Assembly (NCBI GenBank): GCA_001771535.1 | Contig: MEUB01000036.1 | Span: forward strand, 842 to 64,841 | Direction of reading: 5' to 3' | DNA: 64,000 nucleotides | Source: a candidate division WOR-1 bacterium RIFOXYB2_FULL_37_13 | GTDB taxonomy: Bacteria > Margulisbacteria > WOR-1 > XYC2-FULL-46-14 > XYC2-FULL-37-10 | Shown here: piece by piece, positions 1 through 64,000 of the stretch | Position numbering within the stretch: position 1 is the first letter of the stretch | Layout of the letters: the number at the start of each line of letters is the position of its first letter | Notes under the pieces: model-generated | What the model saw: only the letters and a program-made list of their open reading frames with translations | Database searches by the model: none | What the model was told of the DNA's origin: nothing | Translations under genes and position numbers: made by a program

Positions 1-221
1 TTGCATTCGCACCAAACTCTACTTATTTAATTATCAAAGATCGTGAAGCAGACTCAAAAAAGACAAAAAAACCCTTTCTCCTACTTTTAGGATTTTCAGG
101 TGTTTTTCTTTTGAATCAACCTGAGGATTATTACCTCTTAAGCATGTTTAGTATATCATCACTATTCCTTTTGTCAAGAGGGATTTTTATCGCCTTCTAT
201 TTTCTAGGATTCTTTGACTAA
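1..221 (+). CDS. C-terminal fragment of a hydrophobic (membrane) protein; 5-prime end lies outside the window
   Basis: Frame 3 is open from the window edge to TAA at 219-221 (...KKPFLLLLGFSGVFLL...GIFIAFYFLGFFD). Not in the ORF track because there is no start in the window. No family recognised. Confidence 0.3.
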   Translation, partial: AFAPNSTYLIIKDREADSKKTKKPFLLLLGFSGVFLLNQPEDYYLLSMFSISSLFLLSRGIFIAFYFLGFFD

Positions 222-249
222 TTTTCGCCACCAGAGTATGATTTACTGT

Positions 250-822
250 ATGGAAACACTTTTAGTTGCTACTTTAAATAAACATAAGCTCTACGAAATC
301 GGAAAAATCTTGAAAGGTTTTAAGATTTACGGCAAAGGAATAGAGGTAAATGAAGATGGTAAAACTTTTGAGGAAAATGCCCTAAAGAAAGCTGCCGCGG
401 TTTTTAAAAAGTTTAAGAAGCTTACGATAGCAGATGATTCAGGGCTAGTTATTGATTGCTTAGACGGAAAACCAGGGATCAAATCCGCAAGGTTTGCAAC
501 TCCGCCAACACCGCAAAATCTTTGCAGGAAAGTTCTTGATAAAATGAAAAAATGCAAAAGCAGGCAAGCTCACTTTGTTTGCTCTATGGCAATAATTTTT
601 CATACAGGCAAAATCAAAATAATAAATGGGTTCGTATACGGAGAAATTGCAAATGAGATGAGAGGAGAAAATGGATTCGGTTATGATTCCATTTTTATTC
701 CGTCTGGTTTTACAAAGACATTCGGCGAGATGACCGATACAGAAAAAAACAAAGTAAGCCACAGAGCAAGAGCCCTCGCGAAAGTTAAAGAAATTTTCAG
801 TAAAGCAGATAAAACAAAATGA
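250..822 (+). CDS. rdgB: RdgB/HAM1 non-canonical purine NTP pyrophosphatase (dITP/XTP pyrophosphatase)
   Basis: METLLVATLNKHKLYEI N-terminus, FGYDSIFIP and EKNKVSHRARAL motifs typical of RdgB/HAM1. The track start 214 (TTG) overlaps the upstream partial ORF, so ATG 250 (or 238) is more likely. Confidence 0.85.
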   Translation: METLLVATLNKHKLYEIGKILKGFKIYGKGIEVNEDGKTFEENALKKAAAVFKKFKKLTIADDSGLVIDCLDGKPGIKSARFATPPTPQNLCRKVLDKMKKCKSRQAHFVCSMAIIFHTGKIKIINGFVYGEIANEMRGENGFGYDSIFIPSGFTKTFGEMTDTEKNKVSHRARALAKVKEIFSKADKTK

Positions 823-1391
823 ATCTTTTGCCATTTATTACATCGTTTTTTATAATATCAGCCGCAGAGCTTGGTGATAAAACCCAGCTTTTAATCCTTG
901 GACTCGCCACAAAATACAATCCGATAAAAGTAATTGCAGCAGTAAGTCTCGCTTCAGGAACCCTTATGGCAATAGCTGTTGTTTTTGGCGGAATCGTAAA
1001 TCAATTTATCCCTGACGTTTATTTGCAAATAATTGCGGGTCTTTTATTTATAGGCTTTGGTGTATGGACATTATATGAAAAAGGGAAAGAGGAAGAAGAG
1101 ATCCTTCTAGATAGAGGAAACAAAAATGAATTCCTAATAGTTTTCTCAGCTTTTTTTATTGCGGAACTTGGAGACAAAACACAAATCGCAACCCTTGCCT
1201 TATCAGCACAATACGGAGCTCCTTTTAAAGTCTGGCTTGGCGCAACGCTTGGGATGATCTTCATCAATGCATTAGCCCTTATTGTCGGAATTTATCTCAA
1301 AAAATTTATTCCTGAAGAGAAGATAAAAGTTTTTGGCGGTATAATTTTTGTTGTATTCGGGGTTTTAACTCTTATGCAATTATTGTTTTAA
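819..1391 (+). CDS. UPF0016 (GDT1/TMEM165) family cation transporter
   Basis: Two copies of the ELGDKTQ signature in a 190-aa polytopic protein. ATGA start/stop overlap with rdgB. Confidence 0.85.
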   Translation: MNLLPFITSFFIISAAELGDKTQLLILGLATKYNPIKVIAAVSLASGTLMAIAVVFGGIVNQFIPDVYLQIIAGLLFIGFGVWTLYEKGKEEEEILLDRGNKNEFLIVFSAFFIAELGDKTQIATLALSAQYGAPFKVWLGATLGMIFINALALIVGIYLKKFIPEEKIKVFGGIIFVVFGVLTLMQLLF

Positions 1392-1473
1392 TACTTTCAA
1401 AAAAATCAGCATATATTTCTCACGCTCTGATATTTTTGAAAAAGAAGTTCCCACATGTTATAATTTAAAAATA

Positions 1474-2211
1474 ATGCAAACCCGCATGGAAAAAATATTA
1501 TCCGGAATTATTGAAAATCAAAGGATCTCCAACGCATATCTCTTCTGCGGAGGGAACCACAGCCAAAAAGTTGAAGCAGCTGTGAATTTTGCCTCCAAAC
1601 TAAATTGCAAGGGAAATCCATCTCCCTGCCATGAATGTCTGCATTGTGAAAAAATCAAAAAGGGAAAACATCCAGATGTGATTTTCATTCAAAAAGAAAA
1701 TTCATCCATAAAAATAAATCAAATAAGATTTTTAAAAGAAATAACAAAATACGGTCCTTCCGAAGGAGCATGGCAAGTTGTAATTATAGATGAGGCGGAT
1801 ACAATTACAAATGAAGCGGCAAACAGTTTTTTAAAAATACTGGAAGAGCCTTCCTGCAATGTGGTTTTTATTCTAATCAGTGAACGCGAAGGCTCTTTAC
1901 CAAAAACAATTTTGTCAAGATGCCAAAAATTTATTTTTGAAGAGCTCCCTCCCCTGCCTCCATCAGAAATGGCCTGTAAAATACATAAAAAAATAGAAGA
2001 AAAACCTTTTAATTACATTGATATTTCACAAATGCTTTCAGACAAAAAAACAGCTAAAGAAATTTTGCAGGAAATATATAATATTTTCGCTATTGCGAAA
2101 AATGCCCAAAAAGCAAAAGTTGTCTTAGAAACATTAAAAGGAATAGAGAAAAATGCCAATCACAAGCTGGTAATAGATTTTCTCTGCTTTAATTTATGGA
2201 ACAAAAACTAG
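1474..2211 (+). CDS. holB: DNA polymerase III delta-prime subunit
   Basis: ISNAYLFCGG and VVIIDEADTITNEAANSFLKILEEP clamp-loader AAA+ motifs, Cys-rich zinc module CHECLHC, and SRCQ sensor motif. Confidence 0.8.
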   Translation: MQTRMEKILSGIIENQRISNAYLFCGGNHSQKVEAAVNFASKLNCKGNPSPCHECLHCEKIKKGKHPDVIFIQKENSSIKINQIRFLKEITKYGPSEGAWQVVIIDEADTITNEAANSFLKILEEPSCNVVFILISEREGSLPKTILSRCQKFIFEELPPLPPSEMACKIHKKIEEKPFNYIDISQMLSDKKTAKEILQEIYNIFAIAKNAQKAKVVLETLKGIEKNANHKLVIDFLCFNLWNKN

Positions 2212-2858
2212 CAGTTAAACTAAGAAAATTTAATAGGATATGTCCCATAAAGGGATATAAAGAAGACAGCATAAGAATTGGCGCCCCTGTTATTGTCAAA
2301 ACCGACAGAGGAGAAGAATTTGGCACTATTATTTCTTTTGTTAAAAATGTCCCTGAAGGGACTTCTGACGTCAGTCTAAAAAAAGTTCTTCGTTATGCGA
2401 CGGAAAATGATTTAAAAACCGCAAACTTTCTTCCGGAAAAAGAGGCAAAAGCATATCAATTAGCCAATGAGAAGATAAGAGAATATGAACTTCCAATAAA
2501 AATTGTTGAAGTTGAATATTTATTTGATAACAAAAAAATCAACCTCTATTATAAAATCGCTAAAGACAAAAAAATCTCGGATTTAAAGCCATTTAGAAAG
2601 GATTTATCCGGCATCTTAAAAGCTGAAGTCATAATGCGGTCTGTTACCCCCAGAGATGAGGCAAAAATAATCGGAGGGCTTGGCCCATGCGGAAAGACCT
2701 TATGCTGCTGCTCATGGCTGCAAAAGCCCAAACACATAACGGTAAAAATGGTCAAAGATCAAGGGGTTCAAATTTCCCCTACAAAAACATCCGGTATATG
2801 CGGACGCTTAATGTGTTGTTTTGAATATGAATTAGGGAAACAGGATAAAAATATATAA
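2196..2858 (+). CDS. PSP1 domain protein (YaaT/RicT-like)
   Basis: Conserved holB-yaaT synteny. C-terminal Cys-rich LGPCGKTLCCCSWL ... GICGRLMCC typical of the PSP1 C-terminal domain. Confidence 0.8.
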   Translation: MEQKLAVKLRKFNRICPIKGYKEDSIRIGAPVIVKTDRGEEFGTIISFVKNVPEGTSDVSLKKVLRYATENDLKTANFLPEKEAKAYQLANEKIREYELPIKIVEVEYLFDNKKINLYYKIAKDKKISDLKPFRKDLSGILKAEVIMRSVTPRDEAKIIGGLGPCGKTLCCCSWLQKPKHITVKMVKDQGVQISPTKTSGICGRLMCCFEYELGKQDKNI

Positions 2859-2877
2859 AGGGAAGAAGGCGCAAAAA

Positions 2878-3222
2878 GTGAATGAATGTATTTTTTGTAA
2901 GATGGTCGAAAAAAAAATTCCCGTAGAAATCGTAGATGAAGATGAAGACATTCTTGCTTTTAAAGATATTAAGCCGCAAGCTCCCATACATGTATTGGTT
3001 ATTCCGAAAATTCACATACCATCTATCACATCAATAACAAAAGAACATTCAAGAATTATGATGAAAATAATAAAAAGCATCCAGAATATTGCAAAAAAAA
3101 CTGATATAATAGATAGTGGTTTTAGAATTGTTGTAAACAATGGGGAAAATGCAGGGCAAGCCGTCGACCATTTGCATTTTCATATTCTCGGAGGAAGATC
3201 GTTAAAATGGCCTCCCGGATAA
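2878..3222 (+). CDS. HIT family (histidine triad) nucleotide-binding protein
   Basis: CIFCKM N-terminus and HLHFHILGG histidine triad. GTG start. Confidence 0.85.
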   Translation: MNECIFCKMVEKKIPVEIVDEDEDILAFKDIKPQAPIHVLVIPKIHIPSITSITKEHSRIMMKIIKSIQNIAKKTDIIDSGFRIVVNNGENAGQAVDHLHFHILGGRSLKWPPG

Positions 3223-3276
3223 CAAATAGCAATAATCATAAAAAATGATTTTCTAACAAAGGATGGTGAAATAAAA

Positions 3277-3471
3277 ATGACAAAGATCAATGTTTCAAAA
3301 GATGAATCTATTGATAAAGTTCTTAGAAAATTTAAAATGAAGATGCGGCGTGAAGGGGTTATTGATGAAATCAAGAGAAGAGAATTTTATGAAAAACCCA
3401 GCGATAGACGCCGTAAAAATAAGGCAAAAGCCATTAGAAGAGAACAAAAACGACAACGTGAAGAAGATTGA
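3277..3471 (+). CDS. rpsU: 30S ribosomal protein S21
   Basis: 64-aa basic protein with DKVLRKFKMKMRREGVIDEIKRREFYEKPS matching the S21 pattern. Confidence 0.9.
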   Translation: MTKINVSKDESIDKVLRKFKMKMRREGVIDEIKRREFYEKPSDRRRKNKAKAIRREQKRQREED

Positions 3472-4541
3472 AAATTCTTGACAGATATTTAATCAAAGAA
3501 ACTTTTGTCCCTTTCCTTTTGGGGATTGTCGGATTTGTTTTGGTAATGATTGTAGATCTGCTTTTTACGTTTGTTGATCTGATAATTAATAAAGGAATTG
3601 ATTTCTCTTCAGTTTTACAACTGATGCTTTATAAACTTCCATATATTATGGTAATGACTTTCCCTGTAGCAACCCTTTTTGGTGTTTCCATGGCAATGGG
3701 AAGAATGGGAAAAGACAATGAAATTACCGCGTTAAGAACGTCAGGAATATCTTTTAAAAGAATCGCAAGACCAATAATAATTTTATCAATTCTTGTATCA
3801 GCCTTGGCTTTTTTAATAAATGAAAAACTTGTTCCATATGCCAACCAACAATCTCAAACAATAATCAGAGAAATAGTAATGAAACAACCGCTTCCCGAAA
3901 TAAAAGAAGATGTTTTTTTTAAAGATGCTTACAACCGTTATTTTTATGTCAAAAAAATAAACAATAAGGATAAAATCCTTGAAAATATTATGGTCTATGA
4001 ATTAACAGGTGAAGATATCCCAAGGATTACAACTGCTCAAAAATCAAAAATTGAAGGGTTGAAAATAATTTTATATAACGGAAGTATCCATAATTTCGAT
4101 AAATCAGGCCGATTGGCTTATGAGGCTATATTTAAAGAAATAGAATTAAACTTAAATGAAGATCCTTTTGCCGTCTCAAATTATAAAACATCCGAACAAA
4201 TGGACTCAACGGAACTTGTAGACAAAATAAACACACTTGAAAAAAGCGGTGTCAGCACGCAAGCATTGAAAACCGATTATCTAATGAAATTTTCTATCCC
4301 ATTAGCTTCGTTTGTATTTGCAATTATCGGGATCCCCCTTTCTCTTCCGACATTAAAAAGCAATCGAGCATGGGGAATGATTGTGACAATTATTATAATG
4401 TTTACTTTTTATGTATTTGCTTCTGTTTTCAGGTCTTTTGGAAGAGGAGGAATTGTTTCTCCACTCTTTGCAGCATGGACACCACAATTTCTTTTTGGTA
4501 TATTAGGAGCAGCTTTGCTTTTTAGAGAGGCCAACAAATGA
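3468..4541 (+). CDS. LptF/LptG family LPS-export permease
   Basis: MKILDRYLIKE N-terminus, 3+3 TM topology with a large central periplasmic domain, as in the YjgP/YjgQ family. Confidence 0.8.
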   Translation: MKILDRYLIKETFVPFLLGIVGFVLVMIVDLLFTFVDLIINKGIDFSSVLQLMLYKLPYIMVMTFPVATLFGVSMAMGRMGKDNEITALRTSGISFKRIARPIIILSILVSALAFLINEKLVPYANQQSQTIIREIVMKQPLPEIKEDVFFKDAYNRYFYVKKINNKDKILENIMVYELTGEDIPRITTAQKSKIEGLKIILYNGSIHNFDKSGRLAYEAIFKEIELNLNEDPFAVSNYKTSEQMDSTELVDKINTLEKSGVSTQALKTDYLMKFSIPLASFVFAIIGIPLSLPTLKSNRAWGMIVTIIIMFTFYVFASVFRSFGRGGIVSPLFAAWTPQFLFGILGAALLFREANK

Positions 4542-6901
4542 ACGCGGAACAGGAAAATCTGACAAAACAACTGCAAAAACAGCCTCGCAACCCAATGCTT
4601 ATAAAAAACCTGGGCAGGCATTATCTTATAAACGGATATTTCAAGCAGGCCAGAGAAGAGTATAAGCTCGCGCGATTGTTTTCCCCTCATGTCGTATCGG
4701 CAATCATGCTTGACCATGAAGAGGCTATATTTAAAAACCCTTCAAATATACAGGCAAGGCTTTCTATGATAAGTTTTTGCATTGATAATCAGGATATAGA
4801 TGCCGCAATAATTGAAGCAGAAGAACTCCTAGAAATAGATCCGTTAAATTTACAGGCATATAACCTTTTGGGCCGAATTTTTATAAAACAGGAAAAAATA
4901 GACGAAACAATGGCTCTCCTTGAAAATGCCCTTAAGCTTGGAATAAAAGATATTGCTATTTCTGAAATGCTGGCTTCTGTTTATCTTGAAAAAGGCAGAC
5001 TGCATGATGCTATAAAATTTTATGAGGAGCTTCCTTCTGACAAAAAAACCTTAAGAATGCTGGGAGAACTGTATTTAAGAACTGAAGATTATGAAAAAGC
5101 CGCGGAGAAATATTCTTTAATGTATGAAGATGATCCAGAAGTTGCAAATGAAGTTATAACCAAATTAGAAGAGCTTCTTCTTAGAAAAATTGATTCTATC
5201 CGCATACGGGAATTACTCGCAAAAACTTACTGCAAATCCCTAAAACCTGAACCAGCCGTCAAAAAGCTTACCGAAATATTCAAAATTGATCCTCAAAAAA
5301 TAGATGATATTATACATAAATTAAAAGATATTCTGAAAAGCTATCCCACTCATCCTGAAGCAACGCTGGCGCTTGCGGAAGTTTTATCCCACAAAGGAAA
5401 CTATAGTGAAGCCGTTGAAGAATATTACAATTTGATTAAAAGCAAACCGGACTACACAGAAAAAGCAATGGAAGGGAGCAAAAATATAATAAAGAAGTTT
5501 CCCGGACAGTTTTTGGCAAGACAATTTCTTATTGAAAACTATTTGAAAGAAGAAAATTTTACTTTAGCCGCAAAAGAAATAAAAGCTCTTTTACAGTCTT
5601 ATCCCGATTCAGCAGAGTGGATAATAGGCAAATGCAAAAATCTTTCCAAAAAAAACATTGAATTACGCGAATGCCTGGGATATGTATATCTTTCAAAAGA
5701 TGACTTCTTCAATGCAAATATTGAAGTCGAAAAAATATTAAAACTTGATGGACAAAGCATCCAAGCATTGCTCCTTCAGGGAGAAATTTTCCTAAAACAA
5801 AAATTATGTCGTAAAGCAAGTGAAACATTTAATAAAGCGTTAAAAATGTCTCCTTTTAATAAAACCGTCCATGAAAAGCACAGACAAGCCCGCCTTAAAG
5901 AAATAGAATTGGAAGCCGAACAAATAAAAAAACGTATTACTGAAGATGAATGGAAAATATCGCTTCATTTAGAATTAGGCAAGATTTATATTGATCTTGG
6001 AGAAAAGGAAAATGCCATAAGAGAGCTCCAAACAGCAAGTAAAGACACGCAAAGAGCCTCTTATGTTTATTTCGTTTTAGGCGGATTTTATTTTGACGGC
6101 GGATTTTACGACCAGGCTTTGGAGTCTTTCCGAAAAAGCCTGCAATTTGCTTCCAATGATTCTGAAGATCAAAATAAAAAAACAAAATTTAAAACAGCTT
6201 TAACCTATGAAGCCCAGGGCAACGTACGTTCTGCCATAAAAATATTGGAAGAAATATTGCAGGAAGACATAGATTATCCAGACATTAAAGAAAAAATACA
6301 GCTTTTAAAAAGGACGAATTTGGGCTCTTTGCAAAATAAATGCCTTGTCCTCACAATAAAAGATTTGGACAATTGGGACAATAAAGAGCTTATAGGAATG
6401 TGGGGTCAAGAATTAAAGAAGAGTATGGAGAAACAGACCCTTTCAATGTCTTTTGGACAAAACTATAACAATAGCGGCCTGGAATTTTTTATCAAAGGGA
6501 TGCATGAAGCAGCCGAAGAAGAATTCAGCCTTGCTGTACAACTTGATCCGCAATATATAGCAGGGATTAACAATCTTGCAGTAGCGCAACTTTCAAACAA
6601 GAAAATTCCGGAAGCTTTAAGCAATCTTCGAAAAGCCTATGAGATAGAACCAGCCTCCCCTATTATACTTAATAACCTAGGATTAGCATTACTGTTAAAC
6701 GGAGCAACAAATGAAGCTAACCATACACTAAACAGGGCGATTGAACTTAATGAAATGCTTCCCGCAGTTAAAATAAATCTTGCTGATGTCTTTTATGCGT
6801 TAGGAAAAGTTAAAGAAGCTTTTGATATATACAAATCAATCGGCGCTTCAGAAATAACCTATGACATAGCAAAAAGACGCCTGCTTTATAAGTTGCCTTA
6901 A
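4538..6901 (+). CDS. TPR-repeat protein (787 aa)
   Basis: Many 34-aa A/Y/L-patterned helical repeats (for example AIKFYEEL, EAVEEYYNLIK, ALESFRKSLQ). Start overlaps the lptF/G stop. Confidence 0.7.
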   Translation: MNAEQENLTKQLQKQPRNPMLIKNLGRHYLINGYFKQAREEYKLARLFSPHVVSAIMLDHEEAIFKNPSNIQARLSMISFCIDNQDIDAAIIEAEELLEIDPLNLQAYNLLGRIFIKQEKIDETMALLENALKLGIKDIAISEMLASVYLEKGRLHDAIKFYEELPSDKKTLRMLGELYLRTEDYEKAAEKYSLMYEDDPEVANEVITKLEELLLRKIDSIRIRELLAKTYCKSLKPEPAVKKLTEIFKIDPQKIDDIIHKLKDILKSYPTHPEATLALAEVLSHKGNYSEAVEEYYNLIKSKPDYTEKAMEGSKNIIKKFPGQFLARQFLIENYLKEENFTLAAKEIKALLQSYPDSAEWIIGKCKNLSKKNIELRECLGYVYLSKDDFFNANIEVEKILKLDGQSIQALLLQGEIFLKQKLCRKASETFNKALKMSPFNKTVHEKHRQARLKEIELEAEQIKKRITEDEWKISLHLELGKIYIDLGEKENAIRELQTASKDTQRASYVYFVLGGFYFDGGFYDQALESFRKSLQFASNDSEDQNKKTKFKTALTYEAQGNVRSAIKILEEILQEDIDYPDIKEKIQLLKRTNLGSLQNKCLVLTIKDLDNWDNKELIGMWGQELKKSMEKQTLSMSFGQNYNNSGLEFFIKGMHEAAEEEFSLAVQLDPQYIAGINNLAVAQLSNKKIPEALSNLRKAYEIEPASPIILNNLGLALLLNGATNEANHTLNRAIELNEMLPAVKINLADVFYALGKVKEAFDIYKSIGASEITYDIAKRRLLYKLP

Positions 6902-6922
6902 TTTCTTGAGGTCTATAATTTT

Positions 6923-7996
6923 TTATTCTTCGAGTGAGTCGGAAATTTTCCCTTTTTTCAACAAACTAATACAAGCCTTGTAAAAATTAATTCCTTTATC
7001 AATTATTTTGTATAAAAGGGGATTATAAACAAGATCATAAGCTCCAATATATTTAACAAGTTCTCCGTTAAAACCTTTTTTGAAACGATATACACCCCAT
7101 AACGGATGCTTTTCGCTGGGATTTGATGGAATTCCAAATAAATCATAATCCTTTAAGCCCTTTTCTTTGGCCCATTGGATTATATGCCAATGCAGTGCAT
7201 GATTAGGCATAACATTTCGATGTTTTGAAAGTGACGCGCCGTACATATACCAGAGTCGGGAACCAAATTTGAAAGTATAAACACCTGCGATCGGCTCATC
7301 ATTTAAATAAGCTATAAAAATATTCGCGAGCCCGTGATCAACAAGAAGTTTTTTTATGTTTTGGTAATATTTCAACGGGTGAATTAAAAAATTATCTCGC
7401 TTGCATGTCTCCTGATATATTTTGTAGAAAACTTCAACCCCATCATCGGTGGAAAGCTCTTTTACAACAACCCCTTTTTTGGCAGCCAAGCGGATATTGT
7501 AGCGAGTTTTTTCTTCAAAACTTTTTAGCAATTCGGCAGGTGCTTTAGTAATATCCAAAATAAAAGTCGACCGCGGCTGAATCTGCTTCTTGCAAACCAC
7601 AAATCCCTTTTCTTTTAAAACATTCTGTACACTTTTCACTGTACACGGTTCACTCTCTTTGACTTGCGGATCAATTTTCAATAAAATAGCATTATGCTTT
7701 TTTGCAACTTTTTTAATTTCTGCCAAGAAAAAATCTAAAGCTTGAGTATTTTGAAAATCAACGATAGGCCCTCTGGGGGCATAAAATAAATTCAGTTTTA
7801 CATAAGGGAGTTTGCGTTTAAGAATTGAAATAGCTGCAACAACTTTATTGTCATCTTCGACTGCTAAACGTAAGGGTTCCCAACCATGAAGAGCTTTAAG
7901 TTCTCCCCATTCGTATGATTGGAGAATCGCGGGTTCATCTTGATTAGCAACAAATTCATTCCAAAATTCTTTTGATATGTTATTTATAAGTCGCAT
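6923..7996 (-). CDS. FemAB-family peptidoglycan interpeptide-bridge aminoacyltransferase
   Basis: N-terminal FWNEF...QSYEWGELK and central RYNIRLAAKKG motifs, size about 350 aa, typical of the FemAB family. Confidence 0.75.
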   Translation of the reverse strand: MRLINNISKEFWNEFVANQDEPAILQSYEWGELKALHGWEPLRLAVEDDNKVVAAISILKRKLPYVKLNLFYAPRGPIVDFQNTQALDFFLAEIKKVAKKHNAILLKIDPQVKESEPCTVKSVQNVLKEKGFVVCKKQIQPRSTFILDITKAPAELLKSFEEKTRYNIRLAAKKGVVVKELSTDDGVEVFYKIYQETCKRDNFLIHPLKYYQNIKKLLVDHGLANIFIAYLNDEPIAGVYTFKFGSRLWYMYGASLSKHRNVMPNHALHWHIIQWAKEKGLKDYDLFGIPSNPSEKHPLWGVYRFKKGFNGELVKYIGAYDLVYNPLLYKIIDKGINFYKACISLLKKGKISDSLEE

Positions 7997-8014
7997 TCAA
8001 TCCCTCTTTTGCAA

Positions 8015-8092
8015 TGTAGGACAACGGCTTGTCCGTTGCCGTTGCTGCCTATTTCTTCGCATTTGTAGCAAGGAATAAACCTTGCCCTACAT
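8015..8092. repeat. Compound imperfect palindrome (nested hairpins) in an intergenic region
   Basis: ATGTAGGACAA...TTGCCCTACAT outer arms enclose GGACAA-cggc-TTGTCC and CAAGG-aataaa-CCTTG hairpins. Confidence 0.3.
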
Positions 8093-8320
8093 CTATCTAG
8101 AAATATATCTATTTAAAAAATATTTGAATTACAATTAAAGAAATTTGCACAACAATCAGGCTATCATCACATAATTCAATATAAGTGAAGAATCACAATA
8201 CTGTTAGTCCAATGACTATTCCCATACTGTTTTATAACTTTTTCAAGTTTTTGTTTAGAATCACAAGAAAAAACTTCCTCAAGATTTATCGGTTCATCAT
8301 CCTTATCTTTTGACATTTTA

Positions 8321-8716
8321 CTAGAAAATAGTTTTTATTAAGCCAGATTTAATGATCTTTTCATCTTTTGTGACTAAACAAGCTTCTTCTTTGAGGAATT
8401 CTTTATAAACTAGGGCTGTAGCACAAATTATTCCATCATGAATATCTAAATTTAGGGGAAGTTTTTCTATAACCGACAAATCAAGAGGATAAATAGTACA
8501 TCTTGTATCAGACTCTAAAACATTTATAATCTTCTCAAGATTTACACTTATCCTTCCTGACTGGCATAAATATTTTATCTCTGCTAATACAATTGAAGGT
8601 ATAACCAACAAATTAACTTCATCTTCTAATATTTCTTTTACTCTTTGACTTAAACGTTTATTCCCCTCAAAAAACCATACAAGAACATGTGTATCAACAA
8701 CAAAATGCATTGTCAC
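8321..8716 (-). CDS. vapC: PIN-domain toxin VapC
   Basis: FVVDTHVLVW N-terminal acidic motif, 131 aa, 4-nt overlap with a small upstream partner gene. Confidence 0.8.
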   Translation of the reverse strand: MTMHFVVDTHVLVWFFEGNKRLSQRVKEILEDEVNLLVIPSIVLAEIKYLCQSGRISVNLEKIINVLESDTRCTIYPLDLSVIEKLPLNLDIHDGIICATALVYKEFLKEEACLVTKDEKIIKSGLIKTIF

Positions 8717-8937
8717 TCCTTAGTGAATTCATCTTTAATATTTATTTCTGAAGATTTGATTTCCTCAAATGACAAATCAGATTTATCCTTCCATATACCA
8801 TAAAGGCTAGAAAAAGCTTTATTCCCATTAGATGGTTCAATCAAAGCACTGCTCAAAGAAATTATTTGCATCTTGACTATTTTCATTTCATCTTCTAATC
8901 CCCGAATTTTCGCAAAAACAGAAGATTGATTATTCAT
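8713..8937 (-). CDS. Putative antitoxin of VapC (74 aa)
   Basis: Small ORF overlapping vapC. AGGTGGTG RBS lies 9 nt before ATG 8937 (the track start 8952 sits inside the RBS). Family not recognised. Confidence 0.5.
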
Positions 8938-8994
8938 CTTAATAAACACCACCTATTTGTTAGTAATTATAACATAGTATGTTATAATTTCCTT

Positions 8995-9561
8995 ATGATC
9001 CTGATGATCGATAACTATGATTCGTTTACCTACAATCTGGTTCAATATCTTATGGAGCTTGGGGCAGATATACAAACTTTTCGCAATGATAAGATTACTA
9101 TAGAAGAAATAGAAAAGCTAAAGCCGGAAAAAATCATAATATCCCCCGGCCCTAAAACTCCAAAAGAAGCAGGTGTTTCTGTTGATGTCATTAAACATTT
9201 TGCTGGGAAAATTCCTATTTTAGGAGTTTGTTTAGGGCTTCAATCCATAGGATATGCGTTTGGAGGAAAAATAGTACGGGCAAAAAATCTTATGCATGGA
9301 AAAACTTCCCAAATCTACCATGACGGCAAAACAATTTTCAAAGGGCTTAAAAATCCTTTCACTGCTACAAGATACCATTCTTTAGTTGTTGAAAAAGAAA
9401 GCCTTCCGAAAGTTTTAGAAATATCAGCCTATACAAAAGAAGATGATGAAATTATGGGTCTGCGGCATAAAGAATTAAAAGTTGAAGGGGTTCAGTTTCA
9501 TCCGGAATCTATTTTGACAAGTTCGGGGAAAGAGCTGTTGAAAAACTTTCTTACTGTTTAG
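8995..9561 (+). CDS. trpG: Anthranilate/aminodeoxychorismate synthase glutamine amidotransferase component II
   Basis: [26 protein letters not shown] catalytic Cys and GVQFHPES His motifs. The true start is the internal ATG 8995, not 8926. Confidence 0.85.
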
Positions 9562-9568
9562 AAGAAGA

Positions 9569-9832
9569 TTATTTTTTATTGCCTGATTTATTTCCAGAAT
9601 CTTTTTTGCCAGTCTCTTTTACTGGCGTATGATGATGATGCTCTCTTTTGTTTCTATAATCCGTTATATGAAATCCGTCACCTTTAAAAACAATACCGGA
9701 AGCGGAAATTAAACGTTGAACTTTGCCTCCTCCGCACTTTATGCAGCTTTTAAGCGGTTTCTCTGTTATCTTTTGATGGTGCTCGTAAACACCACACTCT
9801 TCACATCTATAATCATAAGCCGGCATATACAT
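9569..9832 (-). CDS. FmdB-family zinc-ribbon protein
   Basis: YDYRCEECG ... CIKCGG dual CxxC zinc ribbon at the N-terminus, with a basic His-rich tail. Confidence 0.7.
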   Translation of the reverse strand: MYMPAYDYRCEECGVYEHHQKITEKPLKSCIKCGGGKVQRLISASGIVFKGDGFHITDYRNKREHHHHTPVKETGKKDSGNKSGNKK

Positions 9833-9866
9833 TAGGATAGCAAAAAAGAGGATAGTTAGTCAAGGC

Positions 9867-10148
9867 TTATATAACATTATCAAAATGTCCAGGTGGCTGA
9901 AAAGTTTGAGTCTCTTTTGTTGAAATGTCAGGCGGATTGTAAAAAACATTATCAGCAACTTTAGTAATATTGGGCGATTGCAAGAAAGCCAAAGAAGCGT
10001 CAAATTGAGTTTGTAAGTCTTTCATTGTGCCAAGAAACGTCATGGGAGGCGCTTCTTCCCCGCCAACTTCATTATCAAGATTATTTGGAATTGTTTTCCC
10101 AACATAATCAATACTGTTAAAAGAAACATTATTAATTGCAGGAAACAT
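9867..10148 (-). CDS. Hypothetical protein (93 aa)
   Basis: ORF only; no recognisable motif. Confidence 0.35.
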   Translation of the reverse strand: MFPAINNVSFNSIDYVGKTIPNNLDNEVGGEEAPPMTFLGTMKDLQTQFDASLAFLQSPNITKVADNVFYNPPDISTKETQTFQPPGHFDNVI

Positions 10149-10220
10149 AATTTCCCTCTTTAGCAGATGGCAATCTATTGAACTATATATTTAATCGGAA
10201 TAAAGAATAATATTCTTGCA

Positions 10221-11498
10221 TCAATAAACAGCAGAAATTGCATCAATGCCAAGATAAGGCTTTAAAATTTGAGGGATAAGAACCGCACCATCTTCTCTTT
10301 GGCAGTTTTCCAAAATTGCCGCAAATGTCCTTCCAACGGCAAGACCTGAACCATTTAAAGTATGAACATATTCAGGCTTTGATCCCGCATCTTTCTTGAA
10401 TTTAATGCCAGCCCGGCGAGCCTGAAAATCCTCAAAATTTGAACAGGATGAAATCTCTCTATATCTTCCCTCAGACGGGAACCATACTTCTATGTCATAT
10501 GTCCTGGCAGAAGAAAAGCCCAAATCTCCCGTACAAAGTTCAACAACTCTGTATGGAAGGTTTAATTTTTGCAAGATCATTTCGGCATTTTTTGTCAAAG
10601 ATTCCAATTCATCGTAAGATTTCGCAGGATCGGTAAATTTCACCAGCTCCACTTTATTAAACTGATGCTGGCGGATTATTCCTTTTGTATCTTTGCCATA
10701 AGAACCGGCTTCTCTTCTGAAACATGGAGAATAAGAACAATATTTTATAGGTAACTTTTTGTAGTCAATAATTTCGTCTCTGTGTAAATTCGTAACAGAA
10801 ACCTCCGCGGTGGGAATAAGATAAAAATCATCGCTGCATTTAAAAAGATCTTCTTCAAATTTGGGTAATTGACCTGTCCCCAGCAAAGAATGCGCCTTGA
10901 CCAAAACCGGAGCCAAAACTTCTTCATAGCCATTTTCTTTGGTATGAACATCAATCATAAAACTAATTAAAGCCCTCTCTAGCGCAGCTCCCAATTTATG
11001 ATAAACAACAAAACGAGCTCCCGACAATTTAACTGCTTCTTTAAAATTAAGGATACCCAAAGCCACGCCTATTTCATCATGAGCTTTTGGTTTAAAAGAA
11101 AAGCTGGGAATATTTCCCCATTTACGAATTTCTTTGTTTGATGATTCATCTTTACCTACAGGCACAGAACTAAAAGGAATATTTGGAATTTGAAAAAGAA
11201 TTTGGTTTAATTCAACTTCAATAGCTCCTAAATCTTCTTCAATTTTCTTTATCTCATCACCTATCAACCTCGTCTTTTCAAGTAAATCATCCGCAGCTTT
11301 CCCCTCCTTCTTCAGTTTGCCTACTTCTTTTGAATTTTCGTTGCGTTGTTTTTTTAAGGTCTCTGCTTTAAAGACTGCTTCCCTCCATTTTTTATCAATA
11401 ACAGCAACCTTGTCTATTAAAGATGTGTCAAATTGGCGATTTTTAAGAGCAGACATTACCTTTTTCGGGTTTTCACGCAAAAGTTTTGAGTCAAGCAT
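10221..11498 (-). CDS. serS: Seryl-tRNA synthetase
   Basis: [11 protein letters not shown]-terminal coiled-coil arm and class II core motifs ([16 protein letters not shown]). Confidence 0.95.
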
Positions 11499-11540
11499 AA
11501 AAATAGTATACCTTATTGAAAATTCGAGGTCAAAGAAAAT

Positions 11541-12017
11541 TTAAACTTTTTTATGTATCAAGGCAACCGCATATGCGGCGATTCCTTCTTTTTGCCCCGT
11601 AAACCCCATCCCCTCTTCGGTCTTGCCTTTAATATTGATCCTGCTTGTTTCTATTTCAAGAATTCCTGATAAAATTTCACACATTTTAGAAACATAAAGC
11701 TTGAGCTTGGGTTCTTCACAAACAACAGTTGAATCAATGTTGCTTATCATATAACCATTATCACTAATTTTTCTCACAACTGTTGATAACAGCTCAAGGC
11801 TTGAGATATCTTTATACTTTGGATCGGTATCCGGGAAAAAGTCCCCAATACTACCCAAACCCATCGCACCAATTAAAGCATCGATAATAGCATGAGTTAA
11901 AACATCGGCATCGGAATGTCCAAGTAACCCTTTTTTATGAGGGATTTCAACCCCTCCCAAAATAAGTTTGCGGTCATTTACAAGCTTATGAGCATCGTAG
12001 CCTATCCCTATTCGCAT
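11541..12017 (-). CDS. ispF: 2-C-methyl-D-erythritol 2,4-cyclodiphosphate synthase
   Basis: [12 protein letters not shown] and [19 protein letters not shown] motifs. Confidence 0.95.
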
Positions 12018-13201
12018 TTAACCCTCACAAATTTTCTTTTACCCACTTGAATCACTTTTTCTGACGTTAAATCAATAACGGTTTTTTCATCGTTTAAAAC
12101 TTTTTCGGAAACTTTTACCCCACCTTGTTTTATAAGGCGCTTAGCTTCACCATTTGATTCAGCCAATCCCGATTCTACGATAATTTTCACAATATCAATA
12201 TTTTTCTCTTTAAACGTCTTCAAAACAATATCCGTCGGCAAATTTTTATTAGAAAATACTTTCTCAAATTCTTTTTGAGCTTTTGTCGCATCATTTTCAG
12301 AATAGAACCTTGCAACAATTATTTTCGCAAGACGTTTCTTTGCTTCCATGGGATGCATTGTTTTAACTTCATCCAAAGAGATATCTGTTAAAAGTTCATA
12401 ATATTTAAGCATTAGTGTATCCGATATAGAAAGCACCTTTCCAAAAATTTCGGAAGGCGGCTCTGTGACTCCAATGTAGTTACCTAGCGATTTGCTCATT
12501 TTCTGAACACCGTCTAATCCCTCAAGAATTGGCATTGTTAAAACAACTTGAGATTTTTTGCCATATTCTCTTTGAAGCTGCCTGCCAACAATCATATTAA
12601 ACTTTTGGTCAGTACCACCAACTTCAACATCAGCATCAAGGACAACGGAATCATATCCTTGCATAAGCGGGTAACTAAATTCATGAACAGCTATCGATTG
12701 TTCGTTTTTGAATCTTTTTTCAAAATCGTCCCTTTCAAGCATTCTCGCGACAGTATATTTGCTTGAAAGCTTGATTGAATCTTCAAAGCTCATTTTTTTG
12801 AACCATTCACTATTGTAAACAACTTTTGTTTTTGATTTGTCTAGTATTTTAAAAACTTGAGACTGATAAGTTTTCGCGTTTTTTTCTATATCTTCTTTTG
12901 ATAAAGGCTTTCTTGTCTCAGATTTTCCGGTAGGATCTCCTATCATCGCGGTAAAATCACCGATTAAAAAAACAACTTCATGACCTAAGTCTTGGAATTG
13001 TTTTAGTTTATTTAAAACAACTGTATGGCCCAAATGAATATCAGGAGCAGAAGGATCGGCACCAAACTTTATACGAAGCGGTCTGTTTTCTTTGAGCTTT
13101 TCTACAAGCGCATTTTCCGGGATAAGCTCAACAATCCCCTTTTTTATTATTTTTAATTGACTATCAATTGAATGTTTCATTAAACTTTTAAATTTTAACA
13201 T
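12008..13201 (-). CDS. tyrS: Tyrosyl-tRNA synthetase
   Basis: HLGH (HIGH) and KMSKS motifs, with a C-terminal S4-like domain. Confidence 0.95.
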
Positions 13202-13239
13202 ATTTAATGAAAGAAATAAAAGATATCATTTATTTATAA

Positions 13240-16200
13240 CTAAAGGTTAATTTCAACATTGCCGGATAATTCAGAAGTTTTATAGCTCGGAAAGGTACTG
13301 ATTTCCGATTCAGCGCGAACTGCTACATGCAAAAAACTGTAAAAATCATACTTCCCCCTCAAGCTTAAATTAGTCTTTTCGGAATTTGTTCCGACATAAG
13401 ATTTGGCATATGAATAGTTTCCATCCAACCTGAATTGCCCCGGCAAAGAAAAGGTAAATCCGGCACCTGGAGCAAGAGTATATGTGTCTCTATTATCCGC
13501 AAGCAGAAAATTTGTAAGTTGTGAATAAGAATAAGAAGCATTTAATGCCAAAAAACTATTAATATTTAATATCCCTTTAAGGGATATCGTTTGAGTTAAC
13601 AGATTTTGGGCATTATCGAAAGATTCTTCCGTCCCTGTTTTTGAAATCTGGTAAGAGTAATTGCTGTCAATAGCAAATTTTTCGGTAAGGGGGGTTTTGA
13701 TTACCGCGGTTAGTCCCCTGTTTTGGATATTATTTTTTTGATAAGCCGCCGCCTCTGAAGTGGAAGTTAGTATCAAGGAAACCCTATCTTCTTTTGTATA
13801 GTCAAATTCACAGGAAAGAAAATTAAGAGGGGCTGTTTTTATTGAATAAATCGCGGTAGTTGAGTCTTCCACGTTTTGGTTCCTTAAATAGGAAGGGAAA
13901 TCGGTCTTATCAATATTAAAACCGTTTACCGTTTGCAAAGAATAACCTAAAACAGTCGAATTAAATATAAACCAATTAGACTCAATTTGATTGGTCAAAT
14001 TGCTGTAAGCTGGCCTTTGTGTCCTAGTTAATAAAGTCATATTGGGTCTGTAATAATATCGCAGCCTCAAATTACTGAAAGGATTTATCTCAAAACGCAA
14101 AGAACCTTCTTCTTTGCGAACTCCTTCCTCTGTCACTCCAAATGTCTCTTTTAAAGAACTTACCGCATATTGTCCGTCTGTTTTTAAAAATCCAAACAAT
14201 TGCGCCTTATAAGAAAAATCACTGACTTGCGTTATTCCATCTTTTGTATCATCAATATAGTTCAAAGAACCCGCAAGCATGTATTCCCTCGTGGGGGAAG
14301 CCGATAATTTCAAGATATATGTCTTTTTATAGGAATCATTATCATTAAAGGTGCCATCTGTCTCTCTTAATTCCACATTACCGGAGGCCAAGAATTTTTC
14401 CTGAGGTGCTAAAGATATTCCCGCATTTAAAGTTTTGTAAACAATAGTTTCTTCAGTCGGAGTTCTGCTAAGCCTCTTTTCTTTATCTCCCGTTACAGCG
14501 GCTTGAAATATTCCCATATCATGCCTTATTTGCAAAGAATCTTTAATCGTTAAACGATCGATCGGGGTTCCTGAAACAGGATCATTGCTTTCCAGTATTT
14601 CCTTGTAAATATATTCAAAAGAAGGATATGCGGGTTGGGAAAGCCTTACCCTTCCCATCTTATCAACTGTCTTATACCTTGTTTCTTCCTGCAAATAATC
14701 TGAGTTGGAAAACGAGCCTTCCGCCAGCAACACAGAATTAGGCTGAAAACTGAGCAAAGTTAAATATTCCGTTAAATCCTGCCTTGGCTTAGCATCTCCA
14801 ACTGCGGCAAAATTCAATCCTACTCTTTTGAATTTTCCTCTAAGATTAAAAGGGCCAAAGGCAGACACAGCATCAAGTTTTGCGGCGCGCCCAATATCTT
14901 TTAAGTCCGGATCTGATAGTAATTTATTTTTCTTCTGAGAATATGCGACCTCTCCCTGCATATTAATTAAATCCTGATAAGCAAAAGCACCATCCGCCCC
15001 AATAATTAAATGGCTTTGAGGCTCTATGGACGCGCTTTGAGCAATATTTGCGGCATTATTTAAGCTATCCAGATCATTTATGTATGTTGCTCCGATTTTA
15101 AGGTTGGGCAAAGGATAAAGTTTTCCGCGAAGAGCATAAGTTGAATGCTGATAAATAGTCTCCCTAAAATCATAATGTATGCTTATGATCGACTCTTTCG
15201 GAATTGTTTTATTTTTAAAGGTTATAGTTCCTGCCTGATAATCTATATCATAATCATTTCCTCGTTTTTGTGAAATGCCGTTAACTTCAACTCTTTCCGA
15301 ATCTATAACAACAGGGAAAAAACCGAGATTATAAGGGCCTTGAGTTCCATTGCCATACATCTTTATAAATTTGGATTCACCTTTTGGAGCAGCGGCAAGC
15401 ATTTTAAATCCCCATTTGTCATATTCACCCTCAACCCTGACACCGGACAAAACATTATTAATAGAAGAAAATTCAAGATCATCCATTTTCGGAGTATAAT
15501 TGCCAAGGTATGCTTCTGTTGACCCATTCTTTAACAAAATACTGACATTTTCTTCTCTTGAAGAGACTTCGTTAATGCCTAAAACTGAAGAAGAAAAAAA
15601 GGTCGCATCTATATCGGTGTCCTGCAATTTGCCGGCGATGCTGACGCGCAAAGATTCTTCACGGCTAACTCCGGGCAAAAACCCTTCTTTTGTCCCTTCA
15701 ATGTTTTTTGACGAGAAAGAAAAAACACGGTCTCCGCTAATAAGTAATGGAGAAGAACCCTGTTGCGTCAAAGTCTCACTTTCTTTTTCCTTTAAAGTAA
15801 AAAGCGTTGGTTGCCCTTCTATTTGAGACTTTTTTGATAAAGTATCTGACAGAACAGATTCTTCCGGCCCAAAAACCGACATAACATCTTTTACTGTTAC
15901 CTCATCCTCCTTTTTTGCTCCCGATTTGAGAACCTCTTTTATTTCAGTATCAATAGGGAACGCACGATACCACATTTTTCCGACAAAAAGCTTTTCTGCC
16001 TTTTTAGAAGGAGATGGAATGCTAAAAAATTGAAGGAATTTATTATAAGCTGATATATTTTCGATTTCTGTCTTGTATTTGATATGGATAGATAAAAGCC
16101 TCCATCCATAAGGAGGTTTTTTGCTGGCAACAAACTTTCCAACCCATTTTTTGCCTTTTTCCTCGAGTTTTATTTTTTCTCCATTACTTAAGGATAGCCA

Positions 16201-16443
16201 AACTTCATTGGCAGCCAAATCGGTTGCAACCCTAACCTGTGTCTCCTGTCCAATAATAAGAGGATAAACAGGTTGAAAGTTTATTGAAAAGTGAGAAGAG
16301 GAATATTCTTCTTTAAAAGGAATATCCCTAAGGTCGGCAAAAGCAAATGAGCCGCATAAAAGGACAAAAAAACCCGTCAATAAGGCCTTTTTTAAAACTC
16401 TTATAATTACACAACTATTTATTGAAAATAAACTACTGGTCAT
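13240..16443 (-). CDS. Large secreted/outer-membrane beta-barrel-like protein (1067 aa)
   Basis: N-terminal signal-like segment (LLTGFFVLLCGSFAFA). The C-terminal about 600 aa is rich in alternating Y/S/N/G beta-strand patterns. No named family recognised. Confidence 0.55.
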   Translation of the reverse strand: MTSSLFSINSCVIIRVLKKALLTGFFVLLCGSFAFADLRDIPFKEEYSSSHFSINFQPVYPLIIGQETQVRVATDLAANEVWLSLSNGEKIKLEEKGKKWVGKFVASKKPPYGWRLLSIHIKYKTEIENISAYNKFLQFFSIPSPSKKAEKLFVGKMWYRAFPIDTEIKEVLKSGAKKEDEVTVKDVMSVFGPEESVLSDTLSKKSQIEGQPTLFTLKEKESETLTQQGSSPLLISGDRVFSFSSKNIEGTKEGFLPGVSREESLRVSIAGKLQDTDIDATFFSSSVLGINEVSSREENVSILLKNGSTEAYLGNYTPKMDDLEFSSINNVLSGVRVEGEYDKWGFKMLAAAPKGESKFIKMYGNGTQGPYNLGFFPVVIDSERVEVNGISQKRGNDYDIDYQAGTITFKNKTIPKESIISIHYDFRETIYQHSTYALRGKLYPLPNLKIGATYINDLDSLNNAANIAQSASIEPQSHLIIGADGAFAYQDLINMQGEVAYSQKKNKLLSDPDLKDIGRAAKLDAVSAFGPFNLRGKFKRVGLNFAAVGDAKPRQDLTEYLTLLSFQPNSVLLAEGSFSNSDYLQEETRYKTVDKMGRVRLSQPAYPSFEYIYKEILESNDPVSGTPIDRLTIKDSLQIRHDMGIFQAAVTGDKEKRLSRTPTEETIVYKTLNAGISLAPQEKFLASGNVELRETDGTFNDNDSYKKTYILKLSASPTREYMLAGSLNYIDDTKDGITQVSDFSYKAQLFGFLKTDGQYAVSSLKETFGVTEEGVRKEEGSLRFEINPFSNLRLRYYYRPNMTLLTRTQRPAYSNLTNQIESNWFIFNSTVLGYSLQTVNGFNIDKTDFPSYLRNQNVEDSTTAIYSIKTAPLNFLSCEFDYTKEDRVSLILTSTSEAAAYQKNNIQNRGLTAVIKTPLTEKFAIDSNYSYQISKTGTEESFDNAQNLLTQTISLKGILNINSFLALNASYSYSQLTNFLLADNRDTYTLAPGAGFTFSLPGQFRLDGNYSYAKSYVGTNSEKTNLSLRGKYDFYSFLHVAVRAESEISTFPSYKTSELSGNVEINL

Positions 16444-16475
16444 TTAAAACATGATGTGGTTTTTATTTGGATCAG

Positions 16476-17468
16476 TTAATTATCAGAAGAAAAAATCTTT
16501 AATTTCACTATTCTTTGGTTGTCTGTATCAGCAATATAAATTTCACCGTTTTTGGAAACAGTAATTCCTGTCGGGTTATTAAGCTCCCCTTTTTTATATC
16601 CACGCGCGCCAAAGGAATATAAAAATCTGCCCATTTTATCAAACATCTGCACGCGGTTATTTCTGGAATCAGCAACATAAATATATTTATTGTCTATTGC
16701 GATTCCCTTGGGAGCGTTAAATTCCCCCTTCTCTTTTCCAGCCTTTCCAAAAGAAAAAACGGGCTTCCCATATTCGTCAATTTTTTGGATCCTGTTATTC
16801 CCAGTATCTACAACATAGATTGATCCATCTTGGTCAACAACCACATCAAAGGGGGAATCAAAAAAACCATCACCCCGCCCAAAGCCTCCTATAACTTCTA
16901 CAAAATTCCCCATACTGTCAAATTTTTGGATCCTGTCATTGCCTGAATCAGCAACATAAACATGTCCTGAAGTATCAAGTGCCAACCCTTTTGGATAGAT
17001 AAATTGGCCGTTTTGCTTGCCATAATCGCCAAATTCAAGAACAGGGTTTCCCCTTATATCAAATTTTTGGATCCTGTTGTTTTCCTGATCTGCCACATAA
17101 ATGTAAAAATTGAAATCCACAACAATACCTGACGGGATATTAAATTGGCCGCTTGACGAGCCAAACTTGCCAAATTGATAAGAGAAAATGCCATTACGCT
17201 GCAGTCTTTGAATCCGATTATTGCCTGTGTCTGCGACAAAAAGATCCCCGAGCTGAGTCTCAATATCTCCAACAAAAGAGATATAAACATCCTGCGGAAA
17301 ATAGAATTGTCCGTCTCCTGATCCGGGAAAACCGATTTCATCCACATAAACAATCTCTACCTTATCAGTATGAGACAACGTTGCATTATCCAAAGTGGGT
17401 GCAATACCAAGAGAATATACAGGTAAAACCAAAAAACTCATGAAAATAAAAGCAAACAGATTTCTCAT
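16476..17468 (-). CDS. NHL-repeat beta-propeller protein, secreted
   Basis: Signal peptide plus six repeats of VADxxNNRIQKF(D) with GxxxGQFxxPxGI. Confidence 0.85.
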   Translation of the reverse strand: MRNLFAFIFMSFLVLPVYSLGIAPTLDNATLSHTDKVEIVYVDEIGFPGSGDGQFYFPQDVYISFVGDIETQLGDLFVADTGNNRIQRLQRNGIFSYQFGKFGSSSGQFNIPSGIVVDFNFYIYVADQENNRIQKFDIRGNPVLEFGDYGKQNGQFIYPKGLALDTSGHVYVADSGNDRIQKFDSMGNFVEVIGGFGRGDGFFDSPFDVVVDQDGSIYVVDTGNNRIQKIDEYGKPVFSFGKAGKEKGEFNAPKGIAIDNKYIYVADSRNNRVQMFDKMGRFLYSFGARGYKKGELNNPTGITVSKNGEIYIADTDNQRIVKLKIFSSDN

Positions 17469-17512
17469 TAACGTTATTTTACCTCTTATGACAGGAAGGT
17501 TGCAACAACATA

Positions 17513-17800
17513 TTATAGGCAGCAGAGGGCGGTAGAAACAGCGCCTTCAATTGAATTAAAAAAACTTTTCAATAAAGGTTTTATATGCGGTTCAGTTTTG
17601 AATTCAGAAAAAATGAAAATATGCTCTTTAAGTTCTAATATAACAGATCTGGCATCTTCCGCGGAATGAGTAATTGATATTTTTGATATTTCTGTAATAA
17701 CCCTATCTTCCAATTCAAACAAATGTTCGGGTTTACTTATTTTAAGCTCTTTTAAAAACTTTACAAACCCTTCTGTCAAACTCTTGTTTTTGGAATTCAT
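17513..17800 (-). CDS. Hypothetical protein (95 aa)
   Basis: ORF only. Confidence 0.35.
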   Translation of the reverse strand: MNSKNKSLTEGFVKFLKELKISKPEHLFELEDRVITEISKISITHSAEDARSVILELKEHIFIFSEFKTEPHIKPLLKSFFNSIEGAVSTALCCL

Positions 17801-17862
17801 AATTCTCTCCTTGTTTCCTACATATATATCGTAAAAAACAAGCGAGAATTTCGGTTTTTTTA

Positions 17863-19215
17863 TTACTCAATACACGGAAGATTTTTTAGTGCCTCTTCAA
17901 CGCTTTCTTTAGGATATTCGTAATCTGTTAGTTTCCCTGAAAGATAGGCTTCATAAGAAGCAAGGTCAAAGTTTCCATGACCTGATAAATTAAATACAAT
18001 AACCTTTTCGCCTCCGGTTTTTGCTTCCTCAATTGCCGCCTTAATAGCATGACTGCTTTCAGGCGCAGGGAGGATTCCTTCCGCTTTTGCAAAAAGCACG
18101 GCCGCTTCAAAACATTCTGTTTGATGATAAGCTTTTGCTTCAACTATTTTGTCTTTTACTAAATTTGCAAGAAGCGGAGCTGTTCCATGATAACGAAGTC
18201 CCCCTGCATGAATTCCAGGAGGCATAAAAGAATGTCCAAGAGTATACATTTTAACAAGAGGGGTCAGCCCTACCGTATCACCAAAATCATATCTAAAGTC
18301 TCCCTTTGTAAGACTTGGGCAGGACATCGGTTCTACTGCTATAAGTTTCATGTCAGGATTCGCATATTTATCTTTTAAAAAAGGAAGAGCAATCCCTGCA
18401 AAGTTAGAGCCTCCACCAACACAGGCAATTATAGCGTCCACTTTCTTTTCGCCTGCAAGCTTAAGTTGTTCTTTGGTTTCCAACCCAATTACGGTTTGAT
18501 GAAGCAATACATGATTTAAAACGCTTCCAAGAGTATATTTGGCGCTAGGATCAGAGACCGCGACTTCAACAGCTTCTGATATAGCAATGCCCAAACTTCC
18601 CAAAGAATTTGCGTCAGCTTCAAGGATTTTTCTTCCCGAATTTGTAAGATTTGAAGGAGATGCATGAACGGTAGCCCCCCACACTTGCATTAAATTCTTA
18701 CGATAAGGCTTTTGCTGATAGCTTACCTTTACCATAAAAACTTCGCAAACAAGTCCGAAAATATTACAGGCAAAAGATAACGCAGAACCCCACTGTCCTG
18801 CACCTGTTTCAGTTGTTAATTTTTTTACGCCTTCCTGCTTATTGTAATAGGCTTGAGGAATTGCCGTGTTAACTTTATGCGAACCCGCAGGAGAAAGACT
18901 TTCGTTTTTATAGTAAATGCGTGCTTTGGTCTTTAATGCCTTTTCCAAATTATATGCGCGATGAAGAGGAGACGGTCTCCATAGTTTATAAATTTCGAGA
19001 ACATCATTAGGAATTTCAATCCAAGGTTCGGGAGACATCTCCTGTTTTATAAGCTCCATGGGAAATAGCAGTGCCAAATCCGCAGGTCCTATTGGCTGAT
19101 GTGTCCCTGGATGAAGCGGAGGCGCAAGAGGAGTTTTTAAATCCGGCAGTGCGTTATACCATCTTTTTGGAATCTCATCCTCACGAAGCACTATTCTATA
19201 TTTATCTGACATCAT
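17863..19215 (-). CDS. trpB: Tryptophan synthase beta chain, TrpB2 (long) type
   Basis: [17 protein letters not shown]-terminus typical of TrpB2, PLP-lysine region [23 protein letters not shown] before ATG 19215; the track start 19278 lies in the heptamer repeat. Confidence 0.9.
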
Positions 19216-19237
19216 GTCCCCCTTTAAAAAAATACAT

Positions 19238-20038
19238 TCATTGGAAATTGGACATTGGAAATTGGAAATTGTTCCCAAACATCTCTCTCATCTTACCCAA
19301 TACATCTTCACTTTTCAACAAGCTCTCCCCTATTAGGACGGCAGAAAAGCCGGCAGACTTGAGTTCGTCTATTTGAGATTTCTCGCTTATACCGCTTTCA
19401 GAGACCAAAATCCTTGATTTGAGTTCTGGGAATTTATCCAGCAATTTTAAAGAATTATTAAAATCGACTTTTAGAGTATCAAGGTTCCTGTTGTTTATTC
19501 CTACAATATCACAATTTAAAGACAATGCTTTTTCAATATCATATTCATCGTGAGTTTCAAGAAGGACTTGGAGCCCAAGCTCTTTAGCTTTTTCAAGGAA
19601 TCTTGAAAGATCAGGCAATTCTAAAATCCTAGCAATAAGCAGAATTGCATCAGCCCCTGCAATGCGCGATTCTGTTATTTGAAGTTCATCTATTATAAAA
19701 TCTTTGCGGAAAACAGGAAGTTTTACCGCGGCTCTTACCTGTTTTAGAAAGCCTATTTCACCTTGAAAATATGTTTTGTCGGTAAGAACAGATATTGCAA
19801 AGGCACCTGAAGATTCGTACTGTTTGGCAATTGAAACGGGATCAAAGTTTTTGACAATAATACCAGCGGAAGGAGAGGCTTTTTTGATTTCGGCAATAAG
19901 GGAAATTTTATTTTCTTGATTGATGGAAGACTTAAAGTCCCGCAAGTTAGGATCAAACTCCGTCTTAGCTGTTGCCAATCTTTCTTTTAAAGCTTCGATC
20001 TCTTTTCTTTTAGTTAAAATTATTTCATCGAGGATCAT
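19238..20038 (-). CDS. trpC: Indole-3-glycerol-phosphate synthase
   Basis: [29 protein letters not shown] motifs. The last about 11 codons ([11 protein letters not shown]) are encoded by the heptamer repeat. Confidence 0.9.
19240..19271 (-). repeat. Heptanucleotide tandem repeat NTCCAAT (about 4.5 units, read on the minus strand)
   Basis: Plus strand reads ATTGGAA ATTGGAC ATTGGAA ATTGGAA ATTG. Same unit and coding-strand orientation as the array at 33935-33990. Confidence 0.85.
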
Positions 20039-20111
20039 TTAAGGCTATTATAATCAACTTCTTAGCTTGCGTCCATCTCTTATGAAGTTTATAATATATT
20101 AGAGGTGTTTT

Positions 20112-20477
20112 ATGTCAACTTTAGCAGATTATAAAAAGTTTTGGTCAAGAAAATTCAAAGAAGACGAAAAAGCAAAAAAGAAGAAAATAAAACTTTTTAA
20201 GCAGCTTGCATCTGATGCAGCAAATATTTTAATAAAAGATTTTAAAGCCAAAAAGGTTTATCTCTTTGGATCAACTTTGGATGAAAAAATCTTTCATGAA
20301 AAATCAGACATAGATTTGGCAGTTGAAGGATTAAATCCTAAAATACATTTTTCCGCATTATCTGAAATAAAAAAACTGCTTTTTAAAAAAGCAAATGTAG
20401 ATCTTGTCCCTATGGAAGATGCATCGGAAGCACTTAAAGCATTAATTTTCAAAAAGGGAGAAATCTTATATGGCTAA
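20112..20477 (+). CDS. MNT-type nucleotidyltransferase (antitoxin-like)
   Basis: LFGSTL...SDIDLAV minimal nucleotidyltransferase GS-x(n)-DxD motif, 121 aa, overlaps the downstream partner. Confidence 0.75.
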   Translation: MSTLADYKKFWSRKFKEDEKAKKKKIKLFKQLASDAANILIKDFKAKKVYLFGSTLDEKIFHEKSDIDLAVEGLNPKIHFSALSEIKKLLFKKANVDLVPMEDASEALKALIFKKGEILYG

Positions 20478-20943
20478 ATTTGAAGGACTGATTATAGATA
20501 TAGATTTAGAACTTCAAAATCTTGATCGATTAACTATGGAGCTTGGTCAAACAACACAAGAGATAAAAGAGATTCCGGATTATACGCAGATAAGAGCTAT
20601 TGGCAGTATTTTACATGATTTTTATACAGGACTTGAGAAAATTTTTGAAAGAATCGCGTTAACCATAGATGGAGGAGTTCCTGAAGGTGATGATTGGCAT
20701 ATTCAACTTTTACGCCGAATGCTTGCCAATATTCCAGACCGCAGACCTGCCTTATTTACAAAAAATGTTGGAGAGTCTTTAGGCGAATATCTTAGCTTTA
20801 GACATCTTTTTAGAAATATTTATGGTTTTGAATTAAAATGGGAGCGTATGAGTCCTCTTGTTGAAAAATTCCCTTCTGTTTTCAAAGAAGTTGAATCTCA
20901 ACTTATGAAGTTTATAAACTTCATATCAGAAATACAAAATTAA
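20470..20943 (+). CDS. HEPN/HepT-like partner of the MNT protein
   Basis: Genetic pairing with MNT. LSFRHLFRNIYGFELKWE resembles HepT-like FRHxxRHxYxF segments from memory, but the expected His reads Asn. Confidence 0.5.
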   Translation: MAKFEGLIIDIDLELQNLDRLTMELGQTTQEIKEIPDYTQIRAIGSILHDFYTGLEKIFERIALTIDGGVPEGDDWHIQLLRRMLANIPDRRPALFTKNVGESLGEYLSFRHLFRNIYGFELKWERMSPLVEKFPSVFKEVESQLMKFINFISEIQN

Positions 20944-20987
20944 GTATAAGAATCCTCATTCACTTAATACCTTTTTTAAAAAATAAC

Positions 20988-21073
20988 CTGAAATTTTTCA
21001 AAAACCATCATGATACTCTCACAAGTTAGGGAGGAAGGGGCCAAGAGGAAAAGAAATCAAGGAGGGAACAATG
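20988..21073 (+). repeat. Copy A of an about 80-nt repeated 5-prime leader (RBS plus ATGACA start)
   Basis: GAAATTTTTCAAAAACCATCATGATACTCTCACAAGTTAGGGAGGAAGGGGCCAAG...AAGGAGGGAACAATGACA aligns with 25953-26030. Confidence 0.8.
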
Positions 21074-21149
21074 ACAAAGCCTGTAACAAAAACATCAAGA
21101 CCTAACCAAAGAACTCAAAGATGGCACAAGGAAAACCATAAAATGTTTT

Positions 21150-21881
21150 AGGTTGGAGAATGTAGAAATATGGGGGATGAAGAGGACTGCCGTTATGTAT
21201 TTTAGCGAAGCATTATATGACGGGCAGGTAAGGGGATGGAAAAAGATTTAAAAAAAGCAATTGAAAATTTGGAAAGTTTCAAGCTATCAGGCATGAAAGG
21301 GAGTTTTTGGCACAAGAGAAAAAAATGTATGTGGACAAAAGAGCTTTTTGAAAGAGAGGCTGAAAAAATAGTTAATAAACAATTTATTAGAGATATCGTT
21401 GATATTAAGTGAAAAAAACAGGCAAGTAATTTATTTAGAATATGAGATTAACACACAAAAAAAGAATTTTTTGAAAAATACAGTTTTAGGGAAAAGAATC
21501 TTAATAACAAGCCGGCAGGACTGGAATAATGAGGAGATAGTTTTAGCTTATCAGGGGCAAAAGGATGTTGAGTTTGCGTTTAGGCAAATAAAAAATCCAT
21601 TTCATACCTGTATCAGACCTCAATATCATTGGACAGATCAAAAGATAAAAGTTCATGTGCTTTGTTCCATTATTGCATTTACTATTTGCGCTTTAATTGA
21701 AAAGACCGCAAGAGAGAATGATTGTCCTTTTATAATAAACGACATTTTGGATCGCTTATCTTCAATACGAAAAGTAAAATACATAATCCCCAAAACTAAA
21801 AATAAATTCAACATTGAATACGGTATGGAAGAAATCGAAGATGAAGCAACAAGAAAATTATTTGAAGTTTTGATGAAATAA
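21150..21881 (+). pseudogene. Decayed IS4/IS1634-like DDE transposase (C-terminal part, frameshifted upstream)
   Basis: ORF 21399-21881 carries QYHWTDQKIKVHVLCSIIAFTICALIE, typical of IS4-superfamily C-termini. Upstream fragments (RTAVMYFSEALYDGQ, KDLKKAIENLESFK) are in other frames. No intact N-terminus or inverted repeats seen. Confidence 0.6.
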
Positions 21882-22006
21882 TATATTTTTGGTGTATACA
21901 AGCTGTTCTTCTGAAAGTCAACAATGACAAGCCATGCAGGCTTTTTTATTTCTCCAGCAGTAAACTCACGCTAGCCCCGTTTCATAAAAAACAATTGGCT
22001 CTTTCT

Positions 22007-22474
22007 TTACTTAAAATTAAAAGCCACATTTTTTGTATTTTTAGGATCTATTTTAACAGGAAGAATAGCTCCAACCTGCATAAGATGTATAGCATTAAAA
22101 GGTATTACAAACCCATCTTCAACTATATAAGCAGGATACATAGGTGATGATATTTCTAATTTTATATCCATTACAGGCTGATAATTTAATTGGGTTTTTG
22201 ATGTTGCTATGCTTAATATTTCCCCCTTTCCATCAATCCCTTTTTTTAAAATATCTTTATCCCCAACAAAATTCCTCCAAATTACTTTTAATCCCTTGCT
22301 AAAAAACAACAGCAACAAAAGTATAGGCAGTAAAATTATTGCAATATTTATAATAGGAGTTATGCCAAAGTCTGTAATATTGCCAACATTGGAAAAATTC
22401 AAAATGAAAACTGAAGGAAGAACAAAAAAGATCCCAAAAATGACAAAAATAAGTACAAACTTTTCAGATCTCAT
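22007..22474 (-). CDS. Membrane protein, paralog family A (short, one C-terminal domain)
   Basis: Two N-terminal TM helices, then GKGEILSI...QPVMDIKLE...YIVEDGFVIP...VGAILPVKIDPKN. Paralogous to 32879-33739 and the disrupted 29223-32274. Confidence 0.65.
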   Translation of the reverse strand: MRSEKFVLIFVIFGIFFVLPSVFILNFSNVGNITDFGITPIINIAIILLPILLLLLFFSKGLKVIWRNFVGDKDILKKGIDGKGEILSIATSKTQLNYQPVMDIKLEISSPMYPAYIVEDGFVIPFNAIHLMQVGAILPVKIDPKNTKNVAFNFK

Positions 22475-22491
22475 TTTCCCACCTCAAGAAC

Positions 22492-22520
22492 AGCTTAAGC
22501 TAGTAGATATGCTTTGTCAA
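22492..22520 (-). promoter_or_regulatory. Sigma-70-like promoter of family-A paralog (module copy 1)
   Basis: Minus strand TTGACA-17 nt-TAAGCT, then GAGGTGG RBS and ATG. The module is conserved upstream of all three paralogs. Confidence 0.55.
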
Positions 22521-22679
22521 TAAGGGCTTAAGCCCCAAGAACCAATTTTTCCTCCAAAATAAATGAAATTTTTTAAAAATGATAATGATAAGGTACTATA
22601 GATATTGTCAGTTTTTGTTTGAAAAATAATTTTCAGGGAGGCATATTTATTATGGTTATAAGTTTAGGTACTATTGTAA

Positions 22680-23900
22680 ATGACTCAAAGTGGAGCAATT
22701 ATTATTCATAATCTCAAAAAAGCGGATGAAGCAGGAGATAATGACGGAGAGATTGATCAGTTGCCAGAAAATGATGAAGTTCAAGCCGCTTTTCGTCAGT
22801 TTCAATTGGAGCATTTAAATGATACAAATGCCTGGTTAGGGTTTTTGGGAATAATGAAAAGTGAAGATTACTCAGAACCAAAAGAGATTATTCCAGAAGT
22901 ATCAACAGAAGAGTTGTATACTATTTTATCTCAAGCAAGCTCTCCTATTGTTGTTGATACGGGAGCATTAGCTTGGTGCGCTGCGTGCAGAAAAGTGTCG
23001 AAAGCCTTAAATGAAATTATTCATAAAGTTACAATAACTGCGAAAAACAATCCATGTAATCCTATTTTGCTAATACAGCCCCCTTCTATAACAATAAAGC
23101 TTCCTCTAATTACAGGAAACAATGTTTTTGAAATTGCAGTAGAAGATATTTATGGGAATGTTCGCAGTCAAAGCTTCAATGCCAATGGAGGAAGATTGGT
23201 TGATGAAAGCAAACAATATATCGCAGAAGCGCTGCCTTCTGGAAACAATTTACCGCTATTACCTGTAATGATATTTGAATTTTCAGATGTAATAAAGTTC
23301 TCTTACTCAAAAGACTTTTCAGAAAAATTTCATTCTGATGCTGAGTTAAAGCAAAGGATGGATATGCTTAAAGCTTTAGTTTTACAATTAAATACAACTA
23401 TCCCGGGATGTAATATTTCTGGTGTAGAAATCGACCCTTCAAAAGAAAATTCTCTTTTTGCCGGAATTATTCCCGACATGAATGACCCAAATAAACAAGT
23501 AATTTTAATATCAGCCTCTAAGCTTGCCATCTATACAGGGGAAAATGAATTGTTGAGCCTGATGGTTGCTGTGGCTGTCGCAAAAAATTTATATGGCAAT
23601 TTAATTTCAGGGAAAGAAAGCGAATGGAATAACTTGGCAATAAAAGCAAGGCAAAACGAAGTGATCCCTTTTTTAGATTGGCCTATATGGGGATTTAAAA
23701 CCCTTGATAGAGCCTATTTCGTAGGAAGAAACACAGAAAAACTTTTTGTAAACGCTTTGAGCCTGATTTTAGTAATGGGAAAGAAATTCGGTGAAACAAT
23801 AGATGATCCAACAACGCTAATAAACAAAATCCCTCTTTCAGAAGAGCAAAAAAAAGTTTTAAGAGAAATAGAAAAATTTGTCAAAGAAATTTTAAAGTGA
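22680..23900 (+). CDS. Hypothetical protein with thioredoxin-like WCxxC segment (406 aa)
   Basis: PIVVDTGALAWCAACRKVSKALNEI (W at 22974-22976) resembles the thioredoxin active-site stretch VDFWAxWCGPCKxxxPxLxEI. The rest is unrecognised. No SD before ATG 22680. Confidence 0.5.
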   Translation: MTQSGAIIIHNLKKADEAGDNDGEIDQLPENDEVQAAFRQFQLEHLNDTNAWLGFLGIMKSEDYSEPKEIIPEVSTEELYTILSQASSPIVVDTGALAWCAACRKVSKALNEIIHKVTITAKNNPCNPILLIQPPSITIKLPLITGNNVFEIAVEDIYGNVRSQSFNANGGRLVDESKQYIAEALPSGNNLPLLPVMIFEFSDVIKFSYSKDFSEKFHSDAELKQRMDMLKALVLQLNTTIPGCNISGVEIDPSKENSLFAGIIPDMNDPNKQVILISASKLAIYTGENELLSLMVAVAVAKNLYGNLISGKESEWNNLAIKARQNEVIPFLDWPIWGFKTLDRAYFVGRNTEKLFVNALSLILVMGKKFGETIDDPTTLINKIPLSEEQKKVLREIEKFVKEILK

Positions 23901-25951
23901 TAAACATCTCTTTTGCAATCCCTCGTTCTCTTGCAAGCCTCGTCCACGAACCCAAGCAAGGAAAAAACGAAGAAGAAACAGCAATCAAAGCACTTATGCA
24001 AAATGGGTTTTCCAGAGAAGAGGCAATTGCGGTAATCAATGCTTTAGTAAAAATTCATTTTGGAGAGTTTGACACAGAAGGTGAAAAAAGATTTTTAAGA
24101 AATATGCCCGATTTTTTGAAAGTTTTAAAACGGCCCGCCCTCTTTAGAAGCACATTCCCTAATGGCGTGCACGATGAAAATCTAATAAATTCTTTTATTG
24201 ATTTCTTAATAGCTTTTGGAACAATAAAAAAGGGTTCTAAAGATTTAAAAAATTGCTTGAGCTGTCTAACAATGGACAATAATATTCCCCAAGAAATTAG
24301 CCTTGTTGCTGGTTATTTGTTAGACAGAAAAACTTCTTCTAATTTTGAGCTTATACGCCCTGTAAAAATAAATGGTAAGATTTACCTCCAAATTGAGGCT
24401 TCCTATATGAGAAAGGGAATTTCTCTTCCAGGCAACAATGTTTTAGAAGAGGGTTCTGTGCTATACAGAGATGGAAATTGGTTTTTTACTCCCCCGGTAA
24501 ACAACCAAAGAGACATAAGAACTCTTCCCACTATAAGTGGCGTTAGAATTCGTTCTCTTGCCCTTGCTGTTTCTGCCCCCAAACCAGGCAAATCGTTAGG
24601 TCATGAACTGCTCGCAAATCAACCGATGATCCCAATTTATTTCGATGGTCTGCCCAAAAATGCGCCGGAATATATCTCTTTAAGCCCAACAACAAAAGAA
24701 GTTGCCTTTAGTCTAAGCCAAGGGACTTATCTTGTTTTTGAAATAGGAAATCCATTCATAAAAAATTTTAGGGGTGCCGAAATAACTGTTCATTACACTC
24801 TTTTCCAAAAAGATGGAAATTTAGCCCTTAACCCAACCCTACTGCCCTCTTTTCATATAACAACTCCTGACCGCAAGCCTGTCTCATCCTTATCTATCAA
24901 TCCTCCATCTTTGTCTACGGGAGAACTGTTAAGGATCCAAATAGAGGATGAATTCTCAAGAATTTTTGTTGAATACGGAACTGGGAAAACCGGTTTTTAT
25001 GCAGAAGAAAATTTGGCATTAAATGAGCAAAACACAATCCCTCTTGAAATAAGATTGCAGAATGAAAGCTTTGTTATAAATGAATTTGGGGAATTTATTG
25101 TATTTAATGGGGGAGAAGAAAAAAGAAGAGGTTTCCCATATAACTCAAATTACAATCTGGATTTTACTTTGCCAGTAAGCCTCGAAAAAATCAGAAGTCC
25201 CTATGATCATCTTTCAAGATCAATTTTCGACAATAAAAAAGTAGCTGTTTTCTATGAGAGGGCGCCTATGACAAGAGGCCAAACCTTAGCTCATTTAGCC
25301 CATGCTTATTTATTGCTTCCCCCAATACTGCAAAGACAGATAAAAGTCATTAGATTTTCTTATAAAGAAGGACAAAGGAATAAGAGTGCAACATACAGCT
25401 TGCCAAATACAAGAGAAATAAGAATCAATGAAGGATTTTTCTTCCCCTCTCTTTCCTATCTGTCTGAAAAATTCGAAGCTTTTCGTAAAGAATGGGAAGA
25501 AGGGGTTCCTTCTTATGTAAAATCAGAAGCGCAAACTTTGGGGCTCGGATTTTGTGGCAGGCTTGAACTTATGCCTTTCGGTAACATGCCTAAAGGTTAT
25601 TCAGGAACAAAATCATCTGGCGAAAAAGGAGCTCCTTTCATCGTTACCACAAGACCCGCTTCTGGATTAGTAACTCGAGAACCGATAGATGTGGTAAATT
25701 TATATGCTGAAGCGGCTTACATTCTAGCAAGCAGAGAGCCAAATAGATTTTCTGGGTGGGAAAGAACAGATAAAAAAATAACAATTGCGGAAGATGTAAA
25801 AAACTTTCTTCTTGGGATAATAAGGCTCGAATTTGTATACAGCAAAAAACCTTCTCAAGCAACTTTTATCAAGAATCTGACAATCTTAAAAAGTAACGGC
25901 ATAATTACTGAAACTCAAGAAATACGAGCCAAGGCTTTGATGAAAAAATAA
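23897..25951 (+). CDS. Hypothetical protein (684 aa)
   Basis: GTGA start/stop overlap with the upstream gene. No recognisable motif. Confidence 0.5.
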   Translation: MINISFAIPRSLASLVHEPKQGKNEEETAIKALMQNGFSREEAIAVINALVKIHFGEFDTEGEKRFLRNMPDFLKVLKRPALFRSTFPNGVHDENLINSFIDFLIAFGTIKKGSKDLKNCLSCLTMDNNIPQEISLVAGYLLDRKTSSNFELIRPVKINGKIYLQIEASYMRKGISLPGNNVLEEGSVLYRDGNWFFTPPVNNQRDIRTLPTISGVRIRSLALAVSAPKPGKSLGHELLANQPMIPIYFDGLPKNAPEYISLSPTTKEVAFSLSQGTYLVFEIGNPFIKNFRGAEITVHYTLFQKDGNLALNPTLLPSFHITTPDRKPVSSLSINPPSLSTGELLRIQIEDEFSRIFVEYGTGKTGFYAEENLALNEQNTIPLEIRLQNESFVINEFGEFIVFNGGEEKRRGFPYNSNYNLDFTLPVSLEKIRSPYDHLSRSIFDNKKVAVFYERAPMTRGQTLAHLAHAYLLLPPILQRQIKVIRFSYKEGQRNKSATYSLPNTREIRINEGFFFPSLSYLSEKFEAFRKEWEEGVPSYVKSEAQTLGLGFCGRLELMPFGNMPKGYSGTKSSGEKGAPFIVTTRPASGLVTREPIDVVNLYAEAAYILASREPNRFSGWERTDKKITIAEDVKNFLLGIIRLEFVYSKKPSQATFIKNLTILKSNGIITETQEIRAKALMKK

Positions 25952-25952
25952 A

Positions 25953-26030
25953 GTGAAATTTTTCGAAAACCATTATGATACTCTTGCAAGTTAGGGAGAA
26001 AGAGGTCAAGCATTCAAGGAGAAAAAAATG
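25953..26030 (+). repeat. Copy B of the repeated 5-prime leader
   Basis: GAAATTTTTCGAAAACCATTATGATACTCTTGCAAGTTAGGGAGAAAGAGGTCAAG...AAGGAGAAAAAAATGACA; see 20988-21073. Confidence 0.8.
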
Positions 26031-26540
26031 ACACAAACTTCCAGCAAAAGCTGTTTACTTTTGGCAATGAGTCGTCACGCTTTTTATGAAATTAACAGGC
26101 ATATTCCCACCACACAAAAAGGTTTGCCAAAAATCTTGAAAAGAAAATTGTATGGCGATGTAATTCCAAGAATAGAAAGAACTCTTTCCACAGCCGACAC
26201 AATAAAAGCCAAAGAAATAATTTCTATCGTTATTGAAACTGTAATGGATTTTTGGAAAAAAGACCCTTCTTTAGAAACGGCAAAAAAATTATCAGAAGAG
26301 CTAGACAATGTTATGTTAATAATCGAAACAGCACACTTTTTTAATCAAGTTATAGGAGAAAATATAGTTAATTTTTCATCTTTGTCTCCCTGTTTAAAAA
26401 TGTTCTCAAATCTACCGATAATAAGGAGATTAAGTCGTATGGTGGAAGATATTAAAGCAACAGCCCAAAAAAGCCCACCTGATTTCGCAATAACACCTGC
26501 TCTTTGGACTGGTTTCAAATCTTCAGAATACGACAATTGA
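26028..26540 (+). CDS. Hypothetical protein (170 aa)
   Basis: AAGGAG RBS 7 nt upstream. No recognisable motif. Confidence 0.5.
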   Translation: MTQTSSKSCLLLAMSRHAFYEINRHIPTTQKGLPKILKRKLYGDVIPRIERTLSTADTIKAKEIISIVIETVMDFWKKDPSLETAKKLSEELDNVMLIIETAHFFNQVIGENIVNFSSLSPCLKMFSNLPIIRRLSRMVEDIKATAQKSPPDFAITPALWTGFKSSEYDN

Positions 26541-26558
26541 AAAAAGGGGGAATAAAAA

Positions 26559-28661
26559 ATGGCAATGGAAATGGCAGCCTCTGCAATAGCACATGCTAGA
26601 CAACTCGGACAAACAGCTTTAAAAACAGTTTCCCAAGGTCAACACACTGCATCTCTTCGACAACAAGAAGCTTTTTTCCAAGTAATGTTTGATGCAAGTT
26701 TCCCTGCTGCAAAAAGAGTAGCTTACCAACTATATCCAAACAAAACATTGGTTGACAGTCCAAAATATAGGGCAAACTTAGAATTTCAACTGAGAAGAAT
26801 CCCTCCTGCACTACGAACAGCAATTTTCGCTGTATTGCATGCTATGCAACATCCAGTTGTTTTTAATAATATAGTAAACCCTCCAACAAATATACCCCAA
26901 ATAGCAAATTTATTAGGTGTTATTGAATTGGCAGGAAGAATGACGCTTCCATCGCTACTAGATAATCCTCAAATAAGTCCTAATCACTTTTCTATAGTCC
27001 AAAGAAATACTAGCAGAGTTGATTTGACACAATTTGACACCTTTTTTAAAGATGGGAGAATCCCTCGTCAATTTAGAAAAAATGATTTTGTTATAGTCGG
27101 ATCAGGCCCAGGAGGGATAATGACAGCACATATTTTACATGAAAAATACCCAGATGCTCAAATTCTAATAATTGAAGAAGGAGATTATTATCCTGGTAAA
27201 ATTTTCGGCAATTCAACTCCTATAAGAGCTACAGGTGAGTTCTATTCAGAAGGAGGAGTAACTGCTGCTATTGATTTAAAAAATGCAAGTGGAACAGCTG
27301 CCCCTACTGGCAAAGCGGTTGGAGGAAGCATGGAAATTTTTAGTACAACTGCGGCAAGAGTCAGAACCAGCGAGGAGTTTGAGCTTTATGGTTTAAGTAA
27401 ATATATGACTTGGGAAAAATATCAGAAGACAGTTGCTTGGGTAGAAGAGATACATGATGTTGCTGAAAACCCACAGGAAATAATCAACACAATAACCAAG
27501 GAAATGATCAGAGCCGCACAAAATATGCCTAAAGAATCTGGGATTAGAAATGCTGGTCCTACAAAATCATTTAGTGCTCATAAGTGTGGTGGCCTAGGAA
27601 AATGTCCTGTTGGCTGTGATACGGGAGGAAAAGAGACAACAGCTATGGTTCTTTTGCCTGCGCTTTTGGCATCTGGAAAAGTAGGATTAGTTTCAGGAGC
27701 AAAAGTTACTCAAACTATTTTAAGATCAGACAACAGCCCTAAGGCTGTAAAAATATTTTCAATGGAAGGCGTCTCTACCATTGGAATAGAAGATGGTATT
27801 ATTTCAAGTGCCGGTACATTTGGTTCCCCAGTTATAGTACATAACGCAGGGATTCGACTCCCTATGTTAGGCAAAAAATATACTGGGCAAGCAGCATTTG
27901 AACTTTTTGCATTTAATCCAAACAAAAAAATTGATCCCCCTCAACATGTAGGAAAGCCTCAATCTGGTTATATTGAGGTTTACAACACAGATAATGCGTT
28001 AGCTGATCTTGTTGCCACAGTAGACGGATTTATCGGGCTTGGTGAAGGGGCACGTCCTGCTACAGGAATTCTTGCAATGGCAAGGAGACGCTTATATGGA
28101 ACAAATTTAAGAGATTCAATAGAAGGACTTCCTTACACTGGCGTTTTTGGAGGAGTTCTCACTGAAAACATGGAAGATGTTAGGGCCGGTCTTTCAGGAG
28201 GAAATGTATATCCTGGATTGAGTAATATTTTTGGACAAAAAGTGCTAACATACTCATTATCTGAAAGAGATAGAATGAGAAGAAAATTGCTTGCATTAGC
28301 CCTCTTAAAAGTAGCCGCAAATACTCCTCAAGGAGAATATTTAGGAATAGGCCTCAATCATTTTTTTCCAAGTAAAAGCAAGTATGCTAGTTGGGGATTA
28401 TTCCTTTCTTCAGAATTACCTGAATTCGAAAGATATTTATTGCCAAATAAAAAAGTCGACTTGAGTGAAGAAATATTTTTTCATCCTATGGGATCAATGG
28501 GAGATTGTGTCGATAACGAAGGGAAGGTAATAGGCTCAAAAGATTTTTATGTAATAGATGGATCTTTATTTAAGGGCCCTGGAGTAAATCCTACAATTTC
28601 AATATTAACAGTTGCTGCTGAATTAGCTTCAAAAATAAAAAGGAGAAAAAGAATACATTAA
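26559..28661 (+). CDS. GMC-family FAD-dependent oxidoreductase with an about 170-aa N-terminal extension
   Basis: DFVIVGSGPGG dinucleotide-binding motif at about aa 177. C-terminal HPMGSMGD...VIDGSLFKGPGVNPTISILTVAAELA matches the GMC C-terminal signature. CGGLGKCPVGCDTGGK Cys-rich segment. Confidence 0.8.
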   Translation: MAMEMAASAIAHARQLGQTALKTVSQGQHTASLRQQEAFFQVMFDASFPAAKRVAYQLYPNKTLVDSPKYRANLEFQLRRIPPALRTAIFAVLHAMQHPVVFNNIVNPPTNIPQIANLLGVIELAGRMTLPSLLDNPQISPNHFSIVQRNTSRVDLTQFDTFFKDGRIPRQFRKNDFVIVGSGPGGIMTAHILHEKYPDAQILIIEEGDYYPGKIFGNSTPIRATGEFYSEGGVTAAIDLKNASGTAAPTGKAVGGSMEIFSTTAARVRTSEEFELYGLSKYMTWEKYQKTVAWVEEIHDVAENPQEIINTITKEMIRAAQNMPKESGIRNAGPTKSFSAHKCGGLGKCPVGCDTGGKETTAMVLLPALLASGKVGLVSGAKVTQTILRSDNSPKAVKIFSMEGVSTIGIEDGIISSAGTFGSPVIVHNAGIRLPMLGKKYTGQAAFELFAFNPNKKIDPPQHVGKPQSGYIEVYNTDNALADLVATVDGFIGLGEGARPATGILAMARRRLYGTNLRDSIEGLPYTGVFGGVLTENMEDVRAGLSGGNVYPGLSNIFGQKVLTYSLSERDRMRRKLLALALLKVAANTPQGEYLGIGLNHFFPSKSKYASWGLFLSSELPEFERYLLPNKKVDLSEEIFFHPMGSMGDCVDNEGKVIGSKDFYVIDGSLFKGPGVNPTISILTVAAELASKIKRRKRIH

Positions 28662-28800
28662 TAAAATTTATTTCTATTCGATAAAAACATATGCGTATAG
28701 TTTTTATAAACACTCTTCCTCCGTATAGAGTTATATAAAACTCAATTGCCCTTCTATCCAAAATCCTATATAATCCCAAACAAGAAAAGGAGTAATTAAT

Positions 28801-29226
28801 ATGTCAGACAAATTATTGATAATTTCAGTTATAATCGCAGGTTTAATTGTTTCTTTATTTATCGTATTTAATAACAACCCTATAAGTAAAACTGTATCCA
28901 CTTTTATGACAGATATAAACAGAATAAAGATTCCAAACAGTTTCCCCAAAGATATTCCAATTTACCCAAATGCAAAAGTTGAAACCTTATCAATTAAAAA
29001 AAGCCAGACCCTTCTTGTCCTTATTTCCAAAGATAGCCCGACACAAATAAACAACTTCTATGCTTTAGAAATAAAAAAATACGGCTGGACATATACATCA
29101 AAAGACATTAATTTCTATGCGTCAACCAAAGAACATCGTGAATTATTTGTTTCTATATCCAAACTCCCTGAAGAGATAAACAAAAATGGACATTATATAG
29201 TAATCAATGAAACAACTAAAGATTAA
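28801..29226 (+). CDS. Small N-terminally anchored protein, paralog family B
   Basis: N-terminal TM helix, FPKDIPIYPNAK...NNFYALEIKKYGW; paralog of 32372-32872. Its stop overlaps the stop of the convergent family-A pseudogene (TTAA). Confidence 0.6.
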   Translation: MSDKLLIISVIIAGLIVSLFIVFNNNPISKTVSTFMTDINRIKIPNSFPKDIPIYPNAKVETLSIKKSQTLLVLISKDSPTQINNFYALEIKKYGWTYTSKDINFYASTKEHRELFVSISKLPEEINKNGHYIVINETTKD

Positions 29227-30001
29227 AGCGCAGTTTTTTCCCCTGAAGGATTAATATTCCAGGCATTTATAGCTACCCTTTTTGGGTTTTTTGGATCAAC
29301 CTTAACGGGGATAACGGCTCCCAACTGGATAAGAGAAAGCCCCATTAAAGGAATCAAAAATTTGTTTTCTATAATATAATATTCGAGCTTGTCCGTCAAC
29401 TCCCAGTCTTGTCTAATGCAAGATGTCCCTGAAGTAAAGACTGTTTCTAACGCAAAATGTCCCTGAAATGTCATTATCGAGCTTATGAATAAGCTAATAA
29501 TGATGGATCATAAAATAAAAACTGTTTCGAATCTTGAAAATCTTCTAAAAGCTGTGGTGAATTTAGATTTTCAACTAATTGACAAAAAAACTACCTACGA
29601 TTGGATTGATGATATTTTAAAAAGATTCAATTACATGTCTGCTTCAAAGAAACATAAAGGAATTTTAAAGCGTTACATTATGAAAATGACTGGTTATAGC
29701 GGTCGACAAGTTAAAAGGCTCATCAAAAAGCAATTTCAAACTGGAAAATTGACAATAAGTAAAAGTTCTAACCGTTGCAAATTCAAAAATATATACACCA
29801 AAAAAGATATCGCTTTGCTGGTTAAAACGGATAATCTTCACAATCGCTTAAATGGGTTAGCCACTAAAAAGATTTTTGAAACCGAGCATTTTACTTATGG
29901 AAAAAAGAAATATGAAAGGTTAAGTAAAATCTCTATAGCTCATATTTACAACTTGCGAAAAACTACGACATTGATCTTCCCCCCAAAAAGTAGACAGTAA
30001 A

Positions 30002-30862
30002 TTATGCATTCACGAACTTTTTTTCAAAGTTGTCTGGCGACAGAAACCCTATGGACGAGTGCCTTCTCTGTCGATTATAGAACACTTCGATGTAATTGAA
30101 AATGGACTGCCGCGCCTCCTTTCTTGTGGCATATCTTTCAAAATAGACTTGTTCAGTCTTCAATGAATGAAAGAAACTCTCGGTTATAGCATTATCGTAA
30201 CACCTCCCTTTGCGACTCATGCTTTGAATGAAACCATAATTGTTAAGCAATAGTCTCGTATCTCTGGCCGCATATTGAATACCTCGATCAGAATGAAATA
30301 TTATATTTTTGCCTGGCTGGCGGCTCAAGATAGCACCCTTTATGGCCTTGACCACCAATTGGCTTTCTAGGTGCTTTCCCATAGACCATCCGACAATCTT
30401 TCTGGAAAAGACATCAAGAACAACTGCAAGATAAAGCCAGCCCTCCAATGTCCAGATGTATGTAATATCTGATGTCCAGACTCGATTGGCTGATGCTGAA
30501 ACAAAGTTTTGCTTTAGAATATTTGGAGCTACTGGCAAAGTGTGCTGAGAATCAGTTGTCACTCTAAATTTTCTTCTTGTCTTAGCCACAAATTTGCCTT
30601 TCATAAGACGCTCAATCCTTTTTTTATTGTAATGATAACCTTGGCTCTTAAGTTCGGCACAAACTCTGGGCCGACCATAAAGCTCATGGTTTTCAAAAAA
30701 AATCTTCTTGATCTTATCCAGCAAAACCTCATTTTCTGTTTCTCTTTGGCTTTTCTCTCCCCTTAGCCATTTGTAATAGCCGCTTCGTGATACATCTAAC
30801 AACTGGCACATCTTCTCAACCGGAAAGTCGAAGCATTGCTCTCTTACAAACATAAATCTCAT
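30002..30862 (-). CDS. IS3 transposase OrfB (DDE integrase core)
   Basis: WTSDITYI, HSDRGIQY, CYDNAITESFF DDE motifs. Expressed as an OrfAB fusion by -1 frameshift. Confidence 0.9.
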   Translation of the reverse strand: MRFMFVREQCFDFPVEKMCQLLDVSRSGYYKWLRGEKSQRETENEVLLDKIKKIFFENHELYGRPRVCAELKSQGYHYNKKRIERLMKGKFVAKTRRKFRVTTDSQHTLPVAPNILKQNFVSASANRVWTSDITYIWTLEGWLYLAVVLDVFSRKIVGWSMGKHLESQLVVKAIKGAILSRQPGKNIIFHSDRGIQYAARDTRLLLNNYGFIQSMSRKGRCYDNAITESFFHSLKTEQVYFERYATRKEARQSIFNYIEVFYNRQRRHSSIGFLSPDNFEKKFVNA

Positions 30863-31158
30863 CTCGGTTGTTTGGAGAAGATGGCCACTGCTTTTTTTAA
30901 AATATCTCGCTCCAACCTGGCCTCTGCCAACTCTTTTCTTAAACGCCTGATTTTAAGAGATTCCTCAATCCCTCCGCTTGTTTCTCCGTCTTCTCCCTCT
31001 CTTCGATCACGTTTTTGCCATCCATACAGCGTACTCGATGACACTCCTAAATCTTTAGCAATTGAGGCTACAGGTCGCTTGCTGGTATTAATTAAATCCA
31101 GCGTTTCCCTAATGAAGTCCTTATCACACCGTTTATATGGTCCTTTCTTTTTCCCCAT
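30859..31158 (-). CDS. IS3 transposase OrfA (HTH)
   Basis: 99 aa, VASIAKDLGVSSSTLYGWQK helix-turn-helix and leucine-zipper-like C-terminus. Confidence 0.9.
   Translation of the reverse strand: MGKKKGPYKRCDKDFIRETLDLINTSKRPVASIAKDLGVSSSTLYGWQKRDRREGEDGETSGGIEESLKIRRLRKELAEARLERDILKKAVAIFSKQPR
30892..30899 (-). promoter_or_regulatory. Programmed -1 ribosomal frameshift site of the IS3 element
   Basis: Minus strand A AAA AAA G inside ...ILKKAV of OrfA. The -1 frame continues into OrfB (KKSSGHLLQTTEMRFMFVREQ...). Confidence 0.75.
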
Positions 31159-32291
31159 AAAATCCCCCCCCTCTAATATATTATCAAAATCTCTAATTAC
31201 TGTGTCTACTAAAAGGGGGGAGGGTCACATATCGTGACAGATCAATTACTTTCACCAAGACTAATCCAAGGAAAATTAATATCGGCGAAAGAAAACGCCC
31301 TGAACCTCAAGGCAAGCCAGGCTATATCCGCGTAGATACTGTGCATCAGGGCGATTCCGACAAACAAAAAGGGGTCTATTATATAAATACTGTCGACGAA
31401 GTTACCCAATGGCAGGCAATTGCCGCTGTAGAAAAAATATCTGAAACATATTTACTCGAGGCTCTCTTAGGCTTGCTCAATCAATTTCCATTTGAAATCA
31501 TTGAATTTCATAGCGACAATGGTTCAGAATACATCAACAGACAAGTCGCAGAACTTTTAAACAGACTTTTAATTAAACTTACGAAATCTCGAGCTAGACA
31601 CTGTAATGATAACGCTTTAGTAGAGTCAAAAAATGGGGCTGTAATTAGAAAATGGATGGGCTATGCTCATATTCCTCAGAAACATGCCCAAGACATCAAC
31701 AAATTCTTTAAAAAATATTTTAATTTATATTTAAACTACTACAGACCTTCTATTTTCCCTGAAATTGTATTTTCTGCAAAAAGAAAAGAGGTCAAAAAAT
31801 ACAGATATGAGAATACAATGACCCCTTTCGCAAAACTAAAATCCATTTTTGAATACAAAAAGTTCCTCAAAAAGAATACTTCCGTCGTTGACTTAGAATT
31901 GTTTTTAAGCAATGATAGTCCTAATGAGTTTGCTGAAAAGGTGGTGAAGGCTCAAGATTGTCTCTTTAATGGCATTTCTACCTAACCCTTTTTCAGGGAC
32001 ATTCTTGCATTAGAAAATACTCTCCCTTTTCACGAAGCTCCTGATCACTAACCAATGAAGTCCACAGAATCTTAAGAACAGAAATTATAAAAGGAAGAAA
32101 AATCAAGATCGACACAACAGGAATAGCTACGGGTAAAATATCACTCGGTCGCGAACCAAACCCCATAGCAACTCGGCTTCTATACATATCCAAAAAAACA
32201 GCTGGAATTATACCAAAAAAAGCAACGGTAAAAATAAAAATAGAAAAAATAATTATAAATTTTGCTGATCTCATCTCTCCACCTCAATAAC

Positions 32292-32341
32292 AGCTTAAAT
32301 TAGGAGAAATGCTTTGTCAATAAAGGTTTAAGTAGTATAAT
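32292..32341. promoter_or_regulatory. Bidirectional promoter module copy 2 (back-to-back, -35 boxes overlapping)
   Basis: Minus: TTGACA (32320-32315), 17 nt, TAAGCT (32297-32292) for the disrupted paralog. Plus: TTGTCA (32314-32319), 16 nt, TATAAT (32336-32341) for 32372. Confidence 0.55.
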
Positions 32342-32371
32342 GCCTATACATTTAGTAAAAGGAGTTGTCAT

Positions 32372-32872
32372 ATGAATAAAGGTTTATTGATTGGCGTCAT
32401 AGTTTTGGGATTGATCGCATCTCTGTTTGTAGTCTTTAATTACAACTCAATGTTCGGTCTAGTCGTAGGTTTTATGACAGGGGGAGAAACTACTTGGAAC
32501 AACAATGCTTTAGGAACTAACCAGGGAGGCATAATTCACTTAGCCGCAATGCCGGGGAAAGGAATAAATCCCCCAAAACAGTTTCCAAAAGATTTACCTG
32601 TATATTCAAACAGTAAAATTATTACTCTGCATATAGATACAACACAAACTCCAAACTTGATCAATATAATAATGGAATCTGACGATGATGCAAATACAGT
32701 ACACAATTTTTATAAATCTGAAATGCAAAAGAATGGATGGGCGTTGAAAAGTGAAAATGGTTCAGTTTTTATGACAGATTGGACAAAAGACATCCGCAAA
32801 TTGAGCATTATGATATCTCAAGGCAAACGGGGAAATCCAAATACGCCAGGATGTTCTATAATGATTAATTAA
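32372..32872 (+). CDS. Small N-terminally anchored protein, paralog family B
   Basis: TM helix, QFPKDLPVYSNSK...HNFYKSEMQKNGW; paralog of 28801-29226. AAAGGAG RBS. Confidence 0.6.
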   Translation: MNKGLLIGVIVLGLIASLFVVFNYNSMFGLVVGFMTGGETTWNNNALGTNQGGIIHLAAMPGKGINPPKQFPKDLPVYSNSKIITLHIDTTQTPNLINIIMESDDDANTVHNFYKSEMQKNGWALKSENGSVFMTDWTKDIRKLSIMISQGKRGNPNTPGCSIMIN

Positions 32873-32878
32873 GCCTTA

Positions 32879-33739
32879 TTATATAGGCTTTTGTATACTT
32901 CCAGTCATAGCTATCATGACATGTGTTGGATCATTGTTGTCTATTTCACAAGGATATACAGCTCCCACTCTAATAAGTTGTAAGGCAACATCCGGCAAAG
33001 GCATCTCTTTATCAAGAACATATGGAGTTATTCCTTCTCCGGTTACCTCATATTTAAGAGAATAAACTTTTTGACCATTTTTTGTCTTTTCCGCATCGGC
33101 AAAACCCATTATCCTAGCCTGGCCTTTTTTTCCATTAACCACAACGCCTCGCTCCACATTCCCAGCAACCCCTAAATTTTGAAAATTTACAGGCATCCCT
33201 TGCATTATGGGTTGTCCTTGAAAATTTTGCGCAGTTCTTTTTTCTGAAGGATTAATATTCCAGGCATTTATAGCTACCCTTTTTGGGTTTTTTGGATCAA
33301 CCTTAACGGGGATAACGGCTCCCAACCGGATAAGAGAAAGCCCCATTAAAGGAACCATAAATTTGTCTTCTACAATATAAGGAGGCTGGTTTGAGGTCGA
33401 CACTTCCAGTTTCAGTTTCATCATCGGTTGATTGTTTATTTGCGTTCCGGTCTGAATAACCTCCAAAATTCGCGCTTGCCCGTCAACTCCTTTTTCACGA
33501 AGTTCTTGATCACTAAATATCATTTTCCAGATTATTTTAATAGGGCCAATCAAAGAAGGAATAACAAAAAAAATAATCGCAATAATAAATACTATCGGCA
33601 AAAAATCTATCGGACGCAAACTAAGTCCCATATCGACTCTACTTCTATAAATATTCAGAAAAACGGCCGGAAGAACACCAAAACAAACAACAATAAAAAC
33701 AAAAACAGAAGAAATAATTGCAAATTTTACTGATCTCAT
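32879..33739 (-). CDS. Membrane protein, paralog family A (long, two C-terminal domains)
   Basis: 286 aa. The N-terminal TM pair is about 60 percent identical by eye to the 31993-32274 fragment. 33244-33389 is nearly identical in DNA to 29243-29388. The second domain repeats the pattern (GQARIMGF...LIRVGAVYPCEIDNNDP). Confidence 0.65.
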   Translation of the reverse strand: MRSVKFAIISSVFVFIVVCFGVLPAVFLNIYRSRVDMGLSLRPIDFLPIVFIIAIIFFVIPSLIGPIKIIWKMIFSDQELREKGVDGQARILEVIQTGTQINNQPMMKLKLEVSTSNQPPYIVEDKFMVPLMGLSLIRLGAVIPVKVDPKNPKRVAINAWNINPSEKRTAQNFQGQPIMQGMPVNFQNLGVAGNVERGVVVNGKKGQARIMGFADAEKTKNGQKVYSLKYEVTGEGITPYVLDKEMPLPDVALQLIRVGAVYPCEIDNNDPTHVMIAMTGSIQKPI

Positions 33740-33756
33740 TTTTTCACCTCAATGAC

Positions 33757-33806
33757 AGCTTAAAATAGTAGAACTGCTTTGTCAATAAGGGTTTAAGAAG
33801 TATAAT
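33757..33806. promoter_or_regulatory. Bidirectional promoter module copy 3 (drives 32879-33739 and rsmH)
   Basis: Minus: TTGACA (33785-33780), 17 nt, TAAGCT (33762-33757). Plus: TTGTCA (33779-33784), 16 nt, TATAAT (33801-33806), only 9 nt before the rsmH ATG 33816. Confidence 0.5.
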
Positions 33807-33815
33807 GTTTATTAT

Positions 33816-34715
33816 ATGGATACATTCCACCTGCCTGTAATGGCAAAAGAGATAGTTAATTTTCTCTCCCCTCTTAACGGAAAAACAATCGTCGATTGTA
33901 CGGTGGGTGGAGGGGGACACATCTCAAAACTAATATCCAATATCCAATTTCCAATTTCCAATGTCCAATGTCCAATGTCCAATTTCCACATCATAGCTAT
34001 CGACCAAGACCAGGAAGCTCTTGAGTTTGCTAAAAAACGATTGGCTAAATATGACAACATTGAATATATCCATGACAATTTTGGCAACTTGGCAAATATA
34101 ATAAAAGAGTCTGTTGATGCTTTTCTCTTTGATCTTGGCATTTCATCATACCAGATAGACCAGGCTTCCCGCGGTTTTAGCATACGATACGATGCGCCTC
34201 TTGATATGCGAATGGACAAAAGTAAACAGACATCCGCTCGCGAAATAATCCACAATTCAAGCGAGGATGAATTAGCGCAAATTTTCAAAGAGTATGGTGA
34301 AGAGCGGTTTTCAAGAAGAGTTGCCCGCGCGATTGTCTTGGAAAGAGACAAAAAAGAGATAAACACAACATTTGAGCTGAAAGATATAATAGAGAAAGCA
34401 ATCCCCACATGGAAAAAGAGAGAGTCTGTTACCCGCATATTCCAAGCACTCCGAATTGCTGTTAATTCAGAGCTTGATGTTTTAAAAAAAGCTCTGGAAT
34501 CAACAATCCCTTTACTTAAACCGGAAGGGAAAATAATCGTAATGTCGTATCATTCATTGGAAGATCGAATTGTTAAATGGTTTTTCAGAGATAAAGCTAA
34601 AAATGGTATACTTAATATACTTACAAAAAAGCCTGTTCTTGCGACAGAAGAAGAGACTGCAATTAATCCAAGGGCAAAAAGCGCTAAGTTGCGGTGCGCT
34701 GAAAAGAACAACTAA
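33816..34715 (+). CDS. rsmH: 16S rRNA (cytosine1402-N4)-methyltransferase RsmH/MraW
   Basis: HLPVM, DCTVGGGGH, AIDQDQEA, DLGISSYQID, SYHSLEDRIVK motifs. Contains the heptamer-encoded insert [18 protein letters not shown]. Confidence 0.9.
   Translation: MDTFHLPVMAKEIVNFLSPLNGKTIVDCTVGGGGHISKLISNIQFPISNVQCPMSNFHIIAIDQDQEALEFAKKRLAKYDNIEYIHDNFGNLANIIKESVDAFLFDLGISSYQIDQASRGFSIRYDAPLDMRMDKSKQTSAREIIHNSSEDELAQIFKEYGEERFSRRVARAIVLERDKKEINTTFELKDIIEKAIPTWKKRESVTRIFQALRIAVNSELDVLKKALESTIPLLKPEGKIIVMSYHSLEDRIVKWFFRDKAKNGILNILTKKPVLATEEETAINPRAKSAKLRCAEKNN
33935..33990 (+). repeat. Heptanucleotide tandem repeat NTCCAAT, about 8 units, in frame inside rsmH
   Basis: ATCCAAT ATCCAAT TTCCAAT TTCCAAT GTCCAAT GTCCAAT GTCCAAT TTCCACA. 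Confidence 0.9.
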
Positions 34716-34716
34716 A

Positions 34717-35004
34717 ATGAAAAAAATAAACGACAAATCAAAATATATAATACTTTTAATAGTAATTTTATTTTTGGTTCTGCTTCATTTATACATTCAA
34801 ACAAAAAGCATTACATTAAAATATGAGGGTACAAATTTAAAAATAAAACTTAAAGATATAAAAATTAAAAACAGAATCCTAGCAAGCATGCTGGCAAAGG
34901 AAGAATCCCTGTATAGAATCGAAAAAAGAGCAAAAGAAGAACTCGGCATGTCTTACCCAAAAGATATCAATTACATAATAATCAGGGAGGAAAATAAAAA
35001 ATGA
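34717..35004 (+). CDS. FtsL/septum-formation-initiator-like small bitopic protein
   Basis: Position directly after rsmH (mraZ-rsmH-ftsL synteny). MKKINDKSKYIILLIVILFLVLLHLY TM helix then coiled coil. The track start 34570 lies inside rsmH and is unlikely. Confidence 0.6.
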   Translation: MKKINDKSKYIILLIVILFLVLLHLYIQTKSITLKYEGTNLKIKLKDIKIKNRILASMLAKEESLYRIEKRAKEELGMSYPKDINYIIIREENKK

Positions 35005-36428
35005 CAGTCCGCACAAGATTTGCTCCAAGCCCCACAGGGGCGCTTCACGTGGGAGGAGCCCGCACCGCTTTGTTTAACTGGTTGTTCGCAAGAAGCCAGG
35101 GCGGAAAATTTATTTTAAGAGTTGAAGATACTGATCAACTCCGATCGACAGATGAAGCTGTAAAAGCAATATATGACGGGATGGACTTTTTAGGCCTTGA
35201 TTGGGACGAAGGACCAAAAGCAGACGGCAGTTTTGGACCATACATGCAAACCGAGCGGCTGCATATTTACAAAGAATATGCCGATAAGCTACTAAAAGAA
35301 GGAAAAGCTTACTATTGTTTTTGTACAACCGAAGAATTGAATAAACAACGAAAAGAAGCGGCAGAAAAAAAAGAAGCTCCAAAATACAACAAGACATGCA
35401 CTAAACTTACGCAGGAAGAAGTACAAAACAGAATAAAAAACGGCCTTCCTTATGTTATAAGATTTGCAATGCCCGAATCAGAAAAAATAGAAATAGACGA
35501 TTTAATAAGAGGAAAAGTTGTCTTTGAAAGCGACCTGCTTGATGATTTTGTCATTATGAAATCGGATGGTTTTCCAACTTACAACTTTGCGGCAGTAGTA
35601 GACGACCACCTGATGCAAATAACCCACATTATCCGTGGAGATGATCATCTGTCAAATACGCCAAGGCAGATTGCCCTTTATGAAGCATTTGCTTTTGAAC
35701 TTCCCAAATTTGCGCATATCCCTATGATTTTGGGAAATGATAAAAAAAGATTATCAAAACGCCATGGTGCAACATCAGTTATTGCTTACAAAGACATGGG
35801 GTATCTACCGGAAGCAATGATAAATTATTTAGCGCGGCTTGGATGGGGACACAAGGATGAAGAAATATTTTCAAGGGAAGAGCTTCTTAAAATGTTCTCA
35901 TTGGATGGAGTTACAAAAAATCCCGCAGTTTTTGATGTTGAAAAATTAAACTGGCTGAATGGGCAATATATAAGAAAAGCCATTCCTGAAAGGATTGTAG
36001 ATTTTTGCGAACCTCTTTTGATAAACGCATATGGAGATCACGACATAAAACACATTTCAAAAATAGTGAGCCTCTTTTTAGACAGGCTTGTTGTTATTCC
36101 CGACATTGTAGAATTGACAGAATATTTTTTTAAAGATAATTTCACATTTACAGAAAAGGCTTTAAATAATTTAAAAAAAGAAGGGGCGCTCCAAATTTTA
36201 AAAGAGCTAAAAGAGAAAATTTCAAATGCTGAATCTTTCAACAAAGAGGAACTTGAGAAGGCTTTTAAAGGTCTTGCGGCGGAAAAAGGGGTAAAACTCG
36301 GAGTAATTATTCACCCCTGCCGCGCCGCTATAACCGGCCGGACAGAATCTCCCGGAATTTACGATGTTATAGAGGTTCTAGGCAAAGAAAAAGTTTTGGA
36401 GAGGATTGATAAGGCGTTGGTTAGTTGA
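35001..36428 (+). CDS. gltX: Glutamyl-tRNA synthetase
   Basis: RFAPSPTGALHVGGART (HIGH) and KLSKRHG (KMSKS) motifs. Confidence 0.95.
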   Translation: MTVRTRFAPSPTGALHVGGARTALFNWLFARSQGGKFILRVEDTDQLRSTDEAVKAIYDGMDFLGLDWDEGPKADGSFGPYMQTERLHIYKEYADKLLKEGKAYYCFCTTEELNKQRKEAAEKKEAPKYNKTCTKLTQEEVQNRIKNGLPYVIRFAMPESEKIEIDDLIRGKVVFESDLLDDFVIMKSDGFPTYNFAAVVDDHLMQITHIIRGDDHLSNTPRQIALYEAFAFELPKFAHIPMILGNDKKRLSKRHGATSVIAYKDMGYLPEAMINYLARLGWGHKDEEIFSREELLKMFSLDGVTKNPAVFDVEKLNWLNGQYIRKAIPERIVDFCEPLLINAYGDHDIKHISKIVSLFLDRLVVIPDIVELTEYFFKDNFTFTEKALNNLKKEGALQILKELKEKISNAESFNKEELEKAFKGLAAEKGVKLGVIIHPCRAAITGRTESPGIYDVIEVLGKEKVLERIDKALVS

Positions 36429-36473
36429 TGATTAAATTGATAATTAGGTTGATGATTAGCAAAGCGTTTATTT

Positions 36474-38045
36474 TTAAACATGATAATCCTGCAACGCTTT
36501 CACACTAAAGCCTTTTTTCTTGAACGATTCAAGGCCGTTTACAGTCGCACGGGCTCCCGAGAGGGTCGTAACGATTGGGATCATGCGCATGATGACTTCT
36601 GACCTGATTTTTGATTCGTCTACTTTTGTCTTTTTGTCTCCGGGAGTGTTTATGACAAGCTTAATTTCGTTGTTTTTTATAAGATCCAAAATGTCGGGCC
36701 TGCCCTCCCCCAGTTTTTCAACAACTTCAACCTCCAAGCTGTTCTTTCGCAAAACATCGGCGGTTCCTGATGTTGAAACAATTTTGTAGCCCAAAGTATC
36801 TATCCGTTTTGCAAACCCCACTATCGAACGCTTGTGCTTATCATCAACAGAGATAAATATTTTCCCTTCCATTGGAAGCTTTTGCCCTGCCGCAATTTGA
36901 GCTTTCATATAAGCAAGCCCCAAATCAGGATCAATTCCCATAACCTCTCCGGTCGACTTCATTTCGGGACCAAGAACTGGATCAACCCCAGGAAAACGAC
37001 TAAATGGAAAAACAGCCTCTTTAACAGAAAAATAAGAAGGAATAACTTCTTTTTCAATGCCAAGCTCTTTTAAAGTTTTTCCGATCATAACTTTTGTAGC
37101 AATTTTTGCCCATGGGATCCCTGTCGCTTTGCTTACAAATGGAACAGTTCGAGAGGCTCTCGGATTTACCTCAAGAACATAGAGAATATCCCCTTTTACC
37201 GCATATTGTATGTTCATCAAGCCGACAACGTTTAATTCTTTAGCAAGAGCGTGTGTCGCTTTGCGGATTTTATCCAACATAGTTTTTGAAAGGGAAAAAG
37301 TGGGTAGTGCGCAAGCAGAATCGCCTGAATGGATTCCAGCTTCTTCTATATGCTCCATGACACCGCAAATCACAGTCTCTTTACCGTCTGATACGCTATC
37401 AACATCAACTTCTATTGCGTCTTCTACAAATTTATCGACTAATATAGGCCTTTCTGGAGAAGCTATCACCGCTTTATTCATGTATTCTTCAAGATCTGCG
37501 TCATCATAAACAATCATCATCGCCCGACCACCCAAAACATAAGAAGGCCTAACAATAATAGGGAATCCTATCTCTTCAGCCACTTTTTGAGCCTCAATAA
37601 AAGAGATAGCTGTCCCGTTTGGCGGCTGGGTAAGTTTTAATTTTTTAAGAAGGACTTGAAATAATTTTCGGTCTTCTGCCCTATCTATGGAATCTACAGA
37701 AGTTCCGAGAATAGGCACTCCCGCCTTGTCAAGCCGCCATGATAAGTTGAGCGGGGTTTGCCCTCCAAATTGGACAATAACGCCTGTGGGGTTTTCTTTT
37801 TGCACTACATGGAGAACGTCTTCATATGTTAAAGGCTCAAAATAAAGCCGGTCTGAAGTATCAAAATCGGTGGAAACCGTTTCGGGGTTTGAGTTTATCA
37901 TAATAGCTTCATACCCCTCTTCTTTTAAAGCAAAAGAAGCGTGGCAGCAACAGTAATCAAATTCAATCCCCTGCCCTATGCGATTGGGTCCTCCACCTAA
38001 AACGATAACCCTTTTTTGATTTTGCAGGGGGGAGTAATTGGACAT
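36474..38045 (-). CDS. carB: Carbamoyl-phosphate synthase large subunit, C-terminal half only (second ATP-grasp plus MGS-like allosteric domain)
   Basis: Starts KRVIVLGGGPNRIGQGIEFDYCCCHASFALKEEGYEAIMINSNPETVSTDFDTSDRLYFEPLT, which aligns with E. coli CarB from about residue 553. No N-terminal half adjacent. Confidence 0.9.
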   Translation of the reverse strand: MSNYSPLQNQKRVIVLGGGPNRIGQGIEFDYCCCHASFALKEEGYEAIMINSNPETVSTDFDTSDRLYFEPLTYEDVLHVVQKENPTGVIVQFGGQTPLNLSWRLDKAGVPILGTSVDSIDRAEDRKLFQVLLKKLKLTQPPNGTAISFIEAQKVAEEIGFPIIVRPSYVLGGRAMMIVYDDADLEEYMNKAVIASPERPILVDKFVEDAIEVDVDSVSDGKETVICGVMEHIEEAGIHSGDSACALPTFSLSKTMLDKIRKATHALAKELNVVGLMNIQYAVKGDILYVLEVNPRASRTVPFVSKATGIPWAKIATKVMIGKTLKELGIEKEVIPSYFSVKEAVFPFSRFPGVDPVLGPEMKSTGEVMGIDPDLGLAYMKAQIAAGQKLPMEGKIFISVDDKHKRSIVGFAKRIDTLGYKIVSTSGTADVLRKNSLEVEVVEKLGEGRPDILDLIKNNEIKLVINTPGDKKTKVDESKIRSEVIMRMIPIVTTLSGARATVNGLESFKKKGFSVKALQDYHV

Positions 38046-38147
38046 ATAAGCATCCTACCAGATTGCGCCATTGCCAGTCAAGATTCGCTTGACAACATAT
38101 AAGCTCAAACAATATACTTAAGGCAATTAAACAAGGAGGGAAAAAGA

Positions 38148-38633
38148 ATGAAAAAATTTGTTATGCTGCTATCTATTTTTGTCGCTGGGGTTATTGTTTT
38201 GGGTTTACCGGTATCTGCCGCATGGAGAGGCACTGAAGGAAGAGAAGCTACGAGGCGAACCGTTGGGAAAGCTGCTGTAAAAGAATCTGGAAAAACAACA
38301 GAAGATATCAGAGGAAGATCAGGGAGAACTGAAGGAAGAAGAGCTGTTGGAAAAGCAGCTGTAAAACAGTCCGGGAAAACAACAGAAGATATCAGAGGCG
38401 TTGAAGGAAGACAGGAGACAAGAAGAACCACCAGTAAAGCGATTCTTAAAGAATCTGGAAAAACAACAGAAGATATCAGAGGAAGATCAGGGAGAACTGA
38501 AGGAAGAAGAGCTGTTGGAAAAGCAGCTGTAAAACAGTCAGGGAAAACAACAGAAGAGATAAGAGGGGTTGAAGGAAGACAAGAATTCAGACAAGAGGTA
38601 GGCAAAGACGTCTACGAAGAGACAAAAGAATAA
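38148..38633 (+). CDS. Secreted basic tandem-repeat protein (161 aa)
   Basis: Signal peptide MKKFVMLLSIFVAGVIVLGLPVSAAW, then at least four 28-aa repeats K(E/Q)SGKTTEDIRG(R/V)xGRxExRRxxxKAxx, organised as a 168-nt higher-order repeat (38281 versus 38449). Confidence 0.7.
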   Translation: MKKFVMLLSIFVAGVIVLGLPVSAAWRGTEGREATRRTVGKAAVKESGKTTEDIRGRSGRTEGRRAVGKAAVKQSGKTTEDIRGVEGRQETRRTTSKAILKESGKTTEDIRGRSGRTEGRRAVGKAAVKQSGKTTEEIRGVEGRQEFRQEVGKDVYEETKE

Positions 38634-38660
38634 AAGAACTTAGCGTTATGATGATAAAAA

Positions 38661-38690
38661 AGGCCGGCTTAAAAGCTGGCCTTTTTATTT
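38661..38690 (+). terminator. Rho-independent terminator
   Basis: AGGCCGGC-ttaaaa-GCTGGCCT stem-loop followed by TTTTTATTT. Confidence 0.75.
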
Positions 38691-38715
38691 GATAAAATGG
38701 TATAATAGTATCGTT

Positions 38716-39342
38716 ATGAAAAAGCTGATTTTGTTTGTATTGCTATTTTGTTTTTCTTCCGCATGTATTGCTATTACTCCTGCTGACACGCAATATGCAA
38801 ATGAATTAAAATATAAGCGAAATAAGATAGAAATTCTCGTAAAAAAGAGATTTGTTAAAGAGGACTCAGGGTATTCGTCAACTAATTATTCCGCAACAAC
38901 CTACACGCAGGAAGCATATTCGACCACCTGGGGTTATGGGGCGACAACATCAAATCAACGGTCAGAAGTAAAAGAGATAGAAGACTGGATTATAGTTAAA
39001 GGAGGTATTCGAAATCTTTCAGACGATGAATTCCTCTCTATTATAGGAAAACCACGGGAAGCCATTGAAATAAAAGAAAAAGAAGAACACAAAGGAAGAA
39101 TCAGGCTGGCAGGCAATGTTATAAGCTTATTGGGCATAGGATATATGCTGATGGCCGCCGGAACCGGAAATTCTTCGGCATCAATTTCCGCAGGAGGAGT
39201 TGTTACAGCTATTGGTTTTTTAATCAGCGCGTTTAATTCTTCCCAAAAACATTATTTAAATCCTGACTATGCTCAGGAAGAAGCAGATAATTACAATATT
39301 AACCTTAAAAAAGAGCTCAATCTGCCTATCAACTTCGAATAG
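38716..39342 (+). CDS. Putative lipoprotein with a C-terminal hydrophobic region
   Basis: MKKLILFVLLFCFSSAC lipobox-like signal; C-terminal glycine-rich TM segments. Confidence 0.55.
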   Translation: MKKLILFVLLFCFSSACIAITPADTQYANELKYKRNKIEILVKKRFVKEDSGYSSTNYSATTYTQEAYSTTWGYGATTSNQRSEVKEIEDWIIVKGGIRNLSDDEFLSIIGKPREAIEIKEKEEHKGRIRLAGNVISLLGIGYMLMAAGTGNSSASISAGGVVTAIGFLISAFNSSQKHYLNPDYAQEEADNYNINLKKELNLPINFE

Positions 39343-39346
39343 TTAA

Positions 39347-39742
39347 CTATTTGCAAAAGGAACACCACGGTAAAAATTTGGGTTCTTCAAAATAATCCAA
39401 TAACGGATAATTCCTGCAAATAGGCGGCCTTAAAAAATAATTCTTACACTTTCCGTCTTCCCCTCTGTGACTGCAGGAAAATGCCAAATAGTTTCTTTCA
39501 TAATCAACATACAAGAGATAAAAACCGTAGAGCCAGGAAATCCAACGGATTGCGATATTTCTAAAAAACGGATTATTTATCTGCCTGTTTGTCCCGCGAA
39601 GAAGTATTTCTTCACAGCATTTGCCGCACTGTTTGCAATTTCCCCTTATTTTATAACGAGTCGGAAATAACCGCTTGAAACCTTGGACAATAAAATTATC
39701 CAAAAGCATAAATGAAATAATAATACGTTTTAGAATAACCAC
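39347..39742 (-). CDS. YkgJ-family (UPF0153) cysteine-cluster protein
   Basis: CKQCGKCCE motif plus a downstream C-rich segment (CSHRGEDGKCKNY...CRNYP). Confidence 0.7.
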   Translation of the reverse strand: MVILKRIIISFMLLDNFIVQGFKRLFPTRYKIRGNCKQCGKCCEEILLRGTNRQINNPFFRNIAIRWISWLYGFYLLYVDYERNYLAFSCSHRGEDGKCKNYFLRPPICRNYPLLDYFEEPKFLPWCSFCK

Positions 39743-39803
39743 AATTTATATGGTAGCAGGTACAAGCAGGAAAGTGCAAGAAATTCTGATATAATTATAA
39801 ATA

Positions 39804-40346
39804 ATGATAAATTTTTTAAAATCTTTATTCAGGAAAAAGCAAACTCCCAAAAGAATAGAAATTGACGATAGCGGGTCAGGAGCCCTTTATGGAGGGGTTA
39901 TAATTCTTGTTACAGACGGAAAAAATGATTTTTATCGGGAAATTCCTTTAAAAATCTTCAATATAAAAGATAAAAAGAAAAGGTCTGCCTCTGTCCAAAA
40001 AAATATATACAAAATCATCAGAAAAGGTATTAGAAAATTAAACGCGAAAAAAGAGGCAACTGAAATCTTTATCTGTCAGGGTAATGTATTTGATTTTGCT
40101 GAAAAAGAGCTGAAAAAACAAAAATACATTATCAAAAGAGGCCAAATAAAAGGAAGAACAAATGACCTTGCGGAAGAAATTTTCCATAAACTCCTCAAAG
40201 AAAAATACAACATAAAAACTTATAACCATAAAGATTATAAAGGTGAAAATTTGCGGCAGTACGCTACCTTAAAAAACCGAAGAGATTTTAAAAACGTCAA
40301 GCAAAGCGCTAGAGGCGTAAAAGAGATTGAGACCTTCGGGGAATAA
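39804..40346 (+). CDS. Hypothetical basic protein (180 aa)
   Basis: ORF. The IEIDDSGSGALYGGVII segment loosely resembles the RNase HII GIDEAGRGPLAGPVV motif (weak). Confidence 0.4.
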   Translation: MINFLKSLFRKKQTPKRIEIDDSGSGALYGGVIILVTDGKNDFYREIPLKIFNIKDKKKRSASVQKNIYKIIRKGIRKLNAKKEATEIFICQGNVFDFAEKELKKQKYIIKRGQIKGRTNDLAEEIFHKLLKEKYNIKTYNHKDYKGENLRQYATLKNRRDFKNVKQSARGVKEIETFGE

Positions 40347-40424
40347 TTTTCGAAATTTTAGGTGGCATAATAATTGTAGCTATTATATAATAGCTCAAAG
40401 TAAATTTATACTTTTTAAATTATA

Positions 40425-41642
40425 ATGAAAATTTTATTTATCTCAAATTATTTGTATTTAGACGGTCCTCCGATAGCCCTTTTCCGAATAGTGCGAGAAC
40501 TTGCTAAAATAAGCGGCCTTGAAATAGCCGTATTATCTTACCTTGATGGTTCCATAAAGAAATGGTATGAAAATATAGGGATAAGCCCAATAATTGCGAA
40601 CTGTTATGAGCCGATAATAGAGAATATAAACTCGCTTGTAAAAACAATAAAAGAAGAAAAGCCTGATCTTGTCGTTTCAAATATGCTGGACACGATTAAC
40701 GGATGCTTTGCAGCAAACATTTGCAATCTCCCTTCTGTTTTATATGTTCATGAAGATTGGCCGGCAATTAATTTTTCCACTCTGCATCTGTTTGCATATA
40801 AATTGTCAGACCTAATAGTTTTTCCGTCAAAATACCAGCTGGACGTATACAAACCACTTCTTGACGGGGTAAAAACAAAAGTAATAACAAACGGAATTCC
40901 ATTATCTGAGTTCAGTGCAGCTTCAATAAAACAATCGAAAGAAGAGATAAAAAATAAATACAAACTCCCACTTGATAAAAAAATCGTTTCAACAATAGGG
41001 CTTGTATGCAACCGCAAACGGCAGGATCTTTTTATTTTTGCCGCGCATGAAATCTTAAAATTACGGGATGACATCATCTTTCTTATTGTTGGCAGATACC
41101 ATGAAGATGATAATTATTACAAACTATTAAAAAAATACGTGCAAACAGGGGGGCTGGAAAATAAAATCATATTTGCAGGCGAAAAAGAAGCTATAGGAGA
41201 AATTTACCATATATCCGATTTAATTGCCCACCCTACAAGCAATGATGTCTCCCCTCTTGCAATATCAGAAGCACTTGCTTTCAAAAAGCCTGTCATTGCA
41301 ACTTCGATAGATGGGATTCCTGAACTCATAGAAAACGGACAAAACGGGCTTTTAATTGAACAAAACAATTCCCAACAATTAAAAGAAGGCATCATAAAAA
41401 TTATCGACAATTATCTTTTTTTTCAAAATAATCTGGAAAGAACGCATAAAGAAATACAAAACATAACAACAGCTTCTTCCGATTTTTTTGATGTGATTAA
41501 AAATCTGAAATTCAAAAAGAAAGAGTTTGATGTCAAAATGCTGAAAGATGAAATAGAATTTACAGTTAAAAAAGGCTTTTCATTAAAATTCAAAGAGATT
41601 ACCCCGCTGATAGTCAGAAAACCGGCTTCAAAATTCAAATAA
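40425..41642 (+). CDS. Glycosyltransferase, GT4 (GT-B, Glycos_transf_1) family
   Basis: MKILFISNY N-terminus and C-terminal E-x7-E-like region (SPLAISEALAFKKPVIATSIDGIPELIENGQNGLL). Confidence 0.8.
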   Translation: MKILFISNYLYLDGPPIALFRIVRELAKISGLEIAVLSYLDGSIKKWYENIGISPIIANCYEPIIENINSLVKTIKEEKPDLVVSNMLDTINGCFAANICNLPSVLYVHEDWPAINFSTLHLFAYKLSDLIVFPSKYQLDVYKPLLDGVKTKVITNGIPLSEFSAASIKQSKEEIKNKYKLPLDKKIVSTIGLVCNRKRQDLFIFAAHEILKLRDDIIFLIVGRYHEDDNYYKLLKKYVQTGGLENKIIFAGEKEAIGEIYHISDLIAHPTSNDVSPLAISEALAFKKPVIATSIDGIPELIENGQNGLLIEQNNSQQLKEGIIKIIDNYLFFQNNLERTHKEIQNITTASSDFFDVIKNLKFKKKEFDVKMLKDEIEFTVKKGFSLKFKEITPLIVRKPASKFK

Positions 41643-41654
41643 GCATACCCTGCT

Positions 41655-42749
41655 TTATTTTGAAAGCGCTTCAATTATCTTATCTATGCGATGCCCGCAT
41701 GTATGGCGCGAAAGGACTTTCTTTTGAGCGGCAGATGATATAGTTTGCCTTTCTTTATCGTGTTCCATATAAAAAGCTATCTTTTCTTTTAAATCCTGAG
41801 GTCCTGAAAAAGTAACAATCTCTTTTCCAATCTCAAATAAATCACCAAGATCAGGCCTTAAGTCATCAACCAATTGAAAAGCCCCCAAGCCTCCAAGGAT
41901 AAAAGTCCTGTCATTGGGTGATTTAGCCATAATTTTGTTATTATTGCGATCCATATTGTGGCTAAAGCTGTCACGATGTATATTAAGATTTATTTTTGAT
42001 GCCAATTGATACTTTACGCTTTCTTCATAAGGAACAAACTCTTCTTTTATAAAGCTTTTCAACGTTTCATAATTGCTTAAAGCCCCCTGCCAAGAATCAG
42101 AAAGAACATGCGACCCCAGAAGCTTAACTTTATAGTTTTTTAAAAAACCAGAAAGCTCATCAATTACTTTAACCCTGTAAGAATTTTTAAACGGTGTGCC
42201 GACAAAACAAATATCGCTTTCATAGCTTTTTTCTTTTTGAAAGTTCTCAAATTTTGAAGGAAACGCCAATGGCAAAAAGAAAACATTTTTACACCCATTT
42301 TCCTGATATATAGGAACTGCAGCAGAATCAACCGTAAAAATAAACTCACAAATAGGAGCCATCTCCACGCTCAAATCAGTCCAATATGGGTCGTCAATCT
42401 GCCACATAACCATTTTTCTGCCCAAATCTTTTATTATTTTCAAAACAACCCTGTTTAAATGATGCCCATTCATAAAAAATATAAAATTAGACTTTGAAGA
42501 ATATATCTTTTGAGGGATAAGGGCAGAAGCATATTCTCTTGCAATTTTTATTAACTGATTTAAAGGAGTATCCTTAAATGAGGATTGTAAAAGCTGCCTA
42601 AAAACCAGAGTCTGTTTTGCAAAATCAAAAACTTCAACTTTAATCCCTTTCTCCAAAAAGGCAGCATAAATTACTTCATCCCAAAACTTTTCAACAGGGG
42701 TAATGCCATGCTTTATATAAAAAATTTCCATTTGTGGAGATTCTATCAT
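41655..42749 (-). CDS. CgeB-like glycosyltransferase (Glyco_trans_1_2-type C-terminal domain)
   Basis: C-terminal NDRTFILGGLGAFQLVDD...FSGPQDLKEKIAFYMEHDKERQTISSAAQKKVLSRHTCGHRIDKI resembles CgeB-family proteins. Start uncertain (42758 TTG, 42749 or a downstream ATG). Confidence 0.5.
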   Translation of the reverse strand: MIESPQMEIFYIKHGITPVEKFWDEVIYAAFLEKGIKVEVFDFAKQTLVFRQLLQSSFKDTPLNQLIKIAREYASALIPQKIYSSKSNFIFFMNGHHLNRVVLKIIKDLGRKMVMWQIDDPYWTDLSVEMAPICEFIFTVDSAAVPIYQENGCKNVFFLPLAFPSKFENFQKEKSYESDICFVGTPFKNSYRVKVIDELSGFLKNYKVKLLGSHVLSDSWQGALSNYETLKSFIKEEFVPYEESVKYQLASKINLNIHRDSFSHNMDRNNNKIMAKSPNDRTFILGGLGAFQLVDDLRPDLGDLFEIGKEIVTFSGPQDLKEKIAFYMEHDKERQTISSAAQKKVLSRHTCGHRIDKIIEALSK

Positions 42750-42758
42750 AAGAATCAA

Positions 42759-43154
42759 TTAAACAACAACACCATTTCCTGATGTATCAGGATTAATCAA
42801 TTGACTGCGCATTTGTTTTGCCTTTGATGAAATATTTTCCAACGCGATTAACATTTTATCTATTTCTTTTTTAACAGCGGGATCCGACGAATCCTGTTTT
42901 ATTGTTCGAAGGACACAAATCGCATCTTCTAAATTATTTCCATCCTTAGAACCAGTTAAAAGAGCAACAGCATTTCTTATTTTTTTAGCAATTTCCTTTA
43001 ATTTTTGCTGATTTTCCAGTTTTGCTTCCCCTGTTTCTTTTAAAATCTGAGCCAAAATTTCGTGAAGATCGCGCAATATTTTATTTACCGCCTCGTTGGG
43101 GTCGTTTTTTTCAAAGGCAACCGCAATGTTATTAAGTGACGAAGGATTTATCAT
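42759..43154 (-). CDS. Cluster ORFan, all-helical 131 aa (N-terminus MINPSS)
   Basis: GGGAG RBS 9 nt before ATG 43154. No signal peptide. No family recognised. Confidence 0.55.
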   Translation of the reverse strand: MINPSSLNNIAVAFEKNDPNEAVNKILRDLHEILAQILKETGEAKLENQQKLKEIAKKIRNAVALLTGSKDGNNLEDAICVLRTIKQDSSDPAVKKEIDKMLIALENISSKAKQMRSQLINPDTSGNGVVV

Positions 43155-43187
43155 TTTACTCATCTCCCTTTGTAATCTCAAACATTA

Positions 43188-44807
43188 TTAAACCGCTTCT
43201 CTTATGTCCTGTGGTCCTCCCGGAATCTGAGAATCAAGATGCGATTCGACTTTCAAGCGTTTCATTAGTTTTAAAATTAAAGACAATCTCTTTTCCAAGT
43301 TTGGATTTTGTGCCCCTTTCACCCTATATTCCAAAGACAAAAACTCATCTTTTGCCGCGTCAAATACTTTAATATTGGCAGAGTCGCGCAAACTATTGAA
43401 TTCTGTTTCATCTATTTCCCAACCCAAACGTTTAAGGTTGCTTAAAATACCTTTAATTTTCTGTTCAACCAGCTTAAATGCCGGCCCGGCCAATTCGTAA
43501 AGAGTTCCTCTTTCTTCCAGCGCGGACGAAAGCATGTCAACCAATCTGAGCCTTGCGGCGGCTATCCCCTCTTTTTCTATATCTTTAAATTCATCGCTTG
43601 AAACACCAAGCTTAATTAATCCGTTCTTTAATTTTGTAACTTTAAAATAGGTCGAAAGAACAGTTGCCATATCTCCGGAAATAGCGCGATGCATGTAAAT
43701 GGCCCGTAATCTGTTTATAAAAAGATCTTTTTCGTCTTCTTTTGAAAACTCATAGGGATTCTTTTTGTTTTTTGACTGTGATCCTAAATCCATATCCCCG
43801 GTTCCTAATGGGATATTGGGCGCAAACATACCGATATCAAATTTCTTTACCTGCCAGTCCTGAGAAAATTCGTTTAAATTAACTCCTACCTTTGTAGCAA
43901 GCTTAAGAAGTTCTTTTAATTCATTTGTAATTTTCTTGTCTGTTTCGGCATCGGCAGCCAAATGTTTGCCAATTAACTTTTCTGCCATCTTCTCTTTGGT
44001 GAAATCTTTAAGGTCAGAAAGCATCTCTTTCTTAATTTCGTCCGCGACCCCTTGCAAAGATTCATTGTCATGCAAGCCGGAAAGCAAGGCAGAATCCAAT
44101 ACAGTGTTTAAAGTTTTGTCTCTGATTATAAGGCCAACACTCTTTTCTTTTGTCAATATCTTTTTAAAAAAAGCGTCCTTTATCTGTTCTCTGACATCCT
44201 GGCGCATGGAATTTTTTACAGTTGTTCTTATGGAAATAAGGTCTTTATTGGTAAATCCTTTTTCGCTGAGCAATTTCTCCAAAGTTTCAAGCTTCTTCTT
44301 AATATCCTGTGAATCATTTACGGCGTATTGGGAATAAAGGGCGGCATATTCTTTGACTGCTTCCTGTGTCTTTGCATCAACTGTAATTTTTAATGCCTGG
44401 TCCTGTCCTTTTTGTCCCTTGCCTCCCTGCTGTTTCTTTTGCTCCCCTGCCTTGCCGACAACATTATTTAATTCTACAAAATCATCAAACTTTTCATCTC
44501 CACGGAACAACTGGCTAAGTTCGTCCTCAAGCTCTCCTTTTGTCTTATCAGATAAACGGTCAGGCTTAAGAGAAACACCGGCTGTTGCCAGTTTTGTAGC
44601 CAATCCGGCCAAGATGTCGAGTCCGGCCTTGCTTGCCGTAACCCCGCTTTGAAGGAGTTTGTCGACATCTGATTTCGCCTCAACTTTTCGAGTTGGAAAA
44701 TCAGATGCCGTTTTTTTATCTATCTGTTTAAGTTCAACAGACAAACTATTGCTCAACGCGACAGCCATTTGCTGCGAAGACGCGTTATCTACAATGTTAA
44801 CTCCCAT
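43188..44807 (-). CDS. Cluster ORFan, 539 aa, K/E-rich helical with a Q/G/K low-complexity tract
   Basis: Long ORF with an RBS. No signal peptide or TM helix. GEQKKQQGGKGQKGQDQ tract. Confidence 0.6.
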   Translation of the reverse strand: MGVNIVDNASSQQMAVALSNSLSVELKQIDKKTASDFPTRKVEAKSDVDKLLQSGVTASKAGLDILAGLATKLATAGVSLKPDRLSDKTKGELEDELSQLFRGDEKFDDFVELNNVVGKAGEQKKQQGGKGQKGQDQALKITVDAKTQEAVKEYAALYSQYAVNDSQDIKKKLETLEKLLSEKGFTNKDLISIRTTVKNSMRQDVREQIKDAFFKKILTKEKSVGLIIRDKTLNTVLDSALLSGLHDNESLQGVADEIKKEMLSDLKDFTKEKMAEKLIGKHLAADAETDKKITNELKELLKLATKVGVNLNEFSQDWQVKKFDIGMFAPNIPLGTGDMDLGSQSKNKKNPYEFSKEDEKDLFINRLRAIYMHRAISGDMATVLSTYFKVTKLKNGLIKLGVSSDEFKDIEKEGIAAARLRLVDMLSSALEERGTLYELAGPAFKLVEQKIKGILSNLKRLGWEIDETEFNSLRDSANIKVFDAAKDEFLSLEYRVKGAQNPNLEKRLSLILKLMKRLKVESHLDSQIPGGPQDIREAV

Positions 44808-44819
44808 CTTATTTTCACC

Positions 44820-44996
44820 CTATCCTTTTTTCTTGCCTTCCTCTCCCCAAATGATTTTATTGACCGAGTTTGATTTTAGTTTTTCTGTAAGCCTTGCCAT
44901 CACCACGTTTGACCACTGATTCTGCTGGGCTTTGGAAAGTTTTTCATCAGTAGGTTTCACAGAATCCGAAAGTTTAGGATTATAAGTGCTCGCCAT
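44820..44996 (-). CDS. Cluster ORFan, 58 aa (MASTYNPKLSD...)
   Basis: AAGGAGG RBS 8 nt before ATG 44996. Overlaps the 3-prime end of the GT2-TPR gene by 17 nt. Confidence 0.5.
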   Translation of the reverse strand: MASTYNPKLSDSVKPTDEKLSKAQQNQWSNVVMARLTEKLKSNSVNKIIWGEEGKKKG

Positions 44997-46086
44997 TTGA
45001 ATCAACCTCCTTTTTTAATTGTTCAATCCTAGCCTTTAATTTTGGATCAGGATAAAAATCGTAAGCAATTGTAAATTCCCTCAATGCGTCTTGTTTTTTT
45101 TGACCCATTAAATATGCGCTACCAAGATAAAAATGCGGAAAATAAGTATAATCTTTGATATTAAAACCGTTTAAAGCATTTTTGGGCGGGGATAATTTAC
45201 TTGCGTGCTCAAAAACATGGATAGCATCTTTGGTCTGTTTTGTGAACAGGTAAATAACACCCATCATGTTATAAGCCTCGGCATTAAACGGCTCCAACGC
45301 GATAACTTCTTTTAAGGTTTCAAAAGCTTGCGCGTATTTGCTCTGTTCCATAAGCATCTTTGACATCCTCATCCTTGAGACAACCGAGATAGGATCTTTG
45401 GGCGCAATTGAGACAACCGTAGAATATTCAGAAAACGCGGTTGTCTTGTCTCCAACGTCAAAATAGTTATTTGCCAAAAGGAAGTGGCAATGAAAATCAT
45501 TTTGGTCTTTTTGCAAAGCCTCTTTTAGTATCCGGAAATTTCTCTCCTTCTTTTCCTTTGCCTTCTCCTCACCCAAATCCTTCCCCCAATGAAAAACTTT
45601 AATATCTTGCAAAAATTCCCCTTTGAGCAATTCTCCCGAGGCAGCATAAACCTGCTCATTAAAAGAACGCCCAAAATGAATTCCTTTATTATTTTTAAAA
45701 ACTTTCAGCCTTGAATAAAATCTGGAGCCTTCCTCTGTTCCGAATTGAGCCTGATATATAGGCAAATAATATGCCTCTTTGTCACTCTTCTCTAAAATCT
45801 GGCGAAGCGTATCAAGCGTTTTCTCATTTATAAACTCATCAGCGTCTACCCATATAATCCAATCACCCAAAGCGTGTTTGAGCGATTCATTTCTAGCCGC
45901 CGAAAAATCATCGATCCAAGAAAAAGTATGAATTTTCGCCCCCAGTTTTTTGGCGATTTCAATTGTATTGTCCGTTGATCCGGTATCAACCAAAACAATT
46001 TCATCAACTTTTTTTGCAAGAAGAGGCAAAGTTTTTTCAAGAACTTTTTCTTCGTTTTTTACTATCATACAAACTGAGAGTTTCAT
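44980..46086 (-). CDS. Family-2 glycosyltransferase fused to C-terminal TPR repeats
   Basis: LSVCMIVKNEEKVLEKTL, VDTGSTDNT, WVDADE (DxD) GT2 motifs. The C-terminal about 170 aa has TPR-like repeats. Confidence 0.8.
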   Translation of the reverse strand: MKLSVCMIVKNEEKVLEKTLPLLAKKVDEIVLVDTGSTDNTIEIAKKLGAKIHTFSWIDDFSAARNESLKHALGDWIIWVDADEFINEKTLDTLRQILEKSDKEAYYLPIYQAQFGTEEGSRFYSRLKVFKNNKGIHFGRSFNEQVYAASGELLKGEFLQDIKVFHWGKDLGEEKAKEKKERNFRILKEALQKDQNDFHCHFLLANNYFDVGDKTTAFSEYSTVVSIAPKDPISVVSRMRMSKMLMEQSKYAQAFETLKEVIALEPFNAEAYNMMGVIYLFTKQTKDAIHVFEHASKLSPPKNALNGFNIKDYTYFPHFYLGSAYLMGQKKQDALREFTIAYDFYPDPKLKARIEQLKKEVDSNGEHL

Positions 46087-46476
46087 TTAATTTTCTCCTA
46101 CAGAAACCGATATTCTACTCTTAGTCAAAAATTTTTCTATTTTCTCCTTTTCTTCATTCTGAGTCTTAAAAACTTTCCCAAAATATTTCTTGTACATATC
46201 AAGCAGCCTTTCAGCCCGCTTTATATATATTTCAAGTTTTTCAAGTTTTATCAAAACTTCTTTTTTATCTGTCCCCAATACTTGCATCTCATATTCAATA
46301 TTTGACCTTTCAGAATAAAAAGATAAAAGATGATTCTTTAACGCGTCATATTCCATCTCTTTTATTTTTATCGGATTATAATCATCTTTCACTCCCAGCT
46401 TGTCGGCTTGGATCAAAAGCTGATTTTCAAGCTCTTGAAAAACTCTCATTTGAGCTTTTATTTTTTTACTGCTCAT
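46087..46476 (-). CDS. Cluster ORFan, 129-aa coiled-coil protein
   Basis: Heptad-rich K/E sequence. The stop abuts the GT2-TPR start, and the start overlaps the upstream gene by 4 nt. Confidence 0.55.
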   Translation of the reverse strand: MSSKKIKAQMRVFQELENQLLIQADKLGVKDDYNPIKIKEMEYDALKNHLLSFYSERSNIEYEMQVLGTDKKEVLIKLEKLEIYIKRAERLLDMYKKYFGKVFKTQNEEKEKIEKFLTKSRISVSVGEN

Positions 46477-47024
46477 ACAATTTTTGCCCCCGTAACAATC
46501 CCAAACAATGCCTTTTCACTTGCGACCTGTGCCAGGCCATTTTTAACAGCAATATTTTTTTCTTCTCTTGCTTTTGACATTAATTTTTCTATTTCAGCAG
46601 GGCTTATGCCAAGCAATCCCATTTGAAAAGTAATTACCCCAACCCCCATTTTAGAAAGTTCGGCCACAAAAAAATTATGGCTGAAAGTATCCATTGCAAG
46701 CTTAACCATCTTATTTTTAAGAACCTGCAAAGTTTTATCCCTGAATCTCAAATTATTATTTTTTGATAACGATTCAACTTCATCTTCTGCCAAAGCCGAA
46801 GATGCGGCGGCAAGATAGACGGTATCCTGCATTCCGACTTTATAAGTTTTGCTTCCATCTTTTCCCTCAACTGTTTCCCACACTAAAGAGGACATTTGTT
46901 GTGTCCCTTCGTTCTGTTTTTCTTTGGGAACTTCTTCTTTTAATTTTTGGTATGCGGCTTTTTGCGCCGAGAACATTTTGTCCTGGCTTAAATTAGCCGC
47001 AATTGTTGGCGCTTCATATGCCAT
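46473..47024 (-). CDS. Cluster ORFan, 183 aa
   Basis: GGGGAAGG RBS. First gene after promoter P4. No family recognised. Confidence 0.55.
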   Translation of the reverse strand: MAYEAPTIAANLSQDKMFSAQKAAYQKLKEEVPKEKQNEGTQQMSSLVWETVEGKDGSKTYKVGMQDTVYLAAASSALAEDEVESLSKNNNLRFRDKTLQVLKNKMVKLAMDTFSHNFFVAELSKMGVGVITFQMGLLGISPAEIEKLMSKAREEKNIAVKNGLAQVASEKALFGIVTGAKIV

Positions 47025-47047
47025 AAATTATACCTTCCCCTATGTAT

Positions 47048-47075
47048 AAATCGTATTAAATAGGGAAAAACTTGC
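47048..47075 (-). promoter_or_regulatory. Sigma-28-like promoter P4
   Basis: Minus strand GCAAGTTT-TTCCCTATTTAA-TACGATTT. The -10 element ends 23 nt before ATG 47024. Confidence 0.55.
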
Positions 47076-47108
47076 ATTTAAACTAAGAAATAAAAAGAGG
47101 ATTAACCT

Positions 47109-49388
47109 TTACTTGTTTTTCTTTTTCTGGCCGCCCTTACGTTCTTCCATCCGTTTTCGCTGCACTTTAGAACTTGACTCCTTATTTCCCATTTTTTGTA
47201 ATTCTTCTCTTCGTTTTTGGGCTTTGGCCGCGGATTGAGCAATTCCGGCCCTGATCTCGGCATCCTTTTTTTGTTCTTGACCTTTATCAATGGCTTCCTG
47301 ATATCTCAACTCCATTTTTCTCTCATGGTAGGCTGCCATATCTTTTTTATAATCCAGGCGGTCTCTCCTATTGCGGACATTGTTAGCAATTGTTCTGCCG
47401 ACATCCTTGTCACCAAATCTTAAAAGCCCCATAACATCGTAAACCGCCCAGTTATTCATATTAACAGCTTCATTGCCATTTTCATCATAAGCAATTCCTG
47501 ACCTATTTCCTGAAAGATTTATTCCCATAAGCTGTGAAGGAAAATATTTTGGATGAGGCCCTCCGGAATCACTGGCTATTTTATTGTTGTTTGGGCCATC
47601 TTTAATCGTTGACGATGTTTCACTATCAGGATTCCAGATACTGCCTTTAGCGCTGTAAAAATCCCACCCCGCACGTTTTCCCAGTTCGTTGTCATCATTT
47701 TTCGTTCTTATGTAAGGCTGAGAATCATAAACACTACCATAACTATCGGTATTAGGGTTTGGATTGTCTATTCCAAAATATTCATACATCAGATTTTGAA
47801 CGTCACCTTGATATTCATCTATTCCGTAATAATCGTCATCATCTACTCCTTGATAATTTTCATCTTTCGCAAGCGACCCAAGATAATTTTTATATGTTTG
47901 CGTATTATTATATAGCCAGTCGTTAAATCTTATAAACGCCAGCTGATCTTTACCCGAAAAGAGCCATCCCGGAAGTCCTCCGCTTTTATCGGTCGGCTTA
48001 AAAAGAAATTCCGAGGGATTAAATCCATACGCGGGAAAAACTGATCTGAAAGAATGCTGCATAGAAATAAAAAGGTTAAGAAAAGCAAGATTATGCGAAT
48101 CTGCCATAAGCCCTCGCATAGGATCAGAACGCCATTTATCAAAAGAGCCGCGCAACGCGGCATCATCTGGAGTTGCTGTTACTGTTACCGTCCCATCGCT
48201 ATTGGTAACATATGTCAAACGGCCTATATCGCTATTGCTCCCAAAGATCTCTGTCATGGCGCTATAAATTCTACGGCGTGATTCGAGCATTCCAAGCATC
48301 AGCTTAAATGCCCCTTCCCCATGATCTCCAGCTTGCAGGTCATAATCAAATAGGCCGCTATTAAAAGAATCGCGTCCTGTGGTAAATGTTTCGCCATCTC
48401 CGCTTTTCCAGTTATTATTGTTATTCCAGTCACTGTCTCCCTTCCATCTTATGTTTTCCCCATCGGTAACCCCATCGCTCCCTGCCTCAATTTTTGCCCC
48501 TTTTTTAAATCCCGACATTATAATTTCATAGTAACTTTCGTCTCCATAATCTTCAAGATTTTTTAAAATACCGTCAGATAATGCTTTAATCGGAGTTCCT
48601 TTTTTTTCTTTATCTTCTTTATTGTAAAAATTGAGCCCTTCATCCCAAATATCAGAATAGGTTTCTGGATTAAAAATTCCCAGTGATAATGGGTTTAAAA
48701 AATGAAATAAATTATCGTAATTTATAGGGCCATTAAGAGATGAGCCCTGATACGTCTCAATAAGATCATGAGCTTTTTTTTCAATTCCATAATGTTTCTT
48801 GTCATTTTGATTAACATCGAAGTGGTTGAATTGGGATACTGACGGATGAAAATCTAGGTTTTCCGCCCTACTCCCTTCAAAAAATCCCCAAGGCAACCCA
48901 TCCCCCTGAGTTCTTGGAACTCTATGCCATGAGCCAAAGTTATCTCTTGTATATCCACGCCCTGCATCGCTATCCCAGACATCGTTAAAACGGGTATGCA
49001 CAGGATTTCCATCTTCATCCAACAGATAATACGGATTTTTATCGTCAGTCCCGTTCCATTGCGGAATATCCTCAGGATCTCCTTCCCATAAAGTCGGAAG
49101 TGGATCGTTGCCCTCCCAAAATGAAGAGCCTTCCGCATATCCGAATTCCGTCAAAGCATCGTAAAACTCTTCTGATGATTCTCCCGCGTAACCTACCTGT
49201 TCAAATCTTGGCAGAAATTTCATCATCTCCATAAGAAAATTAACGCGGCTGCCCAGCCATTGGAAAGAAGAGGGAGTTTCAACCCCATCATGGAGATAAA
49301 ATCTGGAATAATCAGGATTGTCTACTTTCAACGGCTTACGAGGTTTTGGCAGTGTCTCACTATTTCCAAAGGAGTTCATAAAAAACAT
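47109..49388 (-). CDS. Cluster ORFan, 759 aa, acidic W/Y/D/N/G-rich body with an about 90-aa K/R-rich C-terminal tail
   Basis: AGGAGG RBS. No signal peptide or TM helix. The tail ends ...KAQKRREELQKMGNKESSSKVQRKRMEERKGGQKKKNK. Confidence 0.65.
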   Translation of the reverse strand: MFFMNSFGNSETLPKPRKPLKVDNPDYSRFYLHDGVETPSSFQWLGSRVNFLMEMMKFLPRFEQVGYAGESSEEFYDALTEFGYAEGSSFWEGNDPLPTLWEGDPEDIPQWNGTDDKNPYYLLDEDGNPVHTRFNDVWDSDAGRGYTRDNFGSWHRVPRTQGDGLPWGFFEGSRAENLDFHPSVSQFNHFDVNQNDKKHYGIEKKAHDLIETYQGSSLNGPINYDNLFHFLNPLSLGIFNPETYSDIWDEGLNFYNKEDKEKKGTPIKALSDGILKNLEDYGDESYYEIIMSGFKKGAKIEAGSDGVTDGENIRWKGDSDWNNNNNWKSGDGETFTTGRDSFNSGLFDYDLQAGDHGEGAFKLMLGMLESRRRIYSAMTEIFGSNSDIGRLTYVTNSDGTVTVTATPDDAALRGSFDKWRSDPMRGLMADSHNLAFLNLFISMQHSFRSVFPAYGFNPSEFLFKPTDKSGGLPGWLFSGKDQLAFIRFNDWLYNNTQTYKNYLGSLAKDENYQGVDDDDYYGIDEYQGDVQNLMYEYFGIDNPNPNTDSYGSVYDSQPYIRTKNDDNELGKRAGWDFYSAKGSIWNPDSETSSTIKDGPNNNKIASDSGGPHPKYFPSQLMGINLSGNRSGIAYDENGNEAVNMNNWAVYDVMGLLRFGDKDVGRTIANNVRNRRDRLDYKKDMAAYHERKMELRYQEAIDKGQEQKKDAEIRAGIAQSAAKAQKRREELQKMGNKESSSKVQRKRMEERKGGQKKKNK

Positions 49389-49411
49389 AATCTGCCTTCC
49401 TCCTGATTTTT

Positions 49412-49735
49412 CTACATTGAACTTAAGCGATCTTCAAGTTTGCGCACATTATTCCAAATATCCAAAATCGCGGATTGCGCCTGATCTATTTTTGCCATGC
49501 GATCTTCAAGCAGCAATGATGTTGAAGAAGAATTTACATTTGCTCCGTTTACATAATTATTTCCTATTTTCAAAGTTTTAGTAGGATCCGGATTCACTGA
49601 TAATTCCGCGTAATTTTTTATAAGATCAGCCATTTCAGTATAAAAACTTTTAACAGTTTTTATAACGTCCACATCAGGTGAATGATTGATCTCCCCTCCC
49701 AACGGTGAAAAAAATTTAACATTAAAAAATGCCAT
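49412..49735 (-). CDS. Cluster ORFan, 107 aa, helix-loop-helix-like
   Basis: AAGGAGG RBS. Predicted N- and C-terminal helices flank an N/S-rich loop (VNPDPTKT...NVNSSSTS). Confidence 0.55.
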   Translation of the reverse strand: MAFFNVKFFSPLGGEINHSPDVDVIKTVKSFYTEMADLIKNYAELSVNPDPTKTLKIGNNYVNGANVNSSSTSLLLEDRMAKIDQAQSAILDIWNNVRKLEDRLSSM

Positions 49736-49758
49736 TTTTTTATTCCTCCTTTTATATC

Positions 49759-49817
49759 CTCTTCTAAAAAATCAATTATCTGTTTTTTTAGAAGAGCCCC
49801 CCGGCAAGCCGGGGGGC
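49759..49817 (-). other. Twin stem-loop element between the 102-aa and 107-aa genes
   Basis: 9-bp GC-only stem GCCCCCCGG-caag-CCGGGGGGC (49796-49817) plus a 13-bp arm pair CTCTTCTAAAAAA / TTTTTTAGAAGAG (49759-49771 and 49784-49796). No 3-prime U-tract on either strand. Confidence 0.7.
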
Positions 49818-49836
49818 TAGAAAAAAGTTTATAATA

Positions 49837-50145
49837 TTAGCTTCTAACAATTTGACGGGTCCTTTCCGCCATTTGATTCTTCTTGGATACAGCGCTTGCA
49901 GCTGTCTGCTCAATTGTCGATAGTTTACTAAGATAACTATCTAAAACAAGAGCCCCTCCACCACTTGATACGTCTATGTCTGTCCCTCCAACATTCACAT
50001 TTATTGTTGTGTCTTCAATCGTATCATTCTCCCCATCAACTGCAATAGCACTTTTGATATCTTCCATCAGTTGATCTATGCTATTATCACAAGAACTTGC
50101 CACATCATAAGCATTCTGTTCAATCGTATTAGGAGTATCTGCCAT
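49837..50145 (-). CDS. Cluster ORFan, 102 aa, acidic
   Basis: AGGAGGTG RBS. Helical N- and C-termini flank a G/D/T-rich middle (NVNVGGTDIDVSSGGGAL). Confidence 0.55.
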   Translation of the reverse strand: MADTPNTIEQNAYDVASSCDNSIDQLMEDIKSAIAVDGENDTIEDTTINVNVGGTDIDVSSGGGALVLDSYLSKLSTIEQTAASAVSKKNQMAERTRQIVRS

Positions 50146-50186
50146 ATATTCTCACCTCCTTTTACACACATATAGTCTTAAACCGT

Positions 50187-50444
50187 CTACACCAATGTAT
50201 TAACATTAAAGCCCCGCATACCAAGTTTATCTGCTATCGCGTGAAATCTGTTAACTGAGATATGTCCTTCCTGTACAAGGTTTTGCATAATTTCAAACTT
50301 ACCAGCCTTGCTGGTAGAAGAATCTTTGGCCAGATAGGAGGAAAGATCGGAAGTCACGCTTGAATTGGAATAAGTAGACCCGCCGGATTCTTCCATATCC
50401 ATCTGCGGCATAGTTACTGTTGAATTTGAAGCTGGGTTTATCAT
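50187..50444 (-). CDS. Possible FlgM-like anti-sigma-28 factor (85 aa)
   Basis: S/T-rich, probably disordered N-half. C-terminal KFEIMQNLVQEGHISVNRFHAIADKL parallels the FlgM C-terminal pattern (kVaalKaaIasGtYkvDaekIAdkL; compare B. subtilis [26 protein letters not shown]). Sits directly behind sigma-28-like promoter P3. Confidence 0.35.
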   Translation of the reverse strand: MINPASNSTVTMPQMDMEESGGSTYSNSSVTSDLSSYLAKDSSTSKAGKFEIMQNLVQEGHISVNRFHAIADKLGMRGFNVNTLV

Positions 50445-50454
50445 TGCATTACAT

Positions 50455-50482
50455 ATATCGTAGCGGGGTAAAAAAAACTTGC
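50455..50482 (-). promoter_or_regulatory. Sigma-28-like promoter P3
   Basis: Minus strand GCAAGTTT-TTTTTACCCCGC-TACGATAT. Only 10 nt lie between the -10 element and ATG 50444, with no SD (leaderless geometry). Confidence 0.55.
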
Positions 50483-50491
50483 ATGAAAAAA

Positions 50492-50785
50492 TTATTTGTA
50501 GGATTTATCATTTAAAATATTTTTTATTTTTGAAAGGCGCTTAAAAATATTTTTAAGACACTCTTCTTCTTCGTCTATTTTCGGCTCTTTTTCCCAATCA
50601 GCCTTTAATCTAGCCTTGCTCATGTCTGACGCGTAAATTTCGTTGCCGCGAACAACTTTATCGGCGCGCAAAATAAATCCGCGCAGACTTTGCAGAAAAT
50701 TTTGTCCGTTTATTTCCTGCGGCTGGCTTTGTTTTGTTTTTATATCATTTAAATTAAGTGCTGCGTTTATTTTATTTACTTCCAT
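50492..50785 (-). CDS. Cluster ORFan, 97 aa
   Basis: Start ATG overlaps the stop of the 1523-aa gene (TAATG), suggesting translational coupling. Confidence 0.55.
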   Translation of the reverse strand: MEVNKINAALNLNDIKTKQSQPQEINGQNFLQSLRGFILRADKVVRGNEIYASDMSKARLKADWEKEPKIDEEEECLKNIFKRLSKIKNILNDKSYK

Positions 50786-53700
50786 TATACTAGCCCTCCT
50801 CCGATTGTAGGCCTGTTTTTCTGCTCTAAAGATGAAAGAGCCGCCATTTCTCCTGTTTGCGCTAAATAGAGCTCATAAGGATTCTGCCTTCTTCTGTTGT
50901 TGTCCTGGCCTTTAGATGGAGATGGCGCTGAGTTTACAGATATCCCAGCATCTTGTGAGCCGCTTAAATCAACAGGGATTACTATTTTGTCTTTGTCATC
51001 ATCCCTCGCAACTTTAAGATGAATATCCCTTTGTTTGACAGAGTCCTTGATATAATCAGCCGAGCTTTTGGAGGTATCCCAAATATTGTTTAATATATCA
51101 TCATTTTGTTGAGAGGTAATCTCGCGAGCCTCCATTTCAAGATCAATAGCGCCGGATGTGAGCGCGCTTGCGAGAGAATTGCTTTCTGACTTATTAACTC
51201 CCGCGGCCCATCCCTTTTGGTTTGAGCCTGAAGTTTCTGATCTGATTTCAGATAAATAGGCCTCTCTTCTTTCTATCCTCTCTTCTCTTGCCTCTTTAAC
51301 ACTCTTGCGCTTTCCACCGCTTGCGAACCCTGAATCATAAATAATACCAGCCAGTAAAACCGCTATATTCTCCGTTAACCCTCCTATAAACTGGTATAGT
51401 CCTAAGTCCTCGTACTGCTTAATATGTTCATTATACGCAAACATTTTTTTATCATTTTCGGACTTAATGTTTTCTATATCAGCATTAATTTTTCTATACT
51501 CATTAGCAAGTTTTTTATATGAAGACTCATCCCCTCTCGAATAAGCCTCATCCGCGAATTTCCTTTTTTCTTCCGCCAAAATTTTCTTGTCTCGCGCGAC
51601 TTTTTCAGCTGTTTTCATGTTTTCTATATTCTCCCGATAGTCCTCTCTAAGCGCCGCTGTTTTATATACAAAAACCAGATTAACCAAAGAGATTGACGCG
51701 GCAATCAAGCTCTGTACCATTGCCCGCTTTGCAAAATTCATCTGGTTATGGCGCTCAACAATTGTCAAGACATTCTGATAAAGGGTACCTATATTTGCCA
51801 TAGCAGAAGCCTGTTCCGATGAAAAAGCGTCTGTCGCGTTTCCAACTCGCCCTCCCGCACCAGATAAAGTAGCGTGAATTGAGGCTCTCATTTCTGCCTT
51901 TGCTTCCTGCAATTTTGCCAACACGTCACGAATATTAAAAATCCTCTCCATTTTATGACGAAATAATTCTACTACTCCGCTATTTACACCCCATCTGCCC
52001 GCCCCCAAATCTTCTATAATATCCATTGACATATCTTTGTATAATTCCATTTCCATCAATTCAAGATCATCAAGTGTCGAATCTCCAGAATGTTCTTCTT
52101 TTAATCTTTCGGCAATTTTTTCAGGGTCGTATTTTTCTATTTCACGCCCTCGCCTGCTGCGGATTGAATTGATGATAAAATCATAACCGGCATTAGCAAT
52201 CCCCATCATAGGAGAAATAAAGGCAAAAGCTATTTGCGAGTAATTTATCCCAACACCGGCGCAAGCGGTAAGAATCGCAATATCAATTCCCAGTTTAAAT
52301 GAAGCATCAATTATATTTTTTCTTGAATCTAAGGCTCTCTTTTGAGTTTCAATTCTTTCTCCCAAGAACTGCACTAAATTATCAAAAACTTTCAGCTTCC
52401 CTTCAAATTCAGCTCTGTTAACATCGTGAGAAAGCTTCCCTTCTCTTCTTCCGGAAACGCCTGTCATTTCGAGATGGACAAGATTTCTCATTTCTGTTCT
52501 TGCTTCATTTAGAGTCGCCAAAATATTTTGGATGTTGGCAAGGCGGGTTAAAATATCTCTAAGCTTGGCAACATATCCTCCATTTAAACCCCAATATCCG
52601 TCACCAATATCTTTATTTATCCCGTTGGTAAATAACTCTTCATAAACTCGCGCTTCAAGGCTTGCCATACGGGCTTGCGTTGAATTCGGGTTATTTTTTC
52701 TAAGGGTTCTTAGATAGGCGGGAACGCCATCATCCCCATAACTTGAGCCAAAAGAGCCCATCGTCAATTCATATAACAGACTGGAAGTAAATCCGCCTAA
52801 AGCGCCACCGACCCCCCAGCCTATATAAAAAAGTCTTGTTGAAAGACTTGCCGTAGCTTCTGTAGCAGCCCTTGTCCCAGCTTCCAAACCTTCTTCAGCA
52901 AGTTTGCCGCCTTTATCTAAAAGTTTCCCTAATAACCCTCCAAAGGCAGCGCAGACCCCTTGAATAACAAGCGAAAGAGCAAAACTGTTTACGGCGCCTG
53001 CCATTTTTTTATCTTTTGCAATCGCCATATTTTCGGCGTTTTTATATTCATTTAACATAAAAGTCAAAGTATCAAATTTAAACTGAGCTAAGCGCGCATC
53101 AGATTCAACCGCGGCATCAACATAGGCAGAAGATTCCCTACCTCCAACTCCTGTCATTTCCATATGAACCAGATTTCGCATGGAATTTTTTTCTTTACTT
53201 AAGGCAACAATAACTCTTCTTATATTTTGAATTTTTACCAATTGGGTTTGCAGTCTTGCTATCTCCTCAAAGTCTATTTTCTTGAATTCTTCGGATGCCC
53301 TATCTGTAAACCAGTTGCCGGGGTTTGCATTAGACTGTGTCCACCACGATCTAACCCTGCCTTCATCGCTATCCTCATCCTGAATCATACTCTCATCATT
53401 TTGAACAATAATGCCATCTTCCATATTGGAAGTACTATTCATAATATCAAGCATGTCGTTTCCTGTATCTGTATCAGCTTGATCTCCCGTATCGTATGAA
53501 GGAATATCCGGCACATATCCCTCTGTCATAGAATTTGCGACAATTGCGCCTGCCAGTTTTACTCCCGCAGCCAATACGCCAAGTATCAAGCCCGCAACAG
53601 GAACAAAAAATCCGACTACTATCGCAGCTACAGAAAGAAAATTCGAAATAACATTAAAAACCCGCTGTACTTTGGCTTTTTCTATTTCTCCTTCCAGATA

Positions 53701-55356
53701 TTTGACATTGTTTTCAAGCTGCATCTTTTGCTGAGTAAGCCTGATATTTGTCTCAAAAAGTTGAGTTTTATGCTGGTCTTCCATTTCTTGAAGTCTTTGC
53801 GCGTTACTGTTGCTCTCTCTGCCTCCGACCCCTGTCATCTCTTTGTGAACCATGTTGCGCGTTTCCTGTTTCGCGCCTCTTAACATGTTTAACGCTTTTC
53901 TTATATTTTGCAAACCATAAAATTGTTTGCGTATTTTAACAAGTTCATCTTCATCAAGTTCCCAATAACCATTATCCCCTTTATAGACAATATTCGGGAT
54001 ATCAGCAAAGATAGCCATTTCTCCATTTTGCAACGCCTCATCAATTTTTGCGGGGTCACTTTCTATCTGCAAAGAGCCATCTTCCTCTTTATCAGTCGTT
54101 TTATTTAACAAGTCAAGAACTGTACTCATCGCTCTTAAATATTTTTCAACAGCTCTTTTTTGCATTTCAAGACTCATTTCCGTGTTGCTGCCGCCGGTTA
54201 TGGCATCTGTTGCCTGATTCCAGAGGCCATCCGTTGTTGCCTGCGCCGCGGCGACCTCCGCATCAACAATGGCCTGGTTATAATCCATCATCTCTTCAAG
54301 AAGTTTGCCAAACGCCACGCTGACTCTTGCCAGCCTGTTTTGTACTTCTTTGGCAATAATTGTTTTGGTATCCATTCCTTTCATGGGAGTAAGGCCAAGC
54401 AGCTCTTCCACCACAAGATTATACATATCATCTTTCGCTTCCGTCAGCATTTGGAACATAATAAGCAGCCCGCAAAGAAAGCTGACTTTTTCATACCAAT
54501 CAGCCAAACGATCCGTATCAACAACCATCATTCCATCATCGTTGTAATAATAAAAATCATCAGGATCATAATTATTTACCGCGTTATCCAGCTCGTTGCT
54601 GACAGCAACCACAGTCTCCGCTGTTGAACTATTTTCATCTAAGGCCGCAAGATACGAATATTCATAAACATAAGAGGTATCCCCATTTTCATATTGTTGC
54701 TGATGCAGCCATTGGTCAAAATTATATTGGGCGGAATGCTGAGTATTGGCATCCCATGATTCTTCAAATGTTTCGATCTCTTTGCCGTCCTGATAAACCA
54801 GTATTGCATCTTCTTCTCTAGTTGAGGCAGAGGTATCTTTTCTATAGTGGGAATTTACAACCATATAACCGTCATATTTTTTTGATTCTTCTTCCAGATA
54901 AGCCTGCGCCGCTTCTTCACTGTCAAACGTAACTGTAGTTCCATCAGGGTTTGTAATTGTTACCGTAGTCTCTCCTGTAGTATCCACATAAGTAGTCATA
55001 TCATATTCAGCTGAAACATCGGTACTGGCAGATTGGCTCTCAGTTGTAGAAGTTGACGAAGTTGTTGATGTCGTTGATGCAGTTGAAGCAGTCTCCGCAG
55101 ACTGAGAAGATGAAATATAATTAGGGTTATCTTCCGCAAGATTTAAAACTGGCTCACCAAAAACAACCTGACTTTGCGCACTGTTCAAGCTTGAACGAAT
55201 TGAAGAAACATCAACAGATATAGAAGAATCAACTTCAGGCACTTCTATCTTTTCATCAAGAAGGTATGGAGGAGTTACACCCGCGCCACCAATTTGGTCA
55301 GATTCAAGCTGGTCAGAAAACTTTTGTACTTCAACAATTTGATAGAGGTTTCCCAT
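50785..55356 (-). CDS. Giant modular membrane protein (1523 aa) with four to five repeated helical-plus-hydrophobic-hairpin modules
   Basis: Repeated motif NxVHxEMTGVGGRES at 53812-53856, 53131-53175, 52441-52485 and a degenerate SIHATLSGAGGRVG at 51841-51882. Each is preceded by GYW-x-LN...NIR/Q...L..EA and followed by a coiled coil and a 40-50-aa bilobed hydrophobic segment. S/T tract at 55021-55113. Confidence 0.75.
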   Translation of the reverse strand: MGNLYQIVEVQKFSDQLESDQIGGAGVTPPYLLDEKIEVPEVDSSISVDVSSIRSSLNSAQSQVVFGEPVLNLAEDNPNYISSSQSAETASTASTTSTTSSTSTTESQSASTDVSAEYDMTTYVDTTGETTVTITNPDGTTVTFDSEEAAQAYLEEESKKYDGYMVVNSHYRKDTSASTREEDAILVYQDGKEIETFEESWDANTQHSAQYNFDQWLHQQQYENGDTSYVYEYSYLAALDENSSTAETVVAVSNELDNAVNNYDPDDFYYYNDDGMMVVDTDRLADWYEKVSFLCGLLIMFQMLTEAKDDMYNLVVEELLGLTPMKGMDTKTIIAKEVQNRLARVSVAFGKLLEEMMDYNQAIVDAEVAAAQATTDGLWNQATDAITGGSNTEMSLEMQKRAVEKYLRAMSTVLDLLNKTTDKEEDGSLQIESDPAKIDEALQNGEMAIFADIPNIVYKGDNGYWELDEDELVKIRKQFYGLQNIRKALNMLRGAKQETRNMVHKEMTGVGGRESNSNAQRLQEMEDQHKTQLFETNIRLTQQKMQLENNVKYLEGEIEKAKVQRVFNVISNFLSVAAIVVGFFVPVAGLILGVLAAGVKLAGAIVANSMTEGYVPDIPSYDTGDQADTDTGNDMLDIMNSTSNMEDGIIVQNDESMIQDEDSDEGRVRSWWTQSNANPGNWFTDRASEEFKKIDFEEIARLQTQLVKIQNIRRVIVALSKEKNSMRNLVHMEMTGVGGRESSAYVDAAVESDARLAQFKFDTLTFMLNEYKNAENMAIAKDKKMAGAVNSFALSLVIQGVCAAFGGLLGKLLDKGGKLAEEGLEAGTRAATEATASLSTRLFYIGWGVGGALGGFTSSLLYELTMGSFGSSYGDDGVPAYLRTLRKNNPNSTQARMASLEARVYEELFTNGINKDIGDGYWGLNGGYVAKLRDILTRLANIQNILATLNEARTEMRNLVHLEMTGVSGRREGKLSHDVNRAEFEGKLKVFDNLVQFLGERIETQKRALDSRKNIIDASFKLGIDIAILTACAGVGINYSQIAFAFISPMMGIANAGYDFIINSIRSRRGREIEKYDPEKIAERLKEEHSGDSTLDDLELMEMELYKDMSMDIIEDLGAGRWGVNSGVVELFRHKMERIFNIRDVLAKLQEAKAEMRASIHATLSGAGGRVGNATDAFSSEQASAMANIGTLYQNVLTIVERHNQMNFAKRAMVQSLIAASISLVNLVFVYKTAALREDYRENIENMKTAEKVARDKKILAEEKRKFADEAYSRGDESSYKKLANEYRKINADIENIKSENDKKMFAYNEHIKQYEDLGLYQFIGGLTENIAVLLAGIIYDSGFASGGKRKSVKEAREERIERREAYLSEIRSETSGSNQKGWAAGVNKSESNSLASALTSGAIDLEMEAREITSQQNDDILNNIWDTSKSSADYIKDSVKQRDIHLKVARDDDKDKIVIPVDLSGSQDAGISVNSAPSPSKGQDNNRRRQNPYELYLAQTGEMAALSSLEQKNRPTIGGGLV
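51700..54430 (-). repeat. Intragenic protein-level repeat modules (201-230 aa period) of the 1523-aa gene
   Basis: Motif spacing is 681, 690 and about 603 nt. An earlier, more degenerate module lies near 54370-54425 (DMYNLVVEELLGLTPMKGMD). Confidence 0.7.
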
Positions 55357-55364
55357 TGATCATT

Positions 55365-55392
55365 ATATCGAAACAAAAAGGGGAAAACTTGT
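55365..55392 (-). promoter_or_regulatory. Sigma-28-like promoter P2
   Basis: Minus strand ACAAGTTT-TCCCCTTTTTGT-TTCGATAT. 8 nt lie between the -10 element and ATG 55356, with no SD (leaderless geometry). Confidence 0.55.
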
Positions 55393-55439
55393 ATGGTTTT
55401 TATTGATTTACAGGGGAAAACAAAACCTGTTTTAATTAG

Positions 55440-55658
55440 TTATTTTTGCAGGTTTTTCAACTGTTCCTGCAAGGTTTTTTTCGCATTTTCAAGCTCTTTG
55501 TTGACGGAGGCAATTTTATTGTCAAGTTTTTTGATATCTTCTTCGGCTTTTTTCTTTATGAGTGTATAGCGTATAATTTGAAAAGTATTATATATTATAA
55601 AGGCGACTCCCACCCCGACAAAAAATGTCACCCAATTTATAGTTGTTAAAAATTCCAT
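55440..55658 (-). CDS. Cluster small bitopic protein (72 aa): N-terminal TM helix plus coiled coil
   Basis: INWVTFFVGVGVAFIIYNTF TM helix, then a K/E heptad region. AGGAG RBS. Confidence 0.55.
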   Translation of the reverse strand: MEFLTTINWVTFFVGVGVAFIIYNTFQIIRYTLIKKKAEEDIKKLDNKIASVNKELENAKKTLQEQLKNLQK

Positions 55659-55680
55659 TTTGTTCTCCTATTTTACTCCA

Positions 55681-56037
55681 TCACACATTACTGTCAACTA
55701 CGGGATTATCCGCCGTAGGATTGCCGGCCATAGGGATAGAAAGGTCGCCGGATTCTTTTTCTTCTCTTTCAACTTTAACACGTGATTCATGCGCGCCAAA
55801 TAAAAATTCCGCCACAAGATCAAGAAGGCTTTTAGTCGCGGTCGCATGCATTTTAAATTCCAAGGTATCTATTTCTGCTCCTTCAGGAGTATACCTGTTA
55901 GTCACAGAAGTTTGTAACGGCTCATCAACAAGTTTCCGTTTAGCAGCCTTAATTTCACCGGCAAGGTCAGGCTCATATTTAATTGCTTTACTATTTCCAC
56001 TCTTCGGATTCATTGATATCGGCGATGTATAAGCCAT
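55681..56037 (-). CDS. Cluster ORFan, 118 aa (MAYTSPISMNPKSG...)
   Basis: AAGGAG RBS. No family recognised. Confidence 0.55.
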   Translation of the reverse strand: MAYTSPISMNPKSGNSKAIKYEPDLAGEIKAAKRKLVDEPLQTSVTNRYTPEGAEIDTLEFKMHATATKSLLDLVAEFLFGAHESRVKVEREEKESGDLSIPMAGNPTADNPVVDSNV

Positions 56038-56060
56038 TTCCCTTCACGCTCCTTTTTTCC

Positions 56061-57230
56061 CTAACTTCCTCCGCTAACAGGAACCGGAATATCCGCAGCA
56101 TATTTATTAAGTGTATCAATCACCCACTCTGTTCCTTGTTTTTCATAATTTTCAAATATCAGATCGGTAACATATTTCCCTTCAGGGGTTACTGTCTTTG
56201 CGTCAAAGTTAATCGCATCAATCCGTTCTGCAAGACTTTTCTCTTTTGCCCATTTTCTAAACCGTTCAAGATTCTTTTGATACCCTAACAATTGATCAAT
56301 ATCTCTTTTTAAGCTCTTGTAATCTTTCATGTAATCTTTATTCTGGTAATAACTCTGTAAAATAGGAGCAAAACGGTCTACGGCCCATTTATCGGCAAGC
56401 ATAAGTTTGTTTATTGTAGGATAACCAAATTTTTTGCCCGCGTCTTCAATAAACGAATTCGTAAGACCCATGGTAAACAATTTCCAGCCTTCAGAATTTA
56501 ACTTGTCAAAGCTTTGAGCAGGTTCGTCACTGCCAACAACAGAAGCAACAGCCGCATAGTGAAAAGCATTACTAACTGCGGTATTTCCCAAATCAGCATT
56601 GCTCCAACCCATTTCTTTTACTTTTGATGTCATAGTCCTTGCAGAAATAATTACAAGATATTTGGTTTCCGCAAGCTGCTTAAATGACCGCTCTCCTGTT
56701 AAATCCATTGAACTCAAAGTATCTTTCAAGATTATAAGAAGTTCATTTCTGTCCTTGATATTCCCTTTCCCAAGAGTAATATCATCCCAGAATTTTTTTG
56801 TAGTTTGAACCCCCAGCAATTTATCAAATTCTTTCTGATTCATGCCATCCGTTTTAAATGCCAAATCAAGAGAGGCAGAAACATTTGCTTCCTGAAATTT
56901 TTTATCAGGTCTTATCTGTCCAAGGAATGAATAAATTTGATGATCGAGAGTTGTAGGTATCGGGATATCTCCACTTGCTGCCGCGTCAACTCCACTTTGG
57001 GGAGTAACTATTCCTGGCGCTATATTTCCGCTGGCAGAAGAAGAGGTTCCGGTCGGTTCTATTTCGCCCGCAGAAGAAGTCGCTGAAGTTGACGGCAAAT
57101 AAGAAGAAAGAACCGAAGTATCAGTTCCCAATTCAACTCCGGGCATATTTCTGCCGCACCCGTCCACTACAAGATTTACATTTCTTGTCGGTTGTTTTGG
57201 CGCACTGGTTACAGGAATAAAAAGAGCCAA
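56061..57230 (-). CDS. Cluster ORFan, 389 aa with an S/T/G/P-rich N-terminal region
   Basis: TTG start with AGGAGG 7 nt upstream. S/T tract at about 56975-57119. No signal peptide. Confidence 0.6.
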   Translation of the reverse strand: MALFIPVTSAPKQPTRNVNLVVDGCGRNMPGVELGTDTSVLSSYLPSTSATSSAGEIEPTGTSSSASGNIAPGIVTPQSGVDAAASGDIPIPTTLDHQIYSFLGQIRPDKKFQEANVSASLDLAFKTDGMNQKEFDKLLGVQTTKKFWDDITLGKGNIKDRNELLIILKDTLSSMDLTGERSFKQLAETKYLVIISARTMTSKVKEMGWSNADLGNTAVSNAFHYAAVASVVGSDEPAQSFDKLNSEGWKLFTMGLTNSFIEDAGKKFGYPTINKLMLADKWAVDRFAPILQSYYQNKDYMKDYKSLKRDIDQLLGYQKNLERFRKWAKEKSLAERIDAINFDAKTVTPEGKYVTDLIFENYEKQGTEWVIDTLNKYAADIPVPVSGGS

Positions 57231-57279
57231 AGGAAATACCTCCTTTACCTTCTATAATATATAAATCATTACACCTCTA

Positions 57280-57307
57280 TAGTCGAATCAAGCTTTAAAA
57301 AACTTGC
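57280..57307 (-). promoter_or_regulatory. Sigma-28-like promoter P1
   Basis: Minus strand GCAAGTTT-TTTAAAGCTTGA-TTCGACTA, 49 nt upstream of start 57230. Confidence 0.5.
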
Positions 57308-57377
57308 ATTGATATATCAATTTTTTCTGAATCGCCAAGTTGCACAAATATTTGCCCTTTGCTACAATTGACAATGA

Positions 57378-58016
57378 ATGGATCTTTTTTTAAAACAAAG
57401 CGATTTTAGCGATCTTTCCTGCGATAAGGTCAAGGAAATTTGCCAATCCTGTACAAAATGCCAGTTATCACAAGGACGAACCAAAGTAGTTTTTGGCCAT
57501 GGCTCCATCCCCTGCGATTTGATGTTAATTGGTGAAGCGCCAGGGGCAGATGAAGATTTGCAAGGACTCCCTTTTGTAGGAAGGGCGGGAAAACTTTTAA
57601 CCCAAATTCTGGAATCTGTAGGGATTAACCGTCCTTATGATATTTATATCGCAAATACTGTAAAATGCAGACCTCCGGAAAACAGGGCGCCGCTCGCGCA
57701 GGAGCAGGAAGCCTGCTGGCCATATCTTCAGGCGCAAATATTTCAATTTGTAAAACCTAAAATAATTCTTCTGGCCGGCGCTCCCGCTGTAAAGGCTGTT
57801 TTAAAGATAGAGGAACCTATGACAAAAATAAGAGGCGAATGGAAAAAATTGCCGGGGACTGATATTGATGTCATGCCCATTTTTCATCCGGCCTACCTGC
57901 TGCGCAATCCCAGGAAAGATAAAGGCTCTCCAAAATGGTTAACATGGCAGGATATGCAAGAGGTAAAAAATGCCCTTAATTTCATACACAAAGTTCGTGA
58001 ATTAAATGCCTCCTGA
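57378..58016 (+). CDS. Uracil-DNA glycosylase, family 4
   Basis: CxxC...C cluster (CQSCTKCQL), GEAPGADED and PFVGRAGKLL motifs, HPAYLLR. Confidence 0.85.
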   Translation: MDLFLKQSDFSDLSCDKVKEICQSCTKCQLSQGRTKVVFGHGSIPCDLMLIGEAPGADEDLQGLPFVGRAGKLLTQILESVGINRPYDIYIANTVKCRPPENRAPLAQEQEACWPYLQAQIFQFVKPKIILLAGAPAVKAVLKIEEPMTKIRGEWKKLPGTDIDVMPIFHPAYLLRNPRKDKGSPKWLTWQDMQEVKNALNFIHKVRELNAS

Positions 58017-58698
58017 CATACGCCTTCAAAAATATATAGCACAATGCGGCATCTCCTCCCGCAGAAAAGCCGAAGAACTTATTTTAACGGGAAAGGTAAA
58101 AGTAAACGGACAAACAATTAACAAATTGGGTTCCAGGATTGATCCGGAAAAAGACAAAATATCGGTTAACGGAAAACTGCTGCAAAAAGATACAAAAAAA
58201 ATCTATATCAAACTTTATAAGCCAAAAGACTATATAAGTTCCTGCAAAAAATACCCCGGCGAAAAAAATATTTTTGATCTCATAAAAGATGTCCCATACA
58301 GGCTATACCCTGTCGGACGGCTTGATAAAGATTCCGAAGGACTGATGCTGTTAACAAACGACGGTGAATTGGCAAACAGATTGATGCATCCCAAATATCA
58401 GCACGAAAAAGAGTATGAGGTTGTTATTGAAAAGTATTTGCCTGTAAAAGACATAAAAAAACTGGAGACAGGGATTATTCTCGACGGAAAGAAAACTCTG
58501 CCCGTAAAAATAAGCATAATCGGCAGCAAAAAAATCAATATGATTTTAAAAGAAGGCAAAAAAAGACAAATCAGAAGAATGCTTGAATCCATAGGAAATA
58601 ATGTTTTACAGCTAAAAAGAACCAGAATAAAAAAAATAAAGCTGGATAATTTAACGCCCGGCACATGGGAATTTATCAATAACCCCAATTTACAGTAA
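58006..58698 (+). CDS. Pseudouridine synthase, RsuA/RluB family (S4 domain plus catalytic domain)
   Basis: RLQKYIAQCGISSRRKAEELI S4 motif and GRLDKDSEGLMLLTNDG catalytic Asp motif. Confidence 0.85.
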   Translation: MPPDIRLQKYIAQCGISSRRKAEELILTGKVKVNGQTINKLGSRIDPEKDKISVNGKLLQKDTKKIYIKLYKPKDYISSCKKYPGEKNIFDLIKDVPYRLYPVGRLDKDSEGLMLLTNDGELANRLMHPKYQHEKEYEVVIEKYLPVKDIKKLETGIILDGKKTLPVKISIIGSKKINMILKEGKKRQIRRMLESIGNNVLQLKRTRIKKIKLDNLTPGTWEFINNPNLQ

Positions 58699-58734
58699 AA
58701 CTGTTAATCTTGACAAGCAGTATATAATTGTTTT

Positions 58735-59367
58735 ATGCAGAATATCCTTCAAGACAAAGAATTCCAAAGGCTCGAAAAACTTTATCCCTTTTTATCCCGT
58801 GCCCGTGAACACATAGCCCAACTCGAAAAAGAAAAATATGTAATTGTAGATGTGGAAACAACGGGACTTGATCCCGTCCAAAACGAAATAATAGAAATCG
58901 GCGCGCTTAAGGTAGAAGAAGGCGAAGTAAAAGACGTCTTTAATACATTGATATGCCCGTCAGCAGAAATAAGCAGTCGGATAGAACAACTGACAGGCAT
59001 TAATAAAGAAATGGTGTCAGGCCATCCGACAATAAAAGATATCGCGCCGCAATTTTTATCTTTTATGGGAAATAATATTATTGTGGCACATAATACGGAT
59101 TTTGACATACCGTTCCTTAAACATCATCTTGGTAAAAAATTCGACAATATGCTTGTTTGCACGCTGAAATTATCAAAAAAATACCTGCCAAACCTTTCAA
59201 ACCACAAATTACATACTCTTGCGGCATATTATGGAATTAATGCCCAAAACCAGCACAGAGCACTGGGAGACGTTGAAACAACTTATCAAATATGGACAAA
59301 AATGATCCCTTTTTTAAGAGACAAAGGCATTTACAGTAAAGAAGATTTGCAGAAAGTTTTCCTATAA
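58735..59367 (+). CDS. DnaQ-like 3-prime to 5-prime exonuclease (DNA pol III epsilon family)
   Basis: VIVDVETTGLDP (ExoI), VAHNTDFDIPFL (ExoII), HRALGDVETT (ExoIII). Confidence 0.85.
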   Translation: MQNILQDKEFQRLEKLYPFLSRAREHIAQLEKEKYVIVDVETTGLDPVQNEIIEIGALKVEEGEVKDVFNTLICPSAEISSRIEQLTGINKEMVSGHPTIKDIAPQFLSFMGNNIIVAHNTDFDIPFLKHHLGKKFDNMLVCTLKLSKKYLPNLSNHKLHTLAAYYGINAQNQHRALGDVETTYQIWTKMIPFLRDKGIYSKEDLQKVFL

Positions 59368-59412
59368 GATACAATTAAGTACAGCTCAATCTTAAAAAAG
59401 GCAGACAGTAAA

Positions 59413-60408
59413 ATGGATTTTATTAAGGATATTTGGAATAGGGCGAAAAAATCACAAAAAAGAATAGTCCTTCCGGAAACAGAAGATATAAGAATTATAA
59501 AAGCGGCCGCGCTTATAACCCAGAGTAAGCTTGCAAATATAATATTAATCGGCGATGAAACTCAAATCAAGGAAAAAGCAGCTTCTTCGGATACAAGCCT
59601 TTCCGGCGTTTCAATAATCAATCCGCCAAATTATCCTAAAATAAAAGAGCTATCAAGAATGTACCAGTTAAAACTTGAAAAAAAAGGGATGACAGAAGAA
59701 AAGGCCTATCAGATTTTAACAACAGACTTCCCGTTTTTTGGAGCAATGCTTGTTAATGGAGGAGAAGCAGATGGAATGGTATCGGGCGCCAACCACCCTA
59801 CCGCAAACACTATTTTAGCCGCGATCCAATGCCTAGGCACAAAAGAAGGCTGTTCAATTATTTCCAGTTTTTTCGCGATGATACTGCCCAAAAAAGAATT
59901 TGGAGAAGAAGGCCTTATGTTTTATGCCGATTGCGGAGTAATCCCCAATCCGAATTCAGAAGAATTAGCTCAAATTGCATTACAAACAGCAGATTCTTTT
60001 GTAAAATGCACGGGGATTACCCCTCAAATCGCGATGCTGTCTTTTTCAACCAAAAATTCGGCAAAGCATCCGGATGTTGACAAGGTTTTAAAAGCAACAG
60101 AAATTGCCCAGGCCAAAAGAAGCAGCCTTTTAATTGACGGGCCGCTACAGGTTGATGCTGCAATTGTTCAATCTATCGGCAGGAAAAAAGCTCCTGGAAG
60201 CCCTGTGGCAGGTTCGGCCAATATATTAATTTTCCCTGACCTTGACGCGGGAAATATCGGTTATAAGCTTACAGAGAGGCTTGGAGGAGCAATTGCGCTT
60301 GGCCCGATTTTTCAAGGAGTTAAAAAACCCGTAAACGATTTATCTCGCGGTTGTTCTGTTGAAGATATTGTCAATGTGGTCGCCATCACGGCAGTGCAAG
60401 CCGAGTAG
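59413..60408 (+). CDS. pta: Phosphate acetyltransferase
   Basis: RIVLPETEDIRIIKAA, ADGMVSGA and LIFPDLDAGNIGYKL motifs; short (about 330 aa) Pta form. Confidence 0.9.
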   Translation: MDFIKDIWNRAKKSQKRIVLPETEDIRIIKAAALITQSKLANIILIGDETQIKEKAASSDTSLSGVSIINPPNYPKIKELSRMYQLKLEKKGMTEEKAYQILTTDFPFFGAMLVNGGEADGMVSGANHPTANTILAAIQCLGTKEGCSIISSFFAMILPKKEFGEEGLMFYADCGVIPNPNSEELAQIALQTADSFVKCTGITPQIAMLSFSTKNSAKHPDVDKVLKATEIAQAKRSSLLIDGPLQVDAAIVQSIGRKKAPGSPVAGSANILIFPDLDAGNIGYKLTERLGGAIALGPIFQGVKKPVNDLSRGCSVEDIVNVVAITAVQAE

Positions 60409-60415
60409 CAAATAA

Positions 60416-61741
60416 ATGAATATGCAAAATCTGCTTAATCTGGCAAAATCAAAAGACGTAGAAATAGAAATTTATAAAACGACGACAAGTGCAACTTCAA
60501 TTGATGTTCTTGACAACAAGGTTGAATCTATAGACTCATCACAGGAACACGGGCTGTCAATTAAAGTGATTAAAAATCATCAATTGGGATTTGCATATAC
60601 AACTGATTTTGAAGAAGAAATATTGGAAGAAACTCTGGAAAAAGCTGTTTTGAATTCCAGATATAACAGTATAGATGACAATTGGGAACTGGCAGCTTCA
60701 AAAGAAATTTTGCCGATCATAACATACAACAGGGAATTAGACGCGCTCTCAATCGAAGATAAAATCGCGCTTGCGTTAAAAACAGAAGAATTCGCGTATA
60801 AAACAGACAAAAGAATAAAAAAAACAGAAAAAGTCTCTTACATGGATTTCCAAGCCAAAATAGAGATATTCAACTCAAATGGAGTTAATCTTTCTTACAA
60901 CACAAATAGCTACGGTCTTATGTGTGACGTTATAGCAGAAGAAAAAGGGAGCAGAGAAAGCGGCTCTTCTATAAAATTCCTCAAAAATCTTGATGCAAAT
61001 TTAAGCGAAAAGACAGGAACCGAAGCCGCCAAAAAAGCATGTGAACTTCTTTGCGCGGAAGGTATTGGTCCGCAAAAATTGCCGCTGATACTTGATCCAA
61101 TGGTTGGCGCGCAAATTGTCGGCGCGATGGCAGCTTTATTTTCTGCGGATTCCAAACAAAAAGGCAAATCTCTCCTGGCAGGCAAGTTAAATCAAACCAT
61201 CGGATCAAAAATTTTATCTATTATTGATAACGGAAGATTACAAAATGGACTAATGAGCAGTCCTTTTGATGATGAAGGCATAAAAACGCAGGAAACAATT
61301 CTTGTAGAAAACGGACAATTAATAAATTTTCTTTGTAACATATACACCGCCAAAAAAGAAAAAAAAGAATCAACAGGGAACGGAAGAAGCGCTTCATATA
61401 AATTTCTGCCCGATGTCGCGCCAAGCAATCTTTATATAAAAGAAGGGAAAAAAGATCCAAAAGATATAATATCAAATACAAAAAAAGGAATTTATATTAC
61501 GCGAGTAATGGGAATGCACACTATTAATCCGGTATCCGGGGATTTTTCAATCGGCGCCGCCGGTATTGTGATTGAAAACGGAGAAAAAACATATCCTGTC
61601 AGAGGAATAACAATTGCAGGGAATTTAATTGAGCTGCTTGAATCAATCGAAGAAATAGGAACCGATTTAACCTTTTTCCCTTTTTCCGCAAACTTTGGAA
61701 GCCCTACCCTTTTAATCAACAACATATCAGTAAGCGGCTGA
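60416..61741 (+). CDS. TldD/PmbA-family metalloprotease
   Basis: Size and C-terminal GDFSIGAAGIVIENGE...VRGITIAGNLIELL pattern typical of PmbA/TldD. Confidence 0.8.
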   Translation: MNMQNLLNLAKSKDVEIEIYKTTTSATSIDVLDNKVESIDSSQEHGLSIKVIKNHQLGFAYTTDFEEEILEETLEKAVLNSRYNSIDDNWELAASKEILPIITYNRELDALSIEDKIALALKTEEFAYKTDKRIKKTEKVSYMDFQAKIEIFNSNGVNLSYNTNSYGLMCDVIAEEKGSRESGSSIKFLKNLDANLSEKTGTEAAKKACELLCAEGIGPQKLPLILDPMVGAQIVGAMAALFSADSKQKGKSLLAGKLNQTIGSKILSIIDNGRLQNGLMSSPFDDEGIKTQETILVENGQLINFLCNIYTAKKEKKESTGNGRSASYKFLPDVAPSNLYIKEGKKDPKDIISNTKKGIYITRVMGMHTINPVSGDFSIGAAGIVIENGEKTYPVRGITIAGNLIELLESIEEIGTDLTFFPFSANFGSPTLLINNISVSG

Positions 61742-61858
61742 ATAAAAACTTAAAAAAACAATAGACTGAAATTTCCTGAAAGTTTCTTCGAAAAACATTA
61801 AATATCAAGAATTATTGTTGTAAAACAAATATTTGAATATTATGAAAGGAGAAGGGAG

Positions 61859-62515
61859 ATGTTAGGCAGTGCAAGTGAAGTTCAATCTCAGGCTCACTAT
61901 TATAGCCGGCCTATTAGAACAGCTAGAAAAACAACTTCTCATCGGAGCTTAGCCAAATTTTGGCATCTTGGACAAGAATTAAGAGATATAGGAATAAATA
62001 ACCCTCCAACCTTCTTTTTTAGAAAAGTATATCTTAAAAGCCCCGAGCAATATGAAGGGTTTTGTAGGTTTTATGAATATTTTATGGGAAGATTTAGAGG
62101 CGTGCTAAAAGAAAGCGGGAGCGGAAATGAAGAACGTTTAAGTTTTAATATAATACCCCCTACAATGTATATTATGATGAGATTGGATTTCGATCGTTTA
62201 ATTATGGAACTTAATGTGAATAAAGATAAATGGTTCCAATTCTATAATGAACACATTAGGAATATAGACGTAGGAGTATCTATACAGGGACAACACAGAG
62301 AGGGCAGAGGTTTAAGATTTTTCCAATTTAAAATAATAGAAGAAATAATCACTCAAAACAATATAGAAGCTTATAATCTCGGAAGAAAAGAACGCCTTAT
62401 AGGGCTTAAGTTAATTAGTGACAAATTTATTCTTTCTCTTTTAGATGTTCATATTTTTCTAAGAACCTCTTCACCATGCATTTTGAATCTTTGTGATGGC
62501 ACAACTTTTAAGTAA
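61859..62515 (+). CDS. Hypothetical protein (218 aa)
   Basis: GGAGAAGGGAG purine run before the ATG. No family recognised. Confidence 0.45.
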   Translation: MLGSASEVQSQAHYYSRPIRTARKTTSHRSLAKFWHLGQELRDIGINNPPTFFFRKVYLKSPEQYEGFCRFYEYFMGRFRGVLKESGSGNEERLSFNIIPPTMYIMMRLDFDRLIMELNVNKDKWFQFYNEHIRNIDVGVSIQGQHREGRGLRFFQFKIIEEIITQNNIEAYNLGRKERLIGLKLISDKFILSLLDVHIFLRTSSPCILNLCDGTTFK

Positions 62516-62530
62516 ATTTTGGAAATAGCA

Positions 62531-64000
62531 ATGAAGACTGAACCATTACAACATCAACATCGTTTTGAAAGTAGTCAGCCGCGGCTCTTCCCTGATTATT
62601 CGGGAAAGTTTGCTTCTAATGCCCTGATAAATATTAATACCTATAAATCAGAAATGGCGGCCACTCACAGGAAACAACTGCAAAGATTATTAACCCTTGC
62701 TCAAGAAAAGCACAGAATTACAAATATTGACGGACTAGCCCCTTTCCAAATAATAAGGACATACAGGCTGTATCAAATAGACGAAACAGATATAGACTTT
62801 TTTATTATAGGAGAAAAGAGAACAACTCTTGACTTAAGCGCGGGAAGATTAGAAGCTTTTTTTAGAACGAAAAGTTTTACTTCTCTTTTAGGTGCTCTGC
62901 CAAAAAAATCATCTCCAACATTAAAACCTCAAATTCAAGCTCAAGTTGAGGAATTGGAAAATTTCCTGCATCAAGATTCTAAGAGGCTCGAAACAATTTT
63001 AACAGACAAAAGCAAAGGGGTCGCATTTATTGAAGCAGAGCTAACAGCAGTCTGTAGAAAACTCTATGCGGACTACGGGTTTTGCCCTACAATTTATCGT
63101 GATATTGATATTGAGCACCATAAAGCAAGAATTCTTTTTAAAATAGACCCCGAGACAAAAGATGAAATTATAAACGTAATAGCCAACTTTGATCCGGAAA
63201 GCACCTCTTTCGTTGCTGTAAAAGAAGTAAAAACTTTAACCAAATTTGAACACTTTATACTTGATCTTAGGGATCGGGCTACTTTTGAGAAACATGATAT
63301 TCCTATTGACGAAAAAAGAGCCGCATCGGATGTAGAGCATGGAACAACTTTTTTGGTAGTATTCAGAGGAAAGTTTGACGAAGTAGAACCATTGGTTATG
63401 ACTATACATTCTGACAAAGAGAGTTGCTTTGCGGATAAAGAAACAGGAGAAAAAGCTGCTGAAGCGATAGAAGCCTATTTAACTAAAGCCTTATTGGCGC
63501 TTAAAGGTGTAGAGAAGCTGTCATCAATCAAGCATCCGGCTGAGGCAATGCCTTCAATTGCAGGAATGAATGGGTCAACGGAAGGAAGTGGAATAAAAAA
63601 TAGTTCTTCCGAAGGAACGCCTTTAGTCTTACTTAATCAACAAGAACAAGTAGGATTGGCATTGAGGGAGGCAAAAACATGGAATATTGCAACTTCTTAT
63701 AGAATAACAAGTACTATTGAAAGACTTGAAAAAGATTTTGTTCTAAGGACTCCTCAATTTGGAGTTGTTTTATCTCGAGATTTGTACCTAAATCCTAAAA
63801 ATAGTTTAAGAGATGAGGACATAGAAACATTAATAGAAGAGCTTTATCCTTTATTTGTCGATGATTGGAGCAAAGTTTTGACTAATAATTCACTGCCTGT
63901 CTTTAAAGGTATGGCTCGAGAACTTCTTCATCATTGGTTGATAGAAGATAACCCGTTTGCATTTTTTATATGGAGAATTAAGAAAATTTTATATGGATTA
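62531..64000 (+). CDS. Hypothetical protein, at least 490 aa, 3-prime end outside the window (absent from the ORF track)
   Basis: Manual translation from ATG 62531 (MKTEPLQHQHRFESSQPRLFPDYSGKF...) gives 490 codons without a stop up to position 64000. The track ORF 63094-63417 is antisense to it. Confidence 0.65.
   Translation, partial: MKTEPLQHQHRFESSQPRLFPDYSGKFASNALININTYKSEMAATHRKQLQRLLTLAQEKHRITNIDGLAPFQIIRTYRLYQIDETDIDFFIIGEKRTTLDLSAGRLEAFFRTKSFTSLLGALPKKSSPTLKPQIQAQVEELENFLHQDSKRLETILTDKSKGVAFIEAELTAVCRKLYADYGFCPTIYRDIDIEHHKARILFKIDPETKDEIINVIANFDPESTSFVAVKEVKTLTKFEHFILDLRDRATFEKHDIPIDEKRAASDVEHGTTFLVVFRGKFDEVEPLVMTIHSDKESCFADKETGEKAAEAIEAYLTKALLALKGVEKLSSIKHPAEAMPSIAGMNGSTEGSGIKNSSSEGTPLVLLNQQEQVGLALREAKTWNIATSYRITSTIERLEKDFVLRTPQFGVVLSRDLYLNPKNSLRDEDIETLIEELYPLFVDDWSKVLTNNSLPVFKGMARELLHHWLIEDNPFAFFIWRIKKILYGL

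Follow-up and report, generated by a model that had tools for sequence, protein, structure and literature searches.

Four predicted promoters of a sigma-28-related, clade-specific sigma factor in an orphan gene cluster of a WOR-1 bacterium

Four copies of a bipartite motif stand upstream of genes in a 64-kb stretch of DNA (the window) from a member of WOR-1 (RIFOXYC2_FULL_37_10 / RIFOXYB2_FULL_37_13). They are probably promoters for an alternative sigma factor belonging to the sigma-28 (FliA/WhiG) lineage, one that would be specific to the clade of this organism and highly conserved within it. The motif recurs at orthologous positions and in front of flagellar operons in relatives, which also encode a FliA-like sigma of 197 aa. 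Judged from co-occurrence and family resemblance, that protein is most likely the sigma that reads the motif.

Where 0.01 exact matches to the pattern CAAGTTT-N12-T(A/T)CGA are expected, the window has four, each on the minus strand and 5′ of a gene (P1 to P4; Table 1). Four or more copies of CAAGTTT-N12-TWCGA were obtained in none of 100 dinucleotide-preserving shuffles of the window. When up to two mismatches are allowed, 18 matches are present against 18.7 expected, which is the level of chance, and hence no copies other than the exact ones are exceptional. A sequence-only reading had drawn attention to these sites, and much of its description holds: the four sequences are exactly as it quoted them, the spacer between the boxes is a constant 12 nt, each motif is preceded by AT, and the start codon lies 49, 8, 10 and 23 nt past the motif end (P1 to P4), within the range of 8–49 nt that it gave. 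Its claim that the window has no other copy agrees with a 33-nt weight matrix, which finds no fifth site of 18 bits or more. It had further placed the sites at the only sizeable gaps of the cluster. The four sites are intergenic, but gaps of 41 nt (before the 102-aa gene) and 101 nt (before the 107-aa gene, and with a GC-rich hairpin) are without the motif. A 172-nt gap preceding the 539-aa gene contains a conserved 61-aa ORF.

Table 1. Motif sites and gene groups in the window; bits are from the 33-nt weight matrix (range 27.5-38.2).
Feature	Positions	Strand	Content
P1	57280..57307	-	GCAAGTTT (57307-57300), 12-nt spacer, TTCGACTA (57287-57280); 27.5 bits
P2	55365..55392	-	ACAAGTTT, 12-nt spacer, TTCGATAT; 31.0 bits
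P3	50455..50482	-	GCAAGTTT, 12-nt spacer, TACGATAT; 31.6 bits
P4	47048..47075	-	GCAAGTTT, 12-nt spacer, TACGATTT; 38.2 bits
P1 operon	55440..57230	-	389-aa, 118-aa and 72-aa proteins (ORF list)
P2 operon	50492..55356	-	1523-aa protein, then 97-aa protein
P3 operon	49795..50444	-	85-aa and 102-aa proteins, then GC-rich hairpin
107-aa and 759-aa genes	47109..49735	-	no motif of their own
P4 operon	41655..47024	-	183, 129, 368 (GT2 + TPR), 61, 539, 140 and 367 aa (CgeB-like)

The sites differ in what follows them. The 49-nt leader of P1 has an AGGAGG Shine-Dalgarno sequence before the 389-aa gene, which starts with TTG, and the 23-nt leader of P4 has GGGGAAGG as the Shine-Dalgarno sequence before the 183-aa gene. 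The 1523-aa gene behind P2 and the 85-aa gene behind P3 have their ATG 11 and 13 nt past CGA, respectively, with no Shine-Dalgarno sequence. The mRNAs from P2 and P3 thus appear, by prediction, to be leaderless or nearly so.

When the strict form of the motif was scanned over 185,579 species genomes, at least 80 loci were found. Judged by record title, about 30 among the 80 matches listed belong to Margulisiibacteriota, Marinamargulisbacteria, Termititenax or Saganbacteria/WOR-1. The copies in this clade fall outside long ORFs (the median longest covering ORF is 93 aa vs. 265 aa in the other matches listed), and positions that the pattern leaves unconstrained converge in them on TACGATAA, the extended motif being ATGCAAGTTTTT-N10-TACGATAA. 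A weight matrix, trained largely on strict-pattern matches, was applied to 333 kb from the clade and finds 20 further sites, 14 of which had no part in the training; 331 kb of loci from outside the clade contain none. The motif is, as a prediction from these comparisons, a promoter type conserved across the Margulisbacteria/Saganbacteria (WOR-1) lineage, the window's organism included. The earlier proposal of a regulon dedicated to the cluster has to be abandoned, the motif being clade-wide and present before flagellar genes as well as numerous further orphan genes.

Conservation extends to position. A syntenic locus (L007) has 14 orthologous genes whose proteins are 28–66% identical. All four motif positions are kept there and one copy is additional; the spacer sequences are unrelated. 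The ortholog of P1 is at L007:7960, and P1-equivalent sites in L041, L087 and L032 stand before an operon upstream of the giant gene. The P2 geometry (11–13 nt to the start) is repeated before homologs of the 1523-aa protein in L007, L032, L041 and L087. P3 has a weaker ortholog with equal 13-nt spacing at L007:15494, and P3-like sites precede genes of 75–80 aa at L037:7268 and L048:3722. Orthologs of P4 are found at L007:19032, L026:2679 (41 bits) and L036:2821, flanked in these loci by a 759-like gene and by 183/129-like, GT2-TPR and 539-like genes. Beyond the syntenic locus, the equivalents of P1, P2, P3 and P4 are spread over L026, L036, L037, L041, L087 and L032.

In relatives, the motif also stands before flagellar operons that contain FliK-like, rod/hook, FliM/N/O/P/Q/R, FlhB and FlhA genes. 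It is immediately 5′ of genes for FliK-like, FlgE/F/G-like, FliM, FliN, FliO, FliP, FliR, FlhB and FlhA proteins in L025, and 5′ of FliK-like, FlhB-C-terminal-like and FlgF/G-like rod genes in L082; L088, L090 and L091 are similar. The only recurring Pfam families in 81 proteins of motif-driven operons are flagellar families and GT2. FlgM, flagellin, FlgK/L, FliD and FliS are not recognisable behind any motif copy. Of three long contigs examined, two (L088 and L090) carry the gene of the 197-aa sigma after that of FlhA; in L091 it is not at the operon end. A search for a FliA/SigD-family sigma gene, which the sequence-only reading had suggested, leads to this FliA-like sigma in relatives and to none in the 64-kb window, where flagellar genes are absent as well. 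The window's MAG is not among the named matches in the best 120 FlhB or sigma homologs listed. The window's own genome presumably encodes the sigma.

The view that the motifs are promoters of the sigma-28 type used by an alternative sigma is supported by the flagellar operons and the FliA-like sigma, but this sigma is not a canonical one. In sequence and in fold, its best specific matches are the FliA/WhiG sigmas (TIGR02479; 1rp3, 6pfj, 6pmi). The leading specific NCBIfam matches are FliA_WhiG, FliA, WhiG and sigma-28, followed by SigB/F/G, although the score against the FliA_WhiG model is 67.5 bits, below the cut-off of 189.6. The alignment with FliA covers a region 2.4-like segment (…YVSVRLKGxMQDYLRKRG…) and a region 4.2-like one (…LSESQVSRICK…). 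At E <= 1e-10 the family counts 344 members, and all matches carrying organism names are from this clade. The protein is 192–203 aa long. The predicted DNA-recognition segments are invariant across the family, which public sources annotate as 'sigma-70 family' only. Unlike FliA/WhiG, these proteins lack most of region 3, the linker being 32 residues vs. 90 in FliA. The absence of most of region 3 and the score below the cut-off mean that DNA recognition might differ from that of FliA.

The same reduced layout, with regions 2 and 4 only, is ECF-like, and it raises the alternative of a promoter served by a sigma of the ECF type (group 4). The motif is readable as GCAAGT-N16-CGAT, a layout like that of ECF promoters (GAAC-N16-17-CGT), and TIGR02937 (named sigma70-ECF) scores 69.9 bits, slightly above FliA_WhiG. 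TIGR02937, however, is a superfamily model that spans regions 2 and 4 across the sigma-70 proteins as a whole, and the top specific families are those of group 3 given above. The protein reaches 31 bits with E. coli FliA but 4 bits with E. coli RpoE, and among Foldseek matches the ECF sigmas (RpoE at rank 18, SigW at rank 22) are outranked by group-3 sigmas (SigB and SigD models, Aquifex sigma-28/FlgM, WhiG and Pseudomonas sigma-28). ECF promoters have AAC and CGT in their boxes, whereas here the boxes show AAG and CGA, and the sigma gene occupies the fliA position of the flagellar operon. We consider an ECF-type promoter unlikely. The distinction is in part a matter of terminology; the sigma could equally be called a derivative of FliA in which region 3 has been lost.

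It is also conceivable, with a very slim chance, that another alternative sigma (e.g., a second group-3 sigma) reads P1–P4 and that the co-occurrence with the 197-aa protein is coincidental. Co-occurrence and family resemblance are what ties this protein to the motif, and in L091 its gene is not after flhA. Against coincidence, the narrow taxonomic range of the sigma family is also that of the motif and both are unusually invariant, the sigma gene sits in a motif-started operon, and the closest characterised relatives of the sigma recognise boxes of the AAGTTT / CGATAA type. Finally, a conserved element of 20–30 nt before co-regulated genes also fits the operator of a coordinating activator or repressor, with the real promoters elsewhere in the intergenic regions, but this is very improbable: the two boxes form an asymmetric element whose spacer is rigid in length (12 nt) but free in sequence, as is typical of sigma recognition rather than of dimeric operators, the element is always oriented with its gene, both boxes fit halves of the sigma-28 consensus, sigma-70-like hexamer pairs in the cluster are at chance level (46 vs. 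41 ± 7 expected), and at P2, P3 and their orthologs the closeness of the start codon to CGA leaves no space for a separate downstream promoter.

If the sigma-28-related protein acts as we propose, its region 4 would bind the -35 box ATGCAAGTTTTT, and its region 2 would bind and melt the -10 box (TACGATAA / TTCGATAT), the boxes being held apart by the invariant spacer. Transcription would start about 6–10 nt past the -10 box, giving ordinary Shine-Dalgarno leaders at P1 and P4 and a leader of 0–5 nt at P2 and P3. In relatives, the flagellar export operon that ends in the sigma gene has the same motif in front of it, which would imply positive autoregulation.

The class 3 promoters of enterobacterial sigma-28 (FliA) have the consensus TAAAGTTT-n11-GCCGATAA (PMC2859248; sites listed in PMC4183435). 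They share with the clade motif two boxes, a short rigid spacer, AAGTTT in the -35 and CGATAA/CGATAT in the -10 box, and association with flagellar genes; the common AAGTTT and CGA(T) cores had been noticed from the window, and AAGTTT and CGATAA match the published consensus. E. coli fliC uses GACGATAA, near the clade's TACGATAA. In E. coli aer, the start site is 6 bp after the -10 octamer, and a start a few bases past the octamer would likewise be expected in the clade. The differences are also clear. The clade -35 box opens (AT)GCAAG vs. TAAAG, differing in the first two bases, and in aer altering the first T of TAAAG lowers activity about tenfold. The spacer is an unvarying 12 nt vs. 11, and CGA is preceded by TA or TT vs. 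GC (TACGAT vs. GCCGAT). Unlike enterobacterial class 3, the motif in relatives stands not only before presumed late genes but also before early ones (those of the export apparatus, the rod/hook and FliK), two of the window promoters have predicted leaderless mRNAs, and the window's motif-driven genes are not recognisable as flagellar. No FlgM-like partner for the sigma was identified behind motif copies.

Similar likenesses and differences are met in other systems. In B. subtilis, sigma-D promoters are TAAA-N15-GCCGATAT and the sigma-D gene ends the fla/che operon; the clade is alike in the distal place of the sigma gene in a long flagellar operon, after flhA, and in a -10 box of CGATAT. The main promoter of fla/che is sigma-A-dependent, whereas it is the sigma-28-like motif that opens the clade operon. 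FliA-family sigmas with non-flagellar regulons are found in Chlamydia (sigma-28; late genes, e.g., hctB) and Streptomyces (WhiG; sporulation genes), and they resemble the present case in serving genes not recognisably flagellar. Unlike these two, the clade has flagellar basal-body and export genes under the same promoter.

The proteins of the cluster remain orphans. The P1 operon gives nothing above curated cut-offs in Pfam or NCBIfam. Read from sequence, the 389-aa protein has a Ser/Thr-rich N-terminus and the 72-aa protein an N-terminal hydrophobic stretch with a Lys/Glu-rich tail. Orthologs of this operon are present in the syntenic locus, and the 72-aa family is also found in L037, L041 and L087. 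The 1523-aa protein has four internal repeats (…NIRxxLxxLxEAKxEMRNLVHxEMTGVxGR…) with hydrophobic segments between. For this operon, a word-indexed search of 5.8 billion proteins gives a single other cluster of proteins (54% identical), and remote homologs (20–27% identity) stand behind the motif in L032, L037, L041 and L087. The P3-operon proteins have no family and no PDB matches. The hairpin after them (AGCCCCCCGG-cttg-CCGGGGGGCT, about 49795–49818), which has a comparable hairpin at the equivalent place of L007, is probably a terminator. The 107-aa and 759-aa genes, whose orthologs keep their position in L007, L026 and L036, may depend on read-through or on another promoter. In the P4 operon, with orthologs of 36–39% identity in L026, the 368-aa protein is a GT2 glycosyltransferase with TPR repeats and the 367-aa protein a CgeB-like glycosyltransferase (DUF3880 + Glyco_trans_1_2). 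The 539-aa protein is all-helical and its family has 244 representatives; none of 76 members has a Pfam domain, and its AF2 model, confident for residues 145–535, has no meaningful structural match.

Through the four promoters, this conserved 16-kb cluster, with its orphan proteins and two glycosyltransferases, would be linked to the lineage's flagellar regulon.

Four copies of the motif CAAGTTT-N12-TWCGA lie on the minus strand of the window (P1–P4; the table lists the positions of these and other features), each exactly as quoted in the sequence-only reading. The geometry described there is also borne out: AT precedes each box, the spacer is 12 nt at all four sites, and the motif ends 49, 8, 10 and 23 nt before a start codon (P1 to P4, respectively). 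There is indeed no further copy in the window, where 0.01 exact matches are expected, and no shuffle out of 100 that preserved dinucleotide composition gave four or more. A search tolerating two mismatches finds no more than chance would give (18 matches vs. 18.7 expected), so the signal is confined to the exact copies. From 48 sites a 33-nt weight matrix was derived; at a threshold of at least 18 bits it retrieves only P1–P4 from the 64 kb, with scores of 27.5–38.2 bits. The four-site observation is real.

P1–P4 head a co-directional cluster of orphan genes, named here by protein length. All four lie in intergenic gaps, but these are not the only sizeable ones, as had been claimed: gaps of 41 and 101 nt have no motif (the latter carries a GC-rich hairpin), and a 172-nt gap upstream of the 539-aa gene holds a conserved 61-aa ORF. 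This ORF is probably a real small gene because it is conserved in the Saganbacteria locus L026, where its counterpart is 64 aa long.

Positions of features in the window and in related loci
Feature	Locus	Position	Strand	Remark
P1	window	57307-57280	-
P2	window	55392-55365	-
P3	window	50482-50455	-
P4	window	47075-47048	-
Co-directional cluster	window	57230 down to 41655	-	headed by P1–P4
Cluster group 1	window		-	389, 118, 72 aa
Cluster group 2	window		-	1523, 97 aa
Cluster group 3	window		-	85, 102 aa, then hairpin
Cluster group 4	window		-	107, 759 aa
Cluster group 5	window		-	183, 129 aa, GT2 glycosyltransferase with TPR repeats, 61, 539, 140 aa, CgeB-like glycosyltransferase
1523-aa protein gene	window	50785-55356	-	ORF
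61-aa ORF	window	44820-45005	-	between GT2-TPR gene and 539-aa gene; kept in L026
Counterpart of 61-aa ORF	L026	4900-5094
CGA to ATG, P2	window	55356-55368		11 nt; 1523-aa gene
CGA to ATG, P3	window	50444-50458		13 nt; 85-aa gene
CGA to ATG, 1523-aa homologs	L007, L032, L041, L087	L007:9989-10001, L032:2466, L041:6145, L087:997		11–13 nt
CGA to ATG, small 75–88-aa genes	L007, L037, L048	L007:15520-15534, L037:7268, L048:3722		11–13 nt
Leaders of 80–150 nt after motif	L063, L076, L060	L063:3968, L076:2681, L060:5812	+
Leaders of 80–150 nt after motif	L085, L017, L047, L071	L085:1533, L017:6043, L017:2520, L047:3067, L071:1206	-
Short hairpin repeats	L007	7800-8030, 9262-9336, 16632-16690, 22736-22805		intergenic
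tRNA-like 3′ part	L088	4840-4965		equivalent in L090, L091
Small ORFs between flhA and sigma gene	L088, L090	L088:13214-13668, L090:13255-13518		80/87 aa and 71 aa; the first conserved between the two loci
Integrase stretch	window	30002-30862, 32879-33739	-	IS-type integrase genes (rve domains) and a second 286-aa ORF
Integrase stretch	window	31341-31985	+	as above
PIN-domain protein	window	8321-8716	-	toxin-antitoxin type
Nucleotidyltransferase/HepT pair	window	20112-20943	+	toxin-antitoxin type
Large ORF region	window	13240-16443	-
Large ORF region	window	22680-25951	+

The motif is conserved well beyond this genome. In the syntenic metagenome contig L007, 14 genes recur in unchanged order, with protein identities of 28–66%. 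The intergenic sequence has diverged between the two; both boxes and the 12-nt spacing are retained. In L007 the motif precedes the orthologs of the P1, P2 and P4 genes, a weaker form (CAAGATT-N12-TCCGA) is found at P3, and an additional copy stands before the 102-aa gene. Short hairpin repeats of the type CCCCGATTATGATAATCGGGG, which look REP-like, also occupy intergenic regions of L007; none of this type is found in the window's cluster.

A strict pattern, ATGCAAGTTTTT-N10-TWCGAYW, was scanned over 185,579 species, one genome each, and matched at least 80 loci. Judged by record title, about 30 of the loci listed belong to Candidatus Margulisiibacteriota, Marinamargulisbacteria, Termititenax or Saganbacteria/WOR-1, groups that by our estimate account for well under 1% of the genome collection. 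Within this clade the motif avoids long ORFs: the longest ORF over it has a median length of 93 aa in the clade matches vs. 265 aa in the others, and the positions that the pattern leaves free converge in the clade on TACGATAA followed by A/T. With strict-pattern matches set aside, a weight-matrix scan gave 20 more sites (14 outside the training set) in 333 kb of clade DNA and none in 331 kb of non-clade loci.

By gene neighborhood, the putative promoter positions are orthologous across the clade. At the P4 position, the Saganbacteria loci L026 and L036 have the motif between a 759-like gene and 183/129-like, GT2-TPR and 539-like genes. At the P2 position, it lies between a 72-like gene and the 1523-aa homolog in L037, L041 and L087, and directly upstream of the 1523-like gene in L032. 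L041, L087 and L032 carry another copy, as at P1, before a short operon preceding the giant gene, and L037 has one, as at P3, before a small gene downstream of it.

The motif had been taken to define a regulon dedicated to the cluster, a view that had to be given up: it spans the clade and includes flagellar genes. Flagellar genes lie directly downstream of the motif in the relatives L025, L082, L088, L090 and L091; the genes downstream of P1–P4 in the window are orphans. In L025 the motif stands directly before an operon for a FliK-domain protein, a FlgE/F/G-like protein, FliM, FliN, FliO, FliP, FliR, FlhB and FlhA, and in L082 before genes for a FliK-domain protein, an FlhB-C-terminal-like protein and an FlgF/G-like rod protein. 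Together, the flagellar genes following the motif in these relatives are FliK-like, rod/hook, FliM/N/O/P/Q/R, FlhB and FlhA. On longer contigs the flagellar operon is preceded by the exact motif in L091, by CAAGATT-N12-TACGA in L088 and by CAAGCTT-N12-TACGA in L090. FlhB is 70–98% identical within the clade. No Pfam families other than GT2 and flagellar ones recur in a set of 81 proteins from motif-driven operons, and the remaining proteins mostly lack a Pfam match. As a separate observation, a sequence resembling the 3′ part of a tRNA lies directly upstream of the flagellar-operon promoter in L088, L090 and L091; it comes after a Mur ligase gene and, in L088, is followed by a hairpin.

Margulisbacteria are among the clades bearing FlgV, which is co-conserved with flagella and sigma-28 (PMC11607428), and flagellins have been listed from the phylum (PMC7018530). 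Flagella go unmentioned in both the main Margulisbacteria/Saganbacteria paper and the paper on the Trichoplax symbiont. The organism of the window is absent from the published supplementary tables searched, and it is not among the named FlhB or sigma homologs (the best 120 of each).

The published sigma-28 consensus is TAAAGTTT-n11-GCCGATAA (PMC2859248), and the E. coli fliC promoter reads TAAAGGTT-n11-GACGATAA. The clade motif resembles the consensus in AAGTTT and CGATAA. In the −35 box, AAGTTT (six of the eight bases of TAAAGTTT) is invariant in 48 sites, the first two bases being GC or AC, not TA. Enteric FliA might be poor at using such a box, because in E. coli aer, where transcription starts 6 bp past the −10 octamer, changing the first T of the −35 element lowers activity about tenfold. 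The −10 consensus of the clade is TACGATAA, the window sites being TTCGACTA, TTCGATAT, TACGATAT and TACGATTT. Its CGA core is invariant, but the two bases before it are TA or TT in the clade vs. GC in the sigma-28 consensus (the −10 of fliC is GACGATAA). The spacer is 12 nt rather than 11 nt in all four window sites and in 48 of 48 aligned clade sites.

ECF (group 4) promoters have a −35 with AAC and a −10 with CGT, about 16–17 nt apart. The likeness of the clade motif to them is limited to overall spacing (GCAAGT-N16-CGA), the triplets at those places being AAG and CGA in 48 of 48 sites. Sigma-70-like hexamer pairs occur in the cluster at chance level (46 vs. 41 ± 7 expected). The reading of P1–P4 as sigma-28-type promoters is well supported by comparison across the clade. 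What needs amending in the sequence-only reading is that the regulon is clade-wide and that the candidate sigma factor is a truncated FliA-like protein scoring below the family cut-off.

This putative sigma, 197 aa long, is encoded in the flagellar operon of L088 (Margulisbacteria) and L090 (a Rifle WOR-1 genome), where FlhA is followed by one or two small ORFs and then by the sigma gene; in L091 the operon does not continue into a sigma gene after FlhA. Since the operon starts with the motif and encodes the sigma, autoregulation would be implied. NCBIfam ranks the generic sigma-70 model first, followed by FliA_WhiG (E = 1.4e-18), FliA, WhiG and sigma-28. The best specific family, FliA_WhiG (TIGR02479), is matched at 67.5 bits, far below its cut-off of 189.6. 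In pairwise comparison the protein scores 31 bits against an E. coli FliA sequence used as a reference point only, in regions 2 and 4, and 4 bits against the ECF sigma RpoE. The gap between the aligned regions 2 and 4 is 32 residues vs. 90 in FliA, and the three-domain layout sigma-2/sigma-3/sigma-4 is not seen: in the AF2 model a helical linker of low confidence joins the sigma-2 and sigma-4 domains. In Foldseek the best matches to this model are B. subtilis SigB and SigD models, Aquifex sigma-28/FlgM (1rp3), Streptomyces WhiG and Pseudomonas (P. aeruginosa) sigma-28, with ECF sigmas ranking behind. Family ranking, pairwise bits and fold thus place its closest characterized relatives in the FliA/WhiG/SigD group, and the predicted cognate sigma of the motif is FliA-like, truncated and formally outside the family.

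At E ≤ 1e-10 the sigma family comprises 344 members. Among the best 120, identity to the query never falls below 76% and the length is 192–203 aa, apart from one protein of 292 aa; all matches with an organism name come from this clade. Neither the region 2.4-like nor the 4.2-like segment varies, and a sigma so conserved fits an equally conserved promoter. The altered bases before CGA may, speculatively, be tied to the loss of region 3. No sigma factor or flagellar gene is present in the window, nor is there a sigma gene in the 64–69 kb of its genome searched.

No match to the FlgM family was found in any protein set searched (window and relatives' operons). The small ORFs between flhA and the sigma gene (80/87 aa, conserved between L088 and L090, and 71 aa) have no family match and may conceivably encode an anti-sigma factor or a chaperone. 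The 85-aa window protein was also considered as FlgM from its C-terminus, by eye, and was discarded: its L007 ortholog does not share the likeness, and a profile search of the PDB did not return FlgM.

The −10 box lies close to the start codon at some sites. At P2 and P3 the ATG lies 11 and 13 nt past CGA, with no Shine-Dalgarno sequence; at P1 and P4 there are leaders of 49 and 23 nt with a clear one. The 11–13-nt distance recurs before 1523-aa homologs and before small 75–88-aa genes in relatives (see the table); in L037 the 1523-aa homolog has a leader with a Shine-Dalgarno sequence instead. Were transcription to start 6–10 nt after the −10 box, the mRNA leader at the short-spaced sites would be 0–5 nt, and the distance is compatible with a start a few bases past the box. 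The recurrence suggests that leaderless or near-leaderless mRNAs may be used systematically in the regulon.

At other sites in relatives the motif is followed by a leader of 80–150 nt, a form missing from P1–P4. In these leaders an invariant GCCUGUU can pair with AACAGGC 30–60 nt downstream, and the latter segment overlaps a terminator-like hairpin (AGCUCGC…GCGGGCU and a U-run) just upstream of the Shine-Dalgarno sequence. The arrangement looks like an attenuator or a riboswitch-like leader. The helix of GCCUGUU and AACAGGC has no covariation, and Rfam at E ≤ 0.1 gave no match to the conserved leaders.

The products of the cluster are hard to place. Except for the two glycosyltransferases, none matches Pfam or NCBIfam above curated cut-offs. 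GenBank has the proteins under WOR-1 bacterium RIFOXYC2_FULL_37_10 and RIFOXYB2_FULL_37_13, both of which fall under Candidatus Saganbacteria in the NCBI taxonomy. The 1523-aa protein has one relative, at 54% identity, in a word-indexed search of 5.8 billion proteins. Hydrophobic segments rich in glycine and alanine lie between its four internal repeats, which share a near-identical core (…NIRxxLxxLxEAKxEMRNLVHxEMTGVxGR…); its N-terminus is acidic and Ser/Thr-rich. Its homologs in the clade are only 20–27% identical, yet their genes retain the same promoter.

Could these be late flagellar genes that have diverged? The idea is unsupported, though less firmly so for those cluster proteins that have no structural model, because the proteins lack Pfam and NCBIfam matches above cut-offs, and neither family models nor folds relate them to the canonical late proteins (flagellin, FlgK/L, FliD, FliS, FlgM/N). 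Moreover, phmmer with flagellin and FliA sequences found no match in any relative locus examined, and profile searches against the PDB gave none for the 85-, 102-, 107-, 129-, 183-, 389-, 539- and 759-aa families. Our working hypothesis is that the cluster products are exported or belong to a surface structure, and that they are regulated together with the flagellar export system. In keeping with it, some N-termini are disordered, several small proteins are helical, the giant protein combines repeats and hydrophobic segments, and two glycosyltransferases are present. Enzymes of the latter types are found in the glycosylation of flagellin and of spore surfaces.

Outside the cluster, the window has ordinary diderm housekeeping genes (LptF/G, tRNA synthetases, TrpB/C and others) along with toxin-antitoxin pairs and IS-type integrases. 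The window contains neither a tRNA gene nor an Rfam match. The integrase stretch also has a second 286-aa ORF, of equal length and without a Pfam match, and may be the island with paralogs mentioned in the earlier reading. Large ORFs elsewhere (1067, 406 and 684 aa) have no Pfam match and no upstream motif.

A fuller model, which we put forward as unlikely on present evidence, is that in Margulisbacteria/Saganbacteria a minimal two-domain FliA derivative controls the whole flagellar-type export system, and that the orphan cluster (the 1523-, 759-, 539- and 389-aa proteins, the small helical proteins and the two glycosyltransferases) supplies its lineage-specific late substrates or structural parts, partly from leaderless mRNAs. 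If true, the cluster products would be secreted proteins or would form an extracellular structure, glycosylated and non-canonical, that replaces or supplements the usual hook-associated and filament proteins.

The literature search found no description of the transcription signals or flagellar gene regulation of this lineage. The present analysis offers a promoter model, ATGCAAGTTTTT-N10-TACGATAA, and a candidate sigma for an entire uncultivated lineage, the sister group of Cyanobacteria, and the motif lets the regulon be defined straight from metagenome-assembled genomes. The predicted sigma is FliA-like in its DNA-reading regions and has lost region 3, and the promoter is altered in the spacer and in the bases before CGA; the pairing could reveal how sigma-28 recognition depends on region 3. 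Finally, the motif ties about 16 conserved proteins of unknown function, among them the 1523-aa protein with its near lack of relatives, to the flagellar-type export system, and this link is the first functional handle on them.

Follow-up and report, generated by a model that had tools for sequence, protein, structure and literature searches.

A FlgM-sized orphan protein of Saganbacteria lies behind a conserved sigma-28-type promoter and is not demonstrably a FlgM

Introduction

FlgM (PF04316, K02398; 1RP3/1SC5, Aquifex sigma-28) is an exported anti-sigma factor of sigma-28 (FliA), and strong sequence divergence is typical of intrinsically disordered FlgMs and regulators of this sort. The class III promoters that depend on this sigma factor read TAAAGTTT-N11-GCCGATAA in E. 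coli (FliA) and TAAA-N15-GCCGATAT in B. subtilis (SigD). Meanwhile, the sigma-28-family factor WhiG of Streptomyces has as its anti-sigma RsiG, which is unrelated to FlgM, providing a precedent for a FliA-family sigma that governs non-flagellar genes under a non-FlgM anti-sigma. The concept of a small, mostly unstructured protein whose export couples the completion of an apparatus to transcription is also found in ExsE (Pseudomonas) and LcrQ/YscM (Yersinia), which act on AraC-type activators via chaperone cascades and not on a sigma factor.

RIFOXYC2_FULL_37_10 (RX8B; PMC6349859 Supplementary Data 1, 2), taken in this analysis as the genome of the window, belongs to the Saganbacteria and has 1.78 Mb and 37% GC (PMC6349859, Matheus Carnevali et al.). 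The table of KEGG orthologues in PMC6349859 (Supplementary Data 2) covers 46 genomes, 26 of them Saganbacteria, and lists FliA (K02405) as “reliable” for RX8B. FliA, FlhA, FlhB, FliR, FliF, FliE, FlgB, FlgC and FlgG, together with FlgH, FlgI, FlgE, FlgA, FliJ and FliN, are present in RX8B and in nearly all 26 Saganbacteria (PMC6349859), while FlgM (K02398), FlgN, FlgK, FlgL, FliD, FliK, FliG and FliM are absent from all 26 (PMC6349859). The lineage is described as keeping an export gate, rod, L/P rings and hook, with no recognisable post-hook parts and no FliG/FliM ring (PMC6349859). In the same table, Margulisbacteria have FlgM, FlgN, FlgK, FlgL and FliD, and those Melainabacteria that possess FlgK, FlgL, FliD and FlgN lack FlgM (PMC6349859). 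Because Melainabacteria with these four proteins also score as FlgM-less, the absence of the FlgM orthologue counts for little, and the genome of the window may encode a canonical FlgM elsewhere. The FliC and FliS rows are uninformative, being empty in all 46 genomes (PMC6349859). In our literature search, no text joined Saganbacteria to FliA regulons, FlgM or type III secretion.

Here we analyse a stretch of 64,000 nucleotides (the window) in which, from the sequence alone, an 85-aa protein had been assigned to FlgM. Like FlgM, this protein is small and devoid of a signal peptide, is predicted to be disordered towards the N-terminus and helical towards the C-terminus, and is encoded behind a sigma-28-type promoter in a genome with FliA. 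In contrast to FlgM, it shows no HMM or profile-profile similarity, its orthologues all lack the FlgM signature, its family ends in a conserved NVNT-x-V tail that FlgMs do not have, and its neighbours are not flgN, flgK or flgL; a local G-x-I-x-V-N-x4-IADKL string recalls FlgM in one species only. RsiG is larger than it, folded, c-di-GMP-dependent and not exported, whereas ExsE and LcrQ/YscM are likened to it by concept alone, and no sequence relationship to them is expected.

Results

The gene and its protein family

The open reading frame spans 50187..50444 on the minus strand, begins with ATG and encodes 85 aa with exactly the sequence first quoted; with positional orthologues in other Saganbacteria, this part of the original prediction stands. 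Public gene callers choose Met12 instead, which gives a 74-aa form (P0001). We prefer the 85-aa start because the first eleven residues are conserved, the N-terminus MINPASNSTVT having counterparts in orthologues (MINETTNSTVS, MAIDPAT...). No ORF of at least 40 aa in the ORF list overlaps the gene on the plus strand, and the protein is acidic (pI 5.5), with no predicted signal peptide or transmembrane segment.

Seven syntenic loci from other Saganbacteria were recovered through a 759-aa protein encoded nearby, and positional orthologues of 85-94 aa, alignable over their full length, were found at five of them (L007, L009, L010, L011 and L014). A profile of these orthologues retrieved nine proteins from 5.8 billion clusters, none of them named or annotated in Pfam, and the family comprises about 10 members among 15 billion proteins. 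With the single protein as query, an exhaustive phmmer search of 1.84 billion cluster representatives returned the protein itself and one low-complexity match only, and a word-indexed protein search recovered the protein alone. It had no match in a PDB sequence search or in NCBIfam at E<=10, and no alternative fold emerged. A 740-aa protein (P0002) was rejected as a relative, its match being a low-complexity one to the S/T-rich stretch.

Identity to the 85-aa protein is 13-36% for the members of its family, compared with 38-56% for the neighbouring families, and the family is the least conserved of the gene cluster described below. Every member starts with M-(A)-I-D/N and has an S/T-rich stretch that varies in length, the motifs SYxLRD, KFExL and IA, and a C-terminal G-x-NVNT-x-V, this extreme C-terminal tail being the best-conserved element of the family. 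An extra small gene in L009 and L010, which has its own promoter copy, encodes a similar ending (...GM.I.NTIV), and hydrophobic ...V-COOH ends also occur in several other families of the cluster. Such sharing of the tail would fit a common peptide for docking or assembly better than a sigma-binding helix. Paralogy between the two small families was considered and rejected, since hhalign gives it no support and the 4-5-residue tail alone is common to both.

AlphaFold (AF2) leaves residues 1-27 of the 85-aa protein unstructured and predicts helices at 28-40, 46-58 and 64-73, with a pLDDT of 73-86 in the helices and 64-69 overall; supplying the 9-sequence family alignment made the confidence no better. 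Ten of residues 1-30 are Ser or Thr. The N-terminal 45 aa had been described as S/T/N-rich and disordered, and the S/T-rich, unstructured character is borne out, but over about 27 aa rather than 45 in the AlphaFold models. Across the family, the size of 85-99 aa, the lack of a signal peptide and the helical C-terminal half agree with the size (about 70-110 aa) and disorder expected of a FlgM. Taken together, the gene is real and encodes a small, rapidly evolving protein that is confined to Saganbacteria (candidate division WOR-1) and whose order/disorder architecture is, as modelled, FlgM-like.

A recurrent sigma-28-type promoter

The sequence upstream of the gene, ATGCAAGTTTTTTTTACCCCGCTACGATAT, ends 10 nt before the ATG and contains a promoter-like element at 50455..50480 on the minus strand, with a -35-like AAGTTT at 50480-50475 and a -10-like CGATAT at 50460-50455. 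A second copy (55365..55390, minus strand) lies 8 nt 5' of the ATG of a 1523-aa ORF, and a third (47049..47073, minus strand), with CGATTT as its -10, precedes a 183-aa ORF that has a strong Shine-Dalgarno sequence (46473..47024, minus strand). A degenerate fourth copy, ATGCAAGTTTTT-N-CGACTAT (57281..57305, minus strand), precedes the first gene of the cluster (389 aa; 56061..57230, minus strand), and perfect copies occupy its position in L009 and L010. Over the whole window, AAGTTT-N(10-14)-CGATA occurs three times against 0.23 expected, a count that none of 100 shuffles reached. With a spacing of exactly 14 and a tolerance of one mismatch, three intergenic minus-strand sites are found, all in the cluster, upstream of the 1523-aa ORF, the 85-aa ORF and the 183-aa ORF.

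The element recurs across species. In the seven syntenic loci, 24 sites of the form CAAGTTT-N14-CGATAT, identically spaced and all in sense orientation, stand upstream of cluster genes, with the consensus cAtGCAAGTTTtt-N-CGATATAT. Such a site precedes the orthologue of the 85-aa gene in 6/6 species, and in each of these the gene is the first behind the promoter, so the proposed sigma-28-like promoter directly before the gene has proved to be a conserved feature, as has the leading position of the gene in its unit.

Compared with class III FliA/SigD promoters, the cluster elements have the same AAGTTT and CGATAT cores at a fixed spacing and occur in several copies per cluster, while their spacer exceeds that of E. 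coli FliA promoters by one base (14 vs 13 nt, from AAGTTT to CGATA), the -35 starts with GCAAG and not TAAAG, having C for the first A, and the conserved GC before CGAT in the -10 is missing. A further difference is that two copies in the window lie only 8-10 nt from the start codon. Because the ATG codons are 10 and 8 nt from the -10, the mRNAs of the 85-aa gene and of the giant ORF would be leaderless or nearly so; the orthologues in L009, L010 and L014 have longer leaders, with a Shine-Dalgarno sequence in some. Since the element recurs at fixed spacing and its cores match those of E. coli and B. subtilis, its identification by sequence as a putative sigma-28-type promoter is solid.

Transcription unit and gene cluster

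The 85-aa gene is followed after 41 nt by a gene for an acidic 102-aa orphan (49837..50145, minus strand), which has a Shine-Dalgarno sequence and, in the species of the window, lacks a separate promoter; in L007, L011 and L014, each orthologue has a promoter copy to itself. Downstream, a GC-rich hairpin of 9 bp (49796..49817, minus strand), GCCCCCCGG-CUUG-CCGGGGGGC, is followed by UCUUCU and is the probable terminator of both genes; a simple terminator scan missed it because its U tract is imperfect. The two genes are thus probably co-transcribed as a bicistronic unit.

This unit is part of a syntenic, Saganbacteria-specific cluster of about 16 kb (41655..57230, minus strand). In order, the cluster encodes proteins of 389 aa and 118 aa, a 72-aa TM/coiled-coil protein, the 1523-aa repeat/TM-hairpin giant, a 97-aa protein and the 85-aa protein, followed by proteins of 102, 107, 759, 183 and 129 aa, a GT2+TPR glycosyltransferase (44980..46086, minus strand), proteins of 58, 539 and 140 aa and, at the end, a CgeB-like glycosyltransferase (41655..42758, minus strand). 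These two glycosyltransferases were assigned by Pfam/NCBIfam, and the other cluster genes of the window have no Pfam or NCBIfam assignment, scans up to E<=10 having yielded nothing informative for them. Glycosyltransferases of this kind accompany flagellin glycosylation. Scans of the cluster in six species, 71 proteins in all, against Pfam and NCBIfam at E<=0.01 gave scattered single weak matches and nothing more; no protein matched a flagellar family, and synteny with flgN, flgK or flgL was not seen. The regulated genes had been called non-flagellar-looking, and these scans agree. In its succession of a small protein, further small proteins and then a large protein, the cluster recalls the order flgM-flgN-flgK.

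The window as a whole contains no rRNA, tRNA, sigma-factor or flagellar gene. Outside the cluster, it carries the ordinary housekeeping genes of a diderm with low GC (about 36%), among them those for LptF/G, Pta and three aminoacyl-tRNA synthetases as well as trp genes.

Comparison with FlgM

Neither the 85-aa protein nor its five orthologues match PF04316 at E<=10, while the same tool recovers E. coli FlgM (from NC_000913.3) with E=1.8e-9 and 38 bits. Because HMMER filters can hide weak matches and FlgMs are very divergent, we built our own FlgM set, consisting of the E. coli, Ralstonia, Pandoraea and Burkholderia proteins (annotated records), Aquifex 1rp3_B (verified residue for residue), the 9wsf_B fragment (copied from a printed alignment) and B. 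subtilis FlgM. The last of these matches PDB FlgM chains at about 1e-4. As a phmmer query, E. coli FlgM misses Aquifex FlgM, and for this reason the finding that BLASTP gives no in-register alignment between the 85-aa protein and E. coli FlgM is uninformative.

Profile-profile comparison is negative at the level of the family. With hhalign, the 9-member family scored against the FlgM set with a probability of 1.3% (P=0.042), in an alignment of 15 columns that was out of register, and against the four proteobacterial FlgMs alone with a probability of 1.2%. As a control, the single Aquifex 1rp3_B sequence scored against the same four FlgMs with 37.6% (P=3.4e-4) in the right register. The 85-aa protein alone did align with FlgM in the register originally proposed, KFEIMQNLVQEGHISVN to KVEALKLAIRNGELKMD, at a probability of 0.5% (P=0.12). 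An hhalign result obtained with -glob was discarded as an end-overlap artefact.

An unfiltered home-made HMM of the FlgM set gave the 85-aa protein 7.6 bits over 57 positions, again in the proposed register. With this score (E=0.8) it ranked second among 1,657 six-frame segments of the window and five loci, and as many bits were attained by 0/1000 and 4/2000 shuffles of the whole sequence and by 11/2000 shuffles of the C-terminus. By sequence, the likeness thus appears somewhat above chance for this single protein, and would not count as significant in a database search. The eight relatives scored -1.3 to 2.1 bits, values reached by 151-874 of 1000 of their own shuffles, whereas genuine FlgMs scored 27-59 bits in leave-one-out controls. 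A 57-aa family matched the HMM with E=0.2 and was rejected because it aligns only with the low-complexity N-terminal columns, and the four other small orphan families of the cluster had no match to the FlgM profile.

Of the FlgMs, 7/7 carry the signature G-x-[YFL]-x-[VIM]-[DNS]-x3-[IV]-[AV], compared with 1/9 of the family, namely the 85-aa protein, which matches it only when a 4-residue spacer, i.e., one extra residue, is allowed. Where every FlgM of the set has a Gly, the orthologues have K, D, N or S. The C-terminal FlgM pattern that prompted the assignment is therefore present in the 85-aa protein, above the level of its shuffles, but absent from all eight relatives, and a string found in one of nine members looks like a chance match among the approximately 70 ORFs of the window. 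With every family-level homology test negative while the controls work, the assignment of the protein to FlgM could not be sustained. The joint absence of PF04316 and of a FliA had been named in advance as the result that would speak against it; PF04316 is indeed absent, while a lack of FliA does not apply because FliA is listed for RX8B (PMC6349859).

Discussion

As a tentative single leading hypothesis, we propose that the 85-aa protein acts as an exported anti-sigma in the manner of FlgM, by analogy or homology. The cluster would then be the late (post-hook, class-III-like) module of the atypical flagellar-type apparatus of the lineage, which is the simplest reading of it that we can infer. 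A FliA (sigma-28)-type promoter would drive the 85-aa gene as the first of a short unit that comprises this gene, the 102-aa gene and the hairpin. In the cytoplasm, the C-terminal helices of the protein might bind a sigma-28-type factor, and once the basal structure is complete, the unstructured N-terminus would permit expulsion through the flagellar-type type III export gate. Export would free the sigma factor, such that the CAAGTTT-N14-CGATAT promoters, including that of the protein itself, could fire. The protein would in this case be a functional analogue of FlgM, not a demonstrable homologue.

This proposal of an exported anti-sigma is kept alive by the size of the protein, its disordered N-terminus, its C-terminal helices and its own sigma-28-type promoter, found before the gene in every species examined, and among the components of the cluster it is the one that best resembles FlgM in size and order/disorder architecture. 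Some anti-sigma-28 activity would be needed in a FliA-containing genome, and the low conservation of the family is what is seen in disordered FlgMs. On the other side, the four other small orphan proteins of the cluster are equally candidates, and the best-conserved element of the family is a tail that FlgMs lack.

Other explanations of the gene differ widely in their probability. That it is a chance ORF between real genes, with no function, is suggested by its small size and lack of a database family and by nothing more; its position is kept in six species in which the neighbouring proteins are 38-56% identical, its length varies by in-frame indels in the S/T-rich stretch while both termini are conserved, and it carries its own conserved promoter, so this explanation has a negligible probability and is effectively refuted. 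True but very divergent FlgM ancestry would be in keeping with the empirical P of about 0.002-0.005 for the 7.6-bit score against the protein's own shuffles, with the M-x-I-D/N type of N-terminus seen in both families and with the divergence that lets E. coli FlgM miss Aquifex FlgM in phmmer. Against common descent stand the uniformly negative family-level tests beside positive controls, the loss of the invariant FlgM Gly in the orthologues and a signal confined to one of nine members, as fits a chance match among some 70 ORFs, which together leave such descent only a slender chance.

A non-regulatory role as a late export substrate is about as probable as the anti-sigma mechanism, and as tentative. 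The protein would be a small structural or accessory subunit (a tip, adaptor or minor filament component) that leaves through the type III gate and assembles via its G.NVNT.V tail, possibly after O-glycosylation of the S/T-rich N-terminus by glycosyltransferases of the cluster. It lacks a signal peptide, yet its cluster is surface- or appendage-like, with three or four glycosyltransferases; its C-terminal motif is common to the second small family with its own promoter copy (...GM.I.NTIV), hydrophobic ...V-COOH tails recur in several other cluster families, and a strong promoter of its own is present in every species. FlgK, FlgL and FliD, the canonical post-hook structural genes, are moreover missing from the lineage (PMC6349859). 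What counts against a subunit is that the weakest conservation in the cluster would be unusual for a polymerising one, that none of six members matches a needle, flagellin or hook-associated family in Pfam at E<=10, and that export and glycosylation are here purely conjectural. Rather unlikely, in our estimation, is a sigma-28-dependent partner-binding protein that stays in the cytoplasm and is neither an anti-sigma nor exported; it might serve one of the large orphans as a chaperone for export, an adaptor or a co-regulator. Type III chaperones are typically acidic and small, and the family is small, acidic (pI 4.1-5.5) and helical in its C-terminal half, always next to other small orphan genes and the giant ORF; however, such chaperones mostly form folded dimers, measure 120-160 aa and lack long disordered N-termini, and with its disordered N-terminus the 85-aa protein is unlike them. 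The remaining probability falls to still other roles.

Whatever its role, the sigma-28-marked orphan cluster, in a lineage apparently devoid of FliG, FliM and post-hook parts, is more remarkable than the 85-aa protein alone. Judged by its sequence, the promoter motif delimits some 16 conserved orphan genes, which are probably the FliA regulon of Saganbacteria. In the most far-reaching interpretation, which we consider improbable, Saganbacteria would possess a flagellum-derived type III apparatus that has lost the torque/switch ring (FliG, FliM), the hook-filament junction, the cap and canonical FlgM, and the cluster would replace them as its sigma-28-controlled late module, in which the giant, with its four repeat/TM-hairpin units, would be translocon- or anchor-like, novel substrates would be glycosylated in the cytoplasm, and the 85-aa protein would be a secreted anti-sigma-28 unrelated to FlgM. 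Were this so, the flagellum would have been re-purposed twice independently, once here and once as the injectisome. As an anti-sigma-28, the 85-aa protein would represent another FlgM-like solution, one whose ancestry cannot be traced in its sequence, and would offer a handle on FliA control in a never-cultured candidate phylum; if it is an ordinary late substrate, an attractive but unsupported FlgM annotation would be corrected.

What the apparatus builds or secretes is directly testable because the list of candidate genes is short. Scans of genome contigs with the 759-aa neighbour gave no confirmed locus, and a metagenome scan yielded one new contig, which is short and distant.

An apparently lineage-restricted gene cluster

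The 85-aa orphan ORF is one of some 16 genes in a syntenic minus-strand cluster (window 41655-57230), which is also present in seven further Saganbacteria loci recovered through the neighbouring 759-aa protein (L007, L009, L010, L011, L013, L014 and L015) and is apparently confined to this lineage. Among 71 cluster proteins from six species, no Pfam or NCBIfam families other than glycosyltransferases were found, and each cluster locus carries four to five sigma-28-type promoters. Searches of GTDB species-representative contigs, with an alignment and with the single 759-aa protein, recovered no loci either way, although the protein is encoded in the NCBI assemblies RIFOXYC2_FULL_37_10, RIFOXYD2_FULL_36_8 and GCA_040961595.1.

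In Saganbacteria, FliG, FliM, FlgK, FlgL, FliD, FliK, FlgM and FlgN are scored as missing in all 26 of 26 genomes, while FliA, FliF, FliN, the export gate, rod, L/P rings and hook are retained (PMC6349859 Supplementary Data 2); the text of that paper is silent on this pattern. This gene set would correspond to a hook-basal body devoid of torque-ring and filament genes, and the orphan cluster may represent the late module of such a flagellar-type apparatus.

In every species, the promoter copy of the 183-aa gene (window 46473-47024) is the best conserved one in the cluster and the gene has a strong Shine-Dalgarno sequence. It overlaps by 4 nt the downstream 129-aa gene (window 46087-46476). The two could encode a major subunit and its chaperone.

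The largest cluster protein, of 1523 aa (window 50785-55356, minus strand; orthologues of 1549-1848 aa, with two such genes in L011), lacks a signal peptide and contains four internal repeats with the motif NIR..L..L...MRN.VH.EMTGVGGRE; after each repeat comes a hydrophobic hairpin some 40 residues long.

The start codon of the 85-aa ORF is just 10 nt from its -10 element (window 50445-50460) and that of the 1523-aa ORF just 8 nt (window 55357-55370), with no Shine-Dalgarno sequence in between, implying leaderless translation of both. The L009 and L014 versions of the two genes have short leaders carrying GAGG/AGGAG.

Shared C-terminal tails

Several unrelated cluster families end in a short hydrophobic C-terminal tail whose last residue is Val (window 50187-50210, 46473-46505 and 42759-42790; L009 ~8450-8686; L010 8522-8731), reading G.NVNT.V in the 85-aa protein, GM.I.NTIV in the extra small genes of L009 and L010, LFGIVTGAKIV in the 183-aa family, GVVV, GTIV or GVLV in the 124-140-aa family, and (R/K)EAV in the 539-aa family. 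This common ending may act as a docking, export or assembly signal.

Insertions and other orphan ORFs

In L009 only, the cluster contains an inserted gene (7887-8252) encoding a 23S rRNA-intervening-sequence-protein domain (PF05635), immediately upstream of the extra small gene and the orthologue of the 85-aa ORF.

Outside the cluster, ORFs of 1067, 406 and 684 aa (window 13240-16443 and 22680-25951) have no Pfam match at 1e-5 and carry no promoter motif. Integrase-core (rve) and HTH_21 domains occur in ORFs at window 30002-30862 and 31341-31985, which look like an IS3-type insertion sequence and a second, truncated copy.

Follow-up and report, generated by a model that had tools for sequence, protein, structure and literature searches.

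Translocators of the IpaB/SipB/YopB class, which belong to type III secretion systems (T3SS), combine a coiled coil with a transmembrane helical hairpin, lack a signal peptide and carry one hairpin each. Inc proteins (IncA) likewise possess a bilobed hydrophobic segment beside coiled coils; they are small T3SS substrates, usually with one N-proximal bilobed domain, and are not known outside Chlamydiae. The signaling domain of methyl-accepting chemotaxis proteins (MCPs) is a membrane-anchored, very long antiparallel coiled-coil hairpin, one per subunit, whose membrane-distal Gly-containing U-turn shows the strongest conservation and docks cytoplasmic partners. Membrane-fusion proteins and TolC are periplasmic and have a signal peptide or lipobox as well as lipoyl/β-barrel domains, ESCRT-III/PspA/Vipp1 proteins are peripheral and devoid of hydrophobic hairpins, and phage tape-measure proteins are long helical proteins that sometimes contain hydrophobic segments in their interior. 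Here, we compared these systems with BIG, a 1523-aa protein that is encoded in a 64,000-nucleotide stretch (the window) of contig MEUB01000036.1. The source organism, a candidate division WOR-1 (Saganbacteria) bacterium from groundwater, is a diderm that carries LptF/G. Saganbacteria and Margulisbacteria are uncultured sister lineages of Cyanobacteria, and to our knowledge hardly anything has been learned about their cell biology.

The original prediction described BIG as an ORF of repeated modules, each built around an invariant motif that is followed by a bilobed hydrophobic hairpin. The ORF, which starts with ATG, and its repeats were confirmed: four clear modules and one degenerate module were found where they had been placed, with the following features.

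50785 to 55356, minus strand: BIG, 1523-aa ORF with five tandem modules flanked by a conserved N-terminal motif and a C-terminal tail
55255 to 55305, minus strand: N-terminal motif (aa 18-34, ESDQIGGAGVTPPYLLD), conserved in the BIG family
53989 to 54555, minus strand: module M0 (aa 268-456), degenerate, β-hairpin and helical hairpin, without a hydrophobic segment
53284 to 53988, minus strand: module M1 (aa 457-691)
53812 to 53856, minus strand: M1 tip motif NMVHKEMTGVGGRES, covering the helix A end and the turn
53527 to 53664, minus strand: M1 bilobed hydrophobic hairpin (aa 565-610), the sole clearly transmembrane-like segment
52618 to 53283, minus strand: module M2 (aa 692-913)
53131 to 53175, minus strand: M2 tip motif NLVHMEMTGVGGRES
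52771 to 52989, minus strand: M2 hydrophobic lobes (aa 790-812 and 844-862), rich in Gly, GxxxG...G pattern conserved in the family
52021 to 52617, minus strand: module M3 (aa 914-1112)
52441 to 52485, minus strand: M3 tip motif NLVHLEMTGVSGRRE
52171 to 52296, minus strand: M3 hydrophobic lobes (aa 1021-1062)
51337 to 52020, minus strand: module M4 (aa 1113-1340)
51841 to 51882, minus strand: M4 degenerate tip motif SIHATLSGAGGRVG
51658 to 51720, minus strand: M4 hydrophobic segment of one lobe (aa 1213-1233), directly after RHNQM, which is conserved in the family
50785 to 50889, minus strand: conserved C-terminal tail (NPYELYLAQ...GGGLV)

Module-versus-module BLASTP within BIG yielded E values of 1e-13 to 4e-15 among M1, M2 and M3 and of 1e-5 to 1e-13 between M4 and the other modules; the repeats are far above chance level. 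M0 (aa ~270-440) matched the other modules weakly (E 0.002-0.04) and was additionally backed by weak profile matches that relatives show at this position and by its predicted structure, which is identical, in line with the older degenerate copy that had been proposed near aa 310-330. The motif was present at the claimed sites as MVHKEMTGVGGR (aa 502, 53818-53853), LVHMEMTGVGGR (aa 729, 53137-53172) and LVHLEMTGVSGR (aa 959, 52447-52482) and, in degenerate form, as SIHATLSGAGGR (aa 1159). The motif-to-motif periods were 227, 230 and 200 aa. At the DNA level, the modules shared 42-56% identity across the 46 best-conserved codons, with third positions near saturation. Tandem Repeats Finder detected no DNA repeat of module length and reported two short arrays only (periods 9 and 16). 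Conservation of the protein with divergence of the DNA was borne out.

Searching with a module profile retrieved 140 representative proteins (clusters at 50% identity) among 1.84 billion, from Saganbacteria, Margulisbacteria and an Omnitrophota-labelled genome. Nearly all of them were 1200-5000 aa long and contained four to five consecutive modules. Because the module positions were orthologous in 75 relatives, the duplication is ancient. The suggestion of selection holds for the modules, which have been under long-term purifying selection. Giant versions of BIG were found in Ca. Termititenax and in the Omnitrophota-labelled genome, and these lineages include episymbionts. The literature searches yielded no description of the BIG family; a preprint on giant genes of Omnitrophota (10.1101/2023.11.21.568195) deals with other proteins, which carry SecA-DEAD domains.

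An AlphaFold2 model of 1081 aa of BIG (pLDDT 77.8) built each module from a short β-hairpin, a 40-aa helix with ...VHxEMTG at its end, a turn rich in Gly, a return helix of 65-100 aa that enters the hydrophobic segment, and one more helix, the third. The pTM of 0.69 suggests that the modules hold a defined mutual arrangement. Since the model ends the 40-aa helix at VHxEMTG directly before the Gly-rich turn, the tip motif is predicted to be the cap and turn of an antiparallel coiled-coil hairpin of ~6 nm. In the conservation profile, conserved hydrophobic residues follow heptad spacing up to V49/M53 of the module profile, and the highest conservation was observed at T54-G55 and N95 (90%). The best-conserved tip positions are the heptad-core hydrophobics (V, M), the Thr-Gly helix cap and the turn glycines, while Arg and His vary. 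Within BIG, the three clear copies justify the term invariant; across relatives, however, it does not hold, as the Arg of copy 2 is replaced by Tyr in an orthologue of 54% identity. Family-wide conservation of the tip amounted to 79% for Gly, 61% each for Thr, Val and Arg(-9) and 44% for His. An interaction role of the hairpin tip is possible, and its conservation may also be purely structural.

The tip motif is the best-conserved short element of the protein, is found a single time in each module and sits in an exposed turn, which would suit GVGGR as a target of proteolytic cleavage or covalent modification and BIG as a polyprotein or repeatedly modified substrate. We nevertheless consider this very improbable. 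Apart from the Arg-to-Tyr exchange in the orthologue and the variable His, Arg59 of the module profile was conserved in only 23%, distant relatives carry ...FEAVSGKSGQ or ...WQSMGVV at the position of the motif, and the cassette around BIG contains no conserved protease or modifying enzyme. The positions that are conserved fit the expectation for a coiled-coil core with a helix C-cap, and in the model the motif falls on the hairpin turn and on the cap at the C-terminal end of helix A, so that this part of the original prediction gains nothing. Two further readings of the motif were rejected: a histidine kinase H-box ("HxEMTG"), as His is only 44% conserved and no HisKA match was obtained, and a flagellin-like element ("EMTGVGGR" versus "ERLSSGLR"), a likeness without HMM support. 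The predicted fold and the conservation profile make BIG similar to the MCP signaling domain, in that a long, membrane-anchored antiparallel coiled-coil hairpin bears a conserved tip. We regard this as an analogy: BIG has five hairpins per chain, no che genes are present in the cassette, and MCPsignal/HAMP HMMs did not match. Snf7/PspA_IM30 HMMs did not match either, only ~105 of the 1081 residues aligned with ESCRT-III/PspA/Vipp1 helical hairpins (8% identity), and BIG differs from these proteins by its hydrophobic hairpins.

A bilobed hydrophobic hairpin per module had been predicted. This was clear after M1, while the M2 and M3 segments were bilobed yet marginal and M4 contained a single lobe. 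The M1 segment reached 2.63 on the Kyte-Doolittle scale, with a Hessa-scale sum of -0.26, and was the only one to pass a Hessa-type threshold; it carried Pro at its turn in the relatives examined, and 79% of relatives show strong hydrophobicity here. All four segments kept their hydrophobic character across 52 relatives. The topology of BIG discussed below rests on such simple hydropathy scales. No hydrophobic segment precedes aa 565, and by inspection the N-terminus (MGNLYQIVEVQKFSD...) has neither a signal peptide nor a lipobox. The N-termini of the family are conserved and rich in Ser/Thr/Asn/Ile/Gln. Their motif has the general form (D/E)x(I/V)AG(A/G)(A/G)xxPxY(I/L). Among 113 full-length relatives, 32 carry a match to a strict pattern at aa ~22, against a background of 0.009 per 90 aa. 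At the other end, the last residue is small in most relatives (Ala in 47/119; A/G/S/C/V in 87/119).

BIG is part of a cassette of genes on the same strand.

56061 to 57230, minus strand: g389, first gene of the cassette, without a family match
55681 to 56037, minus strand: g118, small, conserved in close relatives only
55440 to 55658, minus strand: g72, 72 aa, N-terminal transmembrane helix and coiled coil, conserved beside BIG
50492 to 50785, minus strand: g97, start overlapping the BIG stop (TAATG), conserved in distant loci
50187 to 50444, minus strand: g85, small, close relatives only
49837 to 50145, minus strand: g102, small, strongly conserved C-terminal helix (AGAxVxDDxxxKxSTxxQxAxQ...)
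49412 to 49735, minus strand: g107, small, conserved C-terminal helix with faint profile likeness to the g102 C-terminus
47109 to 49388, minus strand: g759, N/D/G/W/Y-rich with a Lys-rich tail, without a signal peptide or family match
46473 to 47024, minus strand: g183, conserved cassette protein
46087 to 46476, minus strand: g129, conserved basic coiled-coil protein
44980 to 46086, minus strand: GT2 glycosyltransferase with TPR repeats, inside the cassette here and in the close relative L001/L002
43188 to 44807, minus strand: g539, conserved, helical, K/E-rich
42759 to 43181, minus strand: g140, small helical protein, end of the cassette
41655 to 42758, minus strand: CgeB-like glycosyltransferase (DUF3880 and Glyco_trans_1_2), last gene of the strand

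The arrangement BIG-g97-g102-g107-(g759)-g183-g129-g539 recurs at loci whose BIG is only 21-26% identical. The conserved set, which is kept at identities as low as 22%, comprises g72, g97, g102, g107, g759, g183, g129 and g539, none of which is annotated, and no signal peptide was found in BIG or any cassette protein. Housekeeping genes that are syntenic between species flank the cassette. A sugar-1-phosphate nucleotidyltransferase and an acyltransferase flank BIG in the other lineage. No secretion, phage or plasmid context was found for the cassette, and a scan for promoters and terminators returned counts at chance level.

We tentatively favor the reading that BIG is an inner-membrane-anchored cytoplasmic scaffold whose hairpin tips dock partners from the cassette. 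The analysis establishes the repeats, the fold predicted for the modules, the orthology of the modules among relatives, the pattern of conservation, the cassette and the lack of known homologues; the topology of BIG, its docking role and the existence of a complex are what we infer. BIG would reside in the inner membrane of the diderm Saganbacterium, with its N-terminus in the cytoplasm because a signal peptide is lacking. The helical hairpins, certainly the one after module 1 and probably those after modules 2 and 3, would plunge into the membrane and re-emerge on the side of entry, anchoring the protein in such a way that all five modules are cytoplasmic. If the M4 lobe crossed the membrane, the C-terminal part, which comprises up to thousands of aa in relatives, would be extracytoplasmic. 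Each module would form an antiparallel coiled-coil hairpin, with the return helix extended into the membrane as a stalk. Read as heptad-core end, Thr-Gly helix cap and tight Gly turn, the R..VH.EMTG-V-G-G-R element would constitute the membrane-distal tip; from the helix lengths, we estimate its distance from the bilayer at up to ~10 nm. Five non-equivalent modules would thereby provide a single-chain, pseudo-oligomeric platform. Its conserved tips and termini may be docking sites for the cassette proteins inherited along with BIG (g72 within the membrane; g97, g102, g107, g183, g129, g539 and g759 in the cytoplasm), giving rise to a membrane-attached assembly specific to Saganbacteria/Margulisbacteria and possibly tied to the adjacent glycosyltransferases.

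The main rival to this scaffold is a secreted protein, which we consider unlikely: BIG would be exported by a non-Sec route, and its hairpins would enter another membrane, be it the outer membrane or that of a host or partner cell. There, BIG would act in a translocon-like or pore-forming manner, and the small helical proteins of the cassette would serve as its chaperones or as filament/needle-like partners. The conserved S/T/N/I/Q-rich N-termini, the conserved C-terminal tails and the lack of signal peptides throughout the cassette would fit non-Sec secretion substrates too. The Gly-zipper-like pattern in the M2 segment, the conserved C-terminal amphipathic helices of g102 and g107 and the giant relatives in Ca. 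Termititenax and the Omnitrophota-labelled genome point the same way. However, no export ATPase, secretin, T3SS, T1SS or T7SS gene was encountered within 10 kb at any locus examined, and T3SS genes and TPR class II chaperones were absent within 10 kb of the window cassette and of loci L001-L029. Like T3SS translocators, BIG combines a coiled coil with a transmembrane helical hairpin and no signal peptide, but the layout is repeated four to five times in tandem, BIG and its relatives are 4-15 times larger than T3SS hydrophobic translocators (1500-5000 aa is very large for a T3SS substrate), and the translocator HMMs of Pfam and NCBIfam (IpaB/SipB, YopB/SseC) did not match. The Inc-type bilobed domain of about 40-60 aa finds counterparts in aa 565-610, 790-862 and 1021-1062 of BIG, with 40-50 aa bilobed segments beside coiled coils as in IncA, yet there is no sequence relation and the lineage is WOR-1, not chlamydial. 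The likeness to T3SS translocators and Inc proteins put forward in the original prediction is thus architectural only: HMMs did not match, neither T3SS genes nor a TPR chaperone occurred at any of ~15 loci, and the hosts are Saganbacteria/Margulisbacteria; our analysis corrects this tempting reading.

Starting from the same stalk-and-hairpin units, BIG and its cassette might instead constitute an unrecognized envelope machine of Saganbacteria/Margulisbacteria, a quite unlikely reading. One chain would supply five non-equivalent units of a stalk helix plus a membrane hairpin, forming a pseudo-pentameric channel or motor-like core around g72 that exports or displays the signal-peptide-less cassette proteins, for example as a new secretion, attachment or cell-contact apparatus of episymbionts such as Termititenax.

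The glycosyltransferase genes bring up an improbable role of BIG in a machine for assembly or export of envelope glycoconjugates or polysaccharides, where the helical hairpins would serve as conduit or spacer. This likens them to polysaccharide co-polymerases, membrane-fusion proteins and TolC, with tips that carry conserved contact motifs. The GT2-TPR gene lies inside the cassette and is followed by CgeB-like and GT1 genes, the flanks of BIG in the other lineage encode the nucleotidyltransferase and acyltransferase mentioned above, and Ser/Thr-rich tracts are present in BIG and g389. The glycosyltransferases are not conserved at all loci, however, and Wzx/Wzy/ABC/OPX genes are missing from the cassette. 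M0 and M1 lie ahead of the first hydrophobic segment, and no signal peptide exists; therefore, at least two hairpins should be cytoplasmic. This sets BIG apart from the α-hairpins of membrane-fusion proteins and TolC; it also lacks their lipoyl/β-barrel domains and their signal peptide or lipobox, and HMMs of the HlyD, PCP and OEP families did not match.

Comparisons with family and structure libraries supported the claim that the architecture matches no known repeat family. A Pfam scan of BIG at E <= 1 returned merely four unrelated families, all sub-threshold, and NCBIfam gave no match. Pfam, NCBIfam, PHROGs and PADLOC, run over BIG, six relatives and the cassette proteins (not in all combinations), gave nothing specific, and no module exceeded a curated-family threshold, likewise in relatives P0020, P0023, P0025, P0038, P0039 and P0060. 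By sequence, the PDB yielded no match for the profiles of the module and of the g102 and g539 families or for the single sequences of g539, g759 and g389, and the BIG fold had no specific PDB match. A Foldseek comparison with BFVD contained nothing at E <= 0.001 (TM-scores about 0.1). The weak top matches in BFVD include tape-measure proteins (E 0.03-2, TM-score ~0.1), and BIG resembles these in being long and helical with internal hydrophobic segments. A phage tape-measure or other mobile-element protein is nonetheless effectively refuted: no sequence, profile, PHROG or significant fold match was obtained, no relatives were present in 2.9 million viral contigs, 50,697 phage records and 72,556 plasmids, and the cassette lies between syntenic housekeeping flanks instead of in a phage context. 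By elimination, BIG is a new family in a cassette of unannotated genes. The family is large and well delimited (140 clusters at 50% identity); its architecture of five modules in a single chain is unusual, and its eight-gene cassette is kept across deep divergence with no member recognizable by current family and structure libraries. Should it form a membrane-attached assembly, export or contact device, it would represent a new kind of bacterial envelope machinery; should it be only a lineage-specific scaffold, it would still be a clean new domain family that deserves a database entry.

The small cassette proteins showed no likeness to the BIG module (hhalign probabilities <= 1%). A needle-like reading of the g102 C-terminus, based on a likeness without HMM support, was rejected; between g102 and g107, the profile likeness was faint (hhalign probability 9%). 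The composition of g759 is more typical of extracellular proteins, which counts against the scaffold reading.

BIG, the large repeat protein, comprises 1523 aa and carries repeated copies of a tip motif (the end of one helix plus a Gly-rich turn). A regular-expression search located the three clear copies exactly where the original prediction had placed them.

50785-55356 (-): ORF encoding BIG
aa 502 of BIG: tip motif MVHKEMTGVGGR
aa 729 of BIG: tip motif LVHMEMTGVGGR
aa 959 of BIG: tip motif LVHLEMTGVSGR
aa 1159 of BIG: degenerate tip motif SIHATLSGAGGR

Pieces obtained by cutting BIG at the 200- to 230-aa period were compared by BLASTP, which yielded E values of 4e-15 (M1/M2), 2e-13 (M1/M3), 1e-14 (M2/M3), and 1e-13 (M3/M4). 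DNA identity between modules reached just 42 to 56% over the best-conserved 46 codons, whose third positions were close to saturation. No module-length DNA repeat appeared in the Tandem Repeats Finder output, which was limited to two short arrays with periods of 9 and 16. Thus, the repeats are real, old, and kept at the protein level while diverged as DNA, as had been proposed. The claimed older copy, M0 (aa ~270-440), was weak by BLASTP (E of 0.002 to 0.04), but AlphaFold2 (AF2) modeled it with a β-hairpin and a helical hairpin as in the other modules, without the hydrophobic part.

The BIG sequence is identical to OGC21764.1 of candidate division WOR-1 (Saganbacteria) bacterium RIFOXYB2_FULL_37_13. 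Only one close relative was present among 5.8 billion clustered proteins, a 1730-aa WOR-1 protein with 54% identity (the orthologue). A module profile (A1), made from eight clear modules of BIG and the orthologue, was used with HMMER on 1.84 billion representatives and retrieved 140 proteins at E ≤ 1e-3, 120 of them at E ≤ 1e-10. Nearly all members are 1200 to 5000 aa long, and local hmmsearch gave four to five consecutive module matches per protein. The best match fell in the same ordinal position for M1 in 52, M2 in 49, M3 in 57, and M4 in 67 of 75 relatives; therefore, the five-fold duplication is older than the family radiation, and each module has a separate identity. The carriers are named Candidatus Saganbacteria and Candidatus Margulisbacteria/Margulisiibacteriota, with one Omnitrophota-labelled MAG and several MAGs labelled only "uncultured bacterium." Ca. 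Termititenax carries family members as giant ORFs of 10 to 14 kb. At loci L012, L015, L016, and L018 (Ca. Termititenax/Margulisiibacteriota), giant ORFs of 10.8 to 14.5 kb run off the contigs, and their extra length falls outside the five modules. The N-terminal extension of one 2923-aa relative (P0025, aa 139-196) gave a borderline transglutaminase-core match (23.4 bits; cut-off, 23).

The AF2 models of M3 alone (pLDDT 65) and of BIG aa 260-1340 from an alignment of 52 sequences (pLDDT 77.8, pTM 0.69) agreed on the following module build.

Part 1: short β-hairpin, the GYW-x-hN element
Part 2: helix A, ~40 aa, ending ...RNLVHxEMTG
Part 3: Gly-rich loop of 7-9 residues, VGGRESx
Part 4: helix B, 65-100 aa
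Part 5: return helix C

Helix B exceeds helix A in length and continues straight into the hydrophobic segment in the AF2 models, which places the motif at the membrane-distal hairpin tip and the hydrophobic turn at the other end. Across 339 modules, conserved hydrophobic residues were spaced by 3 to 4 positions (heptad) as far as V49 and M53, and conservation was highest for N95 in helix B (90%), G55 (79%), and G9 (76%), followed by T54, V49, and R46 (61% each). This pattern is what is expected of a coiled-coil core, a Thr-Gly helix C-cap, and a tight turn. The motif had been proposed as a processing, modification, or interaction site. H50 was conserved in just 44% and R59 in just 23% of the modules, the copy-2 Arg is replaced by Tyr in the orthologue, and distant members carry degraded versions such as FEAVSGKSGQ. 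The motif therefore does not resemble a site of catalysis, cleavage, or modification, and a role in processing or modification is highly improbable; the exposed conserved tip could also serve as a contact surface.

A bilobed hydrophobic hairpin had been described after each module.

aa 565-610: M1 segment, two lobes with Pro at the turn; Kyte-Doolittle 2.63, 19-residue Hessa-scale sum -0.26
aa 790-812 and 844-862: M2 segment, two lobes, Gly-rich; marginal, Hessa-scale sum 2.3
aa 1021-1062: M3 segment, two lobes; marginal, no window below 3.5
aa 1213-1233: M4 segment, one lobe; marginal, Hessa-scale sum 2.75

From lobe form and hydropathy, this description is right for M1 to M3 but not for M4, and the M1 segment is the only confidently predicted membrane hairpin. 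All four sites keep their hydrophobicity in the 52-sequence alignment, and the M2 segment has a family-conserved GxxxG...G pattern. Kyte-Doolittle values above 1.6 were found in 79% of 92 relatives after M1, in 61 to 66% after M2 and M3, and in 40% after M4.

Matches to known folds (SMC and Rad50 coiled coils, Mitofusin, and HP0958) each covered at most 240 of 1081 residues at 5 to 13% identity; they are generic antiparallel coiled coils, and none has a counterpart of the multimodule arrangement. Every membership test against known families failed on sequence and context, with common features limited to generic architecture. The BIG family and its cassette are thus new by elimination, in line with the predicted architecture of no known kind. 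BFVD gave no significant match (tape-measure proteins only at E of 0.03 to 2, with TM-scores near 0.1), and relatives were absent from the viral contigs, phage records, and plasmids searched; a phage origin of BIG is scarcely credible.

BIG belongs to a same-strand block of 15 closely spaced genes, and its stop overlaps the start codon of the next gene. The order is g389, g118, g72 (transmembrane plus coiled coil), BIG, g97, g85, g102, g107, g759, g183, g129, GT2-TPR, g539, g140, and the CgeB-like glycosyltransferase gene. The entire block is syntenic in the species with the orthologue. Iterative searches on fetched loci showed that BIG-g97-g102-g107-(g759)-g183-g129-g539 recurs where BIG is only 21 to 26% identical (L009, L010, L026, L027, and L029). 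Flanks in the second lineage encode IspF, PdxJ-SLH, RpiB, a sugar-1-phosphate nucleotidyltransferase, and an acyltransferase. The conserved partners gave no Pfam, NCBIfam, PHROGs, PADLOC, or PDB match in the protein/library combinations scanned. Some relatives, at L021 and L006/L025, carry two BIG paralogues in tandem, which hints at hetero-oligomers. Minor features of the cassettes are as follows.

L021 8540-18762: g97 homologue separating the tandem paralogues
L006 840-12838 and L025 (Omnitrophota-labelled): g72-like gene separating the tandem paralogues
L009 17370-17729: "23S rRNA-intervening-sequence protein" gene (four-helix bundle, bAvd-like) inserted in the second-lineage cassette
L026 14050-14559 and L010 15202-15609: ORFs at the corresponding place
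49837-50145 (-): g102, with a hypervariable middle and a C-terminal helix strongly conserved among homologues (AGAMVIDDLMQKISTKVQVAAQLLSTANNIAKTASRILSQG in distant members), a pattern typical of subunits polymerising or docking via their C termini

The evidence establishes the BIG family together with its fold elements and cassette; for the function of BIG, we tentatively infer a membrane-anchored assembly platform with cytoplasmic hairpins, since five nonequivalent hairpins, conserved tips and termini, and co-inherited soluble helical proteins occur in one system. BIG has no signal peptide by inspection, M0 and M1 precede any hydrophobic segment, and each hydrophobic element would be a two-helix hairpin bringing the chain back to the same side. 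On these grounds, all five coiled-coil hairpins would be cytoplasmic and tethered to the inner membrane, with the conserved tips facing away from it. The nearest analogy, one of principle, is the hairpin tip of chemoreceptors, the docking site of CheA and CheW.

The main rival explanation, that BIG is exported by a non-Sec route and inserted into another membrane like a translocator, is unlikely, although the termini are signal-like. An element near residue 22, (D/E)x(I/V)AG(A/G)(A/G)xxPxY(I/L), is common to the family and follows an S/T/N/I/Q-rich stretch. Its strict form occurs in 32 of 113 full-length members (background, 0.009 per 90 aa); looser forms are frequent. The common C-terminal tail reads Y..Y..A..EE followed by small residues, ending in Ala in 47 and in A/G/S/C/V in 87 of 119 members; between the termini, the parts outside the five modules vary hugely in length. 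Export would also suit the host-associated lifestyle of some carriers and the cassette proteins, none of which showed a signal peptide by inspection. However, genes for an ATPase, a secretin, or any other secretion-system component were absent within 10 kb at ~15 loci. Less probable still is an involvement of BIG in assembling or exporting glycoconjugates, for which the neighboring sugar enzymes are the sole pointer. Three glycosyltransferase genes are located within or beside the cassette.

44980-46086 (-): GT2 glycosyltransferase with TPR repeats
41655-42758 (-): CgeB-like glycosyltransferase (DUF3880 plus Glyco_trans_1_2)
40425-41642 (+): GT1/GT4 glycosyltransferase

Ser/Thr-rich tracts in BIG (aa ~80-115) and g389 (aa ~40-70) could, judging from composition, be O-glycosylation substrates. 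The BIG family with its cassette is a clean, deeply conserved, wholly unannotated system in sister phyla of Cyanobacteria, and one among many uncharacterised cassettes in candidate phyla.

The remaining window is ordinary diderm chromosomal DNA, with genes for LptF/G, several aminoacyl-tRNA synthetases, the Trp pathway, Pta, PmbA, UDG, and one IS integrase. A 1067-aa ORF (13240-16443, -) with a signal-peptide-like N-terminal segment, β-rich composition, and no Pfam match adjoins the gene for an NHL-repeat β-propeller protein (16476-17468); its product may reside in the outer membrane or at the cell surface. Two ORFs with overlapping stops, 22680-23900 (+; 406 aa) and 23897-25951 (+; 684 aa), gave no Pfam match at E ≤ 1e-5. 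The region 29000-34000 looks like a small patch of mobile or duplicated DNA. It holds the IS-type integrase (rve, HTH_21; 30002-30862, -), a second ORF without a Pfam match (32879-33739; 286 aa), and, around the integrase gene, diverged direct repeats of 287 nt at 32061/33526 (75% identity) and 152 nt at 29228/33229 (94% identity).
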